Assembly (NCBI RefSeq): GCF_048403405.1 | Contig: NZ_CP183129.1 | Strand: one strand, 5' to 3' | DNA: 64,000 nucleotides | Source of the DNA: Escherichia coli | Lineage (GTDB): Bacteria > Pseudomonadota > Gammaproteobacteria > Enterobacterales > Enterobacteriaceae | Shown: positions 1-64,000 of the stretch, piece after piece | Position numbering within the stretch: the stretch's first letter is position 1 | How the letters are laid out: the number at the start of each line of letters is the position of its first letter | Program-made: the position numbers and the translations under genes | Notes under the pieces: generated by a model | What the model saw: the letters and a program-made list of their open reading frames with translations, nothing else | Database searches by the model: none | Told to the model about the DNA's origin: nothing

Positions 1-292
1 TTTCTTCATCGAGTTTTTTTAGCTTGTATCGCATAGCCCTTACTGAATAAATTGAGCGGCAGGTTGCAATTGCTATTTCTTCTGCGGAGAACTTACCGAA
101 AAGTGATACTTCGGCTCTTGTCCATCGTCTTCCACGAAGTCGGCTAACAATGTCAGCGCCAATCCTTGTTGCTTTCGCCATAACTGCTTTTTCAGTCCTT
201 TCCAGTTTTTCAGCGATAACTTCAACTGGCATTGTCGCCGCCACTTCGCGCAAGAAATCGACTTCCCATTTCTCCCATGGAGTCTTTTTCAT
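1..292 (-). CDS. Hypothetical phage early-left protein, partial (ATG at 292..290, runs off the left edge)
   Basis: Open frame on the minus strand from ATG 292 to position 1 with no stop (97 codons, MKKTPWEKWEVDFLREV...); directly downstream of the 304..792 gene. No clear SD, so possibly translationally coupled. Confidence 0.4.
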   Translation of the reverse strand, partial: MKKTPWEKWEVDFLREVAATMPVEVIAEKLERTEKAVMAKATRIGADIVSRLRGRRWTRAEVSLFGKFSAEEIAIATCRSIYSVRAMRYKLKKLDEE

Positions 293-303
293 AGGCGATA
301 CCG

Positions 304-792
304 TTATTTGATAAGAAGTGAAGGTTTCCCAACTTTGAGTTGAGCACCGGGGATATTTATTCCTGCTTTTAGTTGGTGTTTGATTGCCAGTTTGTCGGCT
401 TTAATTGTCGTTTCGAACTCAACGTATTCAGGAGGAAGGGCGCTTGAGTCGATGATTTCTACAGTTTCTGACGGTTTGCGGATTGTTACCTGGTGAATAC
501 CTGCTCGAATCTTTTTCTTGCCAACCATTTCAAGCGATGACGCTATATACGCCATAATGCTGTCAATCTTATTTTGAATTACTGCGGCTCGCTCATTTAG
601 TGACTTTGCCTCTTCCTTGAGGCGTTCAGCATAACCAGATTCATTTTTAATAATGGCGAGAAGTTGCTCTATTTTATCGGTAAATTCTCCTTCCATGCCT
701 TCTATTGTGTCAGCAATCATCTCTGGCTCTAAATCTGAATCCATCAATTTTGCGTATTCATTGGCTATTTCATACAGTTTGCTCACTGGCAA
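304..792 (-). CDS. Hypothetical protein of the recombination module (162 aa)
   Basis: ORF track; overlaps the recT stop by 23 nt in operon-like fashion; no motif recognised. Confidence 0.5.
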   Translation of the reverse strand: MPVSKLYEIANEYAKLMDSDLEPEMIADTIEGMEGEFTDKIEQLLAIIKNESGYAERLKEEAKSLNERAAVIQNKIDSIMAYIASSLEMVGKKKIRAGIHQVTIRKPSETVEIIDSSALPPEYVEFETTIKADKLAIKHQLKAGINIPGAQLKVGKPSLLIK

Positions 793-1681
793 CCTCCAGT
801 TTCGCTTTGCATTCTATGTAAATGGCTTGTACGTTCTGCTGCAATTTCATTCCAGATGTCAGGCGATATGCTTCTGCAAAATATCGCTTCAAATCATCCA
901 TGTTTTCTGCCTGAGCCATTTCATCGCAAAGAAGTTGTGCTTTATCCATTATTTCCTGCCGGCGTTTCCGTTCATCTTCGCGGATATCTTCCTCTGATTT
1001 GTGCGGCATAACTGGTTCAGTCCATACACCTTCTTCTTCGTTTAGTACGTGAATAGCACTATCAAGACGTGATGCCTTAGGCCAATACTTGCTTGCACGC
1101 TTCACGACCGTCTTTCGCGCCATCTCATTCCAGTGATTTACCCATGGTCCTTTATCGCTGAATGCCGCCTTGCTTGTTTTCCTTACAGCCTCAATTTCAG
1201 CAAGACTCATCTCTTCCGTTAGATAATCACCTGCCGGCGTCTTAACTGTGCAGTAAACGCCAACGATATCACCACGATCACCGAAGGCGTTGTATTTATG
1301 GGTTGGTGCTTTATCAAGCCCGTTTGACTCATAGGTATCGTTAGCATGAACAAGTTTTGCCTGACCCCATGAGATAACACCAGACTCCATTGCAATATGG
1401 AGCAATCCCATATAGCTGATATCAAGGCAAACCATGCCGTCGCGCGGAACCAGATAAGCCAGTTTGCTGGCCGGGTTTAAGGTGATGCCGATCGCCGCAA
1501 CATTGATGATGGCGTTCTGTGCGCTGGTTGGATTTGCCAGTGCTGTTTTAGCCAGGTAATCATTTTTCTGGAAATACTGAATTGCAAACTGGCTTTCCTT
1601 AGCCCATGTCACCGTCTGTTCAGTCAATGCTCCGCAGAATAACTGCTCCTGCTGTTTAACGAATTCAACGATATTGCTCAT
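770..1681 (-). CDS. recT: RecT-family single-strand annealing protein (303 aa)
   Basis: Segment GPWVNHWNEMARKTVVKRASKYWPK resembles the conserved RecT block (Rac RecT GPWVTHWEEMAKKTAIRRLFKYLP, from memory); sits at the position of lambda bet. Confidence 0.75.
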   Translation of the reverse strand: MSNIVEFVKQQEQLFCGALTEQTVTWAKESQFAIQYFQKNDYLAKTALANPTSAQNAIINVAAIGITLNPASKLAYLVPRDGMVCLDISYMGLLHIAMESGVISWGQAKLVHANDTYESNGLDKAPTHKYNAFGDRGDIVGVYCTVKTPAGDYLTEEMSLAEIEAVRKTSKAAFSDKGPWVNHWNEMARKTVVKRASKYWPKASRLDSAIHVLNEEEGVWTEPVMPHKSEEDIREDERKRRQEIMDKAQLLCDEMAQAENMDDLKRYFAEAYRLTSGMKLQQNVQAIYIECKAKLEVASEQTV

Positions 1682-1989
1682 GCAGCTTCTCCATAAATAT
1701 GTCTGCGTTTGAATATTGCGAAGGCATATTCAGCCTTAACTCTTTCGGTTATTGCATCCCAGAACCATTCAGCGGCTTTTTCCTGATAGTTACAGTCATC
1801 ATCTTCCAGCCAGTCGATAGCGTCCTTAGTGTGTTCATCTGGTTTATATGAGCGAAGCATTTCGCTTATTGGGTCGCAACGTTTGCAGAGGCGATCAACT
1901 TCACTGTTGATTCGTTCGTAATCTTCATCAGTAAAACTTGCGATTATTTGCGATATTTCACGCTTATCATTCAGAGTCAGAATCATCAT
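1678..1989 (-). CDS. Hypothetical protein (103 aa) at the position of lambda gam/kil
   Basis: ORF track; 4-nt overlap with recT start; function unknown. Confidence 0.5.
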   Translation of the reverse strand: MMILTLNDKREISQIIASFTDEDYERINSEVDRLCKRCDPISEMLRSYKPDEHTKDAIDWLEDDDCNYQEKAAEWFWDAITERVKAEYAFAIFKRRHIYGEAA

Positions 1990-2070
1990 CTTTCTCCTGT
2001 TCTTTGTGCTGATTGAGCATTTTGTTCATCTGACGAATGAATTCTTCGTCTGACCAGTTATCTGTAAAAC

Positions 2071-2241
2071 TCATGGACGGCCTTGTTGTTTCAAAATATC
2101 CCAAAGCTTTTCGAGCAAACTTTTCATTCTTGGTTGTTTAAAGTCTGCTCCGGTTAAAATGTTTTTTCGTGAATGCTGCACCGATAAAATTGGGTTGAAA
2201 GGGCGAACCGATGCCGCCCCTGCAATAGCGAACTGTTGCAT
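2071..2241 (-). CDS. cIII: cIII-like small protein (56 aa; not in ORF track because under 60 aa)
   Basis: Minus-strand ORF MQQFAIAGAASVRPF...SLLEKLWDILKQQGRP with GGAG SD 8 nt upstream; resembles lambda cIII (MQYAIAG...LIDILNQPGVP, from memory); correct position downstream of N. Confidence 0.5.
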   Translation of the reverse strand: MQQFAIAGAASVRPFNPILSVQHSRKNILTGADFKQPRMKSLLEKLWDILKQQGRP

Positions 2242-2316
2242 AGGATGCTCCTTCTGTTTGATTGCATAACGAAAACGCCTCGAGTGAAGCGTTATTGGTA
2301 TGCGGTAAAGCCGCGC

Positions 2317-2685
2317 TCAGGCGGCTTTGATAGTCATATCATCTGAATCAAATATTCCTGATGTATCGATATCGGTAATTCTTATTCCTTCACTACCATC
2401 CATTGGAGGCCATCCTTCCTGACCATTTCCATCATTCCAGTCGAACTCACACACAACACCATATGCATTTAAGTCGCTTGAAATTGCTATAAGCAGAGCA
2501 TGTTGCGCCAGCATGATTAATACAGCATTTAATACAGAGCCGTGTTTATTGAGTCGGTATTCAGAGTCTGACCAGAAATTATTAATCTGGTGAAGTTTTT
2601 CCTCTGTCATTACGTCATGGTCGATTTCAATTTCTATTGATGCTTTCCAGTCGTAATCAATGATGTATTTTTTGATGTTTGACAT
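2317..2685 (-). CDS. Hypothetical early-left protein (122 aa)
   Basis: ORF track; preceded on the minus strand by a hairpin plus T-run (about 2706..2740) consistent with an N-antiterminated terminator. Confidence 0.5.
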   Translation of the reverse strand: MSNIKKYIIDYDWKASIEIEIDHDVMTEEKLHQINNFWSDSEYRLNKHGSVLNAVLIMLAQHALLIAISSDLNAYGVVCEFDWNDGNGQEGWPPMDGSEGIRITDIDTSGIFDSDDMTIKAA

Positions 2686-2867
2686 CTATTCATATCCTCA
2701 TAGATAAAAAATTGCCCTCACATTGGAGGGCAAAGAAGATTTCCAATAATCAGAACAAGTCGGATCCTGTTTAGTTACGAGCGACATTGCTCCGTGTATT
2801 CACTCGTTGGAATGAATACACAGTGCAGTGTTTATTCTGTTGTTTATGCCAAAAATAAAGGCCACCA

Positions 2868-3068
2868 TCAGGCAGCCTTGTTGTTCAGTTTACCAAGTTC
2901 TCTGGCAATCATTGCCGTCGTTCGTATTGCCCATTTATCGACATATTTCCCATCTTCCATTACAGGAAACATTTCTTCAGGCTTAACCATGCATTCCGAT
3001 TGCAGCTTGCATCCATTGCATCGCTTGAATTGTCCACACCATTGATTTTTATCAATAGTCGTAGTCAT
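2868..3068 (-). CDS. Small Cys-rich (CxxC...CxxC) putative zinc-binding protein (66 aa)
   Basis: ORF track; motif CGQFKRCNGCKLQSEC; typical small early-left phage protein. Confidence 0.45.
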   Translation of the reverse strand: MTTTIDKNQWCGQFKRCNGCKLQSECMVKPEEMFPVMEDGKYVDKWAIRTTAMIARELGKLNNKAA

Positions 3069-3146
3069 ACGGATAGTCCTGGTATTGTTCCATCACATCC
3101 TGCGGATGCTCTTCGAACTCTTCAAATTCTTCTTCCATATATCACC

Positions 3147-3473
3147 TCAAATAAGTGGTTTGCTGCCTAATTTCATTTTCTGGCTACCAACACAAGTCAC
3201 ACCCATTTCACTACGTGGCTTGCTGTACCATGTGCGCTGATTCTTGCGATCAATACGTTGCAGGTTGCTTTCAATCTGTTCGTGGTATTCAGCCAGCACT
3301 GTAAGGTCTATAGGATTCAGTGCGCTTTCTACTCGTGATTTCGGTTTGCGATTCAGCGAGAGAATAGGGCGGTTAACTGGTTTTGCGCTTACCCCAACCA
3401 ACAGGGGATTTGCTGCTTTCCATTTAGCCTGTTTCTCTGCGCGACGTTCGCGGCGGCGTGTTTGTGCATCCAT
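3147..3473 (-). CDS. N: Antitermination protein N (lambda-type, 108 aa)
   Basis: MDAQTRRRERRAEKQA.WKAANPLLVGVSAKPVNRPILSLNRKPKSRVESALNPIDLTVLAEY... matches lambda N almost residue for residue (from memory); nutL lies upstream. Confidence 0.9.
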   Translation of the reverse strand: MDAQTRRRERRAEKQAKWKAANPLLVGVSAKPVNRPILSLNRKPKSRVESALNPIDLTVLAEYHEQIESNLQRIDRKNQRTWYSKPRSEMGVTCVGSQKMKLGSKPLI

Positions 3474-3671
3474 CTGGATTCTCCTGTCAGTTAGCTTTGG
3501 TGATTGGATGGCCGGCGCTGAACCCCGGCTTACTGGTTAGAGCGCCCGCACTACCAGTGACGCTGTCTTGAGGCGCAGATTGGTTACTGCTTGCCATGAG
3601 CGCTGTTTATACATTGGTCGAGCATCAGCCTGCTCATTCATCCAATCCCAAAGCCTTCTGCTTTGAATGCT

Positions 3672-3702
3672 GCCCTTCTTCAGGGCTTAATTTTTAAGAG
3701 CC
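3672..3702 (-). promoter_or_regulatory. nutL (boxA GCTCTTAA plus boxB GCCCTGAAGAAGGGC hairpin)
   Basis: Minus-strand reading gives GCTCTTAAAAATTAAGCCCTGAAGAAGGGC, the lambda nutL arrangement, between pL and N. Confidence 0.75.
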
Positions 3703-3743
3703 TCACCTTCATGGTGGTCAGTGCGTCCTGCTGATGTGCTTAG

Positions 3744-3804
3744 TATCACCGCCAGTGGTATTTATGTCAACACCGCCAGAGATAATTTATCACCGTAGAT
3801 GGTT
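3744..3804 (-). promoter_or_regulatory. oL1-oL2-oL3 operators with leftward promoter pL
   Basis: Three 17-bp cI operator sites TATCACCGCCAGTGGTA, CAACACCGCCAGAGATA, TATCACCGTAGATGGTT with lambda spacing. Confidence 0.8.
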
Positions 3805-3960
3805 ATTTGTATGTTTTTTATATAGATTTATTTTTTGCAGGGTTGTGTGGATTGGGAAGGTGATCGAGAGATCTGAATTGCGATGTTTAGTGAGTTGTAT
3901 CTATTAATTTTGAAATAAATACAATTGGTTATGCGTTTTTTGGGGGGGCGTTAGGCAAAG

Positions 3961-3986
3961 AAAACCCGGCGCTGAGGCCGGGTTAT
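3961..3986 (-). terminator. timm-like rho-independent terminator ending the cI operon
   Basis: Hairpin AACCCGGCctcaGCGCCGGGTT followed on the minus strand by TTTTCTTTG; same sequence as the lambda terminator after rexB (from memory). Confidence 0.7.
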
Positions 3987-3993
3987 GTAGGCA

Positions 3994-4095
3994 TTATGCG
4001 GCTTTTTTGGTGTGTGCTGACGAGCGAGCCAGAATCTCGTTGATGAGAGATCTCAGGGTCATTGCATCTTTGTGCAGAGTGGACATGGTTTTCAT
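3994..4095 (-). CDS. 33-aa basic peptide ORF (MKTMSTLHKDAMTLRSLINEILARSSAHTKKAA), second gene of the cI-downstream cassette
   Basis: ATG with GAGG SD 7 nt upstream; stop 7 nt before the timm hairpin; under the ORF-track size cutoff; not a known lambda gene. Confidence 0.4.
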   Translation of the reverse strand: MKTMSTLHKDAMTLRSLINEILARSSAHTKKAA

Positions 4096-4164
4096 TGCGT
4101 TTCCTCGGTTTATTTTATGGTACTAGCCTAGTTCAAATAGACTATATGAAATCTTGATTTACTA

Positions 4165-4545
4165 TTAAGGCCATTGGGTTGGTGGAAGATCGTGGGTTTT
4201 TATCTGCGTATTTGCTTCCACACATTTATCATAGTCTAATTTCTCTACAGCAAGCAATAGTGATTCAGCATACATCAATCCTTGTTTGATGTTCATAACA
4301 TTTATGCTTGCACTTGCGGCATCCATATCCTTTGCTGTCTCTACCATGTGCTCAAAGCTTTGAGCAATAGAGTCAACACCGTTTTTCATCCTTGTAAACA
4401 CTAATTTTAGCTCATCAAGGCTTGGATTCGTTAGATCATACATCCCATGCATTCCATGGGCTTCGAATAACTCTGACAACGATCTAAGGGCGAAGTTCAC
4501 AGAATCAATAACTTGGTCGTACTTTTTCTTATCAAGATCATTCAT
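4165..4545 (-). CDS. 126-aa acidic protein of unknown function occupying the rexA/rexB position
   Basis: ORF track; starts 66 nt downstream of the cI stop on the same strand, AAGG SD about 11 nt upstream; no TM segment or motif recognised; visibly AT-richer than cI. Confidence 0.6.
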   Translation of the reverse strand: MNDLDKKKYDQVIDSVNFALRSLSELFEAHGMHGMYDLTNPSLDELKLVFTRMKNGVDSIAQSFEHMVETAKDMDAASASINVMNIKQGLMYAESLLLAVEKLDYDKCVEANTQIKTHDLPPTQWP

Positions 4546-4611
4546 TAAAAATATAACCTTTTAACTAATTGATATTGCTGCATTTATATCAATATATGCA
4601 TTTCACATATA

Positions 4612-5328
<717 letters not shown>

Positions 5329-5335
5329 TTAAATC

Positions 5336-5401
5336 TATCACCGCGAGGGATAAATATCTAACACCGTGCGTGTTGACTATTTTACCTCTAGCGGTGATAA
5401 T
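5336..5401. promoter_or_regulatory. OR3-OR2-OR1 operators with divergent promoters pRM and pR
   Basis: TATCACCGCGAGGGATA (5336..5352), TAACACCGTGCGTGTTG (5359..5375), TACCTCTAGCGGTGATA (5383..5399); pR -35 TTGACT and -10 GATAAT overlap OR2/OR1. Confidence 0.85.
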
Positions 5402-5416
5402 AGTTGCATGTACTAA

Positions 5417-5626
<210 letters not shown>

Positions 5627-5633
5627 ATAACCC

Positions 5634-5665
5634 CGCTCTTACACATTCCAGCCCTGAAAAAGGGC
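5634..5665 (+). promoter_or_regulatory. nutR (boxA CGCTCTTAC plus boxB GCCCTGAAAAAGGGC)
   Basis: Canonical lambda nutR immediately after cro. Confidence 0.8.
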
Positions 5666-5741
5666 ATTACCAGAAACAAATCTCTATGGTTTTGCGTTTC
5701 TTTGCGAAGCCAACTCTATCTAATCATTAAGGAAATTATCT

Positions 5742-6023
5742 ATGGGTACTATTGCAACTAAAAGCAAGAAAGCGGCTCGCATCGAGTCAGCCTTGCTGAA
5801 CAAACTGGCACTGATGGGGCAGAAGACATTCGCTCGAGCAATGGGGGTTCCTGAATATCAGGTAAGCAGATGGAAGAATGGTTTCTTCTCGCAGGTAAGC
5901 ATGATGCTGGCTGTTCTGGAATATGGAATCGAAGACGATGAAATGGCTGAATTGACTAAGCGGCTTGCCAATTACCTGACAAAAGAAAAAGCCCCGAAGA
6001 ACGGCGAATTCTTCGAGGCCTGA
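5742..6023 (+). CDS. cII: CII-like transcriptional activator (93 aa)
   Basis: [25 protein letters not shown]...QVSRWK...MLAVLEYG resembles lambda CII ([24 protein letters not shown]...QISRWK...LLAVLEWG) but is clearly divergent. Confidence 0.7.
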
Positions 6024-6057
6024 TGTAGAAAGACTGGATCAATCCACAGGAGTAATT

Positions 6058-6204
6058 ATGACAAAACAACTCAGTCCTTACCAGGACAAAATTCACAAAC
6101 ACATACTACGTGATCGCTTCCTGTCCAGCTTCAAGCAGCCTGGTCGATTCCTGGCTGAGTTGGAAAAAGTGAAGCTGATGCAGAAGGAGAAAGGTCATGA
6201 GTAA
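6058..6204 (+). CDS. Small ORF (48 aa) between cII and O
   Basis: ATG with AGGAG SD 6 nt upstream; stop overlaps the O start; under the ORF-track size cutoff. Confidence 0.35.
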
Positions 6205-7057
6205 TCTTGCAACCGTAACACATTTAAGGCCTTCACAACGGCCTGTGGAGCGTCGTGTGGCAGAAGTTGAAGATGGTTATACCCGTCTTGCAAATGCCCT
6301 GTATGAAGAGCTTATCGGCGCAGATTTAACGAAAAATCAGAGCAAGGTTGCCCACGCCATATGCCGTAAAACATACGGCTACGGTAAAAAGATGGATCGC
6401 ATTTCTGATAGTCAGTTAGCTCAAATTACCAGGCTGCCAAGACAGAAGGTAAACAAGGCCAAGAATGAGCTTATCGCGATGAAGGTTATCCTTCGCGAAG
6501 GCCAGCAAATCGGGCCTAACAAGAACATCGAAGAATGGCAAATCGAAGGGTGTCACTACTCTGGTGATAATGTCACTGCATTGGTGACAAAAAGTGTCAC
6601 CAAAACGGTGACAGCGCTGTCACCAAAACAGGGACACACAAAAGAAACTATTACAAAAGAAAAAAGAAATAATAAAAACACTATGTCCGAAAGTGTTCGG
6701 ACGGAGTGTGAAAAATCATCTGACCGTCACGAAGAAACCGACAAGGCATTCGAGGAAATATTCTGGTGTGCAGGCATGCGGAAAGCCGGGAAGAAAAACG
6801 CGGCTTCGGCATTCAGAACACAGTTCAGGGAATGGCGTAAAACTACCAGGGGTACGGCAAGCGAGTTTGCCACGATGCTGGCAGAAGACATCGCATGCAG
6901 GAATGGTAAGCAGTTCGGATTCGACAGGTTGTTACCATCGAGCTACCTGAACGGTCAACGCTGGAACGACGAGAAGCCAGAAACTATTCAACCACAATCC
7001 AAACCATCATCCGCAATCACCGTATCGAAAACTGGCTACGTGTTTTTCGACAGGTGA
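6197..7057 (+). CDS. O: Replication initiator, lambda O-like (286 aa)
   Basis: N-terminal half matches lambda O (DGYxRLxNxLxE...GADLTKxQxKV...KTYGxxKxMDRIxDSQLxxITxLP); contains the ori iterons internally. Confidence 0.8.
6551..6680. repeat. Origin iterons (repeated TGTCAC/GTGACA inverted-repeat units) plus adjacent A/T-rich tract inside the O gene
   Basis: GTGTCACTACTCTGGTGATAATGTCACTGCATTGGTGACAAAAAGTGTCACCAAAACGGTGACAGCGCTGTCACCAAAACAGGGACAC followed by AAAAGAAAAAAGAAATAATAAAAAC. Confidence 0.5.
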
Positions 7058-7164
7058 ACCATGAAATCAAAAATCAAATCGCTACTGGTCGCTGGTTATA
7101 ACCACGGCTGGTTAAGTATTTCGTTTGTCGATTTCTGGTTTAAAAATCTCAATCTGAGGGAATC

Positions 7165-9045
7165 ATGACACCAAGTGAACTTAGCGACCTGCTTTGGGCG
7201 CAGGTTGACAGGGTGGCTCCGCACCTGTTGCCAAACGGCAAGAAAGAGGGGCATGAGTGGGTTGCCGGTAACGTCAACGGTGACAAGGGAAACAGCCTTA
7301 AGGTCAACCTTAGCGGCAAGAAAAAATGGGCTGATTTCGCTGAGGGAGACGGCGGTGACATGCTTGATTTGTGGATGGCATGTCGTGGAATTAACCTGCA
7401 TCAGGCTATGCAGGAAGCGAAAGCCTTTCTCGGAATCAAGGATGACGATCACCATTTCGATGCCAAACGTGAGAAGAAATTCTCCAGACCTGATCGCAAG
7501 AAAATCGCCCGCTACGTTACCAGAACAGAATCCCATCTTGAGTACCTGCAATCGCGTGGCATATCGCCAGAAATCGTAAAGCGCTACGAGGTTGTCAGCG
7601 GCAAGGTGTGGAATGGAGAGCTGGAACTGGATGCTCTGGTGATTCCGTACAAACGCGATGGTGAGTTGTTGCAGGTCAAGCGAATCAGCACTGAGCGCCC
7701 GGACGGGAAGAAAGTCATTATGGCAGAAGGTGATTGCGAACCTTGTCTGTTCGGATGGCAGGCTCTGGACGCTGGCGTGAGGGCGGTTGTACTTTGCGAA
7801 GGCGAAATTGATTGTATGAGCTATGCGCAATACGGCATCTCGGCGTTATCCGTGCCGTTTGGTGGCGGGAAAGGCGCTAAACAGCAGTGGATTGAGTTTG
7901 AGTATCACAACCTCGACAGGTTTGAGGAAATATTCATCTCGATGGACGTTGATGATGTTGGTCGTGAAGCCGCAAGGGAAATCGCAAGCCGACTCGGTGA
8001 ACATCGTTGCCGTCTTGTTACTCTGCCGTACAAAGACATCAACGAATGCCTGATGAACGGTGTTACCGAGGATGAAATCTGGCAGTACATCGGCACGGCA
8101 TCCTACTTCGACCCTGAAGAACTCTACAGCGCGCGAGAGTTTTACCAGGACACTATCAACGCTTTCTACGGCAAGCAGCAGTATCTGTTTAATCCACCGT
8201 GGGAATCTCTGGTAGATAAATTCCAGTTCCGTGAGGCCGAGTTGACGCTGGTCAATGGTGTGAACGGTCACGGAAAAACGGAGGTTGTCGGGCATATGGC
8301 TCTTGAGGCAATGCGTCAGGGTGTGAAGACGTGCATCGCGTCACTTGAGCTGAAGCCTGGTATTCTCCTTAAGCGCCTTACCCGTCAGGCGACGTGCTGC
8401 AAGATGCCGCCAGTGCTGGAAATTGACTCTGCATTTAAATTTTATGACGAAAGACTTTGGGTGTTTGGCCTGACCGGAACGGCGAAAGCCGACAGGCTGA
8501 TCGAAATATTCGACTACGCTCGCCGCCGATACGGGATCCAGTTATTCATCATCGACAGCCTGATGAAATGTGGCATAGGCGACGATGACTATAACGGGCA
8601 GAAGGCGTTTGTTGACTCGATTTGCGACTTCAAAAACAAAACAAACTCCCACGTCATTCTCGTTACTCACTCGCGAAAAGGAGACAGCGAAGAAAAACCA
8701 ACCGGGAAAATGGACGTAAAAGGCTCTGGAGCGATAACAGACCTGACAGACAACCTTTTCATCATCTGGCGTAACAAGGCTCGCGAGAGAGCGTTACAGA
8801 GAGTTCAGAGTGGTGAAAAGATGTCAGAGAAGGACGAACAGCTACTGGCATCTCCGGCATCTGTTTTGATGCTTGAAAAACAACGTAACGGCGAAGGTTG
8901 GGAAGGTGGTGTCCCGTTGTTCCTTGACGAGCAATCGCACCAGTTCCTGCAACTTGAATCAGGATCGCCATATAGCTACATCGCCAATATGCCGAAATCG
9001 GAATATGACGAGGCGTGGAGACAGGAAAACGTGACGGAGTATTAA
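7165..9045 (+). CDS. Bifunctional DNA primase/helicase (T7 gp4-like; 626 aa) in place of lambda P
   Basis: Central acidic TOPRIM-like block (VVLCEGEIDCMSYAQ...ISMDVDDVGREAA) followed by Walker A GVNGHGKT and a RecA/DnaB-like C-terminal half; follows the O-like gene. Confidence 0.7.
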   Translation: MTPSELSDLLWAQVDRVAPHLLPNGKKEGHEWVAGNVNGDKGNSLKVNLSGKKKWADFAEGDGGDMLDLWMACRGINLHQAMQEAKAFLGIKDDDHHFDAKREKKFSRPDRKKIARYVTRTESHLEYLQSRGISPEIVKRYEVVSGKVWNGELELDALVIPYKRDGELLQVKRISTERPDGKKVIMAEGDCEPCLFGWQALDAGVRAVVLCEGEIDCMSYAQYGISALSVPFGGGKGAKQQWIEFEYHNLDRFEEIFISMDVDDVGREAAREIASRLGEHRCRLVTLPYKDINECLMNGVTEDEIWQYIGTASYFDPEELYSAREFYQDTINAFYGKQQYLFNPPWESLVDKFQFREAELTLVNGVNGHGKTEVVGHMALEAMRQGVKTCIASLELKPGILLKRLTRQATCCKMPPVLEIDSAFKFYDERLWVFGLTGTAKADRLIEIFDYARRRYGIQLFIIDSLMKCGIGDDDYNGQKAFVDSICDFKNKTNSHVILVTHSRKGDSEEKPTGKMDVKGSGAITDLTDNLFIIWRNKARERALQRVQSGEKMSEKDEQLLASPASVLMLEKQRNGEGWEGGVPLFLDEQSHQFLQLESGSPYSYIANMPKSEYDEAWRQENVTEY

Positions 9046-9074
9046 ATGACCATCTACATCACTGAGCTGATAGC

Positions 9075-9106
9075 AGGCCTGCTGGTAATCGCAGGCCTTT
9101 TTATTT
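9075..9106 (+). terminator. Rho-independent terminator after the primase-helicase gene
   Basis: AGGCCTGCtggtaatcGCAGGCCT followed by TTTTTATTT. Confidence 0.55.
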
Positions 9107-9121
9107 GGGGGAGGGTAAATC

Positions 9122-9328
9122 GTGGCTGAGTTTATGCTCGTCGCACTCAAATGCGTTGGCGTTGGATGGATTCTTCTGACGTTTTTTATTGTTCTGCATA
9201 GCTACATTCGCCTTGTGAATGACGGTAAAGATCCATGGTATACGTTGTTTGGCGCTGCATTTGTCTGGGTGATTATCGGTGTTATGCCTGTCGCTGTAGC
9301 AAAAATGGCGTGGCGTTTTGTGAGTTGA
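9122..9328 (+). CDS. Small predicted membrane protein (68 aa, two hydrophobic helices), GTG start
   Basis: GGGAGGG SD 6 nt upstream of GTG; hydrophobic segments WILLTFFIVL and FGAAFVWVIIGVMPVAVA. Confidence 0.45.
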   Translation: MAEFMLVALKCVGVGWILLTFFIVLHSYIRLVNDGKDPWYTLFGAAFVWVIIGVMPVAVAKMAWRFVS

Positions 9329-9345
9329 ACTGAGGGTAATTATCG

Positions 9346-9666
9346 ATGGACGAATCAAGAAAGCAGTTTGAAGAAAGTTGGTTGCGACGTGGAGGCGAAT
9401 CTTCAGACCTTATCCGTTACCCTGAAAATCACCATGAAATTGGCAGTGGTGATATTGGTGGTCAATACGTGATGGACGATGTTCAAGGCCACTGGCAAAC
9501 GTGGCAGGCATCGCGAGCAGCTATTGAAATAACCGCGCCAAAGTTTATCGACAGCAGAGAAGCATTAGCCAAAGGGTTTACTGTTGATTATTCCAATGGC
9601 TTCGGTGATGCAATGGATGCTTATGAGGAAAACATCCGCGCTGCTGGAATCAAAGTGAAGGAGTGA
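9346..9666 (+). CDS. Hypothetical soluble protein (106 aa)
   Basis: ORF track; GAGGG SD; no motif recognised. Confidence 0.45.
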   Translation: MDESRKQFEESWLRRGGESSDLIRYPENHHEIGSGDIGGQYVMDDVQGHWQTWQASRAAIEITAPKFIDSREALAKGFTVDYSNGFGDAMDAYEENIRAAGIKVKE

Positions 9667-9854
9667 GCATGAGTCGACGAAGTAGCTTTTTGGGGTTTGT
9701 AATATTCCTGTCCTGCACTGGTTACATCGTAATCTGGTCAATTTCGAACATTGACCGTGGCTGGGAATATCTCATTGTAATGTTCTTTCCTTTGTTTCTT
9801 GGGTGGTACGCCGCAAGGTTGCTGGAAGAATGGGGTTACAGGCATAAAAAATAA
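9663..9854 (+). CDS. Small predicted membrane protein (63 aa, two hydrophobic helices)
   Basis: AAGGAG SD; hydrophobic segments FLGFVIFLSCTGYIVIW and YLIVMFFPLFLGWYAA; start overlaps the previous stop. Confidence 0.45.
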   Translation: MSMSRRSSFLGFVIFLSCTGYIVIWSISNIDRGWEYLIVMFFPLFLGWYAARLLEEWGYRHKK

Positions 9855-9865
9855 AGGAGTATTCA

Positions 9866-10276
9866 GTGAAGCAAACAATCTTCCTCCGAACTAAGCAACA
9901 ACAGCAAGCCGCAATAAATGCCATCCTCGCAACACCACTCGATAAAGACAAGCCAGTCACCATCCGCATTACTGACTACAAGCGCAACCTTGACCAGAAC
10001 GCAAAATTTCACGTGATGCTGGCGGATATCGCTCGTCAGGTTCAATGGTGCGGCAAATGGTTAAAACCGGAACAATGGAAGGTTTTGTTGATTAGCGGTC
10101 ATGCAGTGGCAACAAACCTGGAAGCTGATGTTTTGCCCGGGCTTGAAGGCGAATACGTCAACATTCGCGAAAGCAGCGCGCAGATGAGTGTGAAGCGCAT
10201 GGCAAGTCTGATCGAGTACACAACAGCCTGGGCTATTGGTCAGGGTGTCAGATTTACCGACAGGAGGTACGAATGA
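9866..10276 (+). CDS. ninB: NinB (Orf-family recombination mediator, 136 aa)
   Basis: Similar to lambda NinB (…RSLDQNRKLWACLGDVSRQVEWHGRWLDAESWK… versus …[33 protein letters not shown]…). Confidence 0.8.
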
Positions 10277-10449
10277 GACGACAGCGACGAAGTTTCACCG
10301 ACATCATCTGCGAAAACTGCAAATACCTTCCAACGAAACGCTCCAGAAATAAACGCAAGCCAATCCCAAAAGAATCTGACGTAAAAACCTTCAACTACAC
10401 GGCTCACCTGTGGGATATCCGGTGGCTAAGACATCGTGCGAGGAAATGA
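10273..10449 (+). CDS. ninE: NinE (58 aa)
   Basis: [58 protein letters not shown] is near-identical to lambda NinE (from memory); under the ORF-track cutoff. Confidence 0.7.
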
Positions 10450-10451
10450 CA

Positions 10452-10811
10452 ATGGATTATTCACAGTTAAGTGATTTTGAAATTAACAAGCGAGTGGCAA
10501 TTTGCTGTGGATTTGCTCCCGAAGATTGCGAAATAGCAAAGTTGGGAACATCAATCGTTGGTGTTGAGTGGGATGACGAAACTGGTTATGCAATAAAAAC
10601 GGTTGATTACTGTAAAAGCCCATCAGACGCAGAGCCGATTATCGTAGAGAACAGAATTGGCATTATTCCAGCGCCAGAAAATGGATTATGGAAGGCAGCG
10701 CATAGAAAAGTTGGCAGTGATAGTACCCCATATCATATGACTCAAGATGAAAACCCACTCCGCGCTGCCATGATTGTCTTTCTCATGATGCAGGACGCCA
10801 ATAATGCTTAG
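10452..10811 (+). CDS. Hypothetical nin-region protein (119 aa from the ATG at 10452; ORF track lists 10410)
   Basis: ATG at 10452 has a GAGG SD at good spacing and avoids overlap with ninE; function unknown. Confidence 0.5.
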   Translation: MDYSQLSDFEINKRVAICCGFAPEDCEIAKLGTSIVGVEWDDETGYAIKTVDYCKSPSDAEPIIVENRIGIIPAPENGLWKAAHRKVGSDSTPYHMTQDENPLRAAMIVFLMMQDANNA

Positions 10812-10980
10812 CCCATCCCAATCCCTCCAATACCAGAAAGAAAGCGTCGAGCGGGCTTTAACGTGCGCTAACTGCGGTCAGAAGCTACATGTGCTGGAAG
10901 TTCACGTGTGTGAGCACTGCTGCGCAGAACTGATGAGCGATCCGAATAGCTCAATGTACGAGGAAGAAGACGATGAGTGA
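10804..10980 (+). CDS. ninF: NinF (58 aa)
   Basis: MLSPSQSLQYQKESVERALTCANCGQKLHVLEVHVCEHCCAELMSDPNSSMYEEEDDE matches lambda NinF (from memory). Confidence 0.65.
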   Translation: MLSPSQSLQYQKESVERALTCANCGQKLHVLEVHVCEHCCAELMSDPNSSMYEEEDDE

Positions 10981-11242
10981 TTTCTCTGAGCTTATTTCCT
11001 TCAAAAAAGACAGAGAAGAAATGCGGACTGAATCTGTCTATTACGTTCAACACCGGAATAAACGCTCGGTGCTTGATCAGGAGCTGATTATTACCGGAGA
11101 CCTGGCATTCAGAACATATAAGGCCAGCATGGAAATGAAGGATTTCCCTAAATGTGGTTCTGAAAGAGAAGCCGCGTTAAAGCTGGCTGAGTGGATGCAG
11201 AGAATGGCTGCTGCAATTGAGAATTACTGGAGTGAACCATAA
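10973..11242 (+). CDS. Hypothetical nin-region protein (89 aa)
   Basis: ORF track; operon-style overlaps with neighbours. Confidence 0.5.
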   Translation: MSDFSELISFKKDREEMRTESVYYVQHRNKRSVLDQELIITGDLAFRTYKASMEMKDFPKCGSEREAALKLAEWMQRMAAAIENYWSEP

Positions 11243-11532
11243 TGGCTAACCTACGCAAAGAAGCGCGCGGCAGAGAATGCCAGGTACGTATTTACGGCAT
11301 ATGCAATGGCAATCCTGAAACTACAGTTCTGGCACATTACCGGATGGCTGGAATTTGCGGAGCGGGAATGAAGCCTGACGACCTGATCGGTGCATGGGCT
11401 TGTAGTGCGTGTCACGATGAAATCGACCGACGCACCCATAATCTCGACAACAAAGACGCCAGACTTTACCACCTCGAAGGCGTGATCAGAACGCAGGCGA
11501 TACTGCTGAGGGAGGGGAAGATTAAGTCATGA
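11242..11532 (+). CDS. Cys/His-rich nin-region protein (96 aa; DUF1364-like)
   Basis: Motifs CQVRIYGICNG and CSACHDEID; common partner of rusA in lambdoid nin regions. Confidence 0.5.
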   Translation: MANLRKEARGRECQVRIYGICNGNPETTVLAHYRMAGICGAGMKPDDLIGAWACSACHDEIDRRTHNLDNKDARLYHLEGVIRTQAILLREGKIKS

Positions 11533-11891
11533 ACGAATATCAGTTTGTGCTTCCATACCCGCCATCGGTGAATACCTACTGGCGAAGACGGGGAAGCCAA
11601 TACTACATCAGCGATAAAGGCCAGAAATACCGAAAAGACGTTCAGCAAATAATCAGCCAACTCAAGTTAGACATTTTCACCAAATCACGACTACGCATCA
11701 AAGTCATCGCAGACGTTCCAGACTCCCGCCGCCGAGACCTCGATAACATCCTGAAAGGTTTACTCGACTCCCTTATCCACGCCGGATTTGCGGAAGACGA
11801 CGAGCAATTCGATGACATTCGCGTAATTCGTGGCGTGAAAGTACCAGGCGGAAGGCTTGGAATAAAAATCACCGAACTGGAGAGCGTATGA
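11529..11891 (+). CDS. rusA: RusA Holliday-junction resolvase (120 aa)
   Basis: PPSVNTYWRRRG...DVPDSRRRDLDNILKGLLDSL matches the RusA catalytic core (...PDRRRRDLDN...). Confidence 0.85.
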   Translation: MNEYQFVLPYPPSVNTYWRRRGSQYYISDKGQKYRKDVQQIISQLKLDIFTKSRLRIKVIADVPDSRRRDLDNILKGLLDSLIHAGFAEDDEQFDDIRVIRGVKVPGGRLGIKITELESV

Positions 11892-12076
11892 ACGCCACAA
11901 TTCAAACGATACCAGAGCTTCTTATCCAGACACGAGGCAATCAGACCGAAGTGGCAAGGATGCTTTCCTGCGCAAGAGGAACAGTGCTCAAGTACAACCG
12001 AGACAGCAAAGGCGAGCGTCACGTAATAGTTAACGGCGTCCTGATGGTCAAACAGGGCAAAAGGGGAAGGCCATGA
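11888..12076 (+). CDS. ninH: NinH-like protein (62 aa)
   Basis: GNQTEVARMLSCARGTVLKY...VNGVLMV resembles lambda NinH (GNQTEVARRLKCSRGTVRKY...VNDVLMV). Confidence 0.55.
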   Translation: MNATIQTIPELLIQTRGNQTEVARMLSCARGTVLKYNRDSKGERHVIVNGVLMVKQGKRGRP

Positions 12077-12696
12077 GACTCGAAAGCGTAGCTAAATTTC
12101 ATTCGCCAAAAAGCCCGATGATGAGCGACTCACCACGGGCTACGGCTTCTGACTCTCTTTCCGGTACTGATGTGATGGCTGCTATGGGGATGGCGCAATC
12201 ACAAGCCGGATTCGGAATGGCTGCATTCTGCGGTAAGCATGAACTCAGCCAGAACGACAAACAAAAGGCTATCAACTATCTGATGCAATTTGCACACAAG
12301 GTATCGGGGAAATACCGTGGCGTTGCAAAACTTGAAGGAAATACTAAGGCAAAGGTACTGCAAGTGCTCGCAACATTCGCTTATGCGGATTATTGCCGTA
12401 GTGCCGCGACGCCGGGCGCAAGATGCAGAGATTGCCACGGTACAGGCCGTGCGGTTGATATTGCCAAAACAGAGCAGTGGGGGAGAGTTGTCGAAAAAGA
12501 GTGCGGAAGATGCAAAGGCGTCGGCTATTCCAGGATGCCAGCAAGCGCCGCATATCGCGCTGTAACGATGCTAATCCCAAACCTTACCCAACCCACCTGG
12601 TCACGCACTGTTAAGCCGCTGTATGACGCTCTGGTGGTGCAATGCCACAAGGAAGAGTCAATCGCAGACAATATTTTGAATGCGGTCACACGTTAG
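12073..12696 (+). CDS. Q: Late antiterminator Q (lambda-type, 207 aa)
   Basis: Sequence MRLESVAKFHSPKSPMMSDSPRATASDSLSG...NILNAVTR equals lambda Q (from memory). Confidence 0.95.
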   Translation: MRLESVAKFHSPKSPMMSDSPRATASDSLSGTDVMAAMGMAQSQAGFGMAAFCGKHELSQNDKQKAINYLMQFAHKVSGKYRGVAKLEGNTKAKVLQVLATFAYADYCRSAATPGARCRDCHGTGRAVDIAKTEQWGRVVEKECGRCKGVGYSRMPASAAYRAVTMLIPNLTQPTWSRTVKPLYDALVVQCHKEESIADNILNAVTR

Positions 12697-12738
12697 CAGC
12701 ATGATTGCCACGGATGGCAACATATTAACGGCATGATA

Positions 12739-12767
12739 TTGACTTTTTGAATAAAGTTGGGTAAATT
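12739..12767 (+). promoter_or_regulatory. Late promoter pR' (-35 TTGACT, 17-bp spacer, -10 TAAATT) with qut region
   Basis: TTGACTTTTTGAATAAAGTTGGGTAAATTTGACCC, near-identical to lambda pR'. Confidence 0.65.
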
Positions 12768-12908
12768 TGACCCAACGATGGGTTAATTCGCTCGTTGTGG
12801 TAGTGAGATAAAAAGAGGCGGCGCTTACTACCGATTCCGCCTAGTTGGTCACTTCGACGTATCGTCTGGAACTCCAACCATCGCAGGCTGAGAGGTCTGC
12901 AAAATGCA

Positions 12909-12968
12909 ATCCCGAAACAGTTAGCAGGTAATAGTTAGAGCCTGCATAACGGTTTCGGGATTTTTTAT
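12909..12968 (+). terminator. tR'-like terminator (end of the short 6S-type late leader transcript)
   Basis: Long stem AATCCCGAAAC...GTTTCGGGA followed by TTTTTTATTT, as in lambda tR'. Confidence 0.6.
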
Positions 12969-12970
12969 TT

Positions 12971-13045
12971 GGGTCAGTCGTATAAAGGTCATTACGGAAG
13001 GCTGTTAACCTTCTTATCGTGGTTCGAGTCCACGCTGTCCCGCCA
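12971..13045 (+). tRNA. tRNA-like gene, anticodon GUU (Asn) by manual fold; one T:T mismatch in the acceptor stem
   Basis: Manual cloverleaf: acceptor GGGTCAG/CTGTCCC, anticodon stem GAAGG/CCTTC with loop CTGTTAA, T-arm CGTGG-TTCGAGT-CCACG, discriminator G, encoded CCA. Confidence 0.45.
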
Positions 13046-13050
13046 AATAT

Positions 13051-13126
13051 GCTGGTTTAGCTCCAATGGTAGAGCAGTCGCCTTGTAAGCGAATGGGTAG
13101 CGGTTCAAGTCCGTTAACCAGCACCA
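13051..13126 (+). tRNA. tRNA-like gene, anticodon UGU (Thr) by manual fold
   Basis: Acceptor GCTGGTT/AACCAGC (perfect), D-arm GCTC-CAATGGTA-GAGC, anticodon loop CTTGTAA, T-loop TTCAAGT, encoded CCA. Confidence 0.55.
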
Positions 13127-13369
13127 TAACTGAGCCGTAGCCACTGGCTATCCTGAATTCATCAGTGATAGTTACGCTGCGGCCTTCTACACATGACCTT
13201 CGTGAAAGCGGTGGCAGGAGGTCGCGCTAATAACCTCCTGCCGTTTTGCCCGTGCATATCGGTCACGAACAAATCTGATTACTAAACACAGTAGCCTGGA
13301 TTTGTTCTATCAGTAATCGACCTTATTCCTAATTAAATAGAGCAAATCCCCTCAATGAAGGGGTAGAGC

Positions 13370-13573
13370 ATGTACCGTATGGACAAAATCAGAGAATGGT
13401 TCAGTTACAGCTTCGGAGGACTGACTGCGATGGGTGGCATTCTCTCCCTGAATGACTGGGCTGTCATCATTGGTATTCTTTGTACTGTCGGCACATTTGG
13501 CATCAACTGGTACTACAAGCGCAAAGAGCGCGAGGACAGATTGAATGGCAATGTCACCGGCACTACGAAATAG
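13370..13573 (+). CDS. Putative holin (67 aa) with dual start (M1-Y-R-M4)
   Basis: Two hydrophobic helices ([25 protein letters not shown]), charged C-terminus; upstream hairpin CCCCTCAATGAAGGGG before the tandem ATGs; overlaps the endolysin start. Confidence 0.6.
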
Positions 13574-14048
13574 CGTAATAGCGGCGATAAGTGGCGGGGC
13601 TATTGCTATAGCATCTGTGTTAATCACTGGACCAAGTGGTAACGATGGTCTGGAAGGTGTTAGCTACATACCATACAAAGATATTGTTGGTGTATGGACT
13701 GTATGTCACGGACACACCGGAAAAGACATCATGCTCGGTAAAACGTATACCAAAGCAGAATGCAAAGCCCTCCTGAATAAAGACCTTGCCACGGTCGCCA
13801 GACAAATTAACCCGTACATCAAAGTCGATATACCGGAAACAATGCGCGGCGCTCTTTACTCATTCGTTTACAACGTGGGTGCTGGCAATTTCAGAACATC
13901 GACGCTTCTTCGCAAAATAAACCAGGGCGATATCAAAGGCGCATGTGATCAGCTACGTCGCTGGACATATGCTGGCGGTAAGCAATGGAAAGGTCTCATG
14001 ACTCGTCGTGAGATTGAGCGTGAAGTCTGTTTGTGGGGGAAACAATGA
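13545..14048 (+). CDS. SAR-type endolysin (phage-21 R-like lysozyme, 167 aa)
   Basis: N-terminal signal-anchor-release helix [17 protein letters not shown] followed by a lysozyme core ([25 protein letters not shown]...), recalled as matching phage 21 R / DLP12 RrrD. Confidence 0.85.
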
Positions 14049-14512
14049 GCAGAGTAACCGCGATTATCTCCGCTCTGGTTATCTGCATCATCGTCTGCCT
14101 GTCATGGGCTGTTAATCATTACCGTGATAACGCCATGACCTACAAAGAGCAGCGCGATAAAAAAGTCAGTGAGCTGAAGCAGGCGACCGCCACCATTACT
14201 GACATGCAGCAACGCCATCGTGCTGCTGATGCACTCGATGCTAAATACACGAAGGAGTTAGCTGATGCGAAAGCTGAAAATGATGCTCTTCGGCGCAAGC
14301 TTGATAATGGTGGCAGGGTGCTCGTCAAAGGAAAATGCCCTGTGCCATCCTCAGCCGAAACCTCCGGCGCCTCCGGCATGGGCAATGATGCCACCGTCGA
14401 ACTCTCTCCAGTTGCTGGACGAAACGTTCTCGGTGTCCGGGACGGAATTATCCGCGACCAAACAGCACTGAGAACGCTTCAGGAATACATCAGGACGCAA
14501 TGCCTTCGATGA
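14045..14512 (+). CDS. Rz: Rz i-spanin (155 aa from MSRV; ORF track lists 14033)
   Basis: [30 protein letters not shown]...[16 protein letters not shown] matches lambda Rz N-terminal two thirds. Confidence 0.85.
14265..14471 (+). CDS. Rz1: Rz1 o-spanin lipoprotein embedded in +1 frame within Rz (68 aa)
   Basis: [21 protein letters not shown]... has a lipobox (VAGC) and a proline-rich tract ([11 protein letters not shown]), like lambda Rz1. Confidence 0.75.
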
Positions 14513-14685
14513 TAGCGATAATTTTACTCATCATCCTTCACATCTGGCTCTGTAGACAGGGTGGTGCTCACTTCTGGAGTAAATCCAGATTAAACATCTC
14601 ATTGCTGATGCTTGATATTGAGCATCTGGCGCGCAGTAAGGGGCTGCGTTGAGATAAGAGCCAGTTCATTACAAATACCAGGATT

Positions 14686-14712
14686 TAGCCTCGCATTCGC
14701 GGGGCTTTTTAT
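14686..14712 (+). terminator. Hairpin plus T-run after the lysis cassette
   Basis: AGCCTCGCattcGCGGGGCT followed by TTTTAT. Confidence 0.4.
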
Positions 14713-14854
14713 ATCTGAATTTCACAGCGCATCTCACGCGCATATTAACGAGAGCCTTTCAGTAAGCGAGCCTGAGAAATGCCGTTATAGGTGGCGACCT
14801 CTCTCGGGCGGCTTTTCTGTGAGACAGGCTCACTTTCTAAAAGGTAAAGACGCT

Positions 14855-15340
14855 ATGAATAACTTTGTTGAAATTACCTCAAGAATTGGTCGCATGTACC
14901 AAGATTTTCTTATAAGTGGAAAGGGGTCTGGCGACATCATAGAGGAAATTGACAAGCTAAGTGCAGAGCTGAGAAGGAATGGGTGTGTTAATTCTATCTT
15001 TTTTGAAACTTTGCTAAAGCAAGGCTTCATGTTTGACATGATTAATTACAACAAAGTCGCACCCAGTGCTTCGCAAAAATCATATGTGTACGTTCTGCAT
15101 GCTGAAGATAGTGGGCTAACAAAAATAGGGTTTAGTCGCAGGGTTAATAAACGAATTTCAGAGATATCTCGCATGAGTGGCGGGAAGCTAAATCTAATTG
15201 CAAAGATTCCGGCCGATAGAGAGCTTGAAACCAAATTGCACCAAAAATATTACAACTATAGGTCGCACGGGGAGTGGTTTAGTCTCAATCGTTGTCATTT
15301 GAAAGAGCTAAAAGAAATGCCTGGTAACGAACTGAAATAA
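14855..15340 (+). CDS. Moron protein (161 aa) with C-terminal GIY-YIG-like (T5orf172-type) domain
   Basis: Start chosen at ATG 14855 (AAAGG SD); the ORF-track extension from 14612 looks non-coding. Motif KSYVYVLHAEDSGLTKIGFSRRVNKRISE...GEWF fits a GIY-YIG/T5orf172 core; gene is AT-richer than its surroundings. Confidence 0.55.
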   Translation: MNNFVEITSRIGRMYQDFLISGKGSGDIIEEIDKLSAELRRNGCVNSIFFETLLKQGFMFDMINYNKVAPSASQKSYVYVLHAEDSGLTKIGFSRRVNKRISEISRMSGGKLNLIAKIPADRELETKLHQKYYNYRSHGEWFSLNRCHLKELKEMPGNELK

Positions 15341-15587
15341 TCCCCGGACTCACCAATTAACGGCAGTACAGCGAAACAACCCAAGCCAGAAAGTGGGGAA
15401 ATAACACTGACAGCCACTGAAAGATGAACCTCCTGCCTTATGGCAAAAAAGATTCTTTGTGGTGGCGGACTGATGGAAAGACATCGGTTATTGCAGAGGC
15501 CATTCAATGAGTGGTCTCGACAATGGCTTATACCCTACACGGGATAACTTAACTGATATCCCTTTTAACGGATAAACGGAGCCAACA

Positions 15588-15830
15588 ATGGCAGAGATTA
15601 TTCCCATGACTGAAGAACAGAAATTCCAGTTAGAGATTTACAAGCTGGTCATGAACCAGAACGCAGCCGCAGAGGAAGCATTTCAATTTATTGGCACTGA
15701 CGAGCTGAAGCTTGAGCTATTCAAAATTCACTTCCAGTCAGGCGGCGCTAATTCAGATATCACGACCCGCACAATCGAAGCGGTACGTAAATCGAAGGAA
15801 GCGTTAGACCTGTTCACTACCGGAGCATAA
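15588..15830 (+). CDS. Hypothetical protein (80 aa) preceding the terminase genes
   Basis: ORF track; GGAG SD; function unknown. Confidence 0.45.
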   Translation: MAEIIPMTEEQKFQLEIYKLVMNQNAAAEEAFQFIGTDELKLELFKIHFQSGGANSDITTRTIEAVRKSKEALDLFTTGA

Positions 15831-15832
15831 AC

Positions 15833-16273
15833 ATGGCGCGCCCAACAAAGTATCAAGAGGCGTACGCCGAACAGGCACGCAAACTGTGCTTGCTGGGCTA
15901 CACCGATGCAGAGCTTGCTGATTTCTTCGAAGTCAGTGAGTCAACTATTAACAAGTGGAAGCTTGATTATCCTGAGTTTTCGGAGTCCATAAAAAAGGGT
16001 AAGGCCGTCGCTGATGCAGAAGTTAGTGATCGTCTTTATCAACGCGCTATGGGCTTCGTGGCTCCAGACATCGATATTCGTGTTATTGAAAACAGAATTG
16101 TCGAAACTCCGCTTGAGAAGTATTACCCGCCTGATACAACCGCCGCCATCTTCTGGCTTAAGAACCGACAGAAGGATAAATGGCGCGATAAGGTTGATCA
16201 CGAGCTAACAGGCAAAGACGGCGGCGCAATCCAGATTGAAACATCACCGATGAGCACTCTATTCGGAAAATGA
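15833..16273 (+). CDS. Terminase small subunit (Sf6 gp1-like, 146 aa)
   Basis: C-terminus GKDGGAIQIETSPMSTLFGK matches Sf6 TerS (from memory); overlaps the TerL start. Confidence 0.8.
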   Translation: MARPTKYQEAYAEQARKLCLLGYTDAELADFFEVSESTINKWKLDYPEFSESIKKGKAVADAEVSDRLYQRAMGFVAPDIDIRVIENRIVETPLEKYYPPDTTAAIFWLKNRQKDKWRDKVDHELTGKDGGAIQIETSPMSTLFGK

Positions 16274-17685
16274 CCTCGATTAATCCTATCTTTGAACCGT
16301 TCATTGAGGCGCATCGCTATAAAGTCGCCAAAGGCGGTCGAGGTAGCGGTAAGTCATGGGCAATCGCGAGGTTGCTTGTTGAGGCGGCACGTCGGCAGCC
16401 TGTGCGTATTCTTTGCGCTCGTGAACTGCAAAACAGTATCAGCGATTCGGTAATCCGACTGCTTGAAGACACCATAGAGCGGGAAGGGTATTCGGCCGAG
16501 TTTGAAATTCAGCGTTCCATGATTCGTCATCTCGGAACAAATGCTGAATTCATGTTCTATGGCATCAAAAACAACCCGACAAAGATTAAATCGCTCGAAG
16601 GCATTGATATCTGCTGGGTGGAAGAAGCGGAAGCGGTAACGAAGGAATCATGGGATATCCTGATTCCAACCATCCGTAAGCCGTTCTCTGAAATATGGGT
16701 GAGCTTTAACCCGAAGAACATCCTCGACGATACCTATCAGCGATTCGTCGTAAATCCTCCTGATGATATTTGTCTGCTGACGGTGAACTACACCGACAAC
16801 CCGCACTTTCCTGAAGTTCTCCGTCTGGAGATGGAAGAGTGCAAACGCAGAAATCCGACACTGTATCGTCACATCTGGCTGGGTGAGCCGGTAAGCGCAA
16901 GTGATATGGCAATCATCAAACGTGAATGGCTTGAAGCTGCAACCGATGCGCACAAGAAACTCGGATGGAAAGCGAAAGGCGCTGTTGTTTCTGCGCATGA
17001 CCCGTCAGATACAGGGCCAGATGCTAAAGGTTATGCATCGCGTCACGGTTCGGTAGTTAAGCGCATTGCCGAAGGTCTGCTGATGGACATCAACGAGGGT
17101 GCTGACTGGGCTACTTCGCTGGCGATTGAAGACGGCGCTGACCATTACCTGTGGGATGGCGATGGTGTCGGTGCAGGGCTACGCAGACAGACAACGGAAG
17201 CATTCTCCGGCAAGAAAATTACCGCCACGATGTTCAAGGGCAGCGAATCGCCATTCGATGAAGATGCGCCTTATCAGGCCGGAGCATGGGCTGATGAAGT
17301 CGTACAGGGCGACAACGTTCGCACTATTGGCGATGTTTTCCGCAATAAGCGAGCGCAATTCTATTACGCGCTGGCTGACAGGCTGTATCTGACATATCGG
17401 GCGGTTGTCCACGGTGAGTATGCAGACCCCGACGACATGCTGAGCTTCGACAAAGAAGCGATAGGCGAGAAGATGCTGGAGAAGCTGTTTGCAGAACTGA
17501 CGCAGATTCAGCGCAAATTCAATAACAACGGGAAGCTGGAGCTAATGACTAAGGTCGAAATGAAGCAGAAGCTCGGTATTCCATCTCCTAACCTGGCTGA
17601 TGCGCTGATGATGTGTATGCATTGCCCAGAGTCGGCTGCGCAACCCGACTATTCCAGTTACTCAATTCCTTGTGGTGTAGGTTGA
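16270..17685 (+). CDS. Terminase large subunit (471 aa)
   Basis: Walker A KGGRGSGKSW near the N-terminus; size and position typical of P22/Sf6-like TerL. Confidence 0.9.
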   Translation: MTSINPIFEPFIEAHRYKVAKGGRGSGKSWAIARLLVEAARRQPVRILCARELQNSISDSVIRLLEDTIEREGYSAEFEIQRSMIRHLGTNAEFMFYGIKNNPTKIKSLEGIDICWVEEAEAVTKESWDILIPTIRKPFSEIWVSFNPKNILDDTYQRFVVNPPDDICLLTVNYTDNPHFPEVLRLEMEECKRRNPTLYRHIWLGEPVSASDMAIIKREWLEAATDAHKKLGWKAKGAVVSAHDPSDTGPDAKGYASRHGSVVKRIAEGLLMDINEGADWATSLAIEDGADHYLWDGDGVGAGLRRQTTEAFSGKKITATMFKGSESPFDEDAPYQAGAWADEVVQGDNVRTIGDVFRNKRAQFYYALADRLYLTYRAVVHGEYADPDDMLSFDKEAIGEKMLEKLFAELTQIQRKFNNNGKLELMTKVEMKQKLGIPSPNLADALMMCMHCPESAAQPDYSSYSIPCGVG

Positions 17686-17686
17686 T

Positions 17687-19885
17687 ATGGCAGAAAAAAA
17701 GATGACTGACTGGCATCGCAAGGTGCTGTGCAACTTTGATAATGCCTGGTCAGCAACGCAGGATATGCGTGAGCAGATTATTGAGGCTCAACGTTTCGTC
17801 CGGGTGTCCGGCGCACAGTGGGAAGGCAGCACAAACGCTGGTTACTCATTTGATGAAGGCAGGTTTGAGCATTACCCGCGTTTTGAACTGAATAAGATTG
17901 CCCGTGAATGTGATCGCATCATTGGCGAGTATCGACAGAATCGCATCAGCGTTAAATTCAGGCCGAAGGACGACAAGGCATCGGAAGCGTTAGCCGAAAA
18001 GATGAACGGCAAATTCCGCGCTGACTATCAGGAAACATCCGGTGGCGAAGCGTGTGATAACGCATTTGATGATGCCGTAACGGGCGGATTCGGTTGTTTC
18101 CGCATGTGTGCCGATTACGAAGATGAAATGGATCCGAGTAACGAGCAGCGCCGCATCAGCCTTCTCCCGGTTTACGACCCAGCGACATGCGTCTTCTTCG
18201 ATCAGGACAGCAAGCAATATGACCGCTCTGATGCTATGTGGGCTATGGAAATGTTCTCCATGACGCCTAAAGCGTTCGAGGCTGAATACCCTGATTCCAT
18301 CGCGGCAAGCCTTCCTCGTGATGACACTGGCACTCAATATGACTGGTCAACGCCAGATGCCATCTATGTTGGGCGCTACTACGAAGTTCGCATAGAGAAG
18401 GTGAAGCTCACGGCATGGCGCAACCCTGTTAGCGGAGAAACGGCAATCTATGATGAAGATCAAATCAAAGATATTGTCGATGAGCTAACCGATGGTGCAT
18501 TCGAACTGATTGGCGAGCGAACGGTGAAGAAACGCCGAGTTTATTGCGGTCTTCTGTCTGGCGCTGAATGGCTGGAAGAACCGAAGCGTATTCCGGGCGA
18601 ACATATTCCTCTCATCCCGGTATATGGGCGTCGTTCATTTGTTGATAATCAGGAGCGAATCGAAGGCCACGCAGCAAAAGCGATGGATGCACAGCGTCTT
18701 GAGAACCTGATGGTTTCCATGATTGCAGATAACGCCACTCAGGCTGGCGGTGATGGCATTCCTATCGTGGATGTTGATTTCATTCCCGGCCCATTAATGA
18801 ATCACTGGGCAGAGAGGAATAAGAAAAGACCTGCAGTTCTTCCCATGACCAGCAAGAAGGACAAAAACGGAACGGTCATTTCAGAGGCTCAGGTTGCTGG
18901 CTGGACACCTCCGACACAAATGCCTCCTGCTCTTGCCGGGCTATTGCAGTACACCGGAACGGCTATTCAGCAAATTACAGGTGCGTCGCAGCTTGAGAAC
19001 ATGCCGAGCAACGTCGCTACCGATACCGTTGATAGCATCTTTAACCGGATGGACACGCAGTCCTATATCTACATGGACAACATGGCTAAATCCATGCGCC
19101 GTGCTGGCGTCGTGTGGCTTTCTATGGCGCGTGAGGTCTATGGCAGTGATACGCCGATGCGTATCGTTAATGAGGACGGCAGCGATGACGTGGCGCTGAT
19201 GACTGGTGAAGTGGTTGACCGTCAGACAGGGCAGGTTATCGCGCTTAATGACCTTTCGCAGGGTAACTATGAAGTGACTGTCGATGTTGGTCTGTCGTTC
19301 GCTACTCGCCGTGATGCAACGGTTAAGTCGTTACTTTCCATGCTGGCACTTATCCCGCCCGGAACGCCGAAACACGACCTTGTATCGTCGATGATCCTCG
19401 ATAATATGGACGGCGAAGGGATGGACGACCTTAAAGAATACAACCGCAATCAGTTGCTTCTGTCTGGAGTTATCAAGCCGAGAACGCCAGAAGAACAGCA
19501 GATGGTTGAGCAGGCGAAACAACAACAGGCCAGTCAGCCAGATCCGGCTATGGTTGCAGCGCAAGGTCAGCTTCTTGCTGGTCAGGCTGAATTGCAGAAA
19601 GCGCAGAACGAACAGGCAGCCATTCAGGTTAAAGCATTCCAGGCACAGACTGATGCTCAGGTTGCAGCGGCAAATGTTGTGAAAATCCTCGCATCTGCCG
19701 ATAGCCAGCAGAAATCTGATATCCGCGAGGCTCTGAAACTGCTCGGACAGTTCCAGCAACAGCAAGGAGACAATGCCCGTGCTGATGCAGAGCTTGTCCT
19801 GAAAAGTCAGGCACAGGGCCATGCGCAGCGCATGGACATCAGCAGCATCCTGCAAAAATCAACTCAGCAACAACCACAGCAGTAA
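17687..19885 (+). CDS. Portal protein (P22 gp1-like, 732 aa)
   Basis: Multiple blocks shared with P22 portal (GEHIPLIPVYG, PEEQQMVEQAKQQQASQPDPAMVAAQGQLLAGQAELQKAQNEQ, RMDISSILQ). Confidence 0.9.
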   Translation: MAEKKMTDWHRKVLCNFDNAWSATQDMREQIIEAQRFVRVSGAQWEGSTNAGYSFDEGRFEHYPRFELNKIARECDRIIGEYRQNRISVKFRPKDDKASEALAEKMNGKFRADYQETSGGEACDNAFDDAVTGGFGCFRMCADYEDEMDPSNEQRRISLLPVYDPATCVFFDQDSKQYDRSDAMWAMEMFSMTPKAFEAEYPDSIAASLPRDDTGTQYDWSTPDAIYVGRYYEVRIEKVKLTAWRNPVSGETAIYDEDQIKDIVDELTDGAFELIGERTVKKRRVYCGLLSGAEWLEEPKRIPGEHIPLIPVYGRRSFVDNQERIEGHAAKAMDAQRLENLMVSMIADNATQAGGDGIPIVDVDFIPGPLMNHWAERNKKRPAVLPMTSKKDKNGTVISEAQVAGWTPPTQMPPALAGLLQYTGTAIQQITGASQLENMPSNVATDTVDSIFNRMDTQSYIYMDNMAKSMRRAGVVWLSMAREVYGSDTPMRIVNEDGSDDVALMTGEVVDRQTGQVIALNDLSQGNYEVTVDVGLSFATRRDATVKSLLSMLALIPPGTPKHDLVSSMILDNMDGEGMDDLKEYNRNQLLLSGVIKPRTPEEQQMVEQAKQQQASQPDPAMVAAQGQLLAGQAELQKAQNEQAAIQVKAFQAQTDAQVAAANVVKILASADSQQKSDIREALKLLGQFQQQQGDNARADAELVLKSQAQGHAQRMDISSILQKSTQQQPQQ

Positions 19886-19975
19886 TTAACCCATAACGTG
19901 CAATGGCTGTCTTTATGAGGCCTGGCACCCTATTGCCTTCCGATGGGCTGAACATCGAGTAAACAGGGGTAACAA

Positions 19976-20869
19976 ATGGACCAGATGGCAGAAAACACAC
20001 CAGAAGTTGAAATCGAAACCGACGCGTCAGAGCAGATTCCTGATGATGTCGAACTGGCTGAAGAAGTCGAAACAGCAGATGGCAGTGAGTCCTCCGGCAA
20101 TGATGCAGAGGAAGCTACTGAAACTGATGACGACGAATCAGAACAGGAATTCTACTTTGGTGACGAAAAGCTGGATTCGCCAACCAGCGAAGATGGAGCT
20201 GAGCATGGACTGGTAAAACACTTGCGCAAGACGATTAAAGAGAAAGACCGCGAGCTGAAAGAGCTGATGCGTCAGTCTCAGAAACCCGTCGAGCAGCAGC
20301 CGGTAATCACTCAACCACCGCGAATGCCAAAACTGGACGATGAGGACATCGGTTTCGATGAAGAAATCTACCAGCAACGCATGGCTAAGTGGGCAGAGGA
20401 TAACGGCAAATACCAGGAGCAAGTACGAGAGCGGAAACGAGAGGAAGAGGCGCGTACCGCAACGCTTCAGCAGAAAGCAGCCAATTACATGCAGAGAGTA
20501 AAAGCACTGAAAGTGGCTGGCTACCAGGATGCAGAACAGGCTGTACGCGAAGATGTTCCTGTTCATATTCAGGACATGATCCTTCTTGAGTCAGAGAAGC
20601 CGGAAATCGTTGTTCTGGCGCTTGGTCGCAACGCTGAACTGCGCAAGCAACTGGCAGAAGCTACCAACCCCGTAGCAATTGGTCGTCTGCTGGAACGTAT
20701 CGAATCTAAGGCCAGAATCATGCCAAAAGCAAAAACCACGGCAGCCACAACCCCGACAGTTAAGGGGAGCAACGGCGCAGTAATCAACAACCTCGACAAA
20801 TTGAAAGCCAAGGCGCTGGAAACTGGTGACTGGACGCCGTATTTCGCCGCTAAAAAGGCAAAAAAATAA
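19976..20869 (+). CDS. Scaffolding protein (297 aa)
   Basis: Acidic, helical, between portal and coat as in P22 gp8. Confidence 0.75.
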   Translation: MDQMAENTPEVEIETDASEQIPDDVELAEEVETADGSESSGNDAEEATETDDDESEQEFYFGDEKLDSPTSEDGAEHGLVKHLRKTIKEKDRELKELMRQSQKPVEQQPVITQPPRMPKLDDEDIGFDEEIYQQRMAKWAEDNGKYQEQVRERKREEEARTATLQQKAANYMQRVKALKVAGYQDAEQAVREDVPVHIQDMILLESEKPEIVVLALGRNAELRKQLAEATNPVAIGRLLERIESKARIMPKAKTTAATTPTVKGSNGAVINNLDKLKAKALETGDWTPYFAAKKAKK

Positions 20870-20887
20870 CCTATCGGAGCATTAAGC

Positions 20888-22147
20888 ATGGCTAACCAAT
20901 TAGCAAAAGACCTTGAAATCATGTTCGAAAACTACGTTGAAGGCTTTGAGGCCGCCTGCGTAGTTTCCCGTAACGCTAAAAAATTCCGTCCCGGTGATAC
21001 AGCAATGCAGCGAGCAGGTGATGTTCTGTATCGTCCGCAGCATTACCACATGAACATTGAGGAGGGCTTGGACCTCAGCGAAAAAACACCAACAGCACTG
21101 GTTCAGCGCCTTGTTCCTTCTGTGTTCAAGGAGCCGAAAAACATTCTGTACACTCTGGATGCGCGTGAAATGCGTGACCCGGAACATAAAACTGAAGCTG
21201 GTCGAGCCGCAGGTATGCGCCTTGCTGCACAGATTGACTCTGACCTGATTTCCATGGTCACGCAGCGTGCTACTAACGTGGTCGCAATTCCTGCCTCAGA
21301 AAATGGCTCACGGGGCCTTGCCTTGTGGAATGGTGCGGCAGATATTGATGCCACCATGACGGCGATTGGTGTACCTCAGGGTATCAACCGTCGCTCTTTC
21401 TGGAACCCATTCAACTACAAAGACCTTGCTGGCGAGCTTGGTCACCGTGCCTACGCTCAGGGCGCAACCCTGACAGCATACGAAAAAGCGCAGATCCCTC
21501 CGGTTGCTTCCTTTGATAGCTACAAGACCGATATTTCCGGTCGATTACCGGCAGGAAGCACTGAAACCTTGACAGTATCAAATCAACCTGAACACAAGGT
21601 TGAAGCGAAAGATTCAAATGGCATGCCTGTTGATAACCGACAGGGGACCATTACGGTATCTGCTAAAGGCTTGCAGGTTGGCGATGCGTTTACCATCGCA
21701 GGTGTGAATTCCGTACACCAGATCACCAAAGATACCACCGGGCAGCCGCAGGTATTCCGCGTTCTGGCAGTAGACACAGCAGGAACCACCGTAACAATCT
21801 CTCCAAAGATTCTCCCTGTTGGAAATACTGATGTTGCGAGTCGTCCATATGCAAACGTCTATGCCAAACCGGCAGAATCAGCAGCAATCACCATTCTCAA
21901 CAAGAACGCAGCACCGGCTAACCTATTCTGGGCTGATGGTTCTGTTGAACTGATGTACGGAAAACTGGCATTCCCGACTGGTCAGGGGCCACAGGTAATG
22001 ACAGCAACCACCGAGCAGGGCGCTACGCTGATCATGTCTTACTCCTTCGACCACATCAAAGGCGTAACCACTGCTCGTTTCACCACTCTGTACGGTTGCT
22101 CTGTACTGGTTCCTGAATATACGGGCATCGTTATTGCCGGGCAGTAA
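20888..22147 (+). CDS. Major capsid (coat) protein (419 aa)
   Basis: Position and size as in P22/Sf6 coat; followed by a hairpin. Confidence 0.8.
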   Translation: MANQLAKDLEIMFENYVEGFEAACVVSRNAKKFRPGDTAMQRAGDVLYRPQHYHMNIEEGLDLSEKTPTALVQRLVPSVFKEPKNILYTLDAREMRDPEHKTEAGRAAGMRLAAQIDSDLISMVTQRATNVVAIPASENGSRGLALWNGAADIDATMTAIGVPQGINRRSFWNPFNYKDLAGELGHRAYAQGATLTAYEKAQIPPVASFDSYKTDISGRLPAGSTETLTVSNQPEHKVEAKDSNGMPVDNRQGTITVSAKGLQVGDAFTIAGVNSVHQITKDTTGQPQVFRVLAVDTAGTTVTISPKILPVGNTDVASRPYANVYAKPAESAAITILNKNAAPANLFWADGSVELMYGKLAFPTGQGPQVMTATTEQGATLIMSYSFDHIKGVTTARFTTLYGCSVLVPEYTGIVIAGQ

Positions 22148-22155
22148 TTTTGGTG

Positions 22156-22180
22156 GGGCTTCGGCCCCATTTTTATTGGG
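22156..22180 (+). terminator. Hairpin plus T-run after the coat gene
   Basis: GGGGCttcgGCCCC followed by ATTTTTATT. Confidence 0.4.
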
Positions 22181-22188
22181 AGAAGACA

Positions 22189-22377
22189 ATGGTACGAACA
22201 ATGCTCTATAAGCCTGGCAACATGATCACCTGTGGTCAGTTTGCTGTCGATTACATCATTGTTGATGACGAAGAAGTTAAATCTCACCTGAAAAAAGGCT
22301 GGGTGAAAACTCCTGAAGAAACCGCAACGAAGCAAAAAGTGGCTAAGGCGGAAGAAGATGGCGAAAACGAAGGGTGA
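22189..22377 (+). CDS. Small hypothetical protein (62 aa from the ATG at 22189; ORF track lists 22150)
   Basis: ATG at 22189 with GGGAGA SD 5 nt upstream, downstream of the coat hairpin. Confidence 0.4.
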   Translation: MVRTMLYKPGNMITCGQFAVDYIIVDDEEVKSHLKKGWVKTPEETATKQKVAKAEEDGENEG

Positions 22378-22819
22378 TCTCGTTCTAAAGGCTTTACGAA
22401 AAGCTGGGCTGTATTCCAATGCCACGTTGACAGATGCTGACCCTCAGGCAATTGAAGATGCCATTAATGACCTCGAAGACATGATGGCAGCATGGCAGGC
22501 GAAAGGTATCGAGCTTGGATATCAGTTTGCTGATACAGAAAACGGCATCATGCCGTTACCTGACGATGATTCAGGTATCCCTGCATGGGCAAATGATGGC
22601 GTCGCTTTGAAACTCGCTGTGCAAGTGTGCATGGATAACGTCATTCAGCCGTCAGACGCTCTCCTTACCGCTGCTGACAGTGCATATCAGACAATCTGTA
22701 TCGCTTTAACCAAAATACCACCACTTGAGCGACGAAATGACATGCCTCGCGGGGCGGGGTTAAAAAGCGCGTTTACGTGGAATCGGTTTTACATCGAGAA
22801 AGATGATCCGAGTACGTGA
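22358..22819 (+). CDS. Head completion protein (P22 gp4-like, 153 aa)
   Basis: Gene order and size. Confidence 0.6.
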   Translation: MAKTKGDLVLKALRKAGLYSNATLTDADPQAIEDAINDLEDMMAAWQAKGIELGYQFADTENGIMPLPDDDSGIPAWANDGVALKLAVQVCMDNVIQPSDALLTAADSAYQTICIALTKIPPLERRNDMPRGAGLKSAFTWNRFYIEKDDPST

Positions 22820-22828
22820 GGTGAATAA

Positions 22829-24247
22829 ATGCCGATTCAGCAACTTCCGCTTATGAAAGGTGTCGGCAAAGACTTTAGAAACGCTGACTATATCGACTAT
22901 CTGCCAGTGAATATGTTGGCTACACCCAAAGAAATCCTGAACAGCAGCGGATATCTTCGCTCATTCCCGGGCATTGCAAAACGTTCTGATGTGAACGGCG
23001 TATCGCGCGGTGTCGAGTACAACATGGCGCAGAATGCTGTTTATCGCGTTTGCGGTGGCAAGTTGTATAAGGGAGAAAGCGAGGTCGGTGATGTCGCCGG
23101 AAGTGGTCGCGTATCAATGGCGCATGGTCGAACATCTCAGGCGGTAGGCGTTAAAGGTCAACTGGTCGAGTATCGCTATGATGGCACGGTTAAAACAGTC
23201 TCAAACTGGCCTACAGACAGCGGATTCACTCAGTATGAGTTAGGTTCGGTTCGCGACATTACGCGTTTACGTGGGCGTTATGCGTGGTCAAAATACGGCA
23301 CTGATTCATGGTTTATCACTGACCTTCAAGACGAATCGCATCCTGACCGTTACAGCGCACAATATCGCGCAGAATCGCAGCCGGACGGTATCATCGGCAT
23401 CGGAACATGGCGAGACTTCATCGTCTGCTTTGGTTCATCGACGATTGAATATTTTTCCCTGACTGGGGCAACCACCGTTGGTGCCGCTTTGTATGTCGCA
23501 CAGCCATCACTGATGGTGCAGAAAGGCATTGCCGGGACTTACTGCAAAACGCCATTCGCTGATTCGTATGCGTTCATCAGCAATCCGGCAACAGGTGCGC
23601 CGTCTGTTTACATCATCGGCTCCGGTCAGGTATCACCAATCGCCAGCGCGAGCATTGAGAAAATCCTCCGCTCCTACTCTGCTGATGAACTGGCTGATGG
23701 CGTGATGGAGTCTCTACGATTTGATGCTCATGAGTTGCTGATTATCCACCTTCCGCGCCACGTCCTCGTGTACGACGCATCTTCAAGCGCCAATGGTCCG
23801 CAATGGTGTGTGTTGAAAACTGGCTTGTATGACGATGTGTACCGAGCTATCGACTTCATTTACGAAGGCAATCAGATAACGTGCGGCGATAAGCTGGAGT
23901 CCGTGACCGGGAAATTGCAGTTCGATATCAGCAGTCAGTATAGCCTTCAACAGGAACACCTGCTGTTTACTCCACTCTTCAAAGCGGATAACGCCAGAGT
24001 GTTCGACCTTGAGGTTGAATCGTCAACTGGCGTTGCGCAGTACGCCGACCGCCTTTTTCTCTCTGCAACCACTGACGGCATCAATTACGGGCGTGAGCAG
24101 ATGATTGAGCAGAATGAACCGTTCGTTTACGACAAGCGTGTTTTGTGGAAGCGAGTAGGGCGCATCAGGAAAAATGTCGGCTTCAAATTGCGCGTTATCA
24201 CGAAGTCACCTGTCACTCTGTCTGGCGCTCAGATAAGGATTGAGTAA
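22829..24247 (+). CDS. Head completion / tail hub protein (P22 gp10-like, 472 aa)
   Basis: Length equals P22 gp10 (472 aa); gene order. Confidence 0.7.
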
Positions 24248-25200
24248 TGGCTGATTCGAATCTCAATGTGCCGGTAATCATCCAAGCTACGCGGCTCGAT
24301 ACATCAGTCCTTCCACGCAATATCTTCTCGCAGTCGTATCTGCTTTACGTTATCGCACAGGGCACTGATGTTGGTAATGTGGCTAACAAAGCCAACGAGG
24401 CCGGACAGGGCGCTTATGATGCACAGGTCAGGAACGATGAGCAGGATGTCACCCTTGCAGACCATGAATCCAGAATTGAAGCTGCTGAAGCAACTCTCAT
24501 CAATCATGAACATAGAATTGCAGCAGCGGAAAGCACTCTTGCAGATCATGAAACAAGGATTACGGCTGCTGAAACAGAGCTGGCTGATCACGAGACGCGA
24601 ATTGCTGCCAATGAATCTGAGTTAGCAAACCATGATGCGCTCATAACTCAGAATACAACCGATATCGATGCACTTGATACCAGGCTCACAGCGGCAGAGG
24701 GAAGTATTTCGACGCTACAAGGCACAGTTGGTGATCACTCAACAAGAATATCTGCGCTTGAGTATGCCATCACGCGCAAGAAATCAGAGGTTGTTTACTC
24801 TGGCGTATCTGTAACCATCCCGACAGCGCCGACCAACCTTGTTAGCCTGCTGAAAACGCTCACGCCGTCATCCGGGACGTTGGCACCATTCTTCGACACT
24901 GTTAACAACAAGATGGTTGTGTTCAACGAGAACAAAACCTTGTTCTTCAAGCTGTCGATCGTCGGGACGTGGCCCAGCGGAACCGCCAACAGGTCAATGC
25001 AGCTAACCTTTTCCGGCTCTGTTCCTGACACGTTGGTCAGCAGTCGTAATGCGGCGACAACAACCGACAACATCCTGTTAGCTACGTTCTTCAGCGTGGA
25101 TAAAGACGGCTTTCTTGCCACAAATGGCAGTACGTTAACCATTCAGTCAAATGGTGCGGCGTTTACTGCCACAACCATCAAGATAATCGCGGAGCAGTAA
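24247..25200 (+). CDS. Tail needle protein (gp26-like, 317 aa) with repeated coiled-coil shaft and C-terminal extension
   Basis: Four to five tandem 14-residue repeats ([14 protein letters not shown] / [14 protein letters not shown] / [14 protein letters not shown] / [14 protein letters not shown]); gene order. Confidence 0.6.
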
Positions 25201-25655
25201 TGATTCAGTTCAAACCAACGCGAAACATCGACCTGATCGAAGCAGTCGGAAATCACCCTGACATTATTGCCGGGAGCAACAACGGTGATGGATACGACTA
25301 CAAACCTGATTGCCGTTACTTTGAGGTGAACGTGCACGGGCAGTTCGGCGGCATTGTTTACTATCAGGAGATTCAGCCGCTTACATTCGATTGCCACGCC
25401 ATGTACCTGCCAGAGATTCGCGGATTCAGCAAGGAAATCGGGCTGGCGTTCTGGCGATACATTCTGACTAACACCACCGTTCAGTGCGTCACATCGTTCG
25501 CTGCACGCAAATTCCGCCACGGGCAGATGTACTGCGCAATGATTGGCCTTAAGCGTGTAGGAACCATCAAGAAATACTTCAAAGGCGTGGATGACGTGAC
25601 GTTTTACAGCGCCACACGCGAAGAACTAATCGACTTCCTGAATCACGGGAGATAG
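25200..25655 (+). CDS. Head completion protein (P22 gp14-like, 151 aa)
   Basis: Gene order and size. Confidence 0.55.
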   Translation: MIQFKPTRNIDLIEAVGNHPDIIAGSNNGDGYDYKPDCRYFEVNVHGQFGGIVYYQEIQPLTFDCHAMYLPEIRGFSKEIGLAFWRYILTNTTVQCVTSFAARKFRHGQMYCAMIGLKRVGTIKKYFKGVDDVTFYSATREELIDFLNHGR

Positions 25656-25657
25656 CC

Positions 25658-26350
25658 ATGTTATATGCATTTAAGCTGGGCAGAAAACTGCGCGGCGAGG
25701 AACCTTATTGCCCTGAAAAAGGCGGGAAAGGTGGCAGTTCTGATAAAAGTGCAAAGTATGCCGCAGAAGCTCAGAAGTATGCCGCAGACCTGCAAAATAA
25801 GCAGTTCAACACCATCATGAACAACCTGAAGCCGTTTACTCCTCTGGCTGATAAGTATCTCGGCAGCCTCGAGAACTTATCGTCTCTGGAGGGGCAAGGT
25901 CAGGCGCTAAACCAGTATTACAACTCTCAGCAGTACAAAGATCTTGCTGGTCAGGCTCGCTATCAGAGTCTGGCTGCAGCGGAAGCAACAGGTGGATTGG
26001 GTTCCACCGCAACCAGTAATCAGTTAGCAACAATCGCACCAACGCTTGGTCAGCAATGGCTATCTGGACAAATGAACAATTACAACAACCTGGCAAATAT
26101 CGGTCTTGGCGCTCTTCAGGGGCAGGCAAACGCCGGGCAAACATATGCCAACAACATGAGTCAGATTTCACAGCAAAGCGCGGCGCTGGCGGCGGCAAAC
26201 GCCAACCGACCGTCAGCATTGCAGCAGGGTGTTAGTGGTGCTGCATCCGGTGCGCTTTTGGGTGGTGGCATAGCCAGTGCTCTCGAGCTATCAACTCCGT
26301 GGGGTGCTGGTATCGGTGCTGGTCTTGGTCTGCTTGGCTCGTTGTTTTAA
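25658..26350 (+). CDS. Ejection protein (P22 gp7-like, 230 aa)
   Basis: Size (P22 gp7 is 229 aa), Gln/Ala/Gly-rich composition, gene order. Confidence 0.6.
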   Translation: MLYAFKLGRKLRGEEPYCPEKGGKGGSSDKSAKYAAEAQKYAADLQNKQFNTIMNNLKPFTPLADKYLGSLENLSSLEGQGQALNQYYNSQQYKDLAGQARYQSLAAAEATGGLGSTATSNQLATIAPTLGQQWLSGQMNNYNNLANIGLGALQGQANAGQTYANNMSQISQQSAALAAANANRPSALQQGVSGAASGALLGGGIASALELSTPWGAGIGAGLGLLGSLF

Positions 26351-26360
26351 GGGGTAATCA

Positions 26361-27776
26361 ATGGCTACGTGGCAACAGGGTATTAATTCTGGTGGTTTTC
26401 TGGCTGGAATTGGTGCGCAAAATGAGAATGCGCCAAAGGCAAGCGACATTAACGCAACGCTTGGTCTGATTCGCGAAAACAATGAACTGGCTCGCTCAGG
26501 TGCAAATAACGTTGGTCTGACCGCGTTACGTGGTCTGGCTGGAGTTGCTGATATTTACAATCAGGAACAGCAACAGAAAGCTATTAGTGCGTTCAATAAG
26601 GTTCACGCTGATGCATGGGTTTCTGGTGATCCATCGGGACTATTTAAGTTTGCCCAGGAAAATCCAGCGTTTGTTGCACAGGCACAACAGGCGTTTTCAG
26701 GTCTTAATGATCAGCAACGCAACGATATGGGCGATTTAGCCATGAGGGCTAACGTCGCTCTTTCTCAGGGACCGGAAGCCTACAGTAAATTCATTACTGA
26801 CAACAAGGACAGGTTAAATCGCGTGGGGGCGAATGCTGACTGGATGATTCAGACAGGTATCCAGAATCCAGAGCAGCTATCACACATGCTGACTACTATG
26901 TCTCTCGGTGCGCTTGGACCAGAAAAGGCGTTTGCTGTTCAGGACAAGATGGCTGGTCGTGAAATTGACCGAGGCAGACTGGCAGAGACAATCCGCAGCA
27001 ATCAGGCTGGAGAAGCACTTCAGGCGAGAGGGCAAAACCTTTCCTATCAGTCAGCAATGACTGGGCACAATATCGCAGCACAACGCTTGGCTCTGGATCA
27101 GCAAGAGTTCGGGTTTAAGATGCAGCAAGCGCAGGAAAAGGCTCAGCAGTTGATTAGCGAAGCACCTAAGCTGTCAGTAAACATGGAAAAAGGCATCGAG
27201 ACGGCTGTAAACAATGCCACAGCATCATCAAACTCAGCCAATTCCATGAGTGCGCTTGCTCAACAGTTCAGAGCAGAAAAACCAACGACAGGTTTGTTCG
27301 GTAACGCACAGAACATGTTCGCAAAACTTACCGGAAGCGATACGACATTGCGTGATTTGCGCATTCGCCAAAATGCTCTTGTTAACAGTCAGGTTCTTAA
27401 ATTCCTACCTCCCGGCCCAGCAACGGATAAAGACGTTGAGATCGTTCGACAGGGTGCACCAACTGACATGGATAACCCTGAGACGGTCGCAAGATGGCTT
27501 GATGCGATGGCAAACCTTGAGCGACGAAACGCGCAGTTTAATGAGTTTAAAGCCGAGTGGATGAGCGCGAATGGCAATCCAGGACAATCGCGTAATGGCG
27601 GTCAGATATTGGGGTTGGATGTTAAAAAAGGTGAATCATTGGGGAGTGCCGTTAAGCGGTATATGTCAATGAATACTGACGCAGCGCCAGCACAAGATTC
27701 GACACCTTCAGGAGAACCACGGAATCAGGTTGGATCATATACCTCAAAATCAGGCATTCAATTTACGGTGGAATGA
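26361..27776 (+). CDS. Ejection protein (P22 gp20-like, 471 aa)
   Basis: Size identical to P22 gp20; gene order. Confidence 0.65.
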
Positions 27777-29614
27777 TGAAAGTAACTGCAAACGGTAAGA
27801 CATTTACCTTTCCTGATGGTACGAGCACCGAAGATATTGGCACCGCCATTGATGAGTATTTTGCTGGTCAGGCTGTTCAGCAACAAACAGTTAATCAGGC
27901 CAATAATGCACCAACACGGGAAGAACCATCATTGATGCAACAAGCTGGCGATTGGCTCACAGGTGGTCAAAGTGCAGGGCAAATTGCAGAACAGGCTGGT
28001 CGTGGTCTGGTAAACATACCATTTGACGTATTGCAGGGTGGCGCAAGTCTGATTAATGCAATCAGTCAGGGGCTTGGTGGGCCAAAAGTATTAGATGATG
28101 TCTATCGTCCAGTCGATCGACCGACAGACCCTTATGCGCAAGCTGGAGAAACAATTGGCGGGTATTTAGTTCCAGGAGTTGGAACGGCAGGAAGCATGGC
28201 TATTGGATCACTGGCAGAGGCCGCAAATCAGAAAGGCGATTTCGCACAAAATGCAGCTAAAAATGCCGGAGTTAACCTTGCCGCTCAGGGTGTTCTTTCC
28301 GCAGCAGCAAAGGGAATAGGGCGTGGAATAACGGCTATAAAAGGTGATATTGCGCCAGAAGTGGCGAAGAAAATTGCCACATCAGAATCGATGGGCGTGA
28401 CACCAATGACATCTGATGTTATCCCGCCGAAAAATGCTTTCACTCGCGGCCTTACTCAGGATGCCGAGGGGGCTTTGCTCGGGACAGGCTCAAAGCGAGC
28501 GGAGCAATATGCAACGCGTAGTAAGTTGGTAAGTAATTATTTTGACCGTTTTGGTGAGTACAACCCTGATGATGTGGTGAAATCTCTGACCACCACGTTA
28601 AGGGGGCGGAAGGATGCCGCTGGCGCTGTTATCAATGACGTCACCAATAAAATGGGTAATGCCGCAGTTGATACCACAAATACCATGAATGCTCTGAATA
28701 CAGCGATCGCAAGACAGGAACGGCTTGGGACTTCAGCCAATCAAAGCCTGCTTACATCCTTGCGTAACCTACGTGAAGAATTAGCAAACCCTGCAACTGA
28801 TTTGGATGTTACGTTTGATCTCTTGCGTCAGCACAGAACAGCATTTAGATCTAATGTTCAGGGAGATGCTATGGTCTTCCCCAACCAGGCAAAAGCAGCT
28901 ACCAATATGGTAGAGAATGCAATGTCAAAAGACCTTCGTAACGCAGTTGCTAAAAACCTCGGTGCATCAGACGCAGCAAAATACCTTAAAGCAAATTCCG
29001 ATTATGCAAACGTTTATAATAAGGTGCTTAATAAAAACATTGCTAACAAGCTCAACAAGGCAAGCAGTGAAGCCAGTCCTGAACTTATAAATACCGTTGT
29101 ATTAAGCAGAAAACCATCTGACGTAAAACGAATCTGGAGCGCATTGGATAATAAAGGGAAAGATGCTATGCGTGCAGCTTATGTCAGCAAAATAGCGGAA
29201 AAGGCCGGTGACTCTCCAGCCAAGTTCATCACTGAAGTTAATAAGCTGAAATCTCAGTCAGGCGGTGAAATTTACAACACTATTTTTTCTGGAAAGCACA
29301 TGAAAGAGCTTGATGCTCTTCATGAAGTTCTACAGCAAACAGCAAGGTCAGACACCGCAAATGTAGTAACTCAGACGGGGCAATCACAAGCCAACAGGAT
29401 AAGGACGATTGGCGCAACTGCGACTCTTGGCGTATCAATGGGGCTTGAGTCTGGCTTTGGTGCAATGATGCGTTTGTATGAGTCTAAAGCAGCAAGAAAC
29501 ATGCTTCTCCGCCTTGCAAACGTCAAGCCTGGAACTCCGGCATATGAGCGAGCGTTAAATCAGGCTGCTAACGCCGTTCGCCCTCTCCTAACTAACGAAG
29601 CTACCAGGCAGTAG
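27773..29614 (+). CDS. Ejection protein (P22 gp16-like, 613 aa)
   Basis: Size (P22 gp16 is 609 aa); gene order. Confidence 0.65.
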
Positions 29615-29633
29615 AAATGAACGCCAAGGAAGG

Positions 29634-30038
29634 CTATTTAATTCTCTTTTCAATGGCTGCAATTATTGCTTTTCCTGATGTTTCAGGAGATTTTGTAGCC
29701 ATATAAGACGAAAAAATCATGTCGGTCATTCTTTCATAACTTACTATTTCCCACTTAGCCAATGCATGGGACAGTTTGTAGTTGTCATCAGTTAGTGCCC
29801 TTATGGAATTTTTTAAGTGTTTATTCTCTTCTGTTAATCGCGCAATTTTTGTATCAATTTCATGTGAGCGATCTAATTCCTTAACCTGTTTCTTGAGGGC
29901 AGCTAACCCTGCATATAGTACGCAACAGGATATCCCAAGAGCGAGTACAACTATTTCTAACACACCAACCTCCTTAGTTTTGAGCAGGATACCAGATGAT
30001 AATGTGTAGTTGGAGTAGCGCGGTTGTAATGCAAGCAT
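29634..30038 (-). CDS. Membrane-anchored coiled-coil protein (134 aa from ATG 30038; alternative GTG start at 29963 with AAGGAGG SD gives 110 aa)
   Basis: One TM helix (LEIVVLALGISCCVLYAGLAAL) followed by heptad-rich coiled coil; divergent from the 30120 gene; AT-rich. Confidence 0.5.
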   Translation of the reverse strand: MLALQPRYSNYTLSSGILLKTKEVGVLEIVVLALGISCCVLYAGLAALKKQVKELDRSHEIDTKIARLTEENKHLKNSIRALTDDNYKLSHALAKWEIVSYERMTDMIFSSYMATKSPETSGKAIIAAIEKRIK

Positions 30039-30117
30039 TTTGTTTTAGCTTTATGCTTGCTTGTATGTGTGTACAGTGTATATAATGCAAGCATACATCA
30101 CAACAAAGGTGCTTGCA
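30030..30117. promoter_or_regulatory. Divergent promoter region with four 8-bp half-sites TGCAAGCA/TGCTTGCA in two inverted pairs around TTGCTT-N18-TATAAT
   Basis: Sites at 30030..30037, 30053..30060, 30085..30093 and 30110..30117; -10 TATAAT at 30081..30086; the last site overlaps the SD/ATG of the 30120 gene. Confidence 0.5.
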
Positions 30118-30119
30118 TT

Positions 30120-31088
30120 ATGACTGAAAAGAAAAGTGGCGAAGGGAAAGCTAAGGGCGGGATCGCTCGCGCAAAGTCGCTGACTAAAGAGCAGCGTTCT
30201 GAAATAGCAAAGAAAGCAGCTGCTGCAAGATGGAAAAGTAAGATTCTCAGGGCAACTCATCGTGGTAACTTTTTAGATGATTTTGGCATTGATGCTGAAT
30301 GTTATGTACTGGATGACGAGTCGAAAACTGTCGTTGTTACGAAAACTGGATTATCTCAGTTGCTAGGGATTGGTGAACATGCCAGGGATTTAGATCAACT
30401 GCTTGGCGCTCAGTATATGAGCAAATACCGAGATCTAGAATTGCAGCGAAAAATGGAAAATCCCTATAAATTTCAACTTACTTCGAAGTCTAAAACCGTT
30501 CATCAAGCGTTAGGTTATGACATTACAGCAATTGTTGATATTGGTAGGGCACTAATAGAAGCCAAAGATAATGACGATCTACCACAATCACGGTTAAAGG
30601 CAGCCGCCGCAGCACAGAGACTTATTAATGCCTCCGCTAAGGCGGGAATTAAGGGGGTTGCGTATGCGCTTGCTGGTTATCGTCCAGAAGTTCAGGCTGT
30701 CATTGACGAGTTCAAAGCGTTTGTTCGTGAAGAGGCTCGTCAATATGAAAAGGAATTTCCAGATGAGCTATACGAGGAGTGGTATCGACTGTACGGCCTG
30801 AATAGGCCAGAGAAAGGACGGCCTATTCGTTTTGGGCAGCTAACCAACATGCAGATATACACCCCGCTAGCAAAGAGTAAAGGTAAAATCCTTGAACAAA
30901 TTAGAGCCAGCCGAGACGAGAACGGAAAACAATCTGATAAGTTGCATCTGTTCCTTTCTGAAATTGGTGTCAAGGCTTTGCGTCAGCATATCGGTAAGCT
31001 TCTTGGTGTCGCAGCGATGAGTGAGACAAGAGAAGAATACGAAAAAGGAATAGAAAAGGTTTTCGGAAGAATGAAACCAGAAATCTAA
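30120..31088 (+). CDS. Unknown moron protein (322 aa) with basic Lys/Ala-rich N-terminus
   Basis: Start at the internal ATG 30120 of the ORF-track entry 30057..31088; N-terminus MTEKKSGEGKAKGGIARAKSLTKEQRSEIAKKAAAARW suggests nucleic-acid binding; followed by a strong terminator. Confidence 0.6.
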   Translation: MTEKKSGEGKAKGGIARAKSLTKEQRSEIAKKAAAARWKSKILRATHRGNFLDDFGIDAECYVLDDESKTVVVTKTGLSQLLGIGEHARDLDQLLGAQYMSKYRDLELQRKMENPYKFQLTSKSKTVHQALGYDITAIVDIGRALIEAKDNDDLPQSRLKAAAAAQRLINASAKAGIKGVAYALAGYRPEVQAVIDEFKAFVREEARQYEKEFPDELYEEWYRLYGLNRPEKGRPIRFGQLTNMQIYTPLAKSKGKILEQIRASRDENGKQSDKLHLFLSEIGVKALRQHIGKLLGVAAMSETREEYEKGIEKVFGRMKPEI

Positions 31089-31092
31089 TTAT

Positions 31093-31118
31093 GAAACCCA
31101 CCGTCAGGTGGGTTTTTT
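31093..31118 (+). terminator. Rho-independent terminator
   Basis: AAACCCACCgtcaGGTGGGTTTTTTGT immediately after the 30120..31088 stop. Confidence 0.55.
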
Positions 31119-31355
31119 GTACAAATCCTTCAGCGTATCAAACACCATCTTCTTAACAAGTTCAGACTGCTCATCAGCGATGCGTTCCGCATCGTCTCGA
31201 TAGCCTGAAATTTTGGATGGCTTTGATACAGCATCAGTCACTATCTGAACTAATTCTGAATTAAGAGAGCGGCCATTGGATTTGGCTCGCTGTTTTAGTT
31301 TTTCCTTTAATTCGTAAGGTAGCCGCAGATTAAATTGCGGGTCATCTCTTCCCAT
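31104..31355 (-). CDS. mnt: Mnt repressor (Arc/MetJ-family ribbon-helix-helix, 83 aa)
   Basis: MGRDDPQFNLRLPYELKEKLKQRAKSNGRSLNSELVQIVTDAVSKPS...DAERIADEQSELVKKMVFDTLKDLYKK closely matches P22 Mnt (from memory). Confidence 0.85.
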   Translation of the reverse strand: MGRDDPQFNLRLPYELKEKLKQRAKSNGRSLNSELVQIVTDAVSKPSKISGYRDDAERIADEQSELVKKMVFDTLKDLYKKPT

Positions 31356-31418
31356 TCTTGATGCCTCACTTTTGTAAGTGGATCGGCATCATATGATCTA
31401 CTGGTTATATCCACAATA

Positions 31419-31433
31419 AGACCACTGTGGTCT
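31419..31433. promoter_or_regulatory. Mnt-operator-like palindrome AGACCACtGTGGTCT
   Basis: Near-perfect 15-bp palindrome between mnt and the tailspike gene; resembles the P22 Omnt core GGTCCACGGTGGACC. Confidence 0.5.
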
Positions 31434-31490
31434 CAATGACGCATTGCCGTAGCCATGCTGCGGCGATTCCTTGTATCTGGAGCAAATTAA

Positions 31491-33569
31491 ATGACAGACA
31501 TTACAGCCAATGTTGTAGTGAGCATGCCTTCGCAACTCTTCACTATGGCGCGTTCTTTTAAAGCCGTAGCCAATGGCAAAATTTATATCGGAAAAATTGA
31601 CACTGACCCGGTAAATCCTGAAAACCAGATTCAGGTTTATGTGGAGAATGAGGATGGTTCTCACGCTCCTGTATCGCAACCAATCATCATTAACGCTGCT
31701 GGTTACCCGGTATATAACGGACAGATTGCCAAGTTCGTAACTGTGCAAGGCCATTCTATGGCTGTTTATGATGCGTATGGTGCGCAGCAGTTTTATTTTC
31801 CTAATGTGCTGAAGTATGACCCTGATCAGTTTCAGAAGAGGTTGGCATCCTTTGATGATGGTGATGGGGATGAATTAGTGTCGGTGAAACAACCATTCCC
31901 CGGAGCAGCAAATCAAACTCAACACCAAAAGAACCAACAAATCATTGATGTTCTTGACTTCGGTGCTCATCCATCGAATGCTGACAATAAAGTAGCTCTG
32001 CAATTTGCGCTAGATGCAATATATAGCATTGGAGGAGGTACACTACAGTTTTCACTACCAGGCATATATACTTTGCTTTCTGAGTTGCAAATAAAATCAA
32101 ATACTCACCTAAAGATGACTGATGGCGTAACCATTAAACGTAATTTTTCTAATGACGTCATGCTGAGAATAAGCCCTAATACTGGCACTAACATTAAAAT
32201 AACAGGCGGAATACTAGATGGAGGAGGACAAGACCACCCTACAGATCCTTTTGACATCATTGCAGCCTCCTCACCAAGAAATCTTTCTATTGTTGGAGTA
32301 ACATTTCTTGATGTAGTCGATTTTCATGCTGTAGATATTGCTGACGGGCAAGGGGTGATTATAAGAGACTGTAAGTTTCTTGGCTTCAAACCACTTTCCA
32401 ACCGAAATTATTCAGAAGCGATCCAGTTAGATCCGGGGATTGAATCTCTTGGCGATTATTACCCAAACATCAATGTTCTTGTTGATAACTGTTATTTTGG
32501 TTCAAATCCACAAAATACCACCACTGGGTTTGGGGCGTGGGGGGCGGGGGTTGGGAACCATGCTAATTCATATGGGAATCAGGACAAAAATATAAGGGTC
32601 ATAAACTGCAGGTTCGATGGAATGCTCTTTGCCGGGGTAAGGGTTTTCAACTGGTATGATTGGGTGGTTAGCGGATGCTCTTTCTATAACAGTACCGCGC
32701 GAGGAGTTCATGTAACCCCATTCCCATCATCATCAAAACCACAGGGGGCAAGGAGGGGGCGCATTGTTGGCAATTATTTTGAAGGCGTTAGATCCCCGAT
32801 TCTTCTGGCTGCACCTACATATCCATATACAGATACATCAGATGCATTTCATGAAGATATCGTAATATCCAACAATTCCATGTTTATTACAGAGTCTCAA
32901 TCATATGCAGTAGACGCAAGATGGGTTTCAGGACTAACTGTCACTGGAAACACAGCAAGAGGCGGAATCGGTTTTTTCAAAGGTGATTTTATTAACAAAT
33001 CAATCATCTCTAATAATGAATACGATTCAGGAACATCAAGTTCTTTATGGATTTCTGAAACTAATGCAGAAGAATTTATAGGGTCTGGTTTTTCGCATGA
33101 TGTTGTAATTTCTAGCAACATCTTTAGAAATATTTCCCTGCATGGGATTCATATTAATGGTAAATATTCAAATGTTACTATTCAATCAAACATTATAGTT
33201 GGGGTTTCTACCGCAGATAATAACCATAATGGCATACGAATTGACTCTGGTGCAGAAAATGTAATTGTTAGTTCAAATCAAATTCGTGATGGCGTTGCAA
33301 ATAATAAACCATTAGTTGGTATATTTGCTACATCAAGCTGTAAGAGCGTGTCATTTATAGGGAATGTTTCATTTGGAACATCAGCCACACAGAATAATCA
33401 AGCTACAGATAAAAGCTCACTTGTGATATTTGGGCAAGAAGGCAACCCAACATCTAGCGGAGTTGGAGCACCAGTTGGTTCTATTTACACTCGTTCTGAT
33501 GGAGGTGGAAATACAGTACTTTATATAAAGGAAAGCAACACAAATGCTACAGGTTGGGTTAATAAGTAA
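31491..33569 (+). CDS. Tailspike protein (692 aa): P22 gp9-like head-binding N-terminus, divergent beta-helix receptor-binding domain
   Basis: First ~110 aa match P22 gp9 ([11 protein letters not shown]...[33 protein letters not shown]...[14 protein letters not shown]...NVLKYDPDQ); remainder is unrelated, AT-rich and Gly/Asn/Ser-rich. Confidence 0.85.
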
Positions 33570-33655
33570 AACCAGCATTTAAATACAATATATATCATAA
33601 AACTTACATAATAGTTATAACTATAATTCTTGCTTAAGAATTTATAAAAACTGAA

Positions 33656-33693
33656 ACACACAAAGCTTTGCACTGGATTGCAAGGCTTTGTGT
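33656..33693. terminator. Bidirectional hairpin between the convergent tailspike and int genes
   Basis: ACACAAAGCTTTGCActggaTTGCAAGGCTTTGTGT. Confidence 0.5.
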
Positions 33694-33713
33694 TATTCGA
33701 TAGTTAATGCAGA

Positions 33714-34907
33714 TCACTCCACCTTTTCATCAAGCCAGTCCGCCCACCACTGCATCATTTCTCTGCGCTTATCGAGATACTGAGCATGGTTGTAAATTCC
33801 ACGTACAGATCCGCCGTTGGCATGTGCCAGTTGCACTTCAATGGCGTCGGCAGGCCATTCGTGCTCGTTCATAATCGTGCTGAATTCATGCCTGAATCCG
33901 TGACCGCTTTCCAGACCTTCATAGCCGATTTGTTTGATCACAAGTAGCACCGCGTTCTCGCAGATTGGCTTCTTCTTATCGTTGCGCCCGGAAAAAACAA
34001 ACTCTGATACTGGTTTAGTGATTGAGCTTAGTGTAGTGAGAAGTTCAACCACCTGGTCTGACATCGGGACAACATGAATTTTGCGTCCCTTCATCACACT
34101 GGCGTCGATGGTGATAATCCTGTTTTCAAAATCGACGTTCTTCCATAGCATGGAACGAAGCTCTTTTGTTCTTAGGGCTGTGTAGCGTAAAACTTTGGTC
34201 GCAATGAGCGATACGATACTTCCTGAAAATGTTGCAAGTGCTTTGTTGAATGCCGAGATCTGGTCGGCAGGTAAAAACGGGAAGTTCTTCTTGCGGTATC
34301 CCTTCATGGCGTCAGCAAGGTCAGGTGCCGGGTTATATTTAGCCCTACCAGTGACAATAGCGTAACGGAAAACCTCGCCGCATCTTCTGCGGGCTTTGTT
34401 GGCTCGCTCCATTGCACCGCGATCTTCAAATCTGCGGATTACTTCCAGCAGTTGCATCGGCTCAATATCCTGAATTTCAAGGCCGCCGATGATAGGTAAA
34501 ATGTCGTCATCAAACATTTTTGCAAGTTCAGTTGCATAGCCTACTGACCAGACTTGCTTCTTGTGCTCGTACCATTCCTTGTAAATCGCACTAAAGGAAT
34601 TGTTGTTAGACGAAGCCTTTTTCGCTTTTACCGGATCGATGCCAACCGAGATGTCTTTCCTCGCGGTCCATGCCTTATCCCTTGCCTCCTGCAAAGTCAT
34701 AAGCGGATATTTTCCGACGGTCAGGATTTTCTCCTTACCGTCAATCTTGTAGCGAAGCTGCCATACCTTTTTCCCTGATACAGGGACATAAAGGTACAGG
34801 CCATTACCATCGAGTAGGCGGTATGGTTTTTCTTTCGGCTTTGCTGCTTCAATCTGCTTAACGGTGAGCATGGGTAAAAATCCGGTGGGTAAAATTATTT
34901 TATCCAC
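33714..34907 (-). CDS. intS: Tyrosine integrase, P4-family (IntS-like; 397 aa, or 385 aa from MLTVKQ at 34871)
   Basis: N-terminus MLTVKQIEAAKPKEKPYRLLDGNGLYLYV typical of P4/IntS-type integrases; C-terminal HxxR...Y catalytic region; adjacent to the tRNA-Arg 3' end and transcribed away from it. Confidence 0.9.
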   Translation of the reverse strand: MDKIILPTGFLPMLTVKQIEAAKPKEKPYRLLDGNGLYLYVPVSGKKVWQLRYKIDGKEKILTVGKYPLMTLQEARDKAWTARKDISVGIDPVKAKKASSNNNSFSAIYKEWYEHKKQVWSVGYATELAKMFDDDILPIIGGLEIQDIEPMQLLEVIRRFEDRGAMERANKARRRCGEVFRYAIVTGRAKYNPAPDLADAMKGYRKKNFPFLPADQISAFNKALATFSGSIVSLIATKVLRYTALRTKELRSMLWKNVDFENRIITIDASVMKGRKIHVVPMSDQVVELLTTLSSITKPVSEFVFSGRNDKKKPICENAVLLVIKQIGYEGLESGHGFRHEFSTIMNEHEWPADAIEVQLAHANGGSVRGIYNHAQYLDKRREMMQWWADWLDEKVE

Positions 34908-35032
34908 TTTTTACCCGTCATGGAGTGCGGCTGTCAACGATCTGACGCGAACCATTACGAACTGTTAATCTACGGAAGGCTTGATATTCAGGGGATTTTG
35001 CGGACTGGTGCGGATGGGAGCGAACTGATAAA

Positions 35033-35107
35033 TGGTGTCCCCTGCAGGAATCGAACCTGCAATTAGCCCTTAGGAGGAGCTCGTTATATCCATTTAACTA
35101 AGAGGAC
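35033..35107 (-). tRNA. argW: tRNA-Arg (anticodon CCU), argW; prophage attachment site
   Basis: Reverse complement reads GTCCTCTTAGTTAAATGGATATAACGAGCTCCTCCTAAGGGCTAATTGCAGGTTCGATTCCTGCAGGGGACACCA (75 nt, CCT anticodon loop, TTCGATT T-loop, CCA end). Confidence 0.85.
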
Positions 35108-35182
35108 AATGCGGCATGAGTATACCCGCTAATGGACTGCGGGGTAAGTACGTTGCCGCTCGATTGCTTAAACCCTCGCCAT

Positions 35183-36115
35183 TTATACCGGGTTTTTATC
35201 ATTTTTCTTAATGTTTTCCGCTCGTTCTGCTTTTTGGCGTGCTTCTGCTTTGCGCTTGTTGCTCATGTCGTTACGGATCTGTGCATGACTCATTAACGCG
35301 AAGATAAAGGTGCCGCCGCAGATGTTCCCCGCTAAAGTAGGTAGTGCGAAGGGCCAGATGAAATCGCTCCAGTGCAGCGTGCCGTTAAACACCAGATAGA
35401 GGATTTCTACAGAACCGACAACGATGTGGGTGGTGTCACCCAGGGCAATAAGCCAGGTCATCAATATAATCACCACAATCTTTGCCGCACCCGCTGCAGG
35501 AAACATCCAAACCATAGTGGCGATCAGCCAGCCGGAAATGATCGCGTTGGCAAACATCTCGCTGGGGGTGTTCTTCATCACATCCATGCCGATTTTGACA
35601 AATGCATCGCGAGTTTCTTCATTGAAGATTGGCATATATTCAAATGCCCACGCCGCAATACCTGTCCCGAGAATATTACCCAGCAGCACGACGCCCCATA
35701 ACCGCATGAGTAAGCCAACGTTGCTCATTGTCGGTTTTTGCATGACGGGTAGTACCGCAGTCACGGTGTTTTCGGTAAATAATTGCTGGCGGGCCATAAT
35801 GACGATAATAAAACCAAAGGTATAACCGAGATTCTCCAGCAAGAAGCTGCCCGGCACACCTTCCAGTTCGACATGAAATATCCCTTTTGCCAGTAATGAA
35901 GCGCCCATCGACAGACCCGCCGCAATGGCTGACCACAGTAGTGCCATTGCGTCGCGTTCCAGCTCTTTTTCACCATCCTGGCGGATATGCTCATGAATTG
36001 CCATCGCCCGGGAGGGGAGTCGGTCTTCATCTATTTCTATTTTTTTGCCGCGCTCTTTTTCTTCGCTCTCAACTTCAATTTCGTCGCTGTGTTGATCAAT
36101 TTTGTCGTTGTCCAT
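35183..36115 (-). CDS. yfdC: Inner-membrane formate/nitrite-transporter-family protein YfdC (310 aa)
   Basis: Multi-TM protein with acidic N-terminal extension; conserved position next to argW. Confidence 0.8.
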   Translation of the reverse strand: MDNDKIDQHSDEIEVESEEKERGKKIEIDEDRLPSRAMAIHEHIRQDGEKELERDAMALLWSAIAAGLSMGASLLAKGIFHVELEGVPGSFLLENLGYTFGFIIVIMARQQLFTENTVTAVLPVMQKPTMSNVGLLMRLWGVVLLGNILGTGIAAWAFEYMPIFNEETRDAFVKIGMDVMKNTPSEMFANAIISGWLIATMVWMFPAAGAAKIVVIILMTWLIALGDTTHIVVGSVEILYLVFNGTLHWSDFIWPFALPTLAGNICGGTFIFALMSHAQIRNDMSNKRKAEARQKAERAENIKKNDKNPV

Positions 36116-36408
36116 GGTCTCTTCTCTTGAATTAGCACGTATAGCTAAAGCGTAGCGGCTTTTTTGCTCGCAACTGGCGGGAGTTACTCTGAAAATGTAG
36201 AAAAGGCTGCGTTTGCCTTTTTCTGTTTCTATAGAATCAAGTAGCCTACAGGGCGGCGATTACCAGGCTATGATCAAATCAGCAAATCAGGGCGTCTGGA
36301 CATCAGTTGACGTGCTGTTACAATCGCCCACACCTAAACAGGCGGATACGGTATCGTTCCGTCATGGATGGCAAACTGCATAAGCCATAAAAAAACAGGG
36401 AGACATTT

Positions 36409-37164
36409 ATGAAGCTTCGCCTGTCGGCGCTTGCTCTGGGAACTACGCTTCTGGTGGGGTGTGCGAGTTCCGGTACAGATCAGCAAGGGCGTTCTGACCC
36501 GTTAGAAGGGTTCAACCGCACCATGTACAACTTCAACTTCAATGTATTAGACCCGTATATTGTTCGACCGGTCGCTGTCGCCTGGCGTGATTATGTTCCG
36601 CAACCGGCGCGTAACGGTTTGAGCAACTTTACTGGCAACCTTGAAGAACCTGCGGTGATGGTTAACTACTTCTTGCAGGGCGACCCTTATCAGGGGATGG
36701 TCCACTTTACCCGCTTTTTCCTGAACACCATTTTGGGGATGGGCGGCTTTATTGATGTTGCAGGGATGGCGAACCCGAAACTGCAACGGACTGAACCTCA
36801 CCGCTTCGGTAGTACGCTTGGTCATTATGGTGTGGGTTATGGGCCATACGTTCAGTTACCGTTCTACGGTAGCTTCACGCTGCGTGATGACGGTGGTGAT
36901 ATGGCGGATGGTCTTTACCCGGTTCTTTCCTGGCTGACCTGGCCGATGTCTGTGGGTAAATGGACGCTTGAAGGGATAGAAACTCGTGCGCAGTTGTTGG
37001 ATTCCGATGGTCTGCTGCGTCAGTCGTCCGATCCTTATATTATGGTGCGCGAAGCGTACTTCCAGCGTCATGATTTCATCGCTAATGGCGGCGAACTCAA
37101 ACCGCAGGAAAATCCGAACGCGCAAGCGATTCAGGATGATTTAAAAGATATCGATTCTGAATAA
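36409..37164 (+). CDS. mlaA: Outer-membrane lipoprotein MlaA (VacJ), phospholipid asymmetry (251 aa)
   Basis: Lipobox LLVGCAS; recognised MlaA sequence (...GFNRTMYNFNFNVLDPY...). Confidence 0.85.
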   Translation: MKLRLSALALGTTLLVGCASSGTDQQGRSDPLEGFNRTMYNFNFNVLDPYIVRPVAVAWRDYVPQPARNGLSNFTGNLEEPAVMVNYFLQGDPYQGMVHFTRFFLNTILGMGGFIDVAGMANPKLQRTEPHRFGSTLGHYGVGYGPYVQLPFYGSFTLRDDGGDMADGLYPVLSWLTWPMSVGKWTLEGIETRAQLLDSDGLLRQSSDPYIMVREAYFQRHDFIANGGELKPQENPNAQAIQDDLKDIDSE

Positions 37165-37174
37165 GAAACAAATA

Positions 37175-37206
37175 AAAAAGGTGAGTCACAAAACTCACCT
37201 TTTTTG
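37175..37206 (+). terminator. Rho-independent terminator after mlaA
   Basis: AGGTGAGTcacaaaACTCACCT followed by TTTTTG. Confidence 0.5.
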
Positions 37207-37345
37207 TTGTTATCCCTCAATTACCCCAAGTAAAAGAAGATAAACCGACAATGACCTGGACATAATTATGTAAAAATACTGATGTTCGTCACTGACTATT
37301 TCCGATATTCAGGCGTTGAAAAATCAAAAAACTGGAAAAATAATT

Positions 37346-64000: not shown

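What the first reader, a model, noticed from the sequence alone, without database searches (positions are those of the whole stretch)
304..1989. RecT-type recombinase flanked by unassigned partner proteins
The RecT-family annealase is not accompanied by a recognisable RecE or lambda-Exo-like exonuclease within the window. Its neighbours (162 aa downstream, 103 aa upstream) are unassigned and could be novel accessory factors (exonuclease, SSB or anti-RecBCD).
Basis: inference. Interest (0 to 1): 0.3.

Follow-up and report, generated by a model that had tools for sequence, protein, structure and literature searches.

The report
RecT recombination module lacking an exonuclease
This is the recombination gene cluster of a lambda/P22-like prophage, of a type already catalogued (phage HK140), in which the usual DNA-chewing enzyme is replaced by a "Gp157" protein that always travels with a matching tail on RecT, and whose first gene is an uncharacterised small acidic protein sitting where other phages carry their RecBCD inhibitor.

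Summary
The three ORFs are real, tightly coupled genes of a lambdoid early-left operon. RecT is confirmed (PF03837).

No lambda-Exo, YqaJ, RecE or DUF3799 exonuclease is found in the window. None is found left of the module in near-identical phages (HK140, Gally) or prophages.

"Both neighbours unassigned" is only half right:
- **Downstream protein:** 160 aa from GTG 786. It is a full-length Sipho_Gp157 member (PF05565), labelled "Mu Gam-like".
- **Published status:** a 2025 survey lists the 98%-identical HK140 module as annealase plus MuGam with no nuclease, and 84 of 246 modules lack a nuclease.
- **Upstream protein ("X", 103 aa):** truly unassigned (phrog_3486, no Pfam, no fold match).

Three things were added here:
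- **X position:** X is the first gene of an annealase or exonuclease-annealase module in every context examined. It alternates with Gam and GamL at that slot and never co-occurs with them.
- **RecT tail:** the C-terminal ~80 aa of RecT are inherited as one cassette with the downstream gene. A Bet-type tail goes with lambda Exo (47 loci) and this tail goes with Gp157 (30 loci), with no exceptions and clean DNA breakpoints.
- **Gp157 with Gam:** Gp157 co-occurs with true Gam or GamL.

Best reading: X is a Gam-slot host-nuclease inhibitor and Gp157 is an end-binding partner of RecT in the exonuclease slot. Both functions are inferred. Overall this is an ordinary, known module with modest residual novelty.

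The parts
2071..2241 (-). cIII-like gene (56 aa). It is the last conserved gene before the recombination module and marks the position in the pL operon.
   Evidence: phrog_550 CIII, E=1e-22. Its TGA stop overlaps the ATG of the next ORF.
1967..2074 (-). 35-aa very acidic ORF (pI 4.3), translationally coupled to cIII and overlapping the start of X. It carries an Arf-like WSDEEFI motif.
   Evidence: phrog_17766, E=5e-16. Present upstream of X in 80 of 80 IMG/VR loci. BLASTP to P22 Arf aligns only 12 residues, E=0.005. pI.
1678..1989 (-). Protein X: 103 aa, acidic (pI 4.65, net charge -9), predicted all-helical. First gene of the recombination module, in the Gam slot. Function unknown; proposed host-nuclease (RecBCD) inhibitor.
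   Evidence: - phrog_3486 (unknown function), E=1.7e-59; no Pfam family.
- 54 cluster representatives in 1.84 billion proteins; every member whose source is named or that lies in a phage record with a named host is from Enterobacterales.
- AF2 pLDDT 81, five helices; no significant fold hit.
- Immediately upstream of an annealase or exonuclease-annealase pair in every context examined.
- Alternates with Gam and GamL at this slot.
1010..1681 (-). RecT annealase core (aa 1 to about 224).
   Evidence: PF03837 covers aa 31-217, E=4.7e-32. 30% identity to Rac RecT. The same core, at up to 95% identity, is found joined to either of two different C-terminal domains.
773..1009 (-). RecT C-terminal domain, "type G" (aa about 225-303), lying outside the Pfam RecT domain. 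Proposed Gp157-binding tail. The stop codon is at 770-772.
   Evidence: - Conserved ...GMKLQQNVQAIY.ECK... in all RecTs followed by Gp157.
- Replaced by the lambda Bet-type C-terminal domain whenever lambda Exo follows.
- The DNA breakpoint falls between core and tail.
- No detectable homology to the Bet tail (hhalign probability 0.6%).
304..786 (-). Sipho_Gp157 family protein (160 aa from GTG 786; 162 aa if TTG 792), occupying the exonuclease slot downstream of RecT. Proposed DNA-end-binding partner of RecT.
   Evidence: - PF05565 E=1e-36, full length; phrog_253 E=2e-53.
- PF07352 Mu_Gam is only sub-threshold: E=0.008, 16.6 bits against a 28.3-bit cut-off.
- AF2 pLDDT 75: one long helix (aa 21-88) plus a small beta domain.
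- Always paired with the type-G RecT tail.
1..292 (-). N-terminal 97 aa of a 104-aa basic protein with two HTH-like repeats (HK140 gp39), cut by the window edge. It is the constant right-hand flank of the swappable cassette.
   Evidence: - The window begins 23 nt inside the gene as annotated in HK140.
- phrog_323, E=2e-20, the same PHROG as P22 Abc1 and Mu gp9.
- BLASTP to Mu gp9 E=5e-5; no BLASTP hit to P22 Abc1.
- DNA similarity to SEN22 and between L104 and L160 resumes exactly at this gene.

Best explanation
The region is the recombination ("Rec") module of a P22-like lambdoid prophage. It is transcribed leftward from pL as one N-antiterminated unit. The gene order is cIII, a 35-aa acidic peptide, X, RecT, Gp157, then a Mu-gp9-like HTH protein.

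**How it is proposed to work:**
- **RecT** anneals single-stranded DNA.
- **No phage exonuclease is encoded.** Single strands must come from host enzymes or from replication forks and packaging ends.
- **Gp157** sits in the slot where related modules carry lambda Exo, and it is inherited as one cassette with a dedicated C-terminal tail of RecT. It is therefore proposed to bind that tail, as lambda Exo binds the Red-beta tail, and to bind or protect double-strand ends (Mu Gam-like), bringing RecT to ends.
- **X** sits in the slot where related modules carry lambda Gam or phi80 GamL. It is proposed to be a third, unrelated-in-sequence inhibitor of RecBCD or another host nuclease.

**Shown:** gene identities, operon structure, absence of an exonuclease, slot equivalences, and tail-partner co-inheritance.

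**Inferred:** every biochemical activity of X and Gp157, and the RecT-Gp157 contact.
For: **Module identity and published precedent**
- DNA is 98% identical to HK140, mEpX1 and Gally.
- PMC12315714 lists HK140 as annealase type 4 plus MuGam, with no nuclease and no SSB.

**No exonuclease:**

**Operon structure:** overlapping starts and stops, and no internal minus-strand terminator-like site.

**X occupies the Gam slot**
- Seven of seven divergent X homologues (24-41% identity) lie immediately upstream of RecT/Bet plus lambda-Exo/YqaJ, or of RecE-like plus annealase.
- Phage ENT47670 has X, an annealase and an exonuclease 87% identical to lambda Exo.
- Among 80 IMG/VR loci sharing this annealase core, slot 1 holds X in 28, GamL in 25, Gam in 3 and another small acidic ORF or nothing recognised in 24. 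Two are never found together.
- X has the size, charge and helical character of GamS: pI 4.65 against 4.99.
- X at 96% identity serves a completely different cassette in phage SEN22, with the DNA breakpoint exactly at the X stop codon. This argues that X acts on the host rather than on one particular annealase.

**Gp157 as a RecT partner in the Exo slot**
- The Bet-type tail is followed by lambda Exo in 47 of 47 loci, and the type-G tail by Gp157 in 30 of 30. These fall into 17 architecture clusters.
- Core phylogeny is interleaved. The L104 core (Bet tail, Exo) is 95% identical to the L160 core (type-G tail, Gp157).
- DNA identity between L104 and L160 is 94.5% across the core, absent across tail plus partner, and 95.5% again at the HTH gene.
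- Gp157 co-occurs with bona fide Gam or GamL in 8 loci and in L102. It is therefore not simply the module's RecBCD inhibitor.

**Other consistent observations**
- The Mu Gam link gets some support from neighbourhood. The gene next to Gp157 is homologous to Mu gp9, which lies next to Mu gam.
- No Chi site lies in the first ~43 kb of the window, which include the whole prophage part. This fits a RecBCD-blocking strategy.
Against: - **No activity was tested.**
- **X has no significant similarity to Gam.** hhalign gives probability 20.6% over 29 columns against Gam and 0.1% against GamL. It scores equally weakly against P22 Arf (14-21%). Foldseek did not retrieve Gam structures.
- **Co-inheritance could reflect something other than contact.** It could reflect where recombination junctions are tolerated. 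The number of independent swap events is unknown and may be small.
- **A possible redundancy.** If Gp157 really is a MuGam-type RecBCD blocker, a second inhibitor (X) would be partly redundant.
Confidence: 0.55

Rival explanations
1. X is not a nuclease inhibitor. It is an Arf-like cofactor that acts directly on the annealase, as P22 Arf stimulates Erf.
For: - X lies in the position of P22 arf, immediately upstream of the annealase and overlapping it.
- hhalign of the X family against Arf gives probability 14-21%, E about 1e-3, over 29 columns including a shared NPI motif.
- The X stop overlaps the annealase start across the family. The conserved C-terminal E-[AV]-A encodes the Shine-Dalgarno sequence plus ATGA.
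Against: - X at 96% identity precedes an unrelated cassette in SEN22: ExoVIII plus a 189-aa unknown protein, with no RecT.
- X homologues precede Bet-like, RecT-like and other annealases, or an exonuclease gene first.
- X is mutually exclusive with Gam and GamL rather than additive to them.
- The Pfam Phage_Arf model does not hit X.
Confidence: 0.2
2. Gp157 is simply the module's anti-RecBCD end-protection protein (MuGam type), with no specific contact to RecT. The tail-partner association reflects genetic linkage only.
For: - PHROG label "Mu Gam-like end protection".
- Classification as MuGam in PMC12315714.
- Sub-threshold but near-full-length collinear Pfam Mu_Gam hit.
- The adjacent gene is a Mu-gp9 homologue.
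Against: - Gp157 co-occurs with true Gam or GamL in several architectures.
- The swap unit always includes the RecT tail, with breakpoints inside recT rather than at the gene border. Whole-gene swaps at gene borders do occur elsewhere in the same region (window against SEN22).
- There are no exceptions in 77 loci or 17 clusters.
Confidence: 0.3
3. The module is a decayed remnant that lost its exonuclease and no longer promotes double-strand recombination.
For: PMC12315714 notes that modules with few genes are "somewhat suspect".
Against: - All genes are intact and translationally coupled.
- The same module is carried by the sequenced phages HK140, mEpX1, Gally and Kapi1, which have their own phage genome records.
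- It is conserved across Escherichia, Salmonella, Serratia and Cronobacter at 62-99% protein identity.
- It is present in 264 complete E. coli genomes.
Confidence: 0.05
4. Gp157 is itself a new kind of nuclease or end-processing enzyme that replaces lambda Exo catalytically.
For: It occupies the exonuclease slot and pairs with the annealase tail exactly as lambda Exo does.
Against: - The predicted structure is one 68-residue helix plus a small beta domain of about 70 residues, with no nuclease-fold match.
- No nuclease family is hit in Pfam or PHROGs.
Confidence: 0.05

Closest known systems
HK140-type lambdoid Rec module (strand-annealing protein type 4 + MuGam, no nuclease, no SSB), as catalogued in PMC12315714 (Genome Res 2025)
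   Same: The DNA is 98% identical, with the same genes in the same order. This window holds a copy of that module.
   Different: As far as the text read here shows, that survey does not list the upstream 103-aa gene as a Rec-module gene. It explicitly leaves partner-interaction-domain shuffling unanalysed.
Lambda Red operon (gam-bet-exo)
   Same: - Same place in the pL operon, after cIII/kil.
- Same three-slot layout: small acidic protein, annealase, partner.
- Relatives of this module carry true Gam, a Bet-type tail and lambda Exo at 72-87% identity in the corresponding slots.
   Different: - No exonuclease here.
- Slot 1 is X, not detectably related to Gam.
- Slot 3 is Gp157.
- The annealase tail is unrelated in sequence to the Bet tail.
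P22 recombination region (arf-erf-abc1-abc2)
   Same: - A phage recombination system without its own exonuclease.
- A small acidic gene lies just upstream of the annealase.
- A phrog_323 HTH protein and DUF2737 lie downstream.
   Different: - The annealase is RecT, not Erf.
- No Abc2.
- Gp157 is absent from P22.
- The 104-aa HTH protein gives no BLASTP hit to Abc1.
Rac RecET
   Same: RecT-family annealase, 30% identity.
   Different: No RecE here, and RacC is unrelated to X.
Phage Mu Gam with its neighbour gp9
   Same: A Gam-like end-binding candidate sits next to a gp9-like HTH protein. BLASTP between the 104-aa HTH protein and Mu gp9 gives E=5e-5.
   Different: - Gp157 is below the Pfam Mu_Gam threshold.
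- It falls in a different PHROG (253 against 491 for Mu Gam).
- Mu has no annealase.
Photorhabdus Plu-gamma/beta/alpha (PMC4381043)
   Same: A first-slot small acidic protein that was shown experimentally to boost recombineering like Gam.
   Different: The cloning primer shows that Plu2934 begins MNPYAVYD. That is Gam/GamL-like (MNAYYIQD, MAAYRAYD) and not X-like. It therefore gives no direct evidence about X.

Membership tests
RecT family (PF03837) | Full RecT domain scoring above the Pfam gathering threshold | tested here: met
   111.6 bits against a 24-bit cut-off, covering aa 31-217. phrog_148 E=6e-92. 30% identity to Rac RecT.
RecET / lambda Red type two-component recombinase | A cognate 5'-3' exonuclease (RecE/DUF3799 or lambda Exo/YqaJ) encoded next to the annealase | tested here: not met
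   No hit in the window, or in the early-left regions of HK140, Gally and EC2257. Nothing exonuclease-like in 80 of 80 loci.
Sipho_Gp157 (PF05565) | Full-length match above the gathering threshold | tested here: met
   126.8 bits against a 28.6-bit cut-off; aa 5-162 match profile positions 1-162 of 162.
Phage Mu Gam (PF07352) | Sequence membership (Pfam gathering score) | tested here: not met
   16.6 bits against a 28.3-bit cut-off, E=0.008. Mu Gam does not hit PF05565 in return. hhalign probability 1.6%.
Phage Mu Gam (PF07352) | Ku-like fold and dimeric binding of dsDNA ends | tested here: inconclusive
Lambda Gam (PF06064) / GamL, for protein X | Sequence or profile similarity | tested here: inconclusive
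   - No Pfam hit in 32 family members.
- hhalign against Gam: probability 20.6%, 29 collinear columns, motif D-D-x-x-[FY]-Q-E.
- hhalign against GamL: probability 0.1%.
Lambda Gam (PF06064) / GamL, for protein X | Position as the first gene of the Red-type operon, as an alternative to Gam | tested here: met
   X, Gam and GamL are mutually exclusive at the same slot on the same annealase core.
Lambda Gam (PF06064) / GamL, for protein X | Inhibition of RecBCD | not testable with these tools
   Needs a T4 gene-2 plating assay, a linear-DNA protection assay or an in vitro RecBCD assay.
P22 Arf (PF17585), for X and the 35-aa ORF | Sequence membership | tested here: inconclusive
   No Pfam hit. X against Arf by hhalign: probability 14-21%. 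The 35-aa ORF against Arf by BLASTP: 12 residues, E=0.005.
P22 Abc1, for the 104-aa left neighbour | Sequence similarity to Abc1 | tested here: inconclusive
   No BLASTP alignment. Both fall in phrog_323. The clearer relative is Mu gp9, E=5e-5.

The most novel reading that the evidence does not exclude
Two unrecognised functions sit in a catalogued module.

1. Protein X (phrog_3486) is a new sequence class of RecBCD or host-nuclease inhibitor. It would fill the Gam slot in many enterobacterial prophages currently scored as lacking an inhibitor.
2. Gp157 is not a redundant RecBCD blocker. It is an end-binding adaptor that docks on a dedicated RecT C-terminal domain and replaces the exonuclease as the loader of the annealase at DNA ends.
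Probability: 0.3. Interest if true: 0.55.

Novelty: already known. Interest (0 to 1): 0.3.

Why it matters
As a finding it is ordinary. It is a common prophage recombination module, already catalogued, present in about 5% of complete E. coli genomes.

It matters in three modest ways:
- **A candidate new inhibitor family.** X is a small, testable candidate for a new anti-RecBCD family. It could trigger RecBCD-guarding defences such as retron Ec48 (my own knowledge, not checked here).
- **A concrete prediction about Gp157.** The strict co-inheritance of the RecT tail with either lambda Exo or Gp157 predicts how exonuclease-less annealase systems are targeted to DNA ends.
- **A possible tool.** X, RecT and Gp157 could be tried as a compact recombineering set.

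Tried and rejected
**Searches that gave nothing useful**
- **Fold searches for X.** PDB Foldseek gave no hit with E<3. The UvsY hits have TM 0.2-0.3 and are not meaningful. In BFVD the best hit is an unnamed 107-aa protein (E=0.096). An Edno5 104-aa protein scores TM 0.53 but E=1.8, and this was not followed up.
- **PDB sequence searches** for both proteins found nothing.
- **Supplementary tables of PMC12315714** are not held.

**Hypotheses tested and rejected**
- **RacC as an X relative:** rejected.
- **Plu-gamma as an X family member:** rejected from its primer-derived N-terminus.
- **P22 Abc2, Abc1 or Arf homologues in the window by BLAST:** none.
- **DUF5405 (left of the window in relatives) as an Abc2 analogue:** no similarity.
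- **Type-G RecT tail as a diverged Bet tail:** hhalign probability 0.6%.

**Practical dead ends**
- The exact source genome of the window is not among the complete E. coli genomes. The best match covers 77%, so the real left flank could not be read.
- The broad X alignment was too divergent for the search for related loci.
- A genome-contig scan was judged unnecessary once the Plu-gamma question was settled.
Full report
**1. What is at the coordinates**

The minus strand of window 1-2241 carries a tightly packed gene string:
- cIII-like gene, 2241-2071.
- A 35-aa acidic ORF, 2074-1967. Its ATG overlaps the cIII stop.
- The 103-aa ORF "X", 1989-1678, preceded by AGGAG.
- RecT, 1681-770. Its ATG overlaps the X stop as ATGA.
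- The Gp157-family gene, 786-304. The GTG start has a GGAGG 7 nt upstream. The ORF list gives the earlier TTG at 792, hence 162 aa.
- From 292 leftward, the first 97 codons of a 104-aa gene cut by the window edge.

No minus-strand terminator-like site lies between 2274 and 1. To the right lie an Ea10-like DUF2528 gene, ral, N and a lambda-type cI. This is therefore the early-left (pL) operon of a lambdoid prophage. The virion genes further right are P22-like.

**2. Are the genes real, and how common are they?**

- The same DNA at about 98% identity is in phages HK140, mEpX1, Gally and Kapi1.
- At least 80% of window 1-2000 is present in 264 of 5426 complete E. coli genomes.
- In 80 of 80 IMG/VR loci retrieved through X, the order is 35-aa ORF, X, RecT, Gp157, HTH-104, optionally DUF5405, then DUF2737.
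- The X-RecT-Gp157 trio also occurs in Serratia and Cronobacter prophages, where the Gp157 proteins are 71% and 68% identical to this one.

**3. Identity of the three proteins**

*RecT.* PF03837 (E=4.7e-32), phrog_148, and 30% identity to Rac RecT.

*Downstream protein.*
- It is a full-length member of PF05565 Sipho_Gp157 (E=1e-36) and of phrog_253, labelled "Mu Gam-like end protection".
- Its match to the Mu Gam Pfam model is collinear and near full length but below threshold (E=0.008).
- The link to Mu Gam could not be strengthened. Mu Gam is in a different PHROG and does not hit PF05565. hhalign probability is 1.6%.
- Some indirect support comes from neighbourhood. The next gene (HTH-104) is homologous to Mu gp9 (E=5e-5), which lies next to Mu gam.

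*Upstream protein X.*
- It is phrog_3486 (unknown function), with no Pfam family in any of 32 members.
- It has no PDB sequence relative and no significant fold match.
- An exhaustive HMMER search of 1.84 billion representatives finds only 54 relatives. Every member whose source is named or that lies in a phage record with a named host is from Enterobacterales, and all named ones are annotated "hypothetical protein".
- It is acidic (pI 4.65) and predicted all-helical.

**4. Is there an exonuclease?**

No.
- tblastn with lambda Exo, two YqaJ-type enzymes, the RecE catalytic domain, a DUF3799 protein and SEN22 ExoVIII finds nothing at E<=0.01. This holds for the whole 64-kb window and for the complete int-to-N regions of HK140, Gally and prophage EC2257.
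- The nin region holds NinB, YbcO and RusA only.
- Lambda Gam, GamL and Abc2 are also absent.
- The real left flank of this window could not be read, because its source genome is not among the complete E. coli genomes.

**5. What is already known**

- PMC12315714 (Genome Res 2025) surveys lambdoid Rec modules. It names HK140 as the example of strand-annealing protein type 4 working with no phage nuclease, no SSB, and MuGam as the anti-RecBCD protein.
- It counts 84 of 246 enterobacterial modules without a nuclease.
- It notes that partner-domain shuffling was "beyond the scope".
- It does not mention the X gene in the text read.
- For Firmicutes phages, PMC8093625 already lists Sipho_Gp157 and Mu Gam-like genes as common neighbours of erf and sak4.

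**6. What X is associated with**

*Divergent homologues.* Seven X homologues (24-41% identity) were looked up in their contigs. Every one is the gene immediately before an annealase module:
- X, annealase, lambda Exo at 72% identity (L008).
- X, Bet-like annealase at 64-69% identity, YqaJ-type exonuclease (L009, L011).
- X, RecE-like exonuclease at 54% identity, annealase (L010; L014 = Erwinia phage phiEt88).
- Two contigs end just after the next gene.

*Named phages.*
- Cronobacter phage ENT47670 has X, a RecT/Bet hybrid and lambda Exo at 87% identity.
- Salmonella phage SEN22 carries X at 96% identity in front of a different cassette, ExoVIII plus a 189-aa unknown protein. DNA identity to the window is 96% up to exactly the X stop codon, then nothing, then 83% from the HTH-104 start.

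*Slot occupancy.* Among 80 IMG/VR loci sharing this annealase core, the first slot holds:
- X in 28 loci.
- GamL in 25 loci.
- Lambda Gam in 3 loci.
- In the remaining 24, another small acidic ORF ending at the annealase start, or nothing recognised.

Two are never present together. L102 has GamL (phrog_1050), RecT and Gp157.

*Interpretation.* X is therefore a positional alternative to two known RecBCD inhibitors, and it is not tied to one annealase type. Homology to Gam is not established: hhalign probability is 20.6% over 29 collinear columns. X scores equally weakly against P22 Arf. The experimentally studied Plu-gamma is Gam/GamL-like by its N-terminus, not X-like.

**7. What Gp157 is associated with**

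- Aligning annealases with this core shows two alternative C-terminal domains of about 80 residues. One is the lambda Bet-type tail. The other is a "type G" tail (...GMKLQQNVQAIY.ECK...).
- In the 80 loci, every Bet-type tail is followed by lambda Exo (47 loci) and every type-G tail by Gp157 (30 loci). There are no mixed cases. The other three loci have an unclassified or split tail.
- Grouped at 95% core identity and by architecture, this gives 17 clusters, and core relationships are interleaved. For example, the L104 core (Bet tail, Exo) is 95% identical to the L160 core (type-G tail, Gp157).
- At the DNA level L104 and L160 are 94.5% identical across the core. They are unrelated across tail plus partner, and 95.5% identical again from the HTH-104 gene.
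- The unit of exchange is therefore tail plus partner gene.
- From my own knowledge of the literature (Caldwell et al., NAR 2019; not re-read here), the Red-beta C-terminal domain is the lambda Exo-binding domain. By analogy, the type-G tail is predicted to bind Gp157.
- Gp157 also co-occurs with real Gam or GamL. Its role is therefore unlikely to be only RecBCD inhibition.

**8. Most likely mechanism (inferred)**

- X blocks RecBCD or another host nuclease.
- Gp157 binds the RecT tail and DNA ends in a Mu Gam-like manner.
- RecT anneals single strands that are produced by host enzymes or exposed at replication forks.
- No Chi site lies in the first ~43 kb of the window, which include the whole prophage part. 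All four Chi sites are at 43-57 kb in the host part. This is consistent with the model but not significant.
- Confidence in this composite is about 0.55. The rivals are listed separately.

**9. Verdict**

The module is a near-identical copy of one already catalogued. One neighbour belongs to a named family. The other is a conserved but uncharacterised Gam-slot protein.

Novelty is rated "already known", with modest residual interest in X and in the RecT-tail/Gp157 pairing. Interest is 0.3.

Noticed in passing
window 1967-2074 (-): A 35-aa very acidic ORF (pI 4.3) is coupled to cIII and overlaps the X start. It is conserved in 80 of 80 related loci and carries a WSDEEFI motif like the N-terminus of P22 Arf (FSDEEFI). 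It matches phrog_17766 and phrog_2123 (the latter labelled "recombinase"). It is not annotated in HK140.
   Followed up: partly
window 1-292 (-); Mu locus L015 2483-3326: The 104-aa HTH-repeat protein left of Gp157 is a homologue of Mu gp9 (E=5e-5). Mu gp9 lies directly next to Mu gam. P22 Abc1 is in the same PHROG (323). A Gam-like protein paired with a gp9/Abc1-like protein may be a conserved pair.
   Followed up: partly
L017 (Salmonella phage SEN22) 4809-6199: In SEN22 the RecT-Gp157 cassette is replaced by a DUF3799 exonuclease plus a 189-aa protein of unknown function (phrog_11517, no Pfam). That protein sits where an annealase would be expected and may be an unrecognised annealase type.
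   Followed up: no
L105 2741-2992; L160 2660-3001; L121 2789-3004: In modules where the first slot holds neither X, Gam nor GamL, it holds other small acidic ORFs (83, 103 and 68 aa) with no Pfam or PHROG family. Each ends at the annealase start. The slot looks hypervariable, as expected for an arms-race factor.
   Followed up: partly
alignment A4 (X family), C-terminus; window 1678-1695: The X family ends almost invariably in E-[AV]-A. In the window these codons (GGAGAAGCTGCATGA) encode the Shine-Dalgarno sequence and the overlapping ATGA start of recT. The conservation may therefore be at the nucleotide level, for translational coupling.
   Followed up: partly
window 4165-4545 (-): A 126-aa ORF lies between N and cI, in the position of lambda rexAB. 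It is phrog_16322 (unknown function, E=8e-89) with no Pfam family. It could be a lysogen-expressed moron or defence gene.
   Followed up: no
window 14612-15340 (+): A 242-aa protein with a T5orf172/MUG113 domain lies between the lysis genes and the terminase genes.
   Followed up: no
window 7165-9045 (+): A 626-aa fused Toprim primase and DnaB-like helicase replaces the lambda P-type loader next to an O-like initiator.
   Followed up: no
window 1-43000 versus 43038-56717: There are no Chi sites (GCTGGTGG) in the first ~43 kb of the window, which include the prophage part. All four sites in the window are in the flanking chromosomal genes. This is not statistically significant on its own.
   Followed up: partly
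BFVD hit A0A3G3BYC6 (Edwardsiella phage Edno5, 104 aa): The X model's fourth fold hit (TM 0.53, E=1.8) is an uncharacterised 104-aa protein of phage Edno5. PMC12315714 lists Edno5 as having RecE and the same annealase type but no anti-RecBCD gene. It may be a very distant X relative.
   Followed up: no

Follow-up and report, generated by a model that had tools for sequence, protein, structure and literature searches.

Content of the prophage

The prophage in the DNA analyzed here (the window, 64,000 nucleotides from Escherichia coli) is very probably an ordinary lambdoid mosaic: a P22-like podovirus, of Lederbergvirus type, inserted at argW. Its module alleles comprise an IntS integrase, a RecT recombination module (with a RecT-family annealing protein gene at 770-1681), lambda-type cI/Cro/OL/OR, lambda N with nutL and nutR, a lambda/P22-type Q with qut, a Sf6/HK620-type large terminase, and a CUS-3/720R6-type head. 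The region of interest, 3147-13369, extends from the N gene to the start of the lysis genes, and its features are given in Table 1 together with those that flank it. The ea10-ral block begins to the left of 3147 and lies mostly outside this region.

Table 1. Features of the region and the matching blocks of lambda (J02459, local blastn)
Feature	Position	Strand	Remarks	Lambda block (window; lambda; identity)
ea10 (DUF2528), ral	2317-2685, 2868-3068	-		ea10-ral: 2272-3153; 33490-34371; 98.2%
N antiterminator	3147-3473	-	108 aa, Pfam N36	N: 3217-3502; 35104-35389; 98.3%
N-leader hairpin interior	3503-3646	-	hypervariable, unrelated to lambda	
nutL island	3647-3736	-	boxB 3672-3686, boxA 3695-3702	
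OL1-OL3, pL, timm	3737-3986	-	pL hexamers 3770-3742; timm terminator hairpin 3963-3984; 96.8% to CL707, 91.5% to lambda	nutL/pL/OL/timm: 3647-3986; 35494-35828; 91.5%
rex-slot cargo	3987-4610	-	orf33 3994-4095 and orf126 4165-4545, in place of rexA/rexB	
cI repressor	4612-5325	-	233/237 aa as lambda cI (98.3%)	cI/OR/cro/nutR: 4611-5667; 37226-38282; 98.1%
OR3-OR2-OR1, pRM, pR	5326-5425		pR hexamers 5373-5401	
cro	5426-5626	+	66/66 aa as lambda Cro	
nutR island	5632-5667	+	boxA 5634-5641, boxB 5651-5665	
Replication module	5668-9113	+	cII 5742-6023, DUF2740 6058-6204, O 6197-7057, primase/helicase 7165-9045	
oop-like terminator	5989-6021	-		
tR2 island	9046-9113		hairpin 9075-9098	
nin region	9114-12071	+	ninB, ninE, ninX, ninF, DUF1364, rusA, ninH	
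Q	12073-12696	+	206/207 aa as lambda Q (99.5%)	Q/pR'/6S leader/tR': 12072-12968; 43885-44781; 97.7%
pR'/qut, 6S leader, tR'	within 12072-12968	+	pR'/qut 12739-12767; lambda-type 6S leader; tR' T-tract 12958-12968	
tRNA-Asn(GTT)	12971-13045	+		
tRNA-Thr(TGT)	13051-13126	+		
Pre-holin leader	13128-13352	+		13128-13352; 44945-45168; 96.4%
Class II holin	13370-13573	+	Pfam Phage_holin_2_3	
Lysozyme	13545-14048	+	in segment 13353-14044	
Rz 5'-end island	14045-14161	+	kept in 11/14 comparators	
Minor lambda islands				6624-6669, 9046-9113, 10280-10446, 10838-10975, 14045-14289

Blocks of near identity to lambda

As the initial annotation had proposed, in the blastn alignment to lambda the region resolves into discrete blocks of near identity (96-98%, and 91.5% for the timm block) rather than uniform moderate identity. 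Alignment to lambda reaches 31% of 3147-13369 in total, and the DNA between the blocks is unrelated or ~60% identical to lambda. The encoded proteins are nearly those of lambda for Cro, Q, and cI, with N at 95/108 residues, and drop to 45% for cII and 37.5% for O. The modules named in the initial annotation as near-lambda (N, nutL-pL-timm, cI-OR-cro-nutR, and Q-pR'-tR') are all recovered; however, N and nutL are not contiguous as in lambda, with 144 bp replaced between them, and the last 22 codons of N (3147-3216) differ, this allele being common to CL707, HK542, mEp043, and Sf101. This N-leader cassette stands where lambda has the non-homologous 35390-35493, and among the comparators the PA45B prophage of E. 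coli alone has an identical copy; the base stem of the leader hairpin is kept between variants, with covariation. The nutL island is 98-100% identical in all eight comparators with a lambda-type N and missing from all five with other N types, and both nut islands co-occur with N in the same manner (8/8 and 0/5). The lambda sieB region (34382-35103) is absent.

Within 3647-3986, identity to lambda is 96-100% up to ~3820 and falls to 64-80% at 3822-3871. The predicted stops in identity at timm and at the cI stop codon (4612-4614) were both confirmed, the first at 3986/3987, where the timm hairpin has its base, and the second at 4610/4611, with rexA and rexB replaced between them. The replacing genes had no DNA-level match in the phage collection and do occur in E. 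coli prophages, and the same N-cargo-cI-cro block is carried by nine complete E. coli genomes. OR2 is that of lambda, and OR1 and OR3 each differ by one base. Within cI, the hinge that joins the N- and C-terminal domains holds a recurrent junction, at 5022.

The stop placed just after nutR boxB is sharp: identity to lambda drops from 25/25 to ~16/25 per bin at 5661-5685, and the last common base is 5667, 2 nt past boxB. Here the window agrees with the lambda type as far as 5667 and with the Sf101 type from 5632 onward. The nutR island is the overlap of a left block of the lambda/CL707/HK542 type and a right block of the Sf101/mEp043/PA45B type, and a spacer SNP at 5647 confines the crossover interval to ~20 bp across boxB. 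Of the nine E. coli genomes containing the greater part of 3140-6100, six match no further than 5667. To the right, the module from cII to primase shows 98.5% identity to Sf101 and mEp043. cII had been described as a distant homolog; its DNA is ~60% identical to lambda, a "shoulder" rather than unrelated sequence.

At the right end, lambda identity does break at the tR' T-tract with the two tRNA genes following, but the tRNAs are a substitution rather than the insertion initially described, as 159 bp (12969-13127) take the place of 163 bp in lambda (44782-44944). The same tRNA pair is present in Sf6, 720R6, SEN22, and PA45B. In seven comparators that have Q and qut, sharing runs only to 12771-12796. 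Identity stops before the holin, as claimed, at 13352/13353, 17 nt upstream of the ATG at 13370, in the loop of a stem-loop (CCCCT..GGGG, 13348-13363). The holin and lysozyme are of the phiKp_30/SEN22 type, with no DNA-level relation to lambda S and R.

Closest relatives of each module

For each "lambda" module, wild phages or E. coli prophages are closer than lambda itself. The immunity region is closer to CL707 and HK542, which belong with HK244, HK544, HK106, mEp234, and mEp332 to a group of wild lambda-immunity phages (GenBank EF120455-EF120461; Degnan et al. 2007, as cited in PMC7067206). CL707 matches the window at 96.8% over 3647-3987 and 98.6% over 4612-5705, with 100% identity in most 50-bp bins of 4612-5667. 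Like the window, these phages have near-identical cI, Cro, OL, OR, and timm, a variable slot from the cI stop to timm filled with differing non-rex genes, and mosaic N and cII flanks, but none of them carries orf126 and orf33. By classification, HK542 belongs to the Hendrixvirinae, in contrast to the P22-like podovirus backbone of the window; the CL707 record has no taxonomy.

The P22-like phages Sf6 (NC_005344) and HK620 (NC_002730), for which boundary sequences are annotated, share IntS (95% amino acid identity), the large terminase (97%), and gp10 (98-99%) with the window, and the Sf6 attP core maps onto its argW junction. Sf6 also has a lambda-type N, nutL, and nutR, and its tRNA pair likewise follows tR', but its operators are 434-like and its Q is of the 21 type, while HK620 has another N and another immunity region. 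The initial annotation considered the virion module Sf6/P22-like, and this does not hold for the head: for portal, scaffold, and coat, identity is 90-97% to vB_EcoP-720R6 and only 21-54% (amino acids) to Sf6, HK620, or P22. The best overall matches in the late region are CUS-3 (coverage 54% at 95.3%), phiv205-1 (61% at 96.0%), 720R6 (94.7% over 15338-25202), and the PA45B prophage. PA45B also has the window's N, N-leader variant, nutL, cII-to-primase segment, and Q-tR'-tRNAs, and unbroken matches to 13352, covering Q-tR'-tRNA, run from 10755 in phiv205-1 and from 10838 in PA45B. All four differ from the window in the immunity cassette between nutL and nutR; in PA45B and 720R6 the holin and lysin are lambda-type (class I), and the lysis module of the window is lacking in phiv205-1 as well.

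Lambda itself shares nutL, nutR, pR'/qut, the 6S leader, tR', ea10-ral, and operators with no more than one base different each; it differs in the N-leader interior, the N C-terminus, cII, O, the replication genes, most nin genes, holin, lysin, and all virion genes, and its rexAB and sieB are both missing from the window. The picture of lambda modules inside an Sf6-like phage does not hold, since CL707, HK542, phiv205-1, and PA45B fit the modules better and the head genes are not of the Sf6 type.

Position of the junctions

Across 14 comparators, 42 recurrent junctions were counted, one coordinate recurring in as many as 11 of them, although the comparators are interrelated and the number per junction is not a number of independent events. 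Gene ends and intergenic DNA hold 35 of the 42 (24% expected, p ~1e-15) and seven are intragenic; a gene or module boundary is thus the general rule for junction position. Greedy tiling of 2025-16000 with comparator segments of ~95% identity or more left three gaps without any comparator match, and abutting donors always overlapped in a conserved island of 8-503 bp, such as nutL (90 bp), nutR (34 bp), ninF (145 bp), the pre-holin leader (155 bp), and the Rz start (117 bp). Islands at donor overlaps also include tR2 and ninE/F, and the nin region, with its conserved islands in ninE (10273-10446) and ninF (10838-10975), is tiled by segments of 720R6, phiv205-1, HK620, and PA45B. Four islands (2706-2862, 6033-6065, 9046-9129, and ~14114-14161) correspond to the boundary sequences bsq4-7 annotated in the Sf6 GenBank record, the right edge of the Rz island coinciding with bsq7.

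Terminator-like hairpins lie near 12 of the 42 recurrent junctions, with none near the other 30. The initial claim that junctions coincide with regulatory hairpins is correct for four of its five named sites (nutR boxB, timm, tR', and the pre-holin stem-loop) but does not extend to the junctions as a whole. The accompanying suggestion of recombination at conserved regulatory linkers agrees with the islands at donor joins but is too narrow, as coding islands also serve as linkers: ninE, ninF, and the 5' end of Rz, together with the C-terminal parts of cI (its domain) and N, are examples.

Origin of the mosaic structure

The reading that best accounts for these data, and which we hold with considerable confidence, is exchange by homology inside conserved genes and cis elements, with selection pruning the products. 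The seven intragenic junctions count against it, as do the joints with little or no shared sequence described below. Short sequences, near-identical across phages, separate the variable cassettes, some conserved as cis sites for shared trans factors (nutL and nutR for N and the Nus factors, terminators for RNA polymerase, qut for Q) and others as conserved small genes or protein domains. Such islands would provide the homology for an exchange of adjoining cassettes by RecA of the host or by an annealing protein of the phage (here a RecT), and selection would retain only recombinants that keep co-adapted partners together. Efficient recombination between short or diverged homologies is a property of phage annealing proteins (PMC3945230, PMC2327257). 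The data show the block structure, the return of the same junctions in many phages, the donor overlaps, and the joint occurrence of N and the nut sites; crossovers within identical islands leave no trace, and we infer their location inside the islands as well as the acting recombinase.

It is possible, but rather unlikely, that random illegitimate recombination followed by selection produced the pattern, with joints arising anywhere without homology, survivors remaining at gene and module borders, and the islands being constrained or recently swept sequences rather than sites of exchange. Consistent with this, the cargo edges at 3986/3987 and 4610/4611 have no common sequence among five lambda-immunity phages with five different cargos, so that the original rex-slot insertions are better explained by non-homologous joining, and the tR'/tRNA joint, with just 8-11 bp in common (TTTTTTAT), is too short for RecA-type homologous exchange. 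The many junctions with no terminator-like hairpin nearby, and the finding of Martinsohn et al. that about half of high-identity hits lack a flanking "shoulder" (PMC2327257), also fit. However, abutting donors always overlap in a common island, and the nutL and nutR islands bracket the immunity cassette even in phages with unrelated DNA on both sides. The orf126 cargo, moreover, moves across differing repressor types as a unit with timm and a portion of the C-terminal domain of cI, which argues for crossovers in shared coding sequence. Illegitimate recombination was probably the original maker of some joints but is not needed for their later spread.

A literal form of the initial idea is that stem-loops (for example boxB, a terminator, or the pre-holin stem) cause breaks or template switching regardless of homology. 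Junctions do fall inside nutR boxB, the pre-holin loop, and the tR' T-tract, and of the 14 stronger terminator-like hairpins, 9 have a recurrent junction no more than 20 nt away (2.35 expected, P ~0.001), an enrichment that persists when conditioned on intergenic position (P ~0.004). Yet generic hairpin potential, from a thermodynamic scan for stable 36-nt hairpins, shows no enrichment (14/62 at junctions vs 10.75 expected, P = 0.15; in a second count, 19/96 vs 19.3, P = 0.61), strong intragenic hairpins (e.g., 12122-12131 and 6692-6698) are not junctions, the nutL and tR2 hairpins are interior to their islands with identity edges 15-50 nt away, and most nin- and lysis-region junctions have no hairpin. 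We consider a hairpin hot spot very improbable; junctions track conserved regulatory elements, not hairpins as such. Contamination by laboratory lambda or a cloning vector, or a chimeric assembly, was also considered, as lambda often contaminates laboratory material and the block ends are abrupt. This can be dismissed with near certainty: the blocks are 96-98% rather than 100% identical to lambda, CL707 and HK542 are closer, the N-cargo-cI-cro block recurs in the nine E. coli genomes, and PA45B and phiv205-1 carry the same Q-tR'-tRNA joint.

Homologous exchange at conserved islands is itself an established reading of lambdoid mosaicism. That breakpoints fall at gene ends, nut sites, and terminators is a familiar feature of lambdoid mosaics and nothing new, and the notion of "conserved linkers" is the modular, or boundary-sequence, hypothesis already in the field. 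The alleles of this prophage are draws on a common gene pool, not fragments of lambda itself.

Results

Local alignment of the window with lambda (J02459) gave discrete blocks of identity embedded in other DNA rather than uniform moderate identity, as the initial annotation had proposed, and lambda covers 31% of the 3147-13369 span. The module edges also lie where they had been placed: the last lambda-shared base is 5667, two bases beyond the nutR boxB (5651-5665), and past it cII is a distant homologue (~60% identical in DNA, 45% in protein); lambda homology stops at 3986, the foot of the timm hairpin, and restarts at 4611, one base before the cI stop codon; and identity ends at 13352, 17 nt ahead of the holin ATG. 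The tRNA pair does follow the tR' T-tract, but it belongs to a substitution of 159 bp for 163 bp of lambda and is not an insertion. The description is further amended by 144 bp (3503-3646) that are unrelated to lambda and separate nutL from the N ribosome-binding site, by the final 22 codons of N, which are unlike those of lambda, by the missing lambda sieB region, and by a lambda-like ea10-ral block to the left of 3147. Cro is identical to lambda Cro at 66/66 residues, Q has 1 difference in 207, and cI has 4 in 237 (233/237 identical), while OR2, OL1, and OL2 match the lambda 17-mers exactly and OR1, OR3, and OL3 each differ by one base; by the specificity of cI and Cro and by its six operators, the prophage belongs to the lambda immunity group.

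The window was painted in 50-bp bins by 14 comparators (lambda, mEp043, vB_EcoP-720R6, Sf6, HK620, P22, Sf101, HK97, phiv205-1, CL707, phiKp_30, HK542, the E. coli PA45B prophage, and SEN22), and judged by the sequence matches, the "lambda" modules are not lambda-specific. CL707 and HK542, wild lambda-immunity phages from the deposits EF120455-EF120461, are nearest to the immunity region, with CL707 100% identical in most bins of 4651-5650, whereas HK97 has OL, cI, OR, and cro in common with the window (3720-3939, 4616-5640) without N and the nut sites. The PA45B prophage is continuous with the window through N, the N-leader variant, and nutL (2850-3736, 98.5%), and the cII-to-primase module is 98.5% identical to that of Sf101 and mEp043. 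Both phiv205-1 (10755-13352) and the PA45B prophage (10838-13352) are continuous with the window through Q, pR', tR', the tRNAs, and the leader, P22 gene 23 has 95% DNA identity to Q, and the holin and lysin are of the phiKp_30/SEN22 type.

The virion genes have the set and order of P22 (terminase, portal, scaffold, coat, gp4, gp10, gp26, ejection proteins, and tailspike), with Lederbergvirus records as best matches. The label "Sf6/HK620-like" suits the large terminase, gp10, and integrase, which have 95-99% protein identity to those of Sf6 and HK620 (gp10 is 92-99% identical in amino acids to that of P22, Sf6, and HK620), but not the portal, scaffold, and coat (17687-22147), which reach 21-54% to Sf6, HK620, and P22 (53%, 31%, and 21%, respectively, to Sf6) and 97%, 90%, and 90% to vB_EcoP-720R6. 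As the large terminase beside the portal is 97% identical to that of Sf6 and HK620, a module switch lies at the terminase/portal boundary. In the late region the best DNA matches among named phages are CUS-3 and phiv205-1, and a CUS-3-type annotation of the head genes is advised.

The prophage occupies the first 35 kb of the window, its left end lying beyond the window start, and the remainder is E. coli chromosome. ORF and Pfam order (N36, Phage_CII, Phage_rep_O, NinX, holin, lysozyme, Rz) gives the colinear lambdoid architecture N-nutL-pL/OL-cI-OR/pR-cro-nutR-cII-O-replication-nin-Q-pR'-lysis-virion, with cis sites placed by alignment to lambda; an Rfam scan at gathering thresholds returned three tRNAs only and no family for nut sites, 6S, or oop. 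Rightwards, the RecT/Gp157 module, cIII, ea10, ral, N, the immunity region, cII, O, primase/helicase, nin genes, and Q are followed by two tRNAs, lysis genes, and the P22-like virion module with the tailspike last. Window 1-2024 has no match in any of the 14 comparators. At the right end (intS-argW-yfdC-mlaA), the integrase is of the IntS type with an argW attachment site and is 95% identical in amino acids to the Int of Sf6 and HK620, and the annotated attP core of the Sf6 record is exactly where Sf6 homology ends (window 35047, within the tRNA gene). A module end is again marked by a shared hairpin between the tailspike and integrase stops (33657-33692); it is 36 bp long and has 97% identity to lambda 27473-27508 and ~90% to mEp043 21824-21875. 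In the host flank, fadI-fadJ-sixA matches several E. coli genomes at 100% identity, and stretches of low G+C (0.35-0.36) lie between mlaA and the fad genes (37000-39000) and after sixA (45000-46000). The exact prophage is absent from complete E. coli RefSeq genomes, the best of which has 73% coverage at 96.6%. Contamination or a chimera was considered and rejected.

Clustering of alignment ends from a blastn rerun with strict scoring, in which alignments end where identity drops, showed that identical junction coordinates recur across many comparators, which are mutually related, so that counts per junction are not counts of independent events. Of 42 recurrent junctions (those seen in at least three comparators), 35 are intergenic or no farther than 12 nt from a gene end, against a chance value of 24% (binomial p ~1e-15). 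The recurrent junction internal to cI (5022, ~codon 101) falls at the hinge that links the DNA-binding domain to the C-terminal domain, and the lambda-type C-terminal domain is fused to other DNA-binding domains in vB_EcoP-720R6 and in the E. coli prophage loci L015, L017, and L020.

Between the variable cassettes are short sequences that are near-identical in phages with unrelated flanks, as the boundary-sequence model holds, and four of these islands co-locate with bsq4-bsq7, which the GenBank entry for Sf6 labels "boundary sequences". At the N C-terminus island, the N genes of HK97 and phiv205-1 are otherwise different and the lambda sequence differs. When 2025-16000 was tiled greedily by the longest-reaching comparator segment, abutting consecutive donors overlapped at every switch, by 8 to 503 bp (nutL 90 bp, nutR 34 bp, ninF 145 bp, pre-holin leader 155 bp, and Rz start 117 bp, among others), and 3987-4610, 10496-10746, and 14863-15337 were gaps without any comparator.

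One crossover can be placed closely. On the left side of the nutR junction, lambda, CL707, and HK542 match the window without a difference from cro to GGGCAT (5667); on the right side, Sf101, mEp043, and PA45B do so from boxA (CGCTCTTA, 5634-5641) on. At 5647, in the boxA-boxB spacer, the window has the lambda-type T and Sf101 has C, which with a Sf101-like right parent puts the exchange within the 20 bases 5648-5667 (boxB plus two bases), an interval close to the shortest length at which homologous pairing is efficient. Nine complete E. coli genomes carry most of 3140-6100; in six the match ends at 5667, and in four of these it is one unbroken piece.

The rex slot and the tR'/tRNA joint are the junctions that do not fit homologous exchange. 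In the rex slot, between the cI stop and timm (3987-4610), similarity is lost only a few bases from the stop codon and from the timm hairpin foot, and the cargo is unrelated among lambda (rexAB), CL707, HK542, HK97, and the window (orf126 and orf33). Each cargo probably first entered by non-homologous joining. Later spread can use flanking homology, because an identical orf126, accompanied by timm and by 30 to 410 bp of the coding sequence for the cI C-terminus, is carried into prophages with different DNA-binding domains; in E. coli prophages, at least three different repressor types stand upstream of it. That accessory genes are known to occupy this slot is stated by Owen et al. (PMC7067206), who cite Degnan et al. 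2007. The tR'/tRNA joint shares only TTTTTTAT and is inherited, since phiv205-1 and PA45B have the same joint.

Neither PADLOC nor Pfam returned anything for orf126 and orf33, PHROGs gave only the uncharacterised family phrog_16322, and the AlphaFold2 model of orf126 is a low-confidence four-helix protein (pLDDT only 61, from a 14-sequence alignment). Klebsiella has a pair ~75% identical (125 aa and 33 aa) that is not part of a prophage; its neighbours are a sulfatase-family gene on one side and umuDC-like genes on the other. By blastn of 3490-4625, the cargo and the N-leader variant are absent from the phage collection and were located in E. coli prophages only. The pair is a reasonable candidate for phage exclusion, in which case it would be an undescribed prophage-encoded exclusion system.

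The N-leader interior (3503-3646, minus strand) exists as five unrelated sequence variants of 106-264 nt among nine phages. All fold with one base stem (GGCUUUGG.. / ..CCAAAGCU), lengthened by pairs that covary between variants, with stems extending into 3480-3502 and 3647-3662; the fold of the window leader has z = -5.1. The base stem resembles the hairpin at which RNase III acts in the N leader of lambda.

Features of the window: modules, conserved islands, recurrent junctions, and terminator-like sites
Feature	Position	Strand	Remark
RecT/Gp157 recombination module	304-1681	-	98.5% identical to phages Gally, HK140, mEpX1
Gp157-family protein	304-792	-	
RecT-family annealing protein	770-1681	-	
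orf33	3994-4095	-	rex slot
orf126	4165-4545	-	rex slot
IntS-type integrase gene	33714-34907	-	prophage right end
tRNA-Arg(CCT)	35033-35107		adjoins integrase; yfdC, mlaA next
Lambda block ea10-ral	2272-3153		98.2% to lambda
Lambda block N	3217-3502		98.3% to lambda
Lambda block nutL-pL-OL-timm	3647-3986		91.5% to lambda
Lambda block cI-OR-cro-nutR	4611-5667		98.1% to lambda
Lambda block Q-pR'-6S leader-tR'	12072-12968		97.7% to lambda
Lambda block pre-holin leader	13128-13352		96.4% to lambda
Five short lambda islands	6624-6669, 9046-9113, 10280-10446, 10838-10975, 14045-14289		
tL2-terminator island	2706-2863		
N C-terminus coding island	3136-3223		last ~25 codons and stop region; also in HK97, phiv205-1
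nutL island	3647-3736		isolated island in Sf6, 720R6
cI C-terminal domain island	4622-5022		also in 720R6
nutR island	5632-5667		isolated island in Sf6, 720R6
oop-like-terminator island	5976/6033-6067		
tR2-bearing island	9046-9113		common to at least 8 comparators
ninE coding island	10273-10446		
ninF coding island	10838-10975		
Rz start coding island	14045-14161		common to 11 comparators
Sf6 bsq4 (Sf6 24156-24268)	2706-2862		via BLAST alignments
Sf6 bsq5 (Sf6 27827-27859)	6033-6065		via BLAST alignments
Sf6 bsq6 (Sf6 30316-30396)	9046-9129		via BLAST alignments
Sf6 bsq7 (Sf6 37312-37359)	about 14114-14161		via BLAST alignments
Junction	2025		8 comparators
Junction	2706		9 comparators
Junction	3502		7 comparators
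Junction	3647		7 comparators
Junction	3736		5 comparators
Junction	5632		5 comparators
Junction	5667		5 comparators
Junction	9046		7 comparators
Junction	9113		8 comparators
Junction	10273		8 comparators
Junction	10446		8 comparators
Junction	10838		8 comparators
Junction	10975		10 comparators
Junction	11240		6 comparators
Junction	12781		7 comparators
Junction	13352		9 comparators
Junction	14045		11 comparators
Junction	14161		8 comparators
Junction	15350		10 comparators
Two tL2-region terminators	2712-2733, 2858-2879		terminator-like, near junction
timm	3963-3984		terminator-like, near junction
oop-like terminator	5989-6021		terminator-like, near junction
tR2	9075-9098		terminator-like, near junction
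Other hairpins	2274-2293, 12756-12776, 13348-13363, 14687-14706		terminator-like, near junction

Discussion

It is clear from the lambda alignment and the junction positions that the mosaic breakpoints are real and well located. The further proposal of recombination at conserved regulatory linkers, prompted by hairpins at the junctions, is partly right and matches an existing idea, the modular hypothesis in which flanking sequences are conserved; Martinsohn et al. (PMC2327257) summarise it beside illegitimate- and homeologous-recombination alternatives. The feature is already known. An independent pattern scan listed 26 terminator-like sites; among the 14 stronger ones, 9 have a recurrent junction no more than 20 nt away, against 2.35 expected from circular shifts (P ~0.001) and 4.5 when junctions are drawn only from intergenic or gene-end positions (P ~0.004). 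However, a terminator-like site is nearby at only 12 of the 42 junctions, and a thermodynamic scan for any stable hairpin (36-nt windows, either strand) found no enrichment near junctions, either in one set (14/62 against 10.75 expected, P = 0.15) or in a larger one (19/96 against 19.3, P = 0.61). Enrichment of terminator-like sites but not of generic hairpins associates the junctions with regulatory elements that mark module ends rather than with hairpin-forming sequence, which removes a structure-driven reading of hairpins as hot spots, and the coincidence reflects terminators and nut sites serving as module borders. That terminators, nut boxB stems, and the pre-holin stem-loop are mechanistic hot spots of exchange beyond the homology they supply is very improbable; the route could be, for example, transcription-replication conflicts or RNA-DNA hybrids promoting exchange at regulatory hairpins, which would then actively shape where lambdoid genomes break.

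The pre-holin junction sits in the loop of a small stem-loop (13348-13363), whose 5' arm (CCCCT) is that of the conserved leader and whose 3' arm (GGGG) is that of each holin module, so that lambda-type and class II holin modules both retain a stem-loop just upstream of the start codon.

Both nut islands are present in 8/8 comparators with a lambda-type N and in 0/5 with other N types (HK620, P22, HK97, phiv205-1, and SEN22), pR'/qut up to 12771-12796 is common to every comparator with the Q of the window, and OL, OR, and cro are common to every comparator sharing cI. From this co-occurrence of N with nut, Q with qut, and cI with its operators, the cis sites are kept constant by the trans factor that reads them. 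The pattern is consistent with the co-transfer of interdependent genes reported by Kupczok et al. (PMC9836094), a paper without analysis of nut sites or breakpoints. As for exchange within short islands, De Paepe et al. (PMC3945230) report that phage annealing proteins outdo RecA on short, diverged homologies, and the prophage has a RecT-family protein of its own.

The value of this prophage, a lysogen of which is predicted from its sequence to be immune to lambda, is chiefly that of a clean worked example. A single prophage is tiled almost fully by segments of ~95% or more identity from just 14 relatives, one crossover interval is resolvable to ~20 bp inside the nutR boxB, and N, nutL, and nutR co-occur perfectly despite the swappable immunity cassette in between. 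Together, these support homology within conserved islands combined with selection for co-adapted partners, as the prevailing view of lambdoid mosaicism has it.

Follow-up and report, generated by a model that had tools for sequence, protein, structure and literature searches.

The place that rexA and rexB occupy in phage lambda is taken, in a prophage within the 64,000-nucleotide stretch of Escherichia coli DNA analysed here (contig NZ_CP183129.1; hereafter called the window), by what sequence comparison indicates is a horizontally acquired, mobile two-gene accessory ('moron') cassette. It encodes an acidic helical protein of 126 amino acids (ORF126) and a basic peptide of 33 amino acids (ORF33). 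The comparative evidence, consisting of strict pairing of the two genes, their occurrence as the sole cargo of a plasmid, a predicted complex of the two products, and a degron-like tail on the peptide, strengthens the idea, raised earlier by a sequence-only reading of this region, that the pair is a candidate defence or toxin-antitoxin-like system.

On the minus strand, the order of the elements is a lambda-type cI gene (4612..5325, 237 amino acids), ORF126 (4165..4545), ORF33 (3994..4095) and a timm-like terminator; the list of open reading frames bore out the coordinates and strand that the sequence-only reading had given to the three genes. The cI gene, whose product is named LexA family protein in RefSeq, would be the upstream gene on the presumed pRM/pRE transcript. 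In a BLASTN comparison with lambda, window positions 4611-5485 matched lambda 37226-38100 with 97.7% DNA identity, the stop codon of cI being the precise limit of the homology, which was found again at window 3647-3986, corresponding to lambda 35494-35828 (rexB stop/timm). The replaced segment (3987..4610, minus strand), which is 624 bp long, occupies the place of lambda 35829-37225, i.e., the 1397 bp of rexA-rexB; this location between cI and timm was confirmed by both BLASTN and the terminator scan. No rex-like sequence was found in the insert when lambda 35000-38100 was compared by BLASTN with window 3987-4610, and PADLOC returned 0 matches for the cassette products; homology to RexA (279 amino acids) or RexB (144 amino acids) is therefore absent by either method, and the earlier description of lambda-like sequence that stops at cI, returns at timm and encodes neither Rex protein in between was accurate. 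So was the remark that the segment is richer in AT than cI, as its GC content is 37.5%, compared to 45.7% for cI and 48.2% for the whole window. The N operon lies downstream of the cassette, beginning with a pL-like promoter in the oL region (TTGACA-17-GATACT, 3742..3770, minus strand) and including the N gene (3147-3473). Nothing similar to the cassette turned up when 50,697 phage records were searched by megablast, no Rfam family was detected in it, either in an E-value scan of positions 3000-6000 or in a gathering-threshold scan of the whole window, and the literature searched, by accession as well as for the cassette itself, contained nothing on it. The two genes of the cassette belong to no known family. 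The site itself is less novel than had been implied: in the wild lambda-immunity phages HK544, CL707, HK244 and HK542 other ORFs already stand in for rex, and the cI-N interval is a known mosaic hotspot, home to RexAB and BstA, both of them Abi systems (PMC8585504; Degnan et al. 2007 as cited there).

The signals in and around the cassette were examined for its boundaries and expression. The intrinsic terminator at 3963..3984 (minus strand; AACCCGGCCTCAGCGCCGGGTT followed by TTCTTT) is identical to the lambda timm hairpin, and homology between different contexts of the cassette stops just past it; it marks the downstream recombination junction. A terminator hairpin was found shortly 3' of the peptide gene in the E. 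coli, L034, Klebsiella, Pantoea, Aeromonas and metagenomic loci, at a distance of about 50 nt or less in most loci and farther away in L012 and L014; locus L034 additionally has a terminator-like hairpin between the large-protein ORF and the peptide ORF. At the other end, the 66-nt spacer between cI and ORF126 contains a perfect inverted repeat at 4568..4593, ATTGATAT-N10-ATATCAAT. Behind two unrelated repressors this spacer is near-identical, the one substitution lying outside the repeat, and the repeat, which travels with the cassette, is a putative operator. Since no terminator was called by the scan between cI and ORF126, and by the lambda paradigm of a transcript running from pRM/pRE to timm, cI and the cassette are expected to share one transcript in the lysogen. 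No consensus promoter was called in the cI-ORF126 spacer and only weak promoter-like sites elsewhere, such as TTAATA-16-TATAGT between ORF126 and ORF33 (4141..4168, minus strand), which is a consensus match only and not significant alone, given that the region has three promoter-like sites where shuffled sequences would predict 4.3. The contexts of the pair that lack cI imply the existence of a promoter.

ORF126 (WP_021539111.1) has a pI of 4.8, a net charge of -8 and a GRAVY of -0.33. Modelled alone by AlphaFold2 (pLDDT 69.3, pTM 0.53), it forms an all-helical, soluble-type bundle of four helices, in agreement with its earlier description as acidic, probably all-helical and devoid of a TM segment or recognised motif. 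The sole family match for the cassette products was that of ORF126 to PHROG 16322, of annotated function unknown (E 8.2e-89; all 126 residues aligned to all 126 profile positions), with none in Pfam, NCBIfam, PADLOC, PDB or BFVD. When both products and 20 family members were searched against Pfam, NCBIfam and PADLOC, nothing rose above noise, the only weak profile match being DUF7373_C, in one of the 20 members (E 5e-4). The profile search against PDB sequences retrieved only designed helical proteins (E of at least 1.6e-3), the fold searches only generic helical bundles, and tblastn only Aeromonas phage AsXd-1. Two motifs, G(M/I)xG(M/L)..LxxPS(L/I)..L and QN(I/L)KQGL(L)(F/Y)AExLL, are conserved in the family. 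Invariant residues are few (G31, P41 and L96, with N85 and Q88 nearly so) and look structural in character; no catalytic or toxin motif was recognisable in ORF126. A HEPN-type toxin, with its four helices and about 125 amino acids, was considered and rejected, as there is no conserved Rx4-6H motif and neither R21 nor H30 is conserved. The homologs of 73-75 amino acids, considered as possible truncated or orphan versions, turned out to be gene-calling artefacts of intact genes and were thus uninformative. Both cassette products are hydrophilic, without a detectable TM segment or signal peptide, and no DNA-binding domain of the HTH, RHH or AbrB type was detected in either.

ORF33, MKTMSTLHKDAMTLRSLINEILARSSAHTKKAA, is a basic helical peptide (pI 10.5, net charge +3.7, GRAVY -0.26) whose ATG is preceded by GAGG at a distance of 7 nt. 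The earlier account of it stood as to its basic nature and its GAGG Shine-Dalgarno sequence, but not as to the 7 nt given between ORF and terminator, the stop codon being 9 nt before the called stem. None of the 31 E. coli genomes with the cassette has ORF33 annotated in RefSeq, although other pipelines call the peptide gene; the pair is thus represented by a single 'hypothetical protein', and the peptide gene would escape screens that rely on annotated genes. A version of the peptide was conserved at every homologous locus examined, sharing a hydrophobic stripe (L7/A11/L14/I18/I21 in ORF33) and a C-terminal K-A-A. Comparison of the enterobacterial versions shows synonymous differences at 8-12 of the 33 codons, with the fewest changes in second positions; the terminal Ala-Ala is encoded by GCC, GCA, GCT or GCG in combinations that vary by lineage. 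These patterns, together with the full-length match of ORF126 to PHROG 16322, indicate that ORF126 and ORF33 are both real genes. The hydrophobic moment of the peptide was not significant when compared to shuffled sequences (p about 0.2).

The most constant part of the peptide is its C-terminus. In an alignment with a mean column identity of 43%, the last two residues, Ala-Ala, are invariant and the K before them is 92% conserved; the tails read TKKAA, QKKAA, QQKAA, VKRAA, KKVA and similar, and further database members end in KKAA, AKAA or, once, KKVA. Known ClpX degrons include that of ssrA, AANDENYALAA (C-motif 1), and that of MuA, ending in RRKKAI (C-motif 2) (PMC12723719). The peptide tail, (K/Q)(K/R)AA or KKVA, appears to join the terminal Ala-Ala of ssrA to the basic run of MuA, but with K/R in place of L at -3, and the match is one of sequence resemblance only. 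It is to be noted that a C-terminal AA is not rare, as it was found in 19 of 288 distinct ORF tails (6.6%) among the fetched loci. This frequency weakens an argument from rarity, which now rests on the invariance of the tail within a diverged family. Ral and the PHROG 646 protein of the same early-left region likewise end in KAA.

The two genes were found together wherever the family was examined. In 12 of 12 diverged lineages, in which the large protein shows 25-86% identity, an acidic protein of about 125 amino acids is followed by a basic helical peptide of 33-45 amino acids, the small ORF lying 20-85 nt downstream of the large one or overlapping it by 4 nt. In every pair the large protein is negatively charged (-5 to -11) and the peptide positively charged (+0.5 to +7.5), with no significant correlation between the net charges of cognate partners (r = -0.40, p = 0.19). 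In each of the 31 E. coli genomes in which the cassette occurs, both ORFs are intact and at least 99.3% identical. The search for the pair behind other cI-type repressors, which the sequence-only reading had proposed, found the cassette behind at least six different ones; several of these are unrelated, and yet the cassette is at least 99.3% identical, which upholds the earlier suggestion of horizontal acquisition. The cassette shows several features of a moron, with sharp homology breaks, a placement between genes that related phages conserve or keep adjacent, a terminator of its own and a base composition unlike that of the flanks. Contexts other than cI include the edge of a Klebsiella prophage, adjoining umuDC-like genes, the inside of a phage head-tail module, and a position beside an integrase. 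A circular 3.1-kb Rep3 + Mob_Pre plasmid carries the pair as its only non-backbone cargo; its homolog, used as query, had no match among PLSDB plasmids. Overall, such contexts are typical of addiction or defence cargo.

A physical association of the two products was assessed by modelling an ORF126-linker-ORF33 fusion with AlphaFold2 using a paired alignment, and judging it on pLDDT and pTM. The fusion reached a mean pLDDT of 83.8 and a pTM of 0.78, all five models lying between 82 and 84, and by part the pLDDT was 96 for the peptide core, about 35 for the linker and 71 for the last nine residues. The prediction is that ORF126 and ORF33, a putative amphipathic helix with a flexible tail, most likely form a tight 1:1 complex, although the gain in confidence over ORF126 alone could partly be due to the more diverse alignment. 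Since the last nine residues score only 71, the model also suggests that the tail of the peptide is exposed in the complex.

The reading that we favour, although we would put it at somewhat below an even chance, is a toxin-antitoxin-like addiction or abortive-infection module in which the peptide is a protease-labile neutraliser and ORF126 the effector; the peptide is assigned this role because its tail resembles C-terminal degrons of ClpX. In such a module, the peptide would be continuously produced and continuously degraded by an AAA+ protease, and its presence would keep ORF126 inactive. Should the supply of peptide halt, either by loss of the plasmid or prophage or by the shut-off of host expression by an infecting phage, the freed ORF126 would harm the cell or the invader, leading to addiction of the element, abortive infection, or both; RnlA-RnlB operates in this manner. 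The lability of the peptide, the toxicity of ORF126 and any anti-phage effect are properties that we infer. Extended to the family, the reading would mean that phages and small plasmids of Gammaproteobacteria share an unrecognised protease-gated system, in which a peptide of 33-45 amino acids with an invariant ClpX-type degron clamps an effector of new fold, and halted peptide synthesis results in abortive infection or post-segregational killing. This broader proposal is rather doubtful, but if true, it would add a new toxin family, and by far the smallest proteinaceous antitoxin, in the classic Rex slot of lambda. Several observations argue against the favoured reading, namely the lack of a toxin motif in ORF126, the absence of matches in PADLOC, Pfam and NCBIfam, fold matches to generic bundles, the lack of a DNA-binding domain for autoregulation, an AA tail that is not rare, and the non-significant results for charge correlation and hydrophobic moment. 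Its polarity is moreover opposite to the usual rule of type II systems, in which the upstream acidic protein is the antitoxin and the downstream basic protein the toxin, and the hairpin between the two ORFs of L034 would reduce expression of the peptide compared with that of ORF126, a difficulty for an antitoxin if no separate promoter drives it.

These last two points lead to the reversed arrangement, in which the basic peptide is the effector or toxin and ORF126 its neutralising partner or chaperone, the KAA tail serving action on a host target or limiting the lifetime of the peptide. Gene order and charges then fit the classical type II pattern, the hairpin of L034 would leave ORF126 more abundant than the peptide, and the predicted complex fits equally well. 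We regard this arrangement as improbable, however, as the peptide lacks the hydrophobicity and membrane activity of known small toxins (GRAVY -0.26), a well-folded four-helix protein would be unusual as a labile antitoxin, and the degron-like tail would sit on the supposed toxin. An effect without toxicity, which has a modest chance of being correct, would fit the lack of a toxin-like motif in ORF126: the pair could be a lysogen-expressed modulator of a host machine, the peptide acting as a decoy or competitive substrate of ClpXP or another AAA+ protease, in analogy to lambda CIII and FtsH, or an anti-defence or regulatory pair with ORF126 as carrier or chaperone of the peptide. The invariant tail, which may be exposed considering its pLDDT of 71 against 96 in the core, would point to a third-party reader, the KAA ends of Ral and the PHROG 646 protein in the early-left region are in line with this, and the phages, prophages and plasmid that carry the pair all depend on host proteolysis of regulators. 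A modulator is nevertheless hard to explain as the only cargo of a minimal 3.1-kb plasmid, and no similarity to known protease adaptors or inhibitors was found.

Some prophage proteins block virion assembly without killing the host, and the pair could similarly be a superinfection-exclusion or anti-phage complex that acts directly on a component of the invading phage, with the peptide as a structural subunit. The slot it shares with RexAB, BstA and other lysogen-expressed exclusion genes, as well as its moron-type positions in other phages, would suit such a role, but the sole-cargo plasmid and the invariant tail would be left unexplained, and there is no TM segment or signal peptide for exclusion at the level of the envelope; we thus consider direct exclusion unlikely, to the same degree as the reversed arrangement. 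That ORF126 is the sole gene, the 33-codon frame being a chance ORF or belonging to an RNA element or a terminator leader, agrees with the RefSeq annotation of ORF126 alone, but is hardly credible: the frame has stayed open and has kept its motif and C-terminus across 12 lineages, despite divergence of their DNA beyond recognition, the substitutions are codon-like, other pipelines call the peptide gene, and there is no Rfam match.

As a new occupant of the Rex slot, the cassette is a clear-cut candidate for a novel small system of defence or addiction; its coding part is only about 560 bp and thus easy to clone and test, and the (K/R)AA tail of a 33-amino-acid peptide offers a specific and falsifiable handle on proteolytic gating. 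Should the pair instead be a harmless modulator, it would still show that terminator hairpins and the 3' ends of repressor genes serve as junctions of cassette exchange.

Among known systems, the closest by position is RexA-RexB of lambda, which shares with the cassette the slot between the cI stop codon and timm, the number of genes and, presumably, co-transcription with cI. There is no sequence similarity, however; the cassette measures 624 bp versus 1397 bp, with products of 126 and 33 versus 279 and 144 amino acids, and it lacks a membrane protein, whereas RexB is a polytopic one. RnlA-RnlB and LsoA-LsoB are type II toxin-antitoxin systems with a toxin-first order and a protease-labile antitoxin. 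The cassette resembles them in its adjacent, co-directional genes on mobile elements, the predicted complex, a small downstream partner with a degron-like end, and a plausible link to shut-off by phage; it differs in that it lacks both a DNA-binding domain and homology to toxin or antitoxin families, and its toxin is a candidate only. To our knowledge, the peptide is also far smaller than known type II antitoxins. CIII of lambda is a small amphipathic-helix inhibitor of FtsH, which works without a partner and is made from pL rather than in the lysogen. ORF33, too, is very small, helical and encoded by a phage, and an AAA+ protease of the host could be its target via a substrate-like element, but there is no sequence similarity. 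The antitoxin of the type VI system SocA-SocB serves ClpXP as an adaptor for the toxin. Unlike the 33-amino-acid peptide, SocA is a folded protein, and there is no homology; the logic of that system is nevertheless a possible alternative, in which the peptide would supply a degron in trans and ClpXP would remove ORF126. Finally, BstA and other cargo of the cI-N hotspot (Degnan et al. 2007; Owen et al. 2021, PMC8585504) are likewise accessory cassettes directly 3' of a cI-type repressor, with their own rho-independent terminator and swapped between immunity types; BstA consists of one large protein and is accompanied by an anti-BstA element that is DNA-based, whereas the cassette, unrelated in sequence, encodes a small protein and a peptide.

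Behind cI, the lambda rexA-rexB genes are replaced by a compact two-ORF cassette, and the sequence-only reading to this effect was right in all essentials, as judged by BLASTN against lambda (35000-38100) and by the ORF coordinates. From window 5485 down to 4611 the identity to lambda is 97.7%; this homology ends at lambda 37226, the base following the cI stop codon, and restarts at window 3986 (lambda 35828), where the rexB stop codon is fused to the timm hairpin. The BLASTN breaks at 4611 and 3986 thus bear out the claim that lambda sequence is kept to the cI stop and resumes at timm. The replaced segment measures 624 bp here versus 1397 bp for rexA-rexB in lambda, and its GC content of 37.5% (45.7% in cI, 48.2% in the window) agrees with its having been described as AT-richer than cI. 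The minus strand carries, in order, a lambda-type cI (237 aa; 5325..4612), a 66-nt spacer, ORF126 (126 codons; 4545..4165), a 69-nt spacer, ORF33 (33 codons; 4095..3994), preceded by the GAGG Shine-Dalgarno sequence already noted, the terminator hairpin AACCCGGCCTCAGCGCCGGGTT followed by TTCTTT (3984..3963), oL/pL (TTGACA-17-GATACT; 3770..3742) and N (3473..3147), with pR/oR and cro on the strand opposite to the cassette. ORF33 does end just before the terminator, although the distance to the called hairpin is 9 nt and not 7. A terminator scan called no minus-strand terminator-like site between cI and ORF126; on the lambda model, the cassette is therefore expected to form part of the pRM/pRE transcript.

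The large protein, ORF126, has the accession WP_021539111.1 and the name 'hypothetical protein'; a literature search found no mention of this accession. No motif had been recognised in it, and indeed its only match was an end-to-end one to PHROG 16322 (E 8e-89), a family of unknown function. The family is very small, with 23 clusters in a search of 5.8 billion proteins and 24 profile matches at E <= 1e-3 among 1.84 billion representatives; these are mostly stand-alone proteins of ~110-134 aa, with a few fragments and weak partial matches in long proteins. With a pI of 4.8 and a net charge of -8, ORF126 is acidic, and every homolog shares this trait (-5 to -11). Three records of 73-75 aa (P0021-P0023), considered as truncated homologs, were rejected as gene-calling artefacts from an internal Met start, since the underlying DNA (L049:2845-3222) holds a full 125-codon frame and an intact peptide gene; they could not, therefore, inform an orphan analysis. 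The cassette products had no homology to any of the catalogued toxin-antitoxin (TA) or defence families tested, and the pair belongs to no known family, the ORF126-ORF33 family being uncharacterised. The cassette is not BstA, and it is not a Rex system either: neither product is a membrane protein or homologous to RexA or RexB. The rex site already holds other ORFs in the wild lambda-immunity phages HK544, HK244, HK542, CL707 and mEp332, none of these ORFs being the present cassette, to which megablast found no match among sequenced phages. Replacement of rexAB as such is, therefore, already known, and the site is a known hotspot. The architecture of the cassette is unusual for a small accessory, TA-like two-gene module, in that a helical-bundle protein is combined with a 33-aa peptide whose tail is invariant. 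As a candidate it is clear-cut and could be tested at little cost, yet prophage hotspots hold many such unknowns.

The comparison covered DNA around homologs in E. coli, in a relative at 85% identity (L034/L042), in Klebsiella, Pantoea and Xenorhabdus, in Aeromonas phages (46%) and on several metagenomic contigs (25-40%). Both ORFs are genes, and they are strictly paired: the large gene is followed by an ORF of 33-45 codons in 12 of 12 independent lineages, at a gap of 20-85 nt, or with a 4-nt overlap in locus L046. The peptides share the consensus L(Y/H)xxAxxLxxL(I/M)xE(I/L)xxRA, followed by a variable basic stretch and, in all 12 lineages, a C-terminal (K/R)-A-A; in the tail alignment both Ala are invariant and Lys is 92% conserved, at a mean column identity of only 43%, while further database peptides end in KKAA, AKAA or KKVA. 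Four enterobacterial versions of the gene differ synonymously at 8-12 of the 33 codons and change least at second codon positions, and the terminal Ala codons (GCC, GCA, GCT, GCG) occur in many combinations across lineages. As read from these codon patterns, conservation of the peptide acts at the protein level, and an Rfam scan detected no RNA family at the cassette. ORF33 is basic (pI 10.5, net charge +3.7; homologs +0.5 to +7.5), and RefSeq leaves its gene unannotated in all 31 E. coli genomes with the cassette. In one Klebsiella record (P0062), a frameshift in the peptide gene swaps the ...KKAA end for a 47-residue extension, a variant that, provided the strain can be obtained, could act as a natural tail mutant.

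Those 31 genomes, among 5426 complete E. coli genomes, carry the cassette always in single copy, on the chromosome, complete and at least 99.3% identical. Loci from IMG/VR and RefSeq show the same pair, which it had been suggested to seek behind other cI-type repressors, downstream of at least six of them; these include lambda cI itself, a chimera bearing its C-terminal domain and four whose N-termini differ. In TL20 and TUM12357, which have unrelated repressors, a 31-nt relic of the lambda cI 3' end, TAGCCAGTGGCCTGAAGAGACGTTTGGGTGA, precedes the cassette, past the resident repressor's stop codon; this relic, ending in CCAGTGGCCTGAAGAGACGTTTGGGTGA, lies at L002:4001-4031 and L003:4001-4031 and is homologous to window 4612-4642. 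Homology between the repressor contexts also stops just beyond the terminator. These two features show that recombination transferred the block out of a lambda-immunity phage, and the relic is a footprint of the cassette having left that phage together with the cI end. Outside the cI context, the pair was found in four settings. In Klebsiella it lies at a prophage edge, adjoining an invertase and umuDC-like genes; in a metagenomic phage it follows the gene for the head-tail connector; elsewhere it is next to an integrase; and Aeromonas phage AsXd-1 and its relatives have it downstream of an 87-aa ORF, at a change of strand of the flanking genes. Two further loci, L043 (3119 bp) and L044 (3101 bp), match at 100% identity as circular permutations of a single molecule of 36.5% GC, on which the gene pair is accompanied only by genes for a Rep3 initiator and a Mob_Pre relaxase; this is a minimal mobilisable plasmid with the cassette as its only cargo, and no relative of it occurs in PLSDB. 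The cassette is, in short, mobile.

Terminators with ACCCGG...CCGGGT stems resembling lambda timm follow the peptide gene in E. coli (window 3963-3984), Klebsiella (L007:5572-5598), Pantoea (L011:5554-5581), L034 (6566-6587) and Aeromonas (L004, about 5510-5535). Because the downstream homology breaks just past the hairpin, the terminator may serve as microhomology for swapping cassettes. In L034, another terminator-like hairpin, CAGCCGCTATATGCGGCTG followed by TTTTT (6413-6431), lies between the large and small ORFs and suggests that the two genes are differentially expressed. By eye, the corresponding spacers of Klebsiella (L007) and Pantoea (L011) show weaker hairpins with a T-run, which failed the scan.

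AlphaFold2, given the family alignment, folded ORF126 alone into a four-helix model of moderate confidence (pLDDT 69.3, pTM 0.53). A fusion of ORF126, a (GGGGS)6 linker and ORF33, modelled with an alignment of 13 cognate pairs, reached a mean pLDDT of 83.8 (all five models 82-84) and a pTM of 0.78, although the greater diversity of the paired alignment limits the pLDDT comparison. By part, the pLDDT was 89-97 for ORF126, 96 for the peptide core, ~35 for the linker and 71 for the last nine residues, and helix 1 of ORF126 extended from residues 3-29 alone to 3-39. As judged by pLDDT and pTM, the two products are predicted to form a complex, in which we read the peptide helix as completing the ORF126 bundle and leaving the tail exposed.

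A TA-like module is the most economical explanation for the features taken together: two tightly linked small genes whose products have opposite charges, a predicted complex, carriage by phages and by a minimal plasmid, and a C-terminal tail that is invariant and apparently exposed. In such a module, we tentatively propose, the peptide would be short-lived and would neutralise ORF126. ClpX recognises C-motif 1, as in the ssrA tag AANDENYALAA, and C-motif 2, as in the MuA tail RRKKAI (PMC12723719). The peptide tails (TKKAA, QKKAA, QQKAA, VKRAA, KKVA and others) join the terminal Ala-Ala of ssrA to a MuA-like basic run, and it is from this likeness that a short life is proposed. Among ORFs of 100 aa or more in the loci retrieved, 19 of 288 distinct tails (6.6%) have an AA C-terminus, well above the level suggested by composition alone; since such ends are not rare in these elements, it is invariance across a diverged family, not rarity, that carries the degron argument. 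The peptide, quickly degraded, would neutralise ORF126 until its synthesis stopped, either by loss of the element or by an infecting phage shutting off host expression, whereupon ORF126 would be set free. RnlA-RnlB and LsoA-LsoB follow the same logic, the effector being freed once the supply of neutraliser ends. We infer proteolytic lability of the peptide, toxicity, and an anti-phage or addiction phenotype. A TA-like or abortive role would also fit the location, as the slot downstream of cI hosts RexAB and BstA and is established as a hotspot of mosaicism (PMC8585504, citing Degnan et al. 2007).

The same features admit other roles. The tail, less confidently predicted than the peptide core, may be exposed to be read by a third party, as in a non-toxic modulator, for instance a decoy for a protease in the manner of lambda CIII; this role we consider rather unlikely. 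The polarity could also be reversed, with the acidic upstream ORF126 as neutraliser and the basic peptide as effector; this arrangement matches the classical type II gene order and charge rule, and the inter-ORF hairpin of L034 would favour the excess of ORF126 that it calls for, but we still regard it as improbable, as we do, to the same degree, a complex that excludes phages directly without killing the cell. That ORF33 is untranslated is contradicted by the comparative data and hardly credible.

Two other products of the early-left region of this prophage end in K-A-A, namely Ral (...NNKAA; 2868-3068, minus strand) and a PHROG 646/DUF2528 protein (...TIKAA; 2317-2685, minus strand). The replication module (6197-9045) encodes an O-like initiator (286 aa) and a 626-aa primase/helicase (PHROG 239) and not lambda O/P, whereas in strain QEC11-421 a 100%-identical cassette adjoins lambda-type O/P/ren, which shows that the DNA around this immunity region is mosaic here too. 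The prophage combines this lambda immunity region with podovirus-type morphogenesis genes, including a portal (17687-19885), major head protein (20888-22147) and tailspike (31491-33569); these genes and the integrase (33714-34907, minus strand) lie within 16270-34907. The integrase adjoins tRNA-Arg(CCT) (35033-35107), and at 12971-13126 the prophage carries the genes for tRNA-Asn(GTT) and tRNA-Thr(TGT) side by side.

Follow-up and report, generated by a model that had tools for sequence, protein, structure and literature searches.

Single-base differences from phage λ in the operators of an Escherichia coli prophage: probable inherited alleles of a CL707-type immunity region

The stretch of DNA analysed here, a window of 64,000 nucleotides from Escherichia coli (assembly GCF_048403405.1, contig NZ_CP183129.1), holds a prophage in which three of the six operators of a λ-type immunity region depart from the λ sequence by one base each. 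These differences are very probably inherited natural alleles and not new mutations, and would represent near-neutral polymorphism in an apparently intact prophage whose immunity is of the CL707 type. Judging from the deposited sequences of wild λ-immunity phages, in which two of the three alleles are already found, the finding appears to be an ordinary one; it suggests no new mechanism and its value lies mainly in bookkeeping. The third allele, in OL3, is rare, and a functional shift is plausible at OL3 alone.

Both operator regions were aligned with the λ sequence J02459 and its annotated operators (Table 1). In the window, OR3 reads TATCACCGCgAGGGATA (also given as TATCACCGCGAGGGATA), OR1 reads TACCTCTaGCGGTGATA (also given as TACCTCTAGCGGTGATA) and OL3 reads TATCACCGtAGATGGTT (also given as TATCACCGTAGATGGTT). 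The original prediction of single-base deviations in OR1, OR3 and oL3 is borne out by this alignment: the λ sequences that it took as reference were correct, and the operators are not identical to the λ reference, all three differences being confirmed. Three further differences close to the operators had been missed, namely G→A at 5402, C→T at 3741 and C→T at 3807; in addition, a dinucleotide change from GA to AG at 3824-3825 corresponds to a common wild variant. The six sites show no insertions or deletions and keep the λ order and spacing; three are identical to their λ counterparts and the other three match them at 16 of 17 bases. Because of these 16/17 matches, the conserved order and spacing, and the flanking cI and cro genes (97.6% and 100% nucleotide identity to λ, respectively), chance matches are excluded and the sites are, on sequence grounds, true λ operators. 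Substitutions are not in excess in the operators over their surroundings. Operator divergence from λ amounts to 3/102 bases, as compared to 17/714 in cI (Fisher p = 0.73), and is below that of the third-codon positions of cI (14/238).

Table 1. Coordinates of the operators, promoters and genes discussed in the text (positions in the window; changes are relative to λ)
Feature	Position	Strand	Remarks
N antiterminator gene	3147..3473	-	108 aa; Pfam N36, E = 1.9e-25; 98-99% nucleotide identity to N regions of λ-immunity prophages
pL promoter	3742..3770	-	TTGACA, 17-bp spacer, GATACT; hexamers as in λ by promoter scan; positions per HK544/HK542 records
OL1	3744..3760		No difference from λ
OL2	3768..3784		No difference from λ
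OL3	3788..3804		C→T at 3796, central base pair (position 9); rare allele
A/T-rich segment right of OL3	3805..3840		Carries rare C→T at 3807 and wild GA→AG at 3824-3825
Timm-like intrinsic terminator of cI operon	3963..3984	-	Stem-loop as in λ (terminator scan); homologous site annotated Timm in EF1204xx records
126-aa ORF at rexAB position, downstream of cI	4165..4545	-	phrog_16322 (unknown function), E = 8e-89
cI repressor gene	4612..5325	-	237 aa; 17/714 nucleotide and 4/237 amino acid differences from λ
pRM promoter	5332..5360	-	-10 at 5332-5337, -35 at 5355-5360; positions transferred from annotated HK544
OR3	5336..5352		A→G at 5345, position 8 of non-consensus half; CL707-type allele
OR2	5359..5375		No difference from λ
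pR promoter	5373..5401	+	TTGACT, 17-bp spacer, GATAAT; promoter scan
OR1	5383..5399		G→A at 5390, position 8 of non-consensus half; majority wild allele
cro gene	5426..5626	+	201/201 nucleotides as in λ
cII-family gene	5742..6023	+	93 aa; Pfam Phage_CII, E = 7.6e-30; allele other than λ cII
Tyrosine integrase	33714-34907		Adjoins tRNA-Arg(CCT) (argW); region 33714-35107

The window has in common with λ (J02459: OL1-3, rexBA, cI, OR3-1, cro) the six 17-bp operators with their arrangement, the hexamers of pL, pR and pRM, and Timm. It differs from λ by the single bases in OR3, OR1 and OL3 and by the base at -6 of both pL and pR; furthermore, rexAB is replaced by the 126-aa ORF, cII and the replication genes belong to another type, and the virion genes are P22-like. 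Three hallmarks of the λ immunity group can be recognized in the sequence, namely a CI protein with an unchanged helix-turn-helix, an identical Cro, and tripartite OL and OR regions that overlap pL, pR and pRM.

How common the three alleles are was assessed in a published comparison set of eight λ-immunity phages (EF120455-61 and HK97), in IMG/VR and in 5426 complete E. coli genomes. The records EF120455-61, among them that of CL707 (EF120459), were reportedly deposited with the study of Degnan et al. (2007). The genomes were searched with allele-specific 38-mers such that the other allele is unable to seed a match; on the scale of this survey, λ-type OR occurs in 406 E. coli genomes and λ-type OL in 573. 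The A allele of OR1 is carried by HK97, HK542, HK244, CL707, mEp234 and mEp332, and G is seen only in λ and HK544 within the published set. In IMG/VR, where retrieval by pattern biases the counts inside each search pattern and each operator region was also sampled through the loci retrieved by the other region's pattern, OR1-A is found at 64/88 loci (73%); of the complete E. coli genomes, 176 have it. In the wild, A is the majority allele at OR1 and the G of laboratory λ the minority form. The G allele of OR3 is less common (3/88 IMG/VR loci and 11 E. coli genomes); CL707 has it in the published set, and it is also present in 13KWH46, QEC11-421, isolate 602 and no107. Finally, OL3-T was detected in 3 of the 5426 E. 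coli genomes, at none of 85 IMG/VR loci and on none of 21 metagenome contigs, and in no matched phage record (best match 97.7%). The T at 3807, likewise absent from the published phage set, was never seen apart from OL3-T, its carriers being the three E. coli genomes and the window. No paper was retrieved when the literature was searched in full text for the variant sequences of the three operators, with both strands as queries.

The operator positions that vary among the IMG/VR loci are almost all central: position 8 of the non-consensus half and the central pair. The position-8 G→A change found in OR1 recurs in OL1 (30/89 loci) and OL2 (3/89); the OR3 change, T→C when read on the strand of the non-consensus half, accounts for 3/88 loci; and a central-pair T→C change occurs in OR2 at 4/88. 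All three variants of the window fall in this class. Natural operator variation is thus largely confined to the centre of the site, where tolerance is to be expected from CI binding data.

For OR1, those data include the very substitution present in the window. In the systematic substitution data of Sarai and Takeda, as reproduced in Table 5 of PMC2194778, G10→A raises the free energy of CI binding to OR1 by +0.4 kcal/mol, with +0.2 for G10→C, +0.5 for G10→T and +1.1 for the central G11→A; changes in the consensus-half positions C12 to T15 cost +2.0 to +3.7 kcal/mol. The cost of the OR1 change is about twofold, and few of the substitutions tabulated for OR1 are milder. The notion that substitutions of this kind can change repressor affinity, which accompanied the original prediction, holds in principle on the strength of this measured value. 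Transferring the OR1 data to the other two operators under an assumption of additivity, we infer an effect of about -0.3 kcal/mol for the OR3 change (T→C in the OR1 orientation) and of about +1.1 kcal/mol for the OL3 change (central G→A). The opening part of a study on CI binding to related operators (PMC10742460) does not cover these variants.

The further suggestion that the changes are vir-like, that is, operator mutations by which a phage escapes λ-type repression, fared less well. Aside from the location of the changes inside operators, which is all that speaks for it, the evidence points the other way. The operators relevant to virulence (OR2 and OL1, as well as the critical positions of OR1) are unaltered, and so is OL2; the strong-effect mutations in OR1, OR2 and OL1 that characterize the vir type are absent, the changes occurring instead at positions of lowest information. 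The OR1 change costs 0.4 kcal/mol as against 2.5-3.7 at the critical positions and yields what is the majority allele in prophages, and both OR1-A and OR3-G (the latter in CL707) occur in phages deposited as λ-immunity phages. Moreover, the DNA is that of an integrated, resident prophage at argW, with an integrase and an intact cI gene. An escape from repression can be regarded as extremely improbable.

We favor the reading of natural and nearly neutral alleles. All three changes lie in the middle of the operators, where CI makes its weakest sequence-specific contacts. For this reason, repression of pR and pL by CI and Cro should persist, as should homoimmunity of the phage with λ. The switch would operate as in λ, CI repressing pR and pL from OR1/OR2 and OL1/OL2 while activating pRM, and Cro acting as it does in λ. 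The presence of OR1-A and OR3-G in phages deposited as λ-immunity phages likewise suggests that λ immunity is retained.

OL3 calls for separate consideration. With its C→T change, this operator acquires the central base that is natural to OR2. The predicted cost of +1.1 kcal/mol, falling on a site that is already weak, would not be negligible, because upon removal of OL3 cI transcription rises about 2.5-fold and the extent of OL-OR looping drops from 79% to 60% (PMC3708714). A mild weakening of the OL3-dependent negative autoregulation of cI is therefore possible; it would be modest at most, the figure of about 2.5-fold setting its upper bound. The rare allele could provide a natural test of how much the strength of OL3 matters for this autoregulation. 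Laboratory λ mutants OL3-4 and OR3-r1 are affected in the same operators, which cooperate over a 2.3-kb loop to repress pRM (PMC3708714). These mutations essentially abolish CI binding, unlike the window changes with their small predicted effects.

The idea of immunity tuning, also raised in the original prediction, could possibly apply to the rare OL3 change and to that change only. One could envision that C→T at 3796, with or without C→T at 3807, weakens CI binding at OL3 and makes the OL3-OR3 tetramer rarer; pRM would be less repressed at high CI levels, more CI would accumulate and induction would be reduced, the whole being an adaptive adjustment of the lysogenic set-point. The cost of the central-pair change in OR1 and the consequences of OL3 loss for cI mRNA and looping are in line with such a scenario, as is the persistence of the haplotype in four strains of different provenance and on three or more backbones. 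However, the variant has one evolutionary origin, so that selection and hitch-hiking are indistinguishable; its frequency is below 1%; in OR2, T is the natural base at this central position, and the reverse change is found in nature. With a single origin and so low a frequency, OL3-T is accounted for equally well by hitch-hiking, by slightly deleterious drift or by adaptation, and the rarity of OL3-T and 3807-T relative to the other alleles fits a mild deleterious effect as well as a recent origin. Adaptive tuning appears unlikely.

The C→T change at 3807 lies 11 bp, or one helical turn, from the OL3 change, within a conserved A/T-rich segment next to OL3. A scan for the IHF consensus around 3807 gave matches with two mismatches only; one weak λ match is lost in the window and is too weak to interpret. 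It is tempting to speculate that the 3796 and 3807 changes, both rare and helically phased, act together to retune OL3-OR3 looping or the upstream control of pL; we consider this unlikely. If looping were retuned, the haplotype would have a higher CI set-point and form a more stable lysogen than λ, making it a natural counterpart of the OL3-4 mutant.

The case for inheritance draws on the company that the alleles keep. The three genomes with OL3-T come from 13KWH46 (Hong Kong), QEC11-421 (China) and isolate 602 (Spain), and all three also carry OR3-G, OR1-A, 3807-T and the 126-aa ORF. Between 3647 and 5667, only two bases, 4917 and 5402, separate the window from QEC11-421 and isolate 602, and the flanks differ; past a point near 5667, the shared immunity haplotype is no longer matched at high identity. 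Overall, the immunity modules of the three prophages equal that of the window except for 2-3 bases. They depart from the window at pR -6, which is G, at CI residue 137, which is Ala, and in their flanking recombination, replication and (where fetched) structural modules. In particular, the 13KWH46 backbone combines a recombination module of the Rad52/ssb kind with heads of the P22 type, exo/bet/gam is found in QEC11-421 and isolate 602, and RecT occurs along with a toprim primase in the prophage of the window. By sequence comparison, then, at least three different prophage backbones harbor the OL3-T haplotype. We also considered whether the window might simply be identical to one of the three OL3-T genomes; differing flanks, the base at pR -6 and CI codon 137 rule this out. 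CL707 shares OR3-G, OR1-A and the pL -6 base with the window, and its cI gene is one nucleotide away, as is that of 13KWH46; unlike the window, it has the λ bases at 3796, 3807 and 5402 and a different, 302-aa gene downstream of cI. In the simplest history, OL3-T and 3807-T would have arisen once, within a CL707-type immunity haplotype carrying OR3-G, and the CL707-type OL3-T haplotype would then have moved by recombination into several lambdoid backbones, as is usual for these mosaic genomes.

These data also bear on a more trivial explanation, namely that the differences reflect the decay of a defective prophage or errors in sequencing. Every variant is shared with independent assemblies, and the cI, cro, N, cII, replication, lysis, head/tail and integrase ORFs are all full length. 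One might point out that the window does not reach the left end of the prophage; no positive evidence of decay or error was found, and we hold this explanation to be very improbable. The virion genes are P22-like and full length (terminase, portal, scaffold, capsid, gp4, gp10, ejection proteins and tailspike), the tailspike having the P22 head-binding domain. The chromosomal fadL-fadJ flank is 100% identical to that of several sequenced E. coli strains. As far as it extends in the window, the P22-like prophage at argW looks complete.

None of the variants alters a promoter core. On the positions transferred from HK544, the OR1, OR3 and OL3 changes are at -18 of pR, -20 of pRM (in the spacer) and -61 of pL, respectively, outside the hexamers; pRM is otherwise identical to λ, 5345 being its only difference. 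Scans of the window and of λ revealed no promoter or terminator created or destroyed by the variants, and pL, pR and Timm were unchanged. The differences at 3741 and 5402 affect the first base past the -10 hexamer, position -6, of pL and pR, respectively, and on the transcribed sense each places A in the window where λ has G. The same G→A change at -6 is therefore seen in both promoters (GATACT-A and GATAAT-A). In pL, A at -6 is a common wild allele (84/89 IMG/VR loci), and the position is changed in all members of the published set except λ and HK544, mEp332 having a different base there. In pR, A at -6 is found at 17/88 loci and is common to HK542, HK244, mEp332 and no107; the neighboring G→A change at -5 occurs at 15/88. 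Such changes in the discriminator region might affect the stability of the open complex.

The CI protein of the window is identical to that of λ at 233 of 237 residues. Its four differences (T3A, K71N, G125V and A137T, with Met as 1) are all outside the helix 2-3 region of the recognition helix-turn-helix, and the Ala-Gly cleavage site, the serine in GNSM and the lysine in FKKL are all present. The A137T replacement, due to G→A on the coding strand at 4917, is the sole coding difference from the cI genes of CL707, 13KWH46, QEC11-421 and isolate 602. The Thr3 of laboratory λ CI is found at 5/87 IMG/VR loci; together with the OR1 data, this makes textbook λ a carrier of minority alleles, at OR1 and at CI residue 3, among natural λ-immunity prophages. 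A coupling of T3A to the OR1 allele was considered and rejected, Ala3 being found with OR1-G at 19 loci and with OR1-A at 63.

The cro gene has no difference from λ in 201 nucleotides, next to a cI gene with 17 in 714, and the similarity to the shared haplotype stops before the non-λ cII gene. The contrast between cro and cI and the limit near 5667 point to recombination breakpoints inside the immunity region, as far as can be judged from such comparisons. At the other end of the repressor gene, the 126-aa ORF gave no match in Pfam or PADLOC; homologous coding sequences in 13KWH46, QEC11-421 and isolate 602 are annotated as hypothetical protein WP_021539111.1. Other λ-immunity phages have different cargo downstream of cI, including hicAB and a KilA-N protein, and the ORF is for this reason a candidate accessory or defence gene. 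Elsewhere in the prophage, a 207-aa ORF (12073-12696) is the counterpart of the PA45B prophage's late antiterminator, and downstream of it lie genes for tRNA-Asn and tRNA-Thr, at 12971-13126.

Follow-up and report, generated by a model that had tools for sequence, protein, structure and literature searches.

An O-type initiator followed by a T7 gp4-like primase-helicase in the replication module of an Escherichia coli prophage

The stretch of Escherichia coli DNA analysed here (64,000 nucleotides of contig NZ_CP183129.1, assembly GCF_048403405.1; hereafter referred to as the window) contains a set of phage replication genes located behind a control region that consists of cI (4612-5325, − strand), cro (5426-5626, with a product 100% identical to lambda Cro), cII (5742-6023) and a DUF2740 gene (6058-6204). 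This region (4612-6204) would drive the replication module, which is made up of three genes on the + strand: an O-type replication initiator of 286 aa (6197-7057), a conserved gene of 35 aa (7061-7168) and a bifunctional primase-helicase of 626 aa (7165-9045). Between cro and Q, the + strand has just three ORFs of more than 140 aa, namely the O-like gene, the 626-aa gene and Q itself, whilst the larger ORFs of the left arm are RecT, Gp157, DUF2528 and N.

The initiator comprises an N-terminal origin-binding domain, a helical domain in its C-terminal half and, at its end, a flexible tail. The N-terminal domain is of the winged-helix type seen in the lambda O family: it scores 128.8 bits with Phage_rep_O in Pfam (PF04492; aa 20-114, E 1.1e-37; cut-off 28.7) and 105.4 bits with TIGR01610 phage_O_Nterm (E 1.6e-30; cut-off 45.5), and residues 1-157 are 49% identical to residues 1-155 of lambda O by BLASTP. 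As in the lambda O family, the origin is located inside the initiator gene, downstream of the promoter region on the cro side, and consists of dyad-symmetric iterons followed by an A/T-rich stretch. The four 19-bp iterons (TGTCAC-N7-GTGACA; 6551-6636, with starts at 6551, 6571, 6595 and 6618) have a spacing of 20/24/23 bp, the same as that of the four iterons of lambda, and are offset from the start of the gene by 354-421, compared with 348-415 in lambda. When 2 mismatches are allowed, about 2.1 occurrences of the iteron pattern are expected in the whole 64-kb window, and the clustering of four copies in 86 bp, at the position equivalent to that in lambda, is not due to chance. Adjacent to the iterons is an A-rich stretch of 44 bp (6637-6680; 82% A+T, 70% A on the + strand), presumed to be the DNA-unwinding element, which is nearly identical to those of lambda and ES18. 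On its right side, an inverted repeat with 14-nt arms and a 4-nt gap (6678-6709) sits where lambda has its ori palindrome; ES18 has the same repeat, whereas lambda does not. The O-like gene with iterons described in the initial annotation is therefore borne out by both the domain match and the lambda spacing of the iterons.

The second half of the initiator gene (6673-7057, + strand) is, in other phages, inherited with the primase-helicase. Twelve megablast matches (H9-H20) all start at query position 974, which corresponds to position 6673 of the window, and the mosaic joint is at about this point, just after the origin. In two alignments, three unrelated N-domains are found joined to a C-half of the window type. 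A similar picture is seen in IMG/VR, where 71 of the 80 loci with a 99-100% identical primase-helicase encode a full-length initiator with the C-domain core of the window, joined to the window-type O N-domain in 50 cases and to an HTH_36 N-domain in the other 21, and where a recognisable copy of the 35-aa gene is present in 74 of the 80 close loci. The initiator C-half is inherited as a unit with the 35-aa gene and the primase-helicase, and it is the N-domains and their iterons that are exchanged. Matches to the C-domains in protein databases are mostly partial, short proteins without genomic context.

In the AlphaFold2 model, the C-terminal domain of the initiator forms a helical bundle at aa ~180-260 (pLDDT 83-92). 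No similarity to lambda O was found beyond residue 157 by BLASTP, and an hhalign comparison of the small family alignments of the two C-domains gave a probability of 0.8% for remote homology, so that the C-domains of the window initiator and of lambda O are treated as unrelated. The initial annotation had proposed a different O partner interface, which holds insofar as the C-domain is unlike that of lambda, but the C-domain as a whole was rejected as an interface specific to the primase-helicase: its core is also present in initiators that precede a P-like loader in Vibrio phages PVA1 and D65 and a DnaC-like loader in Pseudomonas phage Skulduggery. The core alone therefore does not identify the partner and, as it is not specific to the primase-helicase, any partner-specific interface is more likely to involve the initiator tail or the product of the 35-aa gene, if not both.

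The tail (aa 261-286; 6977-7054, + strand) is predicted to be disordered, with a pLDDT of about 50. It is conserved in homologues that are 58-77% identical, in which the linker before it varies, and is kept in the initiators of S107 and L120, whose C-domain is otherwise different; it can be regarded as a candidate docking peptide for the primase-helicase. The upstream gene carries the label ‘primosomal protein I (DnaT)’ in S107, Fraca and phPA-G, a label that was not retained, given that Pfam searches returned only HTH_36, DUF1376 or nothing, and no DnaT domain.

The 35-aa gene (7061-7168, + strand; MKSKIKSLLVAGYNHGWLSISFVDFWFKNLNLRES) is located between the initiator and the primase-helicase, and its stop codon overlaps the start codon of the primase-helicase gene (ATGA). 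Its product matches phrog_21848 (E 4.4e-26) and has counterparts in gp60 of ES18 and gp51 of epsilon34. The gene is intact in ES18, phi24B, mEp043, S107, epsilon34 and phiKp_30, as well as in the distant Fraca, and is recognisable down to about 60% identity of the primase-helicase. Between the alleles of the window and phi24B, 25 of the 108 nucleotides differ, with a pS of 0.45 against a pN of 0.17, and in the same comparison the other reading frames of the region contain stops.

The region 7165-9045 on the + strand is exactly one ORF of 626 aa, with the stop codon within these coordinates. ORFs on the − strand that overlap it (for example 7096-7830, 244 aa) were set aside as non-coding shadows, as homology backs the + frame. 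Domain, sequence and fold matches all point to the T7 gp4/Twinkle architecture. In Pfam, Toprim_2 (aa 209-296, E 3e-12) and AAA_25 (aa 355-507, E 1.3e-6) match above their cut-offs and DnaB_C (aa 355-594, E 3.3e-5) matches just below it, at 23.8 bits against 27, whilst no match to the DnaB N-terminal domain was found, which places the protein outside the DnaB family. PHROG 239 ‘DNA primase/helicase’ covers nearly the entire protein (aa 2-622, E 6.5e-171). The best sequence match in the PDB is T7 gp4 (5ikn_D, E 3.3e-23, aa 192-539), with Twinkle second, and the AlphaFold2 model (mean pLDDT 93.9) likewise has T7 gp4 as its top Foldseek match (5ikn_J, E 1.8e-26, TM-score of 0.73 when normalised to the target).

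The conservation of the catalytic motifs was scored on 81 representatives of the primase-helicase family, which comprises 846 cluster representatives at E<=1e-30. The TOPRIM catalytic core (7789-8052, + strand; aa 209-296), delineated by Toprim_2 and the alignment with T7 gp4, contains six acidic residues (E212, E214, D216, D261, D263 and D291) that are 91-98% conserved; four of these, E212, D261, D263 and D291, align residue by residue with the EGEID, DMD and KD motifs of T7 gp4 and are 97-98% conserved. The SF4 (RecA-fold) helicase domain (8227-8946, + strand; aa 355-594), delineated by AAA_25, DnaB_C and the alignment with the T7 gp4 helicase, contains the Walker A motif GVNGHGKT (8257-8280, + strand; G365-T372), the Walker B residue D464, H502 and the arginine finger R536, with K371, D464 and H502 being 100% and R536 96% conserved. 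All of these TOPRIM and helicase residues are present in the window protein and each is 91-100% conserved in the family, whereas the C-terminal tail is not conserved. The domain search, which had been named beforehand as a possible refutation of the initial annotation of a 626-aa protein with a TOPRIM block and a Walker A helicase half, found both primase and helicase domains. Taken together, sequence and model confirm the predicted product as the fusion of a DnaG-type primase with an SF4 helicase, in which the catalytic motifs are intact. A gp4-type enzyme of this kind would form a hexameric ring with helicase and primase activities.

The N-terminal domain (aa 1-92; 7165-7440, + strand) lies where DnaG and gp4 have their zinc-binding domain, and positions 27-155 of TIGR01391 dnaG match aa 26-143 of the protein. 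In T7 gp4 and DnaG, the zinc domain serves template recognition, and in T7 gp4 it is required for template-directed primer synthesis. No conserved Cys/His tetrad was found in the first 100 residues of either the window protein or the 81 family representatives, and since the N-terminal domain is without zinc ligands, primase activity is not guaranteed. The lack of the tetrad, the established requirement for the zinc domain in T7 gp4 and the position of Twinkle as the second-best structural and sequence relative would all fit a protein that is a helicase only, the primase half having become inactive through a degenerate zinc domain, as in animal Twinkle, and primers being supplied by host DnaG or by transcripts. 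Such a loss of priming is nevertheless rather unlikely. The TOPRIM residues that bind metal show 91-98% conservation in the family, and the N-terminal domain is both strongly conserved (G35, G39, G42, S44, W55, D57, F58, G64, D65 and L69 in at least 72 of the 81 sequences) and confidently modelled (pLDDT of 86-97 per 10-residue block), which is not expected of a decaying domain. In addition, host DnaG is recruited via the N-terminal domain of DnaB, and the 626-aa protein is without this domain, with only DnaB_C being matched, and weakly.

Lambda O binds P in order to borrow host DnaB. In the whole 64-kb window, no relatives of lambda P or Ren were found (tblastn, best E 0.65); the position of P is taken by the primase-helicase and the module does not have a loader of the lambda O/P type, in agreement with the earlier proposal that a gp4-like protein replaces P. 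A P homologue elsewhere in the prophage had been named beforehand as the other possible refutation of that proposal, and it was not found. Among the early-region ORFs, no replication gene was detected beyond those of the module, and no second helicase-related, DnaC-like or DnaB-like gene was detected in the prophage. No polymerase gene was found among the prophage ORFs examined, which include those of the early region and some of the late region.

Initiation at the origin could in principle still proceed through host DnaB, recruited either directly by the initiator or by a host loader, with the primase-helicase serving a later or accessory role in a rolling-circle stage, in restart or in escape from defence. 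The helical core of the C-domain is indeed common to initiators preceding loaders of the P-like or DnaC-like kind, whose target is host DnaB, and O-type initiators evidently can work without a phage partner, as an O homologue alone, with no helicase or loader, is reported for 34 of 314 lambdoid phages (PMC12315714). However, the primase-helicase is always found in the P slot, its translation is linked to that of the 35-aa gene, and it is inherited along with the initiator C-half across the 80 close loci. As no other helicase-related gene was detected in the prophage either, an accessory role is distinctly improbable.

It is also conceivable that the module is a decaying remnant in a defective prophage and is no longer functional. 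Many E. coli prophages are defective, but nothing specific to this locus points that way and the idea is barely credible here: the three ORFs are intact, with 98.6% DNA identity to the plaque-forming phage mEp043, and the window contains a full P22-like set of late-region ORFs, in which terminase, portal, scaffold and coat were assigned from the annotated MS1718 prophage and the tailspike from position and size only, together with an integrase that adjoins tRNA-Arg.

The preferred reading, with a probability of about 0.8, is that the locus serves DNA replication in a P22-like lambdoid prophage and is a module of the ES18/mEp043/Sf101/epsilon34/phi24B type, which carries its own primase-helicase in place of the host DnaB borrowed through P. 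The initiator would oligomerise on the iterons and open the A-rich stretch, like lambda O, and would then recruit the ring helicase encoded by the phage to the opened DNA, the most plausible link being the flexible tail of the initiator, the 35-aa protein, or both. The phage enzyme would both unwind the fork and make the lagging-strand primers. As a single enzyme would unwind and prime, it is proposed that host DnaB, DnaC and DnaG, as well as the P-release step by DnaK/DnaJ/GrpE, would not be needed, and that host DNA polymerase III would still be required because there is no polymerase gene among the prophage ORFs examined. From the gene content, it is reasonable to infer that replication is independent of host DnaB and DnaG. 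A literature search returned no experiment showing DnaB, DnaG or chaperone independence for any phage with this module, and the trio of initiator, 35-aa gene and primase-helicase is present and annotated in viable, sequenced phages.

The coupling between initiator and helicase may be sketched further, although only tentatively. One possibility is a three-part device, in which an interchangeable origin-binding domain would be linked to the helicase by the tail peptide and the 35-aa protein rather than by the bulk of the C-domain, and in which the fused primase would work without a zinc finger. The idea draws on sequence conservation and on three classes of initiator tail, which are otherwise unrelated but have an x-V-F-hydrophobic motif in common.

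The combination of an O-type initiator with a primase-helicase is real but already known, from ES18, mEp043, Sf101 and several Shiga-toxin phages. The GenBank record of ES18 (AY736146, 2005) annotates gp59 as ‘similar to phage lambda gpO’, with an internal rep_origin ‘similar to lambda ori’, and gp61 as ‘putative primase/helicase; similar to phage T7 gene 4’. A 2023 paper already puts the pairing in words, and the Stx-phage replication type ‘Eru5’ consists of the same primase-helicase with a helix-turn-helix initiator (PMC8951638). The 3.4 kb module matches those of mEp043 and Sf101 at 98.5-98.6% DNA identity (98.6% for mEp043) and is present in 297 of 5,426 complete E. coli genomes, or about 5%.

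The order of the initiator (C-half and tail), the phrog_21848 gene and the phrog_239 primase-helicase is that of the ES18/mEp043 type. ES18, mEp043, Sf101, epsilon34, SEN22 and vB_SosS_Oslo have the three genes in the same order as the window, with primase-helicases that are 93-99% identical, and the initiator C-half, the tail and the 35-aa gene of the ES18-group modules are as in the window. The modules differ in their N-domains: ES18 and epsilon34 have a lambda-identical N-domain and lambda-type iterons (TCCCTC…GAGGGA), whereas the window, mEp043 and Sf101 have an N-domain that is 49% identical to that type and TGTCAC…GTGACA iterons. In the Eru5 Stx phages (Stx2a_F403, phi24B and Min27), the primase-helicase gene has 97% DNA identity and the initiator C-half and 35-aa gene are again as in the window, but the initiator N-domain is an HTH_36 helix-turn-helix unrelated to that of the window, and the primase-helicase is 968 aa long, with a 342-aa intein in the Walker A loop that is absent from the window copy.

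The finding itself matters little, as the module is already in GenBank and in print. The details added to it are the position of the joint, the distribution of the C-domain, the linkage of the tail and the 35-aa gene, the zinc-less N-domain and the intein of the Stx allele. In practical terms, it illustrates that ‘lambdoid’ replication need not be of the O/P kind. For phages that have this module, Eru5-type Stx2a phages among them, replication without host DnaB, DnaC, DnaG and DnaK/DnaJ/GrpE is predicted, and such host independence could affect induction dynamics and host range.

In comparison with known systems, the module resembles that of lambda in the homologous N-terminal domain of the initiator, the 20/24/23 bp spacing of the iterons, the near-identical A-rich stretch, the flanking palindrome and the place after cII. 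In contrast, lambda O has a P-binding C-terminal domain, whilst the window has an unrelated C-domain, no P and no Ren, and a phage helicase-primase that appears to stand in for the lambda-style loading of host DnaB. P22, through gene 18 and gene 12, likewise combines a lambdoid initiator with a replicative helicase of its own and does not need to borrow host DnaB. However, P22 gp12 is of the DnaB type and has no primase domain, whereas the window protein is of the gp4 type, with a fused primase; the types of lambdoid replication module have been contrasted previously (PMC10307801). T7 gp4 and mitochondrial Twinkle have the same domain order as the window protein (N-terminal domain, DnaG-type RNA-polymerase/TOPRIM domain, linker and SF4 helicase) and the same catalytic motifs, but the 626-aa protein is only about 20-26% identical to them and is without zinc ligands in its N-terminal domain. 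In T7, the origin is transcription-primed. Unlike T7, where gp4 has a partner polymerase, no such gene is present among the prophage ORFs examined, and the 626-aa protein is instead paired with an iteron-binding initiator.

The gene at 7165-9045 (+) is a single open reading frame, and the TOPRIM and RecA/DnaB-like helicase halves that the initial annotation recognised in its 626-aa product were borne out by Pfam, PHROGs, PDB and Foldseek comparisons. Pfam places Toprim_2 at aa 209-296 (E 3e-12) and a RecA-type ATPase, matching AAA_25, at aa 355-507, with a DnaB_C match slightly below threshold at aa 355-594, and phrog_239 (‘DNA primase/helicase’) covers the whole protein (E 6.5e-171). T7 gp4 is the top PDB sequence match (aa 192-539, E 3.3e-23), followed by Twinkle, and residue alignment shows that EGEID, DxD and KD-NE of gp4 are all retained, as are the motifs of the helicase. 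A dead remnant is very improbable. The AlphaFold2 model, computed from an alignment of 81 diverse relatives, has a mean pLDDT of 93.9; its first Foldseek match is T7 gp4 (E 1.8e-26, target-normalised TM-score 0.73), with Twinkle and DnaB after it. The family is sizeable: 8,314 cluster representatives reach E<=1e-3, and 846 of them E<=1e-30.

The N-terminal half also matches the zinc-binding and RNA-polymerase domains of Aquifex DnaG in Foldseek. Residues 26-143 align with the DnaG zinc ribbon and its adjoining part, and this domain is modelled with high confidence. Neither the window protein nor any of the 81 relatives carries a Cys/His ligand set here, and a glycine-rich signature is conserved in its place. 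An enzyme that acts as a helicase only is conceivable but unlikely: since the catalytic TOPRIM residues are 91-98% conserved among the relatives, a predicted active primase is more likely than a Twinkle-like relic.

The initiator gene (6197-7057, +) encodes a 286-aa Phage_rep_O protein (E 1.1e-37) that shares 49% identity with lambda O over aa 1-157 and no similarity to it beyond aa 157. Inside the gene lie four 19-bp dyad-symmetric repeats, TGTCAC-N7-GTGACA, at 6551, 6571, 6595 and 6618, with a spacing (20/24/23 bp) exactly that of the four annotated lambda iterons and an equivalent in-gene offset, followed by a 44-bp stretch of 82% A+T and an inverted repeat. In alignments, the iteron arms differ between the window, lambda and ES18, the end of iteron 4 and the A-rich stretch are near-identical in all three, and to the right of this stretch the window tracks ES18, unlike lambda. 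The predicted origin has the anatomy of lambda ori but a recognition sequence that differs from lambda's. Within the first part of the primase-helicase gene, ~650 bp rightward of the origin, GGTAACGTCAACGGTGACA (7267-7285) resembles an iteron more weakly, with two mismatches; it would be a fifth copy but may mean nothing, since chance alone would give about two such matches in the window.

The proposal that the primase-helicase stands in place of lambda P also held, as tblastn of the 64-kb window matched neither P (best E 0.65) nor Ren (best E 0.48). The only sizeable plus-strand ORFs between cro and Q are the initiator, the primase-helicase and Q itself, the larger left-arm ORFs are RecT, Gp157, DUF2528 and N, and the annotation of the closely related E. 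coli MS1718 prophage lists no further replication gene. Initiation that still depends on host DnaB, with the primase-helicase as an accessory, is quite improbable.

Many phage matches to the 3.4-kb module used as query start at query position 974 (6673), right after the A-rich stretch, and alignments show one C-half carrying three different N-terminal DNA-binding domains: the window type, a lambda-identical type (ES18, epsilon34) and HTH_36 (phi24B, Stx2a). The window type occurs in 50 of 80 IMG/VR loci whose primase-helicase is 99-100% identical, and HTH_36 in 21 of them; every initiator ORF recovered beside the 35-aa gene, full-length or truncated, has the same C-domain core and tail. This common core and tail across exchanged N-domains argues that the O C-half, the small gene and the primase-helicase are a co-inherited unit, and that the N-domain is swapped separately, together with its iterons; domain shuffling is a recognised general phenomenon in phage initiators (PMC10684548).

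The core also occurs in Vibrio phages PVA1 and D65, beside a weakly matching P-like loader (phrog_109, E about 2-3e-4; the D65 loader additionally matches phrog_33198, a family matched by lambda P too), and in Pseudomonas phage Skulduggery, beside a DnaC/IstB-like one, and is therefore not partner-specific. The genes after the two Vibrio initiators (PVA1 L010:3754-4395, left unannotated in a sparsely annotated RefSeq record, and D65 L011:3844-4365) are mutual homologues (E 3e-8). The end of the tail (aa 261-286) is unchanged in the S107 and L120 initiators despite an otherwise different C-domain, and is conserved in homologues 58-77% identical, in which the preceding linker varies. Other tails, beside 58-60% identical primase-helicases, read …AEVFISQ… and …NQVFVDY…, with only x-V-F-hydrophobic in common. 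Because it persists across differing C-domains, the tail is a candidate docking peptide, though this is a hypothesis drawn from only three tail classes.

The small, 35-aa gene (7061-7168; product MKSKIKSLLVAGYNHGWLSISFVDFWFKNLNLRES) is preceded by AGGTG, and its stop overlaps the primase-helicase start codon (ATGA). It belongs to phrog_21848 (E 4.4e-26), appears in the ES18 and epsilon34 annotations as gp60 and gp51, respectively, and is intact in every phage examined, including the distant Fraca; the other frames of the segment contain stops. The two main alleles differ at 25 of 108 nucleotides (pS 0.45 versus pN 0.17). The gene is traceable to ~60% primase-helicase identity and absent in the 36-42% clade, where the initiator's own stop codon overlaps the start of the helicase gene. 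In phi24B (L002:2889-2996) 23% of the small gene's nucleotides differ from the window copy, against only ~4% synonymous-site difference in the flanking initiator C-half and primase-helicase, so the small gene is itself a mosaic segment that is exchanged on its own and has two main alleles.

Within the reach of sequence evidence, the interpretation first placed on this locus, host-helicase-independent initiation, is supported; what is directly observed is the gene content, the motifs, the anatomy of the origin and the co-inheritance. In the most likely mechanism, the initiator would assemble on the iterons, open the A-rich stretch and tether the phage ring helicase-primase via its tail and/or the small protein; the helicase-primase would then load itself, unwind the fork and prime. 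Such a route would need neither DnaB, DnaC and DnaG nor the chaperones on which lambda depends for the release of P, with host polymerase III presumably still used.

Stx phages (phi24B ‘P’, L002:2996-5902) and Klebsiella phage phiKp_30 (L008:782-3688) carry 968-aa primase-helicase alleles with a 342-aa in-frame insertion inside the Walker A loop (GHGK|ACPL…THN|TEVV), an intein because it matches LAGLIDADG_3 (E 1.6e-8) and Hint (E 9e-6); the window allele, in contrast, is intein-free. Several family representatives of ~900-1050 aa match the query in two separate stretches, 3 of 11 breaking at residue 372. The primase-helicase gene is also a target for another type of selfish insertion, a 164-aa HNH_3 and NUMOD4 homing-endonuclease gene directly upstream of it (as in IMG/VR locus L065; 5 of 80 loci), which takes the small gene's usual site in five otherwise near-identical loci.

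The prophage has the immunity region of lambda itself (4612-5626): its Cro matches lambda Cro at 100% identity, and the 237-aa cI probably resembles lambda cI closely. Comparison with the annotated MS1718 prophage shows a P22-like late region (terminase, portal, scaffold, coat), with a putative tailspike assigned solely by its position and size. Lambda immunity, P22 morphology and ES18 replication are thus combined in one mosaic prophage. At its right end, after the late-region ORFs, a tyrosine integrase gene (33714-34907, -) abuts tRNA-Arg(CCT) (35033-35107, -), next to which lies a formate/nitrite-transporter-family gene (35183-36115), and the early-left genes extend beyond the window's left end; 33714-35107 appears to be the argW attachment site, and the prophage would have its integrase gene at one end and its excision genes at the other. 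The Q antiterminator gene is closely followed by genes for tRNA-Asn(GTT) and tRNA-Thr(TGT) (12971-13126), an arrangement shared with the MS1718 prophage.

Literature searches found no published test of the module's host-factor requirements. The module itself is already known and has been annotated since 2005: the ES18 record describes gp59 as ‘similar to phage lambda gpO’, labels an internal origin ‘similar to lambda ori’ and calls gp61 ‘putative primase/helicase; similar to phage T7 gene 4’. Phage mEp043 shares the 3.4-kb stretch at 98.6% identity and Sf101 at 98.5%; the stretch recurs in ES18, epsilon34, SEN22, Oslo, phi24B, Min27 and Stx2a phages, and is present in 297 of 5,426 complete E. 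coli genomes. When matched to this stretch, the Stx-phage replication type ‘Eru5’ (reference Stx2a_F403; PMC8951638) proves to be the version of the module with a helix-turn-helix initiator.

What the first reader, a model, noticed from the sequence alone, without database searches (positions are those of the whole stretch)
12971..13126. Two tandem tRNA-like genes inserted into the lambda-type late leader between tR' and the lysis genes
Flanking sequence matches the lambda pR'/tR' region and the lambda S-upstream leader as I recall them, but the interval in between is replaced by two ~75-nt elements that fold manually into cloverleaves with encoded CCA ends (anticodons GUU and UGU). The first has a T:T mismatch in the acceptor stem. 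Phage tRNA islands at this position are known in other lambdoid phages; whether these two are functional, and which isoacceptors they supply, is open.
Basis: partly seen in the sequence, partly recalled or inferred. Interest (0 to 1): 0.45.

Follow-up and report, generated by a model that had tools for sequence, protein, structure and literature searches.

The report
Known lambdoid phage tRNA-Asn/tRNA-Thr pair
Two real tRNA genes (Asn-GUU and Thr-UGU) sit in the late-gene leader of a P22-like prophage; the cassette is already described and annotated, and this exact tRNA-Thr has been shown experimentally to help phages survive a tRNA-cutting defence (P2 Old), so the finding is correct but ordinary.

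Summary
ARAGORN and Rfam both call tRNA-Asn(GUU) at 12971-13045 and tRNA-Thr(UGU) at 13051-13126 (55 and 61 bits; threshold 29). Both have encoded CCA ends, and the first has a U4·U69 mismatch. They lie 3 nt after a lambda-type tR' and replace about 160 bp of lambda's late leader.

It is not new. Both tRNAs are 100% identical to those of phage 21, Sf6 and HK446. The pair is annotated in GenBank and RefSeq, occurs in 346 of 5,426 complete E. coli genomes, and is described in the SfI paper, which cites the phage 21, Sf6 and ST64T/PS3 reports for tRNAs at this position.

Covariation across variants supports both cloverleaves, and the odd mismatches are conserved features.

On function, two recent papers show that this exact tRNA-Thr (from phage 21 and from HK446) resists the P2 Old tRNase and restores ACA decoding. 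Both Old and PARIS AriB also cut the host tRNA-Asn(GUU). The phage tRNA-Asn lacks the cleavage motifs of both nucleases, but nobody has tested it. ACA codons are enriched in the phage genes (29% vs 18.5% of Thr codons); Asn codons show no bias.

Verdict: already known, low interest. The only open point is the role of the tRNA-Asn partner.

The parts
12073..12696 (+). Late antiterminator Q, lambda type (207 aa)
   Evidence: ORF; PHROG 127 'anti-termination protein Q-like', E = 7e-83; annotated 'antitermination protein Q' in the closest genome and in Kapi1.
12739..12767 (+). pR' late promoter (TTGACT-17 nt-TAAATT)
   Evidence: Consensus scan. The region is nearly identical to lambda's pR' region and is annotated as a pR'-like promoter in HK446.
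12908..12969 (+). tR' terminator of the short late leader RNA: hairpin AATCCCGAAAC...GTTTCGGGATT followed by a T-run
   Evidence: Read directly from the sequence. It matches lambda's at all but one position (window A12923 vs lambda C) up to the T-run. The simple terminator scan did not flag it because of its long loop. Its identity as tR' rests on homology with lambda and on established knowledge of lambda.
12971..13045 (+). tRNA-Asn, anticodon GUU, 75 nt. Discriminator G73, encoded CCA, U4·U69 and U13·U22 mismatches, 4-nt variable loop
   Evidence: ARAGORN; Rfam 55.3 bits; cloverleaf MFE fold; 100% identical to phage 21, Sf6, phage L and JLK-2012 copies; 6 base pairs with compensatory double changes across 16 variants.
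13046..13050 (+). 5-nt spacer AATAT between the two tRNAs
   Evidence: Sequence. This spacer holds the only difference from phage 21 and Sf6, which have AACAT.
13051..13126 (+). tRNA-Thr, anticodon UGU, 76 nt. G1-C72, C2-G71, discriminator A73, encoded CCA. The anticodon stem is shortened by a G27·A43 mismatch. C14 replaces the usual A14
   Evidence: ARAGORN; Rfam 61.5 bits; cloverleaf MFE fold; 100% identical to the phage 21, Sf6 and HK446 tRNA-Thr; 4 pairs with compensatory changes across 23 variants, with G27·A43 unpaired in 23/23.
13127..13369 (+). Lambda-type late leader upstream of the holin, including the strong hairpin GGCAGGAGG...CCTCCTGCC followed by TTTT at about 13212-13248
   Evidence: About 97% identical to lambda from 'AACTGAGCC' onward; hairpin fold.
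13370..13573 (+). First late protein gene: holin (67 aa), not lambda S
   Evidence: ORF; PHROG 20 holin, E = 3.5e-25. Homology with lambda ends at the ribosome-binding region.

Best explanation
These are two functional phage tRNA genes, Asn(GUU) and Thr(UGU). They form the well-known lambdoid 'late-leader' tRNA cassette of phage 21, Sf6, SfI and HK446. They lie 3 nt downstream of tR', so they should be transcribed from pR' mainly when Q lets RNA polymerase read through tR', that is, together with the late mRNAs (inferred from position). The host RNase P and 3' trimming enzymes would then cut them out; CCA is encoded (inferred). Their main benefit is to keep late translation going when the corresponding host tRNAs are destroyed by Toprim-family tRNases carried by competing prophages and satellites. 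For tRNA-Thr this has been shown for the identical sequence: it resists P2 Old and replaces the cleaved host tRNA-ThrU in decoding ACA. For tRNA-Asn it is inferred. Host tRNA-Asn(GUU) is a secondary substrate of both P2 Old and PARIS AriB. The phage copy lacks both CNG cleavage motifs and the U39 that AriB needs. A secondary benefit is extra decoding capacity for ACA, which is over-represented in the phage genes.
For: Real tRNAs. Selection for structure: compensatory changes in 6 pairs (Asn) and 4 pairs (Thr), with 0/500 shuffles reaching the observed covariation score and all slid controls far lower. Identity elements are present (from established knowledge of E. coli AsnRS and ThrRS): Asn has G34 U35 U36 and G73; Thr has G1-C72, C2-G71, G35 U36 and A73. 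Identity to tested molecules: the pair is 100% identical to HK446 over 166 nt, and both tRNAs are 100% identical to phage 21 and Sf6. Published experiments: the phage 21 tRNA-Thr protects against P2-OLD toxicity and resists cleavage. Its described features (shorter anticodon stem, C28U/G42A) match the window sequence: G27·A43, U28-A42 (PMC12445682). The HK446 tRNA-Thr(UGU) restores plaquing of Old-sensitive phages to near wild type (10.64898/2026.07.10.737580). [quoted passage not shown] Window Asn has nt 28-30 = AAG and 40-42 = CUU, where the host has CGG and CCG. Positions 36-41 read UAACCU, where the host has UAAUCC. The AriB-resistant T5 tRNAs also lack U39. Related arrays add Gly(UCC) and Met(CAU), and Gly(UCC) and fMet(CAU) are reported as preferred Old targets. 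ACA makes up 29.4% of Thr codons in phage ORFs against 18.5% in the host flank (Fisher p = 5e-5). This agrees with the SfI paper.
Against: Nothing was measured on this prophage: no expression, charging or defence data. The tRNA-Asn has never been tested against any nuclease. Four of 16 distinct Asn variants (Klebsiella-type) carry CAG/CUG, which restores a paired CNG motif. The window Asn has a fully paired anticodon stem, unlike the resistant Thr. The cassette lacks tRNA-Lys(UUU), which is required to escape PARIS, so it cannot on its own defeat that system. A single resistant tRNA does not fully relieve Old toxicity. HK446 also carries a protein inhibitor (Oad2), and its authors suggest the tRNA may serve another purpose. 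The phage tRNAs are only about 62-70% identical to the host's, so differences at any given nuclease determinant are partly expected by chance. tRNA-Thr has C14 instead of the near-universal A14.
Confidence: 0.75

Rival explanations
1. Codon-usage supplementation is the main function. The phage supplies tRNAs for codons it uses more than the host does, speeding late protein synthesis with no link to defence.
For: ACA is significantly enriched in the phage ORFs: 29.4% vs 18.5% of Thr codons, and 16.4 vs 11.1 per 1000 codons. The SfI paper reports the same bias, 17.3% vs 7.1%. tRNA-ThrU is the only ACA reader in E. coli K-12.
Against: There is no bias for Asn codons: AAU/AAC are 50/50 in the phage and 49/51 in the host (p = 0.78), and total Asn use is similar. 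The SfI authors also found none. This does not explain why the anticodon arm of tRNA-Thr, including a destabilising G27·A43 mismatch, is kept in 23/23 variants while the acceptor stem drifts with compensation. Over-expressing the host's own tRNA-ThrU does not rescue Old-challenged cells, whereas the phage version does.
Confidence: 0.3
2. The tRNAs compensate for a host tRNA gene damaged by prophage integration, as suggested for HK446 in the 2026 preprint.
For: HK446 and SfI integrate into thrW, a tRNA-Thr gene. The preprint authors raise this idea.
Against: thrW encodes the CGU isoacceptor (established knowledge of E. coli K-12), not UGU, and this idea does not explain the Asn gene. The window prophage sits next to a tRNA-Arg(CCU) gene that is still called as intact by ARAGORN and Rfam (59.7 bits), yet it carries the identical Asn/Thr pair. 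The cassette is the same whatever the integration site. Its position behind tR' also implies low expression in the lysogen (inference).
Confidence: 0.03
3. The elements are decaying relics or pseudogenes, or tRNA-like structures that serve only as RNA-processing or stability signals in the late leader.
For: Non-canonical features: U4·U69 and U13·U22 in Asn; G27·A43 and C14 in Thr. At the same site in other phages the second element has degenerated. Phage L has a 72-nt element that ARAGORN rejects, and JLK-2012 has a chimeric Thr. RNase P cleavage would necessarily cut the late transcript's leader (inference).
Against: High covariance-model scores. Compensatory substitutions maintain all four helices, and the 'defects' are themselves conserved. 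The identical tRNA-Thr functionally decodes ACA in vivo, and anticodon mutants lose the rescue. The pair is conserved at 97-100% identity in 346 E. coli genomes.
Confidence: 0.05

Closest known systems
Late-leader tRNA-Asn(GUU)/tRNA-Thr(UGU) cassette of lambdoid phages 21, Sf6, SfI and HK446 (also Kapi1, mEp506, Bas106 and Salmonella phages S107 and SPN9CC)
   Same: Both tRNAs are 100% identical to phage 21, Sf6 and HK446. The order (Asn then Thr), the 5-nt spacing, and the position immediately after tR' and upstream of the holin are all the same. The downstream lambda-type leader is also the same. Databases annotate the pair as tRNA-Asn and tRNA-Thr.
   Different: One base in the inter-tRNA spacer differs from phage 21 and Sf6. 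Here the cassette follows a lambda-type Q/pR'/tR', as in HK446 and Kapi1, rather than the 21-type found in phage 21 and Sf6. It is followed by a non-lambda holin in a P22-like virion background.
Nuclease-resistant phage tRNA-Thr(UGU) that counters P2 Old ('tRNAThr21'; HK446, T4, Bas32 and Bas33 tRNA-Thr)
   Same: The window tRNA-Thr has the same sequence as the phage 21 and HK446 molecules that were tested. It shows the published resistance features: an anticodon stem shortened by one pair and an altered CNG motif (U28-A42 instead of C28-G42).
   Different: No experiment exists for this prophage. The tested tRNAs were expressed from plasmids, not from the late leader.
[quoted passage not shown]
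   Same: The window cassette covers two of the three anticodons. Like the T5 variants, both window tRNAs lack U39 in the AriB recognition sequence U36-A-A-U-C|N41, and both have A rather than U at position 16.
   Different: No tRNA-Lys(UUU) is present, and T5 tRNA-Lys is required for PARIS escape. The sequences are not homologous in any close sense to the T5 tRNAs. Nothing has been tested.
tRNA genes downstream of Q in Stx phages (ileZ-argN-argO type; an 'ileX' tRNA next to stx2)
   Same: The genomic logic is the same: tRNA genes in the Q-dependent late leader of a lambdoid prophage (reference cited; the rest from general knowledge).
   Different: Those are different tRNAs (Ile and Arg rare-codon readers), classically explained by codon usage of stx and virulence genes. 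They are unrelated in sequence to this cassette.

Membership tests
Bacterial-type elongator tRNA (Rfam RF00005) | Covariance-model score above the curated gathering threshold over the full model | tested here: met
   55.3 bits (Asn) and 61.5 bits (Thr) against a gathering score of 29, model positions 1-71/71. ARAGORN calls both.
Bacterial-type elongator tRNA (Rfam RF00005) | Four-helix cloverleaf maintained by compensatory substitutions among relatives | tested here: met
   Asn: 6 pairs with changes on both sides and 89.9% of cells paired, against 34-53% in slid controls. Thr: 4 pairs and 94.4%, against 21-47%. In both, 0/500 shuffles reach the observed covariation score.
Bacterial-type elongator tRNA (Rfam RF00005) | Conserved tertiary and loop nucleotides: U8, A14, G18-G19, A21, U33, G53, T54-Psi55-C56, A58, C61 | tested here: inconclusive
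   All are present in tRNA-Asn. tRNA-Thr has every one except A14, which is C14 (T in one variant), and this is conserved across the family. The identical tRNA nevertheless works in vivo according to PMC12445682 and the 2026 preprint.
tRNA-Asn (E. coli AsnRS substrate) | Anticodon G34-U35-U36 and discriminator G73 (established identity set) | tested here: met
   Anticodon loop CUGUUAA; base 73 is G, followed by CCA. Aminoacylation itself cannot be tested with these tools.
tRNA-Thr (E. coli ThrRS substrate), UGU isoacceptor | G1-C72, C2-G71, G35-U36 (established identity set); anticodon UGU | tested here: met
   The sequence begins GC and ends GC-A-CCA; the loop is CUUGUAA. G1-C72 and C2-G71 are each kept in 22/23 variants.
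Lambdoid late-leader tRNA-Asn/Thr cassette (phage 21 / Sf6 / SfI / HK446) | Sequence identity of both tRNAs to the described cassette | tested here: met
   100% identity to HK446 and Bas106 over 166 nt. 99.4% to phage 21, Sf6 and SfI; for phage 21 and Sf6 the single difference was checked and lies in the spacer.
Lambdoid late-leader tRNA-Asn/Thr cassette (phage 21 / Sf6 / SfI / HK446) | Location between Q/pR'/tR' and the holin gene, same strand as the late operon | tested here: met
   Q at 12073-12696, pR' at 12739-12767, tR' T-run ending at 12969, tRNAs at 12971-13126, holin at 13370. The Sf6, Kapi1 and phage L annotations show the same layout.
Anti-defence phage tRNA (cleavage-resistant replacement for a host tRNA targeted by a tRNase) | The host counterpart is a demonstrated target of a defence tRNase | tested here: met
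Anti-defence phage tRNA (cleavage-resistant replacement for a host tRNA targeted by a tRNase) | The phage tRNA resists cleavage and rescues translation or infection | not testable with these tools
   For tRNA-Thr, others have shown this on identical sequences from phage 21 and HK446. For tRNA-Asn there is only sequence inference: both CNG motifs lost and C39 instead of U39.

The most novel reading that the evidence does not exclude
The tRNA-Asn(GUU) partner has been overlooked: it is unannotated in the HK446 record, and the 2026 Old study describes HK446 as encoding 'a single' resistant tRNA. It may be a second, purpose-built nuclease-resistant tRNA. Its conserved peculiarities would then be adaptations that let it escape Toprim tRNases (P2 Old, PARIS AriB or relatives) while still being charged by AsnRS. 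Those peculiarities are loss of both CNG motifs, C39 in place of U39, A16, and a U4·U69 acceptor mismatch kept while neighbouring pairs covary. On this reading the Asn+Thr pair, not Thr alone, is the natural unit that decides whether a lambdoid phage can grow on P2 lysogens or on hosts carrying similar satellites.
Probability: 0.4. Interest if true: 0.4.

Novelty: already known. Interest (0 to 1): 0.15.

Why it matters
For this window it matters little. The finding correctly identifies a textbook-style 'moron' cassette that annotation pipelines already call and that the literature has described. The useful context is recent. The same tRNA-Thr sequence is now known to be a counter-defence against the P2 Old tRNase, the classic P2-lambda interference. 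About 6% of complete E. coli genomes therefore carry a prophage-borne, Old-resistant ACA decoder. The only loose end with some value is the untested tRNA-Asn partner, whose host counterpart is cut by both Old and PARIS.

Tried and rejected
(1) Is lambda's 160-bp segment at the same place a decayed tRNA pair? No. ARAGORN finds nothing and Rfam at E <= 1 finds no tRNA-like match in lambda, IME10, E212 or Dewey.

(2) Were the tRNAs recently captured from E. coli? No. They are only about 62% (Asn vs asnT) and 70% (Thr vs thrU) identical.

(3) Do they compensate for the integration-site tRNA? Rejected. The prophage abuts an intact tRNA-Arg(CCU), and the same pair occurs in thrW-integrating phages.

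(4) Does the window also carry the HK446 anti-Old protein Oad2, or Abc2, Erf or gp31? tblastn found none in the part of the early-left region inside the window. The only match was 21 aa to the N-terminus of gp33. The left prophage end lies outside the window, so absence is not established.

(5) PADLOC and NCBIfam scans of unannotated ORFs near the cassette and in the moron slots gave nothing usable.

(6) The 1991 phage 21 paper (PMC207295) and the supplement of PMC12445682, which holds the tRNAThr21 drawing, are not held. Identity to 'tRNAThr21' therefore rests on the phage 21 GenBank record AJ237660 plus the features described in the main text.

(7) The simple terminator scan did not flag tR' because of its long loop. 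tR' is assigned by near-identity to lambda.

Full report
OBSERVATION. ARAGORN run on the whole window returns three tRNAs. Two of them match the finding exactly: tRNA-Asn (gtt) at 12971-13045 and tRNA-Thr (tgt) at 13051-13126, both on the + strand. Rfam's tRNA model (RF00005) matches both over its full length, at 55.3 and 61.5 bits against a gathering score of 29. Each folds into a cloverleaf as its minimum-free-energy structure. Both carry an encoded CCA.

CONTEXT. The window holds a P22-like (Lederbergvirus-type) prophage. Reading left to right it has:
- RecT, repressor and Cro;
- a primase/helicase;
- nin genes, an HNH endonuclease and RusA;
- a lambda-type Q of 207 aa (12073-12696);
- the tRNA pair;
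- a non-lambda holin, an RrrD-type endolysin and Rz;
- terminase, portal, P22-type coat, ejection proteins and tailspike;
- an integrase (33714-34907, - strand) next to a tRNA-Arg(CCU) gene at 35033-35107.

Upstream of the tRNAs the sequence is almost identical to lambda's pR' (TTGACT-17-TAAATT at 12739-12767) and tR'. The T-run of tR' ends at 12969, 2 nt before tRNA-Asn begins. Downstream, from 'AACTGAGCC' (~13128), it is again about 97% identical to lambda's leader up to the S ribosome-binding site. The interval between is about 158 bp here and about 162 bp in lambda, and the two are unrelated. This is an equal-length substitution, not a simple insertion. Lambda's segment contains no tRNA or recognisable relic.

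The same cassette follows a different (phage-21-type) Q/tR' in phage 21 and Sf6. There the homology starts in the terminator's T-run and continues into the same lambda-type leader. So it behaves as a mosaic module placed exactly at the end of tR'.

IT IS ALREADY KNOWN.
- A 166-nt query spanning the pair is 100% identical to phages HK446 and Bas106, and 99.4% identical to phage 21, Sf6 and SfI.
- Direct comparison shows both tRNAs are 100% identical to those of phage 21 and Sf6. The only difference is one base in the 5-nt spacer.
- GenBank and RefSeq annotate them as tRNA-Asn and tRNA-Thr in Sf6 ('similar to phage 21'), Kapi1, mEp506, SfI and many E. coli chromosomes.
- The pair is present in 346 of 5,426 complete E. 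coli genomes. Of these genomes, 79 share the lambda-type flanks seen here.
[quoted passage not shown] It cites the 1991 phage 21 late-region paper among others (PMC3636060).

ARE THEY FUNCTIONAL? Three lines of evidence bear on this.

(i) Identity elements. The elements known for the E. coli synthetases are present. Asn has the GUU anticodon and G73. Thr has G1-C72, C2-G71, G35-U36 and A73 (the identity sets come from established knowledge).

(ii) Variants and covariation.
- Of the 117 arrays ARAGORN called, 96 were Asn+Thr. Others also carried Phe(GAA), Arg(UCU) or Met(CAU). Phage JLK-2012 adds Gly(UCC).
- Across 16 distinct Asn variants, 6 base pairs show changes on both sides. Across 23 distinct Thr variants, 4 do.
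- 90-94% of cells are paired, against 21-53% when partners are slid. No shuffle out of 500 reaches the observed covariation score.
- The 'defects' are conserved. U4·U69 in Asn stays unpaired in 14/16 variants while pairs 5:68, 6:67 and 7:66 covary. G27·A43 in Thr stays unpaired in 23/23 variants while the acceptor stem covaries. That pattern is the opposite of decay.

(iii) Published experiments on the identical tRNA-Thr.
- PMC12445682 shows that P2 Old kills by cutting host tRNA-ThrU(UGU) at paired CNG motifs (nt 28-30 and 40-42) in the anticodon stem.
- The same paper shows that the phage 21 tRNA-Thr(UGU) protects cells and resists cleavage. It attributes this to a shorter anticodon stem and altered pairs (C28U/G42A). 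The window tRNA has exactly these features.
- A 2026 preprint shows that the HK446 tRNA-Thr(UGU) restores plaque formation of Old-sensitive phages to near wild-type levels, whereas E. coli tRNA-Thr(UGU) does not.

One oddity remains. tRNA-Thr has C14 where A14 is nearly universal, and this is conserved in the family.

WHAT THE PAIR DOES. The best-supported mechanism has shown and inferred steps.
- Expression (inferred from position): the genes lie behind tR', so they should be transcribed mainly from pR' under Q antitermination, together with the late mRNAs, and then processed by host enzymes.
- tRNA-Thr (shown for the identical sequence): it replaces host tRNA-ThrU, the only ACA reader, when Old destroys it.
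- tRNA-Asn (inferred): both P2 Old (slower than ThrU) and PARIS AriB ('secondary, yet biologically relevant') cleave host tRNA-Asn(GUU). AriB recognises U36-A-A-U-C|N41, with U39 critical, and U16 contributes.
- Window Asn reads UAACCU with A16. It has AAG and CUU where the host has the CNG motifs CGG and CCG. Window Thr reads UAAGCG with A16. The T5 Lys, Thr and Asn tRNAs that neutralise PARIS likewise lack U39.

Several caveats apply.
- The phage tRNAs are only 62-70% identical to the host's, so some of these differences are expected by chance.
- Four of 16 distinct Asn variants restore a paired CNG motif.
- The cassette lacks tRNA-Lys(UUU), which PARIS escape requires.
- A single resistant tRNA gives only partial relief from Old.

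CODON USAGE. In ORFs of the prophage, ACA accounts for 29.4% of Thr codons, against 18.5% in the host genes of the same window (p = 5e-5). AAU/AAC usage does not differ (p = 0.78). The SfI authors found the same. Codon supplementation is therefore a plausible secondary benefit for Thr, but it explains neither the Asn gene nor the conserved odd anticodon arm.

REJECTED ALTERNATIVES.
- Compensation for a tRNA gene damaged by integration. This is contradicted here: the neighbouring tRNA-Arg(CCU) is intact and of a different specificity, and the same pair occurs in thrW-integrating phages.
- Pseudogenes or relics. This is contradicted by the scores, the covariation and the published function.

VERDICT. 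However, this is a known, annotated cassette, and the function of its tRNA-Thr has been demonstrated experimentally. Novelty: already known. Interest: low. The residual open question is the untested tRNA-Asn partner. The HK446 record leaves it unannotated, and the 2026 Old study does not mention it, speaking of 'a single' resistant tRNA.

Noticed in passing
window 13064 (position 14 of tRNA-Thr): The D-loop reads CAAUGGUA, so the near-universal A14 (partner of U8) is a C. This is conserved in 22 of 23 distinct family variants; one variant has T. The identical tRNA is functional in published assays. The Levitt pair is A15-U48 instead of the host's G15-C48.
   Followed up: partly
L007 887-962 (phage JLK-2012): The tRNA-Thr here looks like a chimera. 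Its 5' half is identical to the phage type, and its 3' half resembles E. coli thrU. It has two mismatches (27:43 and 28:42) in the anticodon stem. ARAGORN rejects it, but Rfam gives 49 bits. A tRNA-Gly(UCC) follows it, and Gly(UCC) is reported as a preferred Old target.
   Followed up: partly
L006 887-958 (Salmonella phage L; also PS3/ST64T type): The second element of the cassette is a 72-nt tRNA-like sequence annotated 'tRNA-Leu (TAA)'. It keeps a Thr-like acceptor stem but has a different anticodon arm. ARAGORN does not call it; Rfam gives 42 bits. The tRNA-Asn next to it is 100% conserved.
   Followed up: partly
L011 569-1060 (E. coli JNE131328): In one E. coli prophage an HNH endonuclease ORF (about 490 bp, within a roughly 680-bp insertion) lies between tR' and the tRNA-Asn. 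This recalls the homing endonucleases interspersed in the T5 and T4 tRNA regions.
   Followed up: no
L135 35091-35256 (HK446, NC_019714.1): The HK446 record annotates no tRNA between pR' and the holin, although it holds a pair 100% identical to the window's. [quoted passage not shown]
   Followed up: yes
window 33714-35107: An integrase (397 aa, - strand) lies directly beside a tRNA-Arg(CCU) gene (35033-35107, - strand, 59.7 bits). This is probably the argW-type attachment site at the right prophage end. The integrase sits next to the tailspike, as in KplE1/Sf6-type prophages. The left prophage end lies beyond the start of the window.
   Followed up: partly
window 13340-14512: Homology with lambda stops at the S ribosome-binding region. 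The lysis genes are a 67-aa PHROG-20 holin, an RrrD-type endolysin with a hydrophobic N-terminus (possibly a signal-anchor-release, SAR, type) and Rz with an embedded Rz1-like ORF. So there is a mosaic junction only about 240 bp downstream of the tRNA cassette.
   Followed up: partly
window 14612-15340: An ORF between the lysis genes and the terminase belongs to PHROG 4284 (unknown function). It has weak matches to an endonuclease PHROG (E = 4e-6) and to PADLOC candidate PDC-S57 (E = 9e-4). It may be a nuclease-type moron.
   Followed up: partly
window 29634-31355: Three ORFs lie between the ejection proteins and the tailspike, the slot that holds immI/sieA in P22: 134 aa (-), 343 aa (+) and 83 aa (-). 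They match only PHROGs of unknown function (8100, 2384). PADLOC gives nothing, and NCBIfam gives only one far sub-threshold match for the 83-aa ORF.
   Followed up: partly
window 2012-2074 (- strand): A 21-aa stretch is 76% identical to the N-terminus of HK446 gp33, which the 2026 preprint identifies as a trigger of P2 Old. No Oad2, Abc2 or Erf homologue was found in the part of the early-left region inside the window.
   Followed up: partly
window 7165-9045: The replication module is a fused primase/helicase (626 aa, PHROG 239). The closest E. coli prophage with the same late region (NZ_CM185151) has an O-like initiator plus a DnaB-like helicase instead. This shows that the late-leader cassette travels independently of the replication module.
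   Followed up: no

Follow-up and report, generated by a model that had tools for sequence, protein, structure and literature searches.

A PS119/SPN9CC-type lysis cassette, with an HP1-family holin and an R21-type SAR endolysin, under lambda-type late control in an Escherichia coli prophage

The stretch of DNA analysed here, a 64-kb piece that we refer to as the window, contains four overlapping phage lysis genes placed behind a late regulatory region that closely resembles that of bacteriophage lambda, and only part of these genes resembles lambda in turn. The locus therefore raises two questions: to which known type the lysis genes belong, and how they would bring about lysis when a lambda-type Q protein controls their transcription. 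As to the first, we are nearly certain that the cassette is of the type found in the Salmonella phages PS119 and SPN9CC; as to the second, the most probable answer is a small-channel holin with its own antiholin, acting together with a signal-anchor-release (SAR) endolysin and a pair of spanins. An earlier, sequence-only reading had recognised a cassette foreign to lambda behind lambda control elements. Every feature that it described was found again where it had placed them, and its interpretation was largely right; what escaped it is that this cassette has long been known and catalogued. It is an ordinary cassette, there is nothing new in it, and it reflects the normal mosaicism among lambdoid and P22-like phages. 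The database matches of the lysis genes have E-values from 1e-21 to 1e-107, and the features are therefore not due to chance. They are as follows.

12073-12696, + strand: antiterminator Q, lambda-type, 207 aa (Pfam Antiterm, E 1.3e-57)
12739-12968, + strand: late promoter pR', 6S leader and tR' region, lambda-type (within the block described below)
12971-13126, + strand: tRNA-Asn(GTT) and tRNA-Thr(TGT) (ARAGORN; Rfam tRNA, 55 and 61 bits)
13128-13365, + strand: lambda late-leader segment ending in an sdi-type stem-loop (95.4% identical to lambda 44945-45181)
13348-13352 and 13359-13363, + strand: arms of that stem, the 3' arm being the G-rich ribosome-binding site
13370-14512, + strand: lysis cassette of four overlapping genes (holin, endolysin, Rz, Rz1)
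13370-13573, + strand: class II holin, 67 aa, beginning MYRMDK (PF16080; phrog_20)
13545-14048, + strand: SAR endolysin, GH24 lysozyme of R21/RrrD type, 167 aa (Pfam, PDB 3HDE)
14045-14512, + strand: Rz i-spanin, 155 aa (Pfam Phage_lysis, 101 bits; phrog_13, E 1e-73)
14265-14471, + strand: Rz1 o-spanin lipoprotein, 68 aa, lipobox VAGC (Pfam Rz1, 75 bits; phrog_3198, E 7.5e-26)

The cassette is carried by a Kapi1-like (P22-like, Lederbergvirus) E. coli prophage integrated at argW, one end of which is marked by two features.

33728-35030: Kapi1-like integrase, adjoining tRNA-Arg(CCT)
35033-35107, - strand: tRNA-Arg(CCT), argW, marking the prophage end

Past argW lie the host genes fadL, fadI and yfcZ, and several genomes match the fadL-fadI flank at 100% identity, so that the window is a piece of E. 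coli chromosome; the other end of the prophage is out of view because the window begins within the prophage. This partial view, together with the presence of parts unlike Kapi1, leaves some room for the idea that the cassette belongs to a defective remnant and has ceased to be expressed or to function. We regard this as very unlikely, given that all four lysis reading frames are intact and nearly identical to those of viable phages, and that the regions for Q, pR', terminase, portal, capsid and integrase are all present in a prophage that is collinear with Kapi1 and keeps its gene order.

That the late regulatory region is of lambda type, as the earlier reading had it, is borne out by alignment. 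Positions 12063-12968 of the window, covering Q, pR' and tR', are 97.5% identical in DNA to lambda 43875-44781, and a match to the promoter consensus, TTGACT-17-TAAATT, is found at 12739-12767; pR', the 6S leader and tR' would be expected to function as they do in lambda. Together with the late leader, sdi stem included, this region is 95-98% identical to that of lambda and Kapi1. Between tR' and the leader, exactly in place of lambda 44782-44944, lies the pair of tRNA genes (window 12969-13127), which has no lambda counterpart but is also found in Kapi1, SPN9CC and vB_SosS_Oslo. An Rfam scan of 12500-14700 returned these two tRNAs and no curated RNA family over the leader or the hairpin. We note that in a related prophage, on two Serratia-like metagenome contigs (L017 and L018, positions 412-1283), the late leader carries a PhdYeFM antitoxin and Fic gene pair, placed after Q and before the holin.

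The first gene of the cassette encodes a protein that its sequence assigns to the HP1/PS119-gp13 family of holins. It scores 75.1 bits against Pfam PF16080 (Phage_holin_2_3), for which the cut-off is 28.8, with residues 5-53 aligned to profile positions 1-49 of 56; it matches phrog_20 'holin' (E 3.5e-25), and its database homologues are PF16080 carriers or fragments in 45 of 45 cases. The traits of the HP1 family are all found in it, namely small size, two helices, a charged tail, first place in the cassette and an endolysin gene directly downstream. We also considered, and rejected, its placement among the S21-family pinholins: against PF04971 (Phage_holin_2_1) it scores 19.5 bits, through TMD2 only, and is not filed under that family because the curated cut-off is 26. 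The sequence-only reading had described the lysis genes as being of the phage-21 type while remarking that the holin does not look like S21; the remark was correct, and the description holds for the endolysin but not for the holin. The sequences suggest, at most, a distant homology between the holin and S21, since hhalign aligns the holin family alignment with the S21 homologue EssD over the full length, including M-x-x-M-D-K, at a probability of 66% and an E-value of 5e-5. The two proteins are 35% identical over the aligned positions; they are alike in size, in having two helices of which the first is weak and the second strong, in a stem-loop over the ribosome-binding site and in a dual start with a basic residue (M-K-S-M-D-K in EssD, M-Y-R-M-D-K here), whereas they differ in Pfam family and in the loop between the helices, which is much shorter here.

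The two-helix layout proposed for this holin is seen by two approaches. Hydropathy places a weakly hydrophobic TMD1 at about residues 10-27, 47% of it Gly, Ser, Thr or Ala, and a strongly hydrophobic TMD2 at about residues 30-48, a profile that is the same in EssD, and AlphaFold2 (28 homologues) predicts helices at residues 3-22 and 27-58 with a mean pLDDT of 66, which is modest confidence. The C-terminal tail is charged, with six basic and three acidic residues. A further holin gene would have told against the assignment of the lysis function to this protein; tblastn searches of the 64 kb with lambda S, EssD and this holin found no other copy of the lambda S, S21 or PS119 type, a test to which unrelated holin families are invisible, and there is no second endolysin in the 64-kb window.

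The endolysin gene overlaps the 3' end of the holin gene by 29 nt. Its product matches Pfam Phage_lysozyme (E 1.4e-45) and aligns over its full length with PDB 3HDE, the SAR lysozyme of phage 21 (E 2.3e-107, about 96% identity), an 18-residue stretch being identical to 3HDE; it also matches PDB 4ZPU 'RrrD' and is 95% identical to K-12 RrrD. We take its catalytic Glu-Asp-Thr residues to be those of R21. A 17-residue N-terminal segment is 53% Gly, Ala, Ser or Thr, and on these grounds the protein is, as the earlier reading had proposed, a SAR endolysin of the R21 type. Phage 21 and DLP12 share with this locus both an endolysin (R21/RrrD) that is about 95-96% identical and the presence of Rz and Rz1. 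For SPN9CC, the SAR N-terminus of the endolysin is reported to be necessary for activity (review PMC8532960).

The Rz gene begins within the stop codon of the endolysin gene (ATGA). Its ATG at 14045 fits the MSRVTAII start of lambda Rz, and the GTG at 14033, which would lengthen the protein, is probably not the start. Rz1 is wholly embedded in the +1 frame of Rz, the two forming an embedded two-component spanin pair. The earlier reading had called this a lambda-like Rz with an embedded Rz1, of which the nesting and the first part of Rz stand: lambda-like DNA is limited to 14045-14292, that is to the first 248 nt or about 83 codons (89.5% identity), and from near the Rz1 start onward both genes diverge from lambda, such that the C-terminal half of Rz and Rz1 are of the HK620/SPN9CC type. 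Rz as a whole is 97% identical to that of Kapi1, 84% to PS119 gp15 and 62% to lambda Rz, and Rz1 is 47% identical to lambda Rz1. The SPN9CC spanins have been assigned to the Lambda family of i-spanins and the HK620 family of o-spanins (PMC6139136).

Comparison with lambda and Kapi1 places the borders of the exchange at gene boundaries. The interval 13366-14044 has no match in lambda or Kapi1, as was to be expected if the holin and endolysin are foreign to lambda, and lies inside a block (12958-14505) of tRNAs, leader, holin, endolysin and Rz that is 95.9% identical in DNA to SPN9CC; the adjoining interval, 14045-14712, is 97.0% identical to Kapi1, which shares with the window the two tRNAs, all of Rz and Rz1 and a downstream 50-aa reading frame. 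Relative to Kapi1, in which lambda S and R occupy the position, holin and endolysin have been exchanged exactly, the swapped stretch beginning at the holin start codon and ending at the ATGA where the endolysin stops and Rz starts. The pair thereby replaces a lambda-type S-R pair precisely, the borders being the start codon of S and the stop codon of R. Whereas lambda and Kapi1 combine the three-helix class I holin S with the soluble transglycosylase R, the window combines a class II holin with a SAR lysozyme, and the joint exchange of the two genes makes sense because a pinholin works only with a SAR endolysin. Mosaicism at gene boundaries is shown here in textbook form.

The holin has the same amino-acid sequence (100% identity) as gp13 'holin' of Salmonella phage PS119 (GenBank AJ011581, genes 13-19-15) and as its counterparts, usually annotated 'class II holin', in SPN9CC, BTP1, SE1, SEN22, vB_SemP_Emek, vB_SosS_Oslo and a large number of further P22-like phages of Salmonella. 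The cassettes of PS119, SPN9CC, BTP1, SE1, SEN22 and Oslo share with the window, besides the identical holin, the gene order and the overlap of 29 nt between holin and endolysin, although the window's endolysin is nearer to E. coli RrrD/R21 (95%) than to PS119 gp19 (92%), and phages of the PS119/SPN9CC type have a Q of the P22 gene-23 type (519 nt in SPN9CC) where the window has lambda Q. Of 5426 complete E. coli genomes, 83 contain the holin DNA at no less than 99% identity, and in nearly all cases it adjoins 'lysozyme RrrD'. For the exact 6-kb arrangement of 11000-17000, coverage exceeded 82% in no complete E. coli genome; the combination of Q, tRNAs, holin and endolysin is nevertheless not unique, since NZ_CM185151.1 carries the junction from lambda Q through the tRNAs and holin to RrrD at 100% coverage and 98.5% identity. 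The use of these comparisons lies in a correct annotation, namely a PS119/SPN9CC-type HP1-family holin with an R21-type SAR endolysin and Rz/Rz1 under lambda Q control.

How would such a holin act? An experimental precedent is HP1 Hol, the type member of PF16080, which makes lesions too small for the passage of beta-galactosidase and works with a SAR endolysin (PMC7312051); HP1 Hol and Lys share with the window the Pfam holin family, the SAR lysozyme partner and the overlap of the genes. By analogy with HP1 and phage 21, the holin is most likely a pinholin. A different reading, in which it is a canonical class II holin that makes large holes and permeabilises the membrane non-specifically, the SAR endolysin being freed as a side effect, could draw on the fact that the protein falls under the S21 family threshold and on the limited probability of the hhalign match to EssD. 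We consider that reading unlikely by a wide measure. Not only did HP1 Hol behave as a pinholin in releasing no beta-galactosidase (PMC7312051), but holins of PF16080 are consistently paired with SAR endolysins, and the composition of TMD1 here is like that of the SAR-like TMD1 of the S21 type. Among the relatives examined, nine of ten have a SAR-type, Gly/Ala-rich hydrophobic N-terminus on the downstream endolysin. The exception is APSE-7, which pairs a holin of the family with a soluble lysozyme and has an extra holin of the lambda family beside it, as would be expected if an HP1-family holin cannot release a soluble enzyme. The arrangement in this aphid-symbiont phage (L011, LR794151.1, positions 1510-2441) is a single-start HP1-family holin, followed by the lambda-family holin and then by the lysozyme. 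We note that mechanistic details may differ within the PF16080 family, since HP1 Hol (78 aa) lacks a dual start and is not known to have an antiholin, and since its authors describe an unusual N-in/C-out topology and propose a C-out active form (PMC7312051).

The leader immediately upstream of the holin folds, at minimum free energy, into a hairpin at 13348-13363 with a 5-bp stem (CCCCU/AGGGG) lying 6 nt upstream of the first AUG. By fold statistics alone this hairpin is only marginally better than shuffled sequence and not distinctive: over 51 nt the z-score is -1.85 and 8 of 200 shuffles fold as well, and over 76 nt the z-score is -0.13. It had earlier been called reminiscent of lambda sdi, and the relation proves to be closer still. 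An alignment of the 100 nt around the start codon, comprising the window, lambda, Kapi1, SPN9CC and E. coli 55989, showed no variation in the leader as far as the end of the 5' arm (CCCC); the 3' arm (GGGG) and the ATG are likewise shared by all, the differences being confined to the loop and a few bases. Because both arms and their flanks align with those of lambda base for base, with the loop changed, the hairpin is lambda's own sdi stem-loop by homology rather than a look-alike. In lambda, the sdi structure reportedly governs the choice between the two S starts, according to work by Blasi and colleagues and by Chang and colleagues.

The holin itself begins M-Y-R-M, with two in-frame start codons, Met1 and Met4, separated by a basic residue, Arg3, and could thus give rise to two products.

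13370, + strand: start of the putative antiholin form, from Met1, 67 aa (M-x-R-M)
13379, + strand: start of the putative pinholin form, from Met4, 64 aa (M-x-R-M)

These tandem starts, already pointed out in the earlier reading, are conserved. All 23 close homologues that include the N-terminus have M-x-R-M, in which x is Y, Q, H or T, and in the two homologues annotated from Met4 that were covered by our upstream check (P0017 and P0039) an in-frame M-I-R or M-H-R precedes the annotated start; two further homologues annotated from Met4 (P0013 and P0025), whose contigs were not traced, were outside that check. Taking the close homologues with P0017 and P0039, no variation is seen at Met1, Arg3 or Met4, and position 2 is occupied by Y, Q, H, T or I. 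More distant relatives with unrelated leaders begin M-K-M (Yersinia), M-R-M (Morganella, Providencia) or M-T-R-M (HK225), and the first AUG of the relatives is preceded by a short stem-loop, the 3' arm of which is the G-rich ribosome-binding site (stems CCCC/GGGG, CUCC/GGGG and CCGA/UCGG).

It might be argued that a single start is used and that there is no antiholin, in which case M-x-R-M would supply a topogenic positive charge and the hairpin would be a leftover of the shared lambda leader. The hairpin is indeed inherited from the lambda leader, and its conservation could be historical because the same leader also precedes the unrelated lambda S in Kapi1; moreover, the family members mEp013, APSE-7 and HP1 have no dual start. 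History would not account for the fixity of Met1, Arg3 and Met4 around a variable second residue, nor for the fact that Yersinia, Morganella and HK225, whose upstream DNA is unrelated, also have two Met codons with a basic residue between them and a ribosome-binding site covered by a stem-loop; the same arrangement yields a holin and an antiholin in lambda S and S21 (PMC9636201). The single-start reading thus seems to us unlikely, and the use of both starts, by analogy with lambda and phage 21, the better expectation. Our literature search found no direct demonstration of dual-start or antiholin behaviour for this widespread holin, the SPN9CC lysis study of Shin et al. (2014) lying outside that search; queries on sdi with dual starts returned unrelated papers only, and queries on the PS119/PS34 holin returned nothing useful.

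We therefore favour, on the strength of the HP1 and phage 21 precedents, the conserved dual start, the recurring stem-loops and the SAR pairing in relatives, a mechanism with a pinholin, an antiholin, a SAR endolysin and spanins, and hold it in its entirety to be likely; large holes, a single start and a dead prophage are each less well supported. In this mechanism the lambda-type Q would modify RNA polymerase at pR', allowing it to read through tR', the two tRNAs and the late leader into the cassette. The first gene product, a two-helix class II holin of the HP1/PS119-gp13 type acting most likely as a pinholin, would build up in the inner membrane in its 64-aa form initiated at Met4 and, at a set time, form small channels that collapse the membrane potential, while the 67-aa form initiated at Met1, with one extra positive charge (Arg3), would serve as the antiholin that delays triggering. 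The ratio of the two products would be set by the sdi-type stem-loop through sequestration of the ribosome-binding site. Depolarisation would then free the Sec-exported, membrane-tethered endolysin of the R21 type, which would refold and degrade the murein, and Rz and Rz1 would disrupt the outer membrane last. The model for these steps is phage 21, whose pathway runs from membrane depolarisation by the pinholin to release of the SAR endolysin, with the longer product of the dual start, which has an extra positive charge, as the antiholin (PMC9636201).

The position of the homology break, which by alignment falls within the loop of sdi and at the holin start, together with the analogous stem-loops in the unrelated leaders of Yersinia, Morganella and HK225, invites a further and more tentative proposal, to which we would give somewhat less than an even chance. 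The sdi stem-loop may control translation as a portable element, serving non-homologous holins of both class I (lambda S) and class II (the HP1-family holin of the window), and may at the same time be a recombination joint for holin-endolysin swaps; the HP1 family would then use a lambda-style Met1/Met4 antiholin switch, which HP1 itself lacks.

In HK225 (L013, JQ086371.1, positions 1354-1632) the holin is 92 aa long and shares only the second helix and the C-terminal tail with that of the window. It has an insertion of about 22 residues and a different first half, and the coding region of the shared tail overlaps the start of the endolysin gene. The insertion and the divergent first half suggest recombination inside the HK225 holin gene.

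The surroundings of the cassette also hold several features of their own. A 50-aa reading frame at 14500-14652 (+ strand), whose start overlaps the Rz stop and whose product has a hydrophobic N-terminus, matches only PHROG 11822 (function unknown; E 4e-36) and is kept in Kapi1 (Kapi1_042) and E. coli 55989; it could encode a small membrane protein, as yet uncharacterised, that accompanies the lysis cassette, and a terminator-like hairpin (14687-14706) lies 3' of it. Further on, between the cassette and the terminase, a stretch that has no Kapi1 counterpart (14713-15351) holds a reading frame at 14856-15340 (+ strand) whose product contains T5orf172/MUG113 (GIY-YIG-like) domains (Pfam E 9e-13) and matches phrog_4284. 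In E. coli NCTC11121 the annotation reads 'GIY-YIG nuclease family protein', and the stretch may be a mobile nuclease insertion. Elsewhere in the prophage, the segments 2075-9045, 26960-31538 and 31830-33727 resemble Kapi1 hardly or not at all in nucleotide sequence; their position suggests that they correspond to the immunity/early region and to the tail-spike or late accessory region.

Follow-up and report, generated by a model that had tools for sequence, protein, structure and literature searches.

Shaft repeats of an HS1-type prophage tail needle and the rare changes of their number among relatives

We examined the tandem repeats in the tail needle gene of an Escherichia coli prophage, which is contained in a stretch of 64,000 nucleotides that was analysed as a whole (the window; all positions given below refer to it). 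With a probability that we put at roughly 0.88, the repeats are units of a trimeric coiled-coil shaft that descend from old duplications, and their copy number changes rarely, by misalignment at microhomologies, with no programmed switch being involved. The feature as such is already known: the needle is a near-copy of the published HS1 needle, and the length variability of such needles has been published in outline. What we add is modest and consists of the span of 7-20 heptads, at least 13 events that keep the heptad phase, the microhomologies at the junctions, the rarity of the variants, and the independence of needle length from the tailspike. The relatives provide a ready-made natural series of needle lengths for testing the effect of length on genome delivery or fibre stability, as well as an example of a long coiled coil that changes its length without loss of register. 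Beyond correct annotation, the array otherwise has little significance.

The needle gene, its shaft and its prophage

The gene belongs to the P22 gp26 family of tail needles (Table 1). Pfam assigned its C-terminal part to PF16532 (Phage_tail_NK; Sf6-type phage tail needle knob) with an E-value of 1.1e-106 and 354 bits, and the PDB matches found with phmmer were the HS1 knob (4k6b), the Sf6 knob (3rwn), and P22 gp26 (2poh and 3c9i). The two knob chains, 4k6b and 3rwn, matched the needle with E about 1e-89 and near identity. Residues 165-317 are nearly identical to both of these knobs (4K6B and 3RWN), residue 165 being the one at which the HS1 knob crystal chain begins. In the phmmer results, residues 1-134 aligned without gaps to 2poh, 3c9i, and 4zkp (E about 1e-42), and residues 3-64 aligned to 8eap_B in the PDB. 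The residues of the plug region (residues 1-69) are invariant across the homologues.

The gap-free alignment is to a part of P22 gp26 that has been crystallised as a trimer, and the repeats can accordingly be assigned to the coiled-coil shaft of the needle. The AF2 monomer model contains one continuous helix from residue 42 to residue 175, with pLDDT values of 90-98 over residues 61-160 and low confidence in the plug and in part of the knob; a monomer model cannot show a trimer. Together with the Pfam and PDB matches, this helix bore out the first-pass annotation of the sequence, which had called the gene product a gp26-like tail needle with repeats in its shaft. Homology to trimeric crystal structures, the sequence pattern, and published work (PMC3741392) all suggest that the shaft is a homotrimeric coiled coil. 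Its heptad register, going by the residue pattern, would place Leu (position 1) and Ile (position 8) of the unit at a, and His (position 4) and Ala (position 11) at d. At the standard rise of about 1.5 Å per residue, one 14-residue unit amounts to two heptads and about 21 Å, so that the three-heptad steps in needle length predicted in the first-pass annotation were an error. The number of units would set the distance between the knob and the N-terminal plug that closes the tail channel. For P22 gp26, Olia et al. are said to have described in 2007 a "trimerization octad" with the consensus IxxLxxxV, and the unit may be regarded as a His-containing version of this octad plus six residues.

The closest known system is the HS1 needle (E. 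coli HS; EcHS_A0316 / ECHS_RS01575; 4K6B), which has an equal length (317 aa, 954 bp), 96.8% DNA identity, and likewise an eight-unit shaft of 16 heptads, the same knob, and the same gene neighbours. It differs only by point changes, those in the shaft (given as here/HS1) being D100/E, A107/D, L132/R, T138/A, G159/S, and I175/T. The needles of the cultured phages Gally, JEP4, and vB_EcoP-720R6 are 95.6-97% identical to that of the window. The R132L change (CGC to CTC, 24640-24642) lies in unit 4 and occurs, among the listed sequences, only in the window's allele. An Arg is otherwise conserved at the seventh position of every unit, and Arg132 is kept in the other 80 needles of the IMG/VR set and in all listed shafts, which read LANHDAR or close variants of it. 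S159G (24721-23) is found in no other listed sequence, and T175I (24769-71) is common to several alleles.

According to Leavitt et al. 2013 (PMC3741392), the needles of P22-like phages are 220-320 Å long and contain 11-16 heptads, with 16 in the 317-aa HS1 needle as opposed to 11 in Sf6 and P22, and hybrid needles with an in-register join are functional. Sf6 gp9 (282 aa; 3RWN) resembles the window's needle in its plug, its knob, its 14-residue register, and the LxxHExRI units at the start of its shaft, but it has 11 heptads instead of 16 and contains a mid-shaft module, IAQNESD ISSLDTR VQSLESQ VSDHETR, which is an 84-bp unit flanked by an 11-nt direct repeat. P22 gp26 (233 aa; 2POH, 3C9I) has a homologous plug, a core that aligns gap-free over residues 1-134, and the same 14-residue spacing; it differs in having only two His-type units and another C-terminal domain, with no knob. 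That C-terminal domain of P22 gp26 is an inverted coiled coil. In the engineered elongated gp26 fibre 4LIN (300 residues), duplication of part of the helical core gave a longer, solvable fibre, to which residues 70-187 of the window's needle can also be aligned in another, shifted register. The 4LIN fibre is man-made and of P22 sequence, whereas the needle variants described below are natural.

The window contains a P22-like prophage inserted at tRNA-Arg(CCT). As in a P22-like morphogenesis cluster, the needle gene follows the gp10 homologue, the stop codon of which overlaps the start codon of the needle gene, and precedes the genes for gp14 and the ejection proteins. The structural module in the left half of the window looks complete, with terminase, portal, coat, gp4, gp10, needle, and ejection proteins, and it ends with a 692-aa tailspike, followed by an integrase that adjoins tRNA-Arg(CCT). 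The 613-aa ORF at 27773-29614 had no Pfam match; judged by position only, and by comparison with a PF26808 gene in the related locus L095, it may be the gene in the gp16 position. Inside the prophage and upstream of the structural genes are tRNA-Asn(GTT) and tRNA-Thr(TGT) (12971-13126). Beyond tRNA-Arg(CCT) is a gene of the formate/nitrite transporter family, whose counterpart in the E. coli locus L014 is annotated as yfdC and is followed by mlaA. By comparison with L014, a 251-aa ORF at 36409-37164 occupies the mlaA position, and the right part of the window, 37346-64000, has a run of + strand ORFs at 46622-57423. A 95-aa ORF antisense to the needle gene (24304-24591, - strand) was rejected as a gene; it is open in only 32 of 68 alleles and is a by-product of the repeat composition.

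Table 1. Features of the needle gene, its neighbours, and the short direct repeats within its shaft
Feature	Position	Strand	Basis or role
gp10-like tail hub / packaged-DNA stabilisation protein	22829..24247	+	PF11134, E 4e-296; directly upstream of needle
Tail needle gene (317 aa), HS1/Sf6 knob subtype, P22 gp26 family	24247..25200	+	ORF, Pfam, PDB matches
N-terminal plug / virion-binding domain and helix start, aa 1-69	24247..24453	+	P22 gp26 and 8eap_B alignments
Four strong 14-residue (42-nt) units, aa 70-125	24454..24621	+	Register layout, TRF, shuffles, codon sharing
Degenerate fifth unit (unit 4), aa 126-139	24622..24663	+	4-6/14 residues common with units 0-3
Octad-type shaft end (units 5-7), aa 140-177	24664..24777	+	Register; Leu instead of His at core position
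C-terminal knob, aa 178-317	24778..25197	+	PF16532; ~98-99% identity to HS1 and Sf6 knob crystal chains
Downstream genes: gp14-like (DUF2824), gp7-like, gp20-like ejection proteins, 613-aa ORF	25200..29614	+	PF11039, PF25688, PF16928
CTTGCAGA	24454..24461, again 24538-24545 (84 nt apart)	+	Bounds 84-bp deletion and 84-bp duplication in relatives
AGAATTG	24472..24478, again 24514-24520	+	Junction of 42-bp deletion, 303a allele (P0010)
GCTGCTGAA	24481..24489, again 24565-24573	+	Longest exact in-register repeat in window's allele
ATCATGAA	24503..24510, again 24545-24552	+	Junction of 42-bp deletion, 303c allele (P0040)
TGATCAC	24585..24591, again 24732-24738 (147 nt apart)	+	Junction of 147-bp (49-residue) deletion, 268-aa allele (P0062)

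Repeat units in the protein and in the DNA

The 14-residue (42-nt) register begins exactly at nt 24454 (residue 70). The extent proposed in the first-pass annotation, 24454-24667, has its start exactly in register and its end 4 nt beyond unit 4. Units 0-3 conform to the pattern L-x-[DN]-H-E-x-R-I-x-A-[AN]-E-x-x and agree pairwise at 8-11 of 14 residues and at 20-31 of 42 nt, the DNA identity between units being 48-74%. Of the four to five copies that had been counted earlier, four are strong units, and the fifth (unit 4) is degenerate. The 14-residue period is kept in units 5-7 (IDALDTRL..., ISTLQGTV..., and ISALEYAI), which fit octads of the form aliphatic-x-x-Leu-x-x-x-aliphatic, 14 residues apart, units 0-4 being the His variant of this arrangement (LADHESRI and so on).

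DNA self-identity at an offset of 42 was 0.54, compared with 0.31 +/- 0.03 in codon shuffles (z 7.4; 0 of 10,000), and protein self-identity at an offset of 14 was 0.50, compared with 0.11 in shuffles (z 10.8). The period of 14 stood out as well when heptad positions were preserved in the shuffling (z 4.0; 2 of 10,000), so the repeat truly has a period of 14 and not only one of 7. Tandem Repeats Finder reported only 24450-24552, with a period of 42, 2.5 copies, 70% matches, and a score of 102. This period and the offset-42 shuffle test confirmed that there is an imperfect 42-bp tandem repeat at the DNA level. At identical residues, the codons agree more often than expected in units 0-2 only: units 0 and 2 have 8 of 10 codons in common, with 3.7 expected, and another pair among these units has 6 of 9, with 3.2 expected. 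No excess of common codons at identical residues was found for unit 3 and later units. Because of the extent of the Tandem Repeats Finder match and the limits of codon sharing, the DNA-level tandem repeat covers only about 2.5-3 units, within a protein-level repeat of 4-5 (up to 8) units, and is weaker than the first-pass annotation had suggested. The units would have arisen by old tandem duplications, and a trace of this common descent persists in the codons of units 0-2 only.

The same 14-residue motif (aliphatic-x-x-H-E-x-R-I-x-x-A/N-E-x-T) is present in P0213, P0190, P0186, P0218, and P0262. In these larger, unrelated proteins (407-1,820 aa), the arrays consist of three to six strict units, and one protein of the set has a signal-peptide-like N-terminus. 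The motif looks like a widely reused building block of trimeric fibres. Giant coiled-coil proteins (1,000-2,500 aa) were rejected as further examples, being mostly generic coiled-coil matches without the motif; few have true LxxHExRI arrays.

Length variants of the needle and their junctions

A homologue search covering 5.8 billion proteins recovered needles whose lengths are mainly 254, 268, 282, 289, 296, 303, 310, 317, 331, 338, and 345 aa. In a layout by heptads, the length differences among 65 of 69 distinct shafts are multiples of seven residues. Four shafts (109, 102, 91, and 78 residues) are out of heptad phase, which means that some events were not in register. We saw at least 13 distinct in-register gains or losses. 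The HS1-type lineage has 14-residue and 28-residue deletions, three different ones of each size, as well as a single 49-residue deletion and a 28-residue duplication. In the Sf6-type lineage, the 28-residue (84-bp) mid-shaft module is carried in 0, 1, 2, or 3 copies, and a 14-residue (42-bp) duplication and a 14-residue deletion occur as well. By the published counting, in which HS1 has 16 heptads and Sf6 has 11, the natural range is 7 to 20 heptads (254 to 345 aa). Homologues from Klebsiella (Klebsiella aerogenes) and Serratia, with about 76% identity, have the same 317-aa layout with five His units, and in the wider family the number of His-type units ranges from 1-2 (P22 and epsilon34 types) up to 7 (P0123).

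Copy number therefore does differ among relatives, as the first-pass annotation had supposed when it proposed that the array expands and contracts; related phages do not all carry the same number of units. Whole in-register units are indeed gained and lost, but the steps are not limited to single units, as changes of 84 bp and of 147 bp (3.5 units, 7 heptads) also occur.

Fusions or alternative start codons probably account for a few odd lengths; the shaft of P0008 (324 aa) has the standard 110 residues, and P0057 (394 aa) carries an extra PF11650 (gp4-type) domain match. In P0121, P0125, P0128, P0134, and P0145, the needle N-terminus and the first units are joined to unrelated sequence, with P0134 continuing into DUF2824/gp14-like sequence, and P0128 and P0145 into gp20-like sequence. 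Such fusions probably arose in decaying prophages, through deletions with an endpoint within the shaft.

We aligned, unit by unit, the DNA of Sf6, HS1, and 11 variant alleles. Ten of the 11 variant-allele junctions fall on in-register microhomology of 7-11 nt, and the corresponding sites in the window were verified. The sequence CTTGCAGA bounds an 84-bp deletion in a 289-aa allele (P0042) and an 84-bp duplication in the 345-aa and 331-aa alleles. This duplication is perfect in the 345-aa allele; in the 331-aa allele, where the 303b deletion is present as well, a single silent base distinguishes the copies. The GCTGCTGAA repeat fits the junction of another 289-aa variant, P0051, as far as can be told from its protein sequence only. 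In the Sf6 type, GACCATGAAAC is the junction for loss and gain of the 84-bp module in the 254-, 310-, and 338-aa alleles, and CATGAG and AGCGAAT are at the junction of the 42-bp duplication in the 296-aa allele (P0063). At the 303b junction the overlap is only 2 nt in the window's allele, but it reaches 7 nt where unit 4 contains CGCGAAT.

RecA-dependent recombination needs roughly 25 bp, and 7-11 nt are typical of replication slippage or short-homology events. Between units of the window's allele, exact in-register matches reach a length of 9 nt, the corresponding maximum across the 68 alleles being 8-11 nt. Copy number would shift occasionally, by misalignment at in-register microhomologies of 7-11 nt that lie 42, 84, or 147 nt apart. 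To judge by the scars left at the junctions, the process may be replication slippage or some other RecA-independent process that uses short homology; phage recombinases acting on short homology would leave identical scars. The first-pass annotation had attributed the changes to recombination. The junctions point to slippage at short microhomologies and not to homologous recombination. The in-register placement of the microhomologies preserves both reading frame and heptad phase, and the products should consequently still fold as a coiled coil. The fresh, perfect 84-bp and 42-bp duplications in relatives demonstrate that duplication adds units.

To call the array "prone to" such changes, as had been done, was an overstatement, given that the units are 48-74% identical, that their exact in-register matches are at most 9-11 nt, and that variants are rare. 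Slipped-strand contingency loci likewise change copy number by misalignment of direct repeats. Unlike those loci, which undergo phase variation at simple sequence repeats, the needle has units that are long, imperfect, and in frame, and its changes are rare and alter length, not expression. The near-identical units and the frequent copy-number change in close relatives that mark a contingency locus are not found here.

Frequency of the variants and the role of needle length

The best 80 of 498 IMG/VR relatives are all exactly 317 aa, in 68 distinct DNA alleles. A needle match is carried by 911 of 5,426 complete E. coli genomes, about 164 of these being of the full-length type. An evenly spaced sample of 60 of the 915 records contained only genes of 954/952 bp and 849/847 bp, plus truncated remnants. 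Junction-specific searches of the 5,426 complete E. coli genomes gave no match for the 303a junction and a single one for the 303b junction, which gives a 303-aa needle; this match is in the finished genome of E. coli CFSAN061770 (NZ_CP023142.1, 1621569-1649603; locus L014). The prophage in L014 occupies the same tRNA-Arg site and is defective, its tailspike being a truncated pseudogene and an IS1 fragment being present; some variants may simply be in decaying prophages. The 254-aa (7-heptad) form occurs in prophages that have a complete set of full-length structural genes, and it was read on 24 contigs; given these complete structural modules, at least some length variants are plausibly functional. 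Cultured phages with a closely related needle of the Sf6/HS1 type have only 317 or 282 aa. The 317-aa (16-heptad) and 282-aa (11-heptad) forms dominate, and gain or loss of units is rare.

About a third of the sampled genomes (E. coli O157:H7, H91-H109) match only needle positions 507-952. These O157:H7 remnants are annotated as a lone "tail needle knob protein", which agrees with PMC3741392, where a small P22-like remnant is described.

The 14-residue period could have been caused by convergence on coiled-coil packing, with no history of duplication and with the likeness of the DNA being a by-product of the likeness of the amino acids. The behaviour of unit 3 and later units, which have no excess of common codons, would fit such an origin, as would the presence of the motif in unrelated fibre-like proteins. 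We nevertheless consider it very improbable, and for units 0-2 refuted, in view of the codons that these units share above expectation (8/10 with 3.7 expected, and 6/9 with 3.2), the excess of period 14 over the heptad-preserving shuffle, and the fresh perfect 84-bp and 42-bp duplications of these same units in relatives. It is extremely improbable that the length variants are artefacts of assembly or annotation, even though many come from short-read assemblies, some of them from single small contigs, and a few odd lengths (P0008, P0057) probably have the trivial origins given above. Units with at most 74% identity are too diverged to collapse in assembly, and short reads would, if anything, under-count perfect 84-bp repeats. 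P0010 and P0091 were each read on 24 contigs and P0062 on 7, one 303-aa allele is in a finished genome, and 10 of the 11 sequenced junctions are on in-register microhomology of 7-11 nt.

The array could also be an evolvable length dial, whose copy number changes frequently and is tuned by selection to the host envelope, the O-antigen, or the tailspike. In its favour are the ladder of 7-20 heptads with its many independent in-register events, the 254-aa form, which has been read on 24 contigs and belongs to prophages whose structural modules are complete, and the high ratio (21:8) of amino-acid-changing to silent polymorphic codons in units 0-3. Frequent change is, however, not what the relatives show: only one genome out of the 5,426 complete ones has the commonest 303-aa junction, the second being absent from all of them, the cultured phages with Sf6/HS1-type needles are restricted to 317 or 282 aa, the Klebsiella and Serratia homologues keep 317 aa, and the units offer at most 9-11 nt of exact in-register match. 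Tuning to the tailspike was rejected, since in the best 80 IMG/VR loci the one length of 317 aa is combined with at least 29 clusters of tailspike bodies, of 478-825 aa, and length is therefore independent of tailspike type; nor was any other correlate of needle length found. We regard a length dial as quite improbable. It is unlikely, in our view, that slippage keeps making functional needles of 7-20 heptads whose length affects the timing or efficiency of DNA delivery across envelopes that differ in thickness, with the rare variants being adaptive and not neutral or decaying. We prefer the reading of old shaft units that are only rarely gained or lost at microhomologies.

The tailspike (31491-33569 in the window; compared across loci L015-L094) has a conserved head-binding N-terminus and a body that is freely swapped, and the window's 692-aa type recurs in one other of these loci. 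Among the 68 needle alleles, nucleotide diversity is lowest in the shaft (0.019-0.026), with 0.061 in the plug and 0.046 in the knob. Changing and silent polymorphic codons are in the ratio 21:8 in units 0-3, which is the highest share of changing codons, 15:30 in the plug, and 30:56 in the knob. The pattern could mean that the segment is a younger, mosaic one, or that selection on the surface positions of the shaft is relaxed or diversifying.
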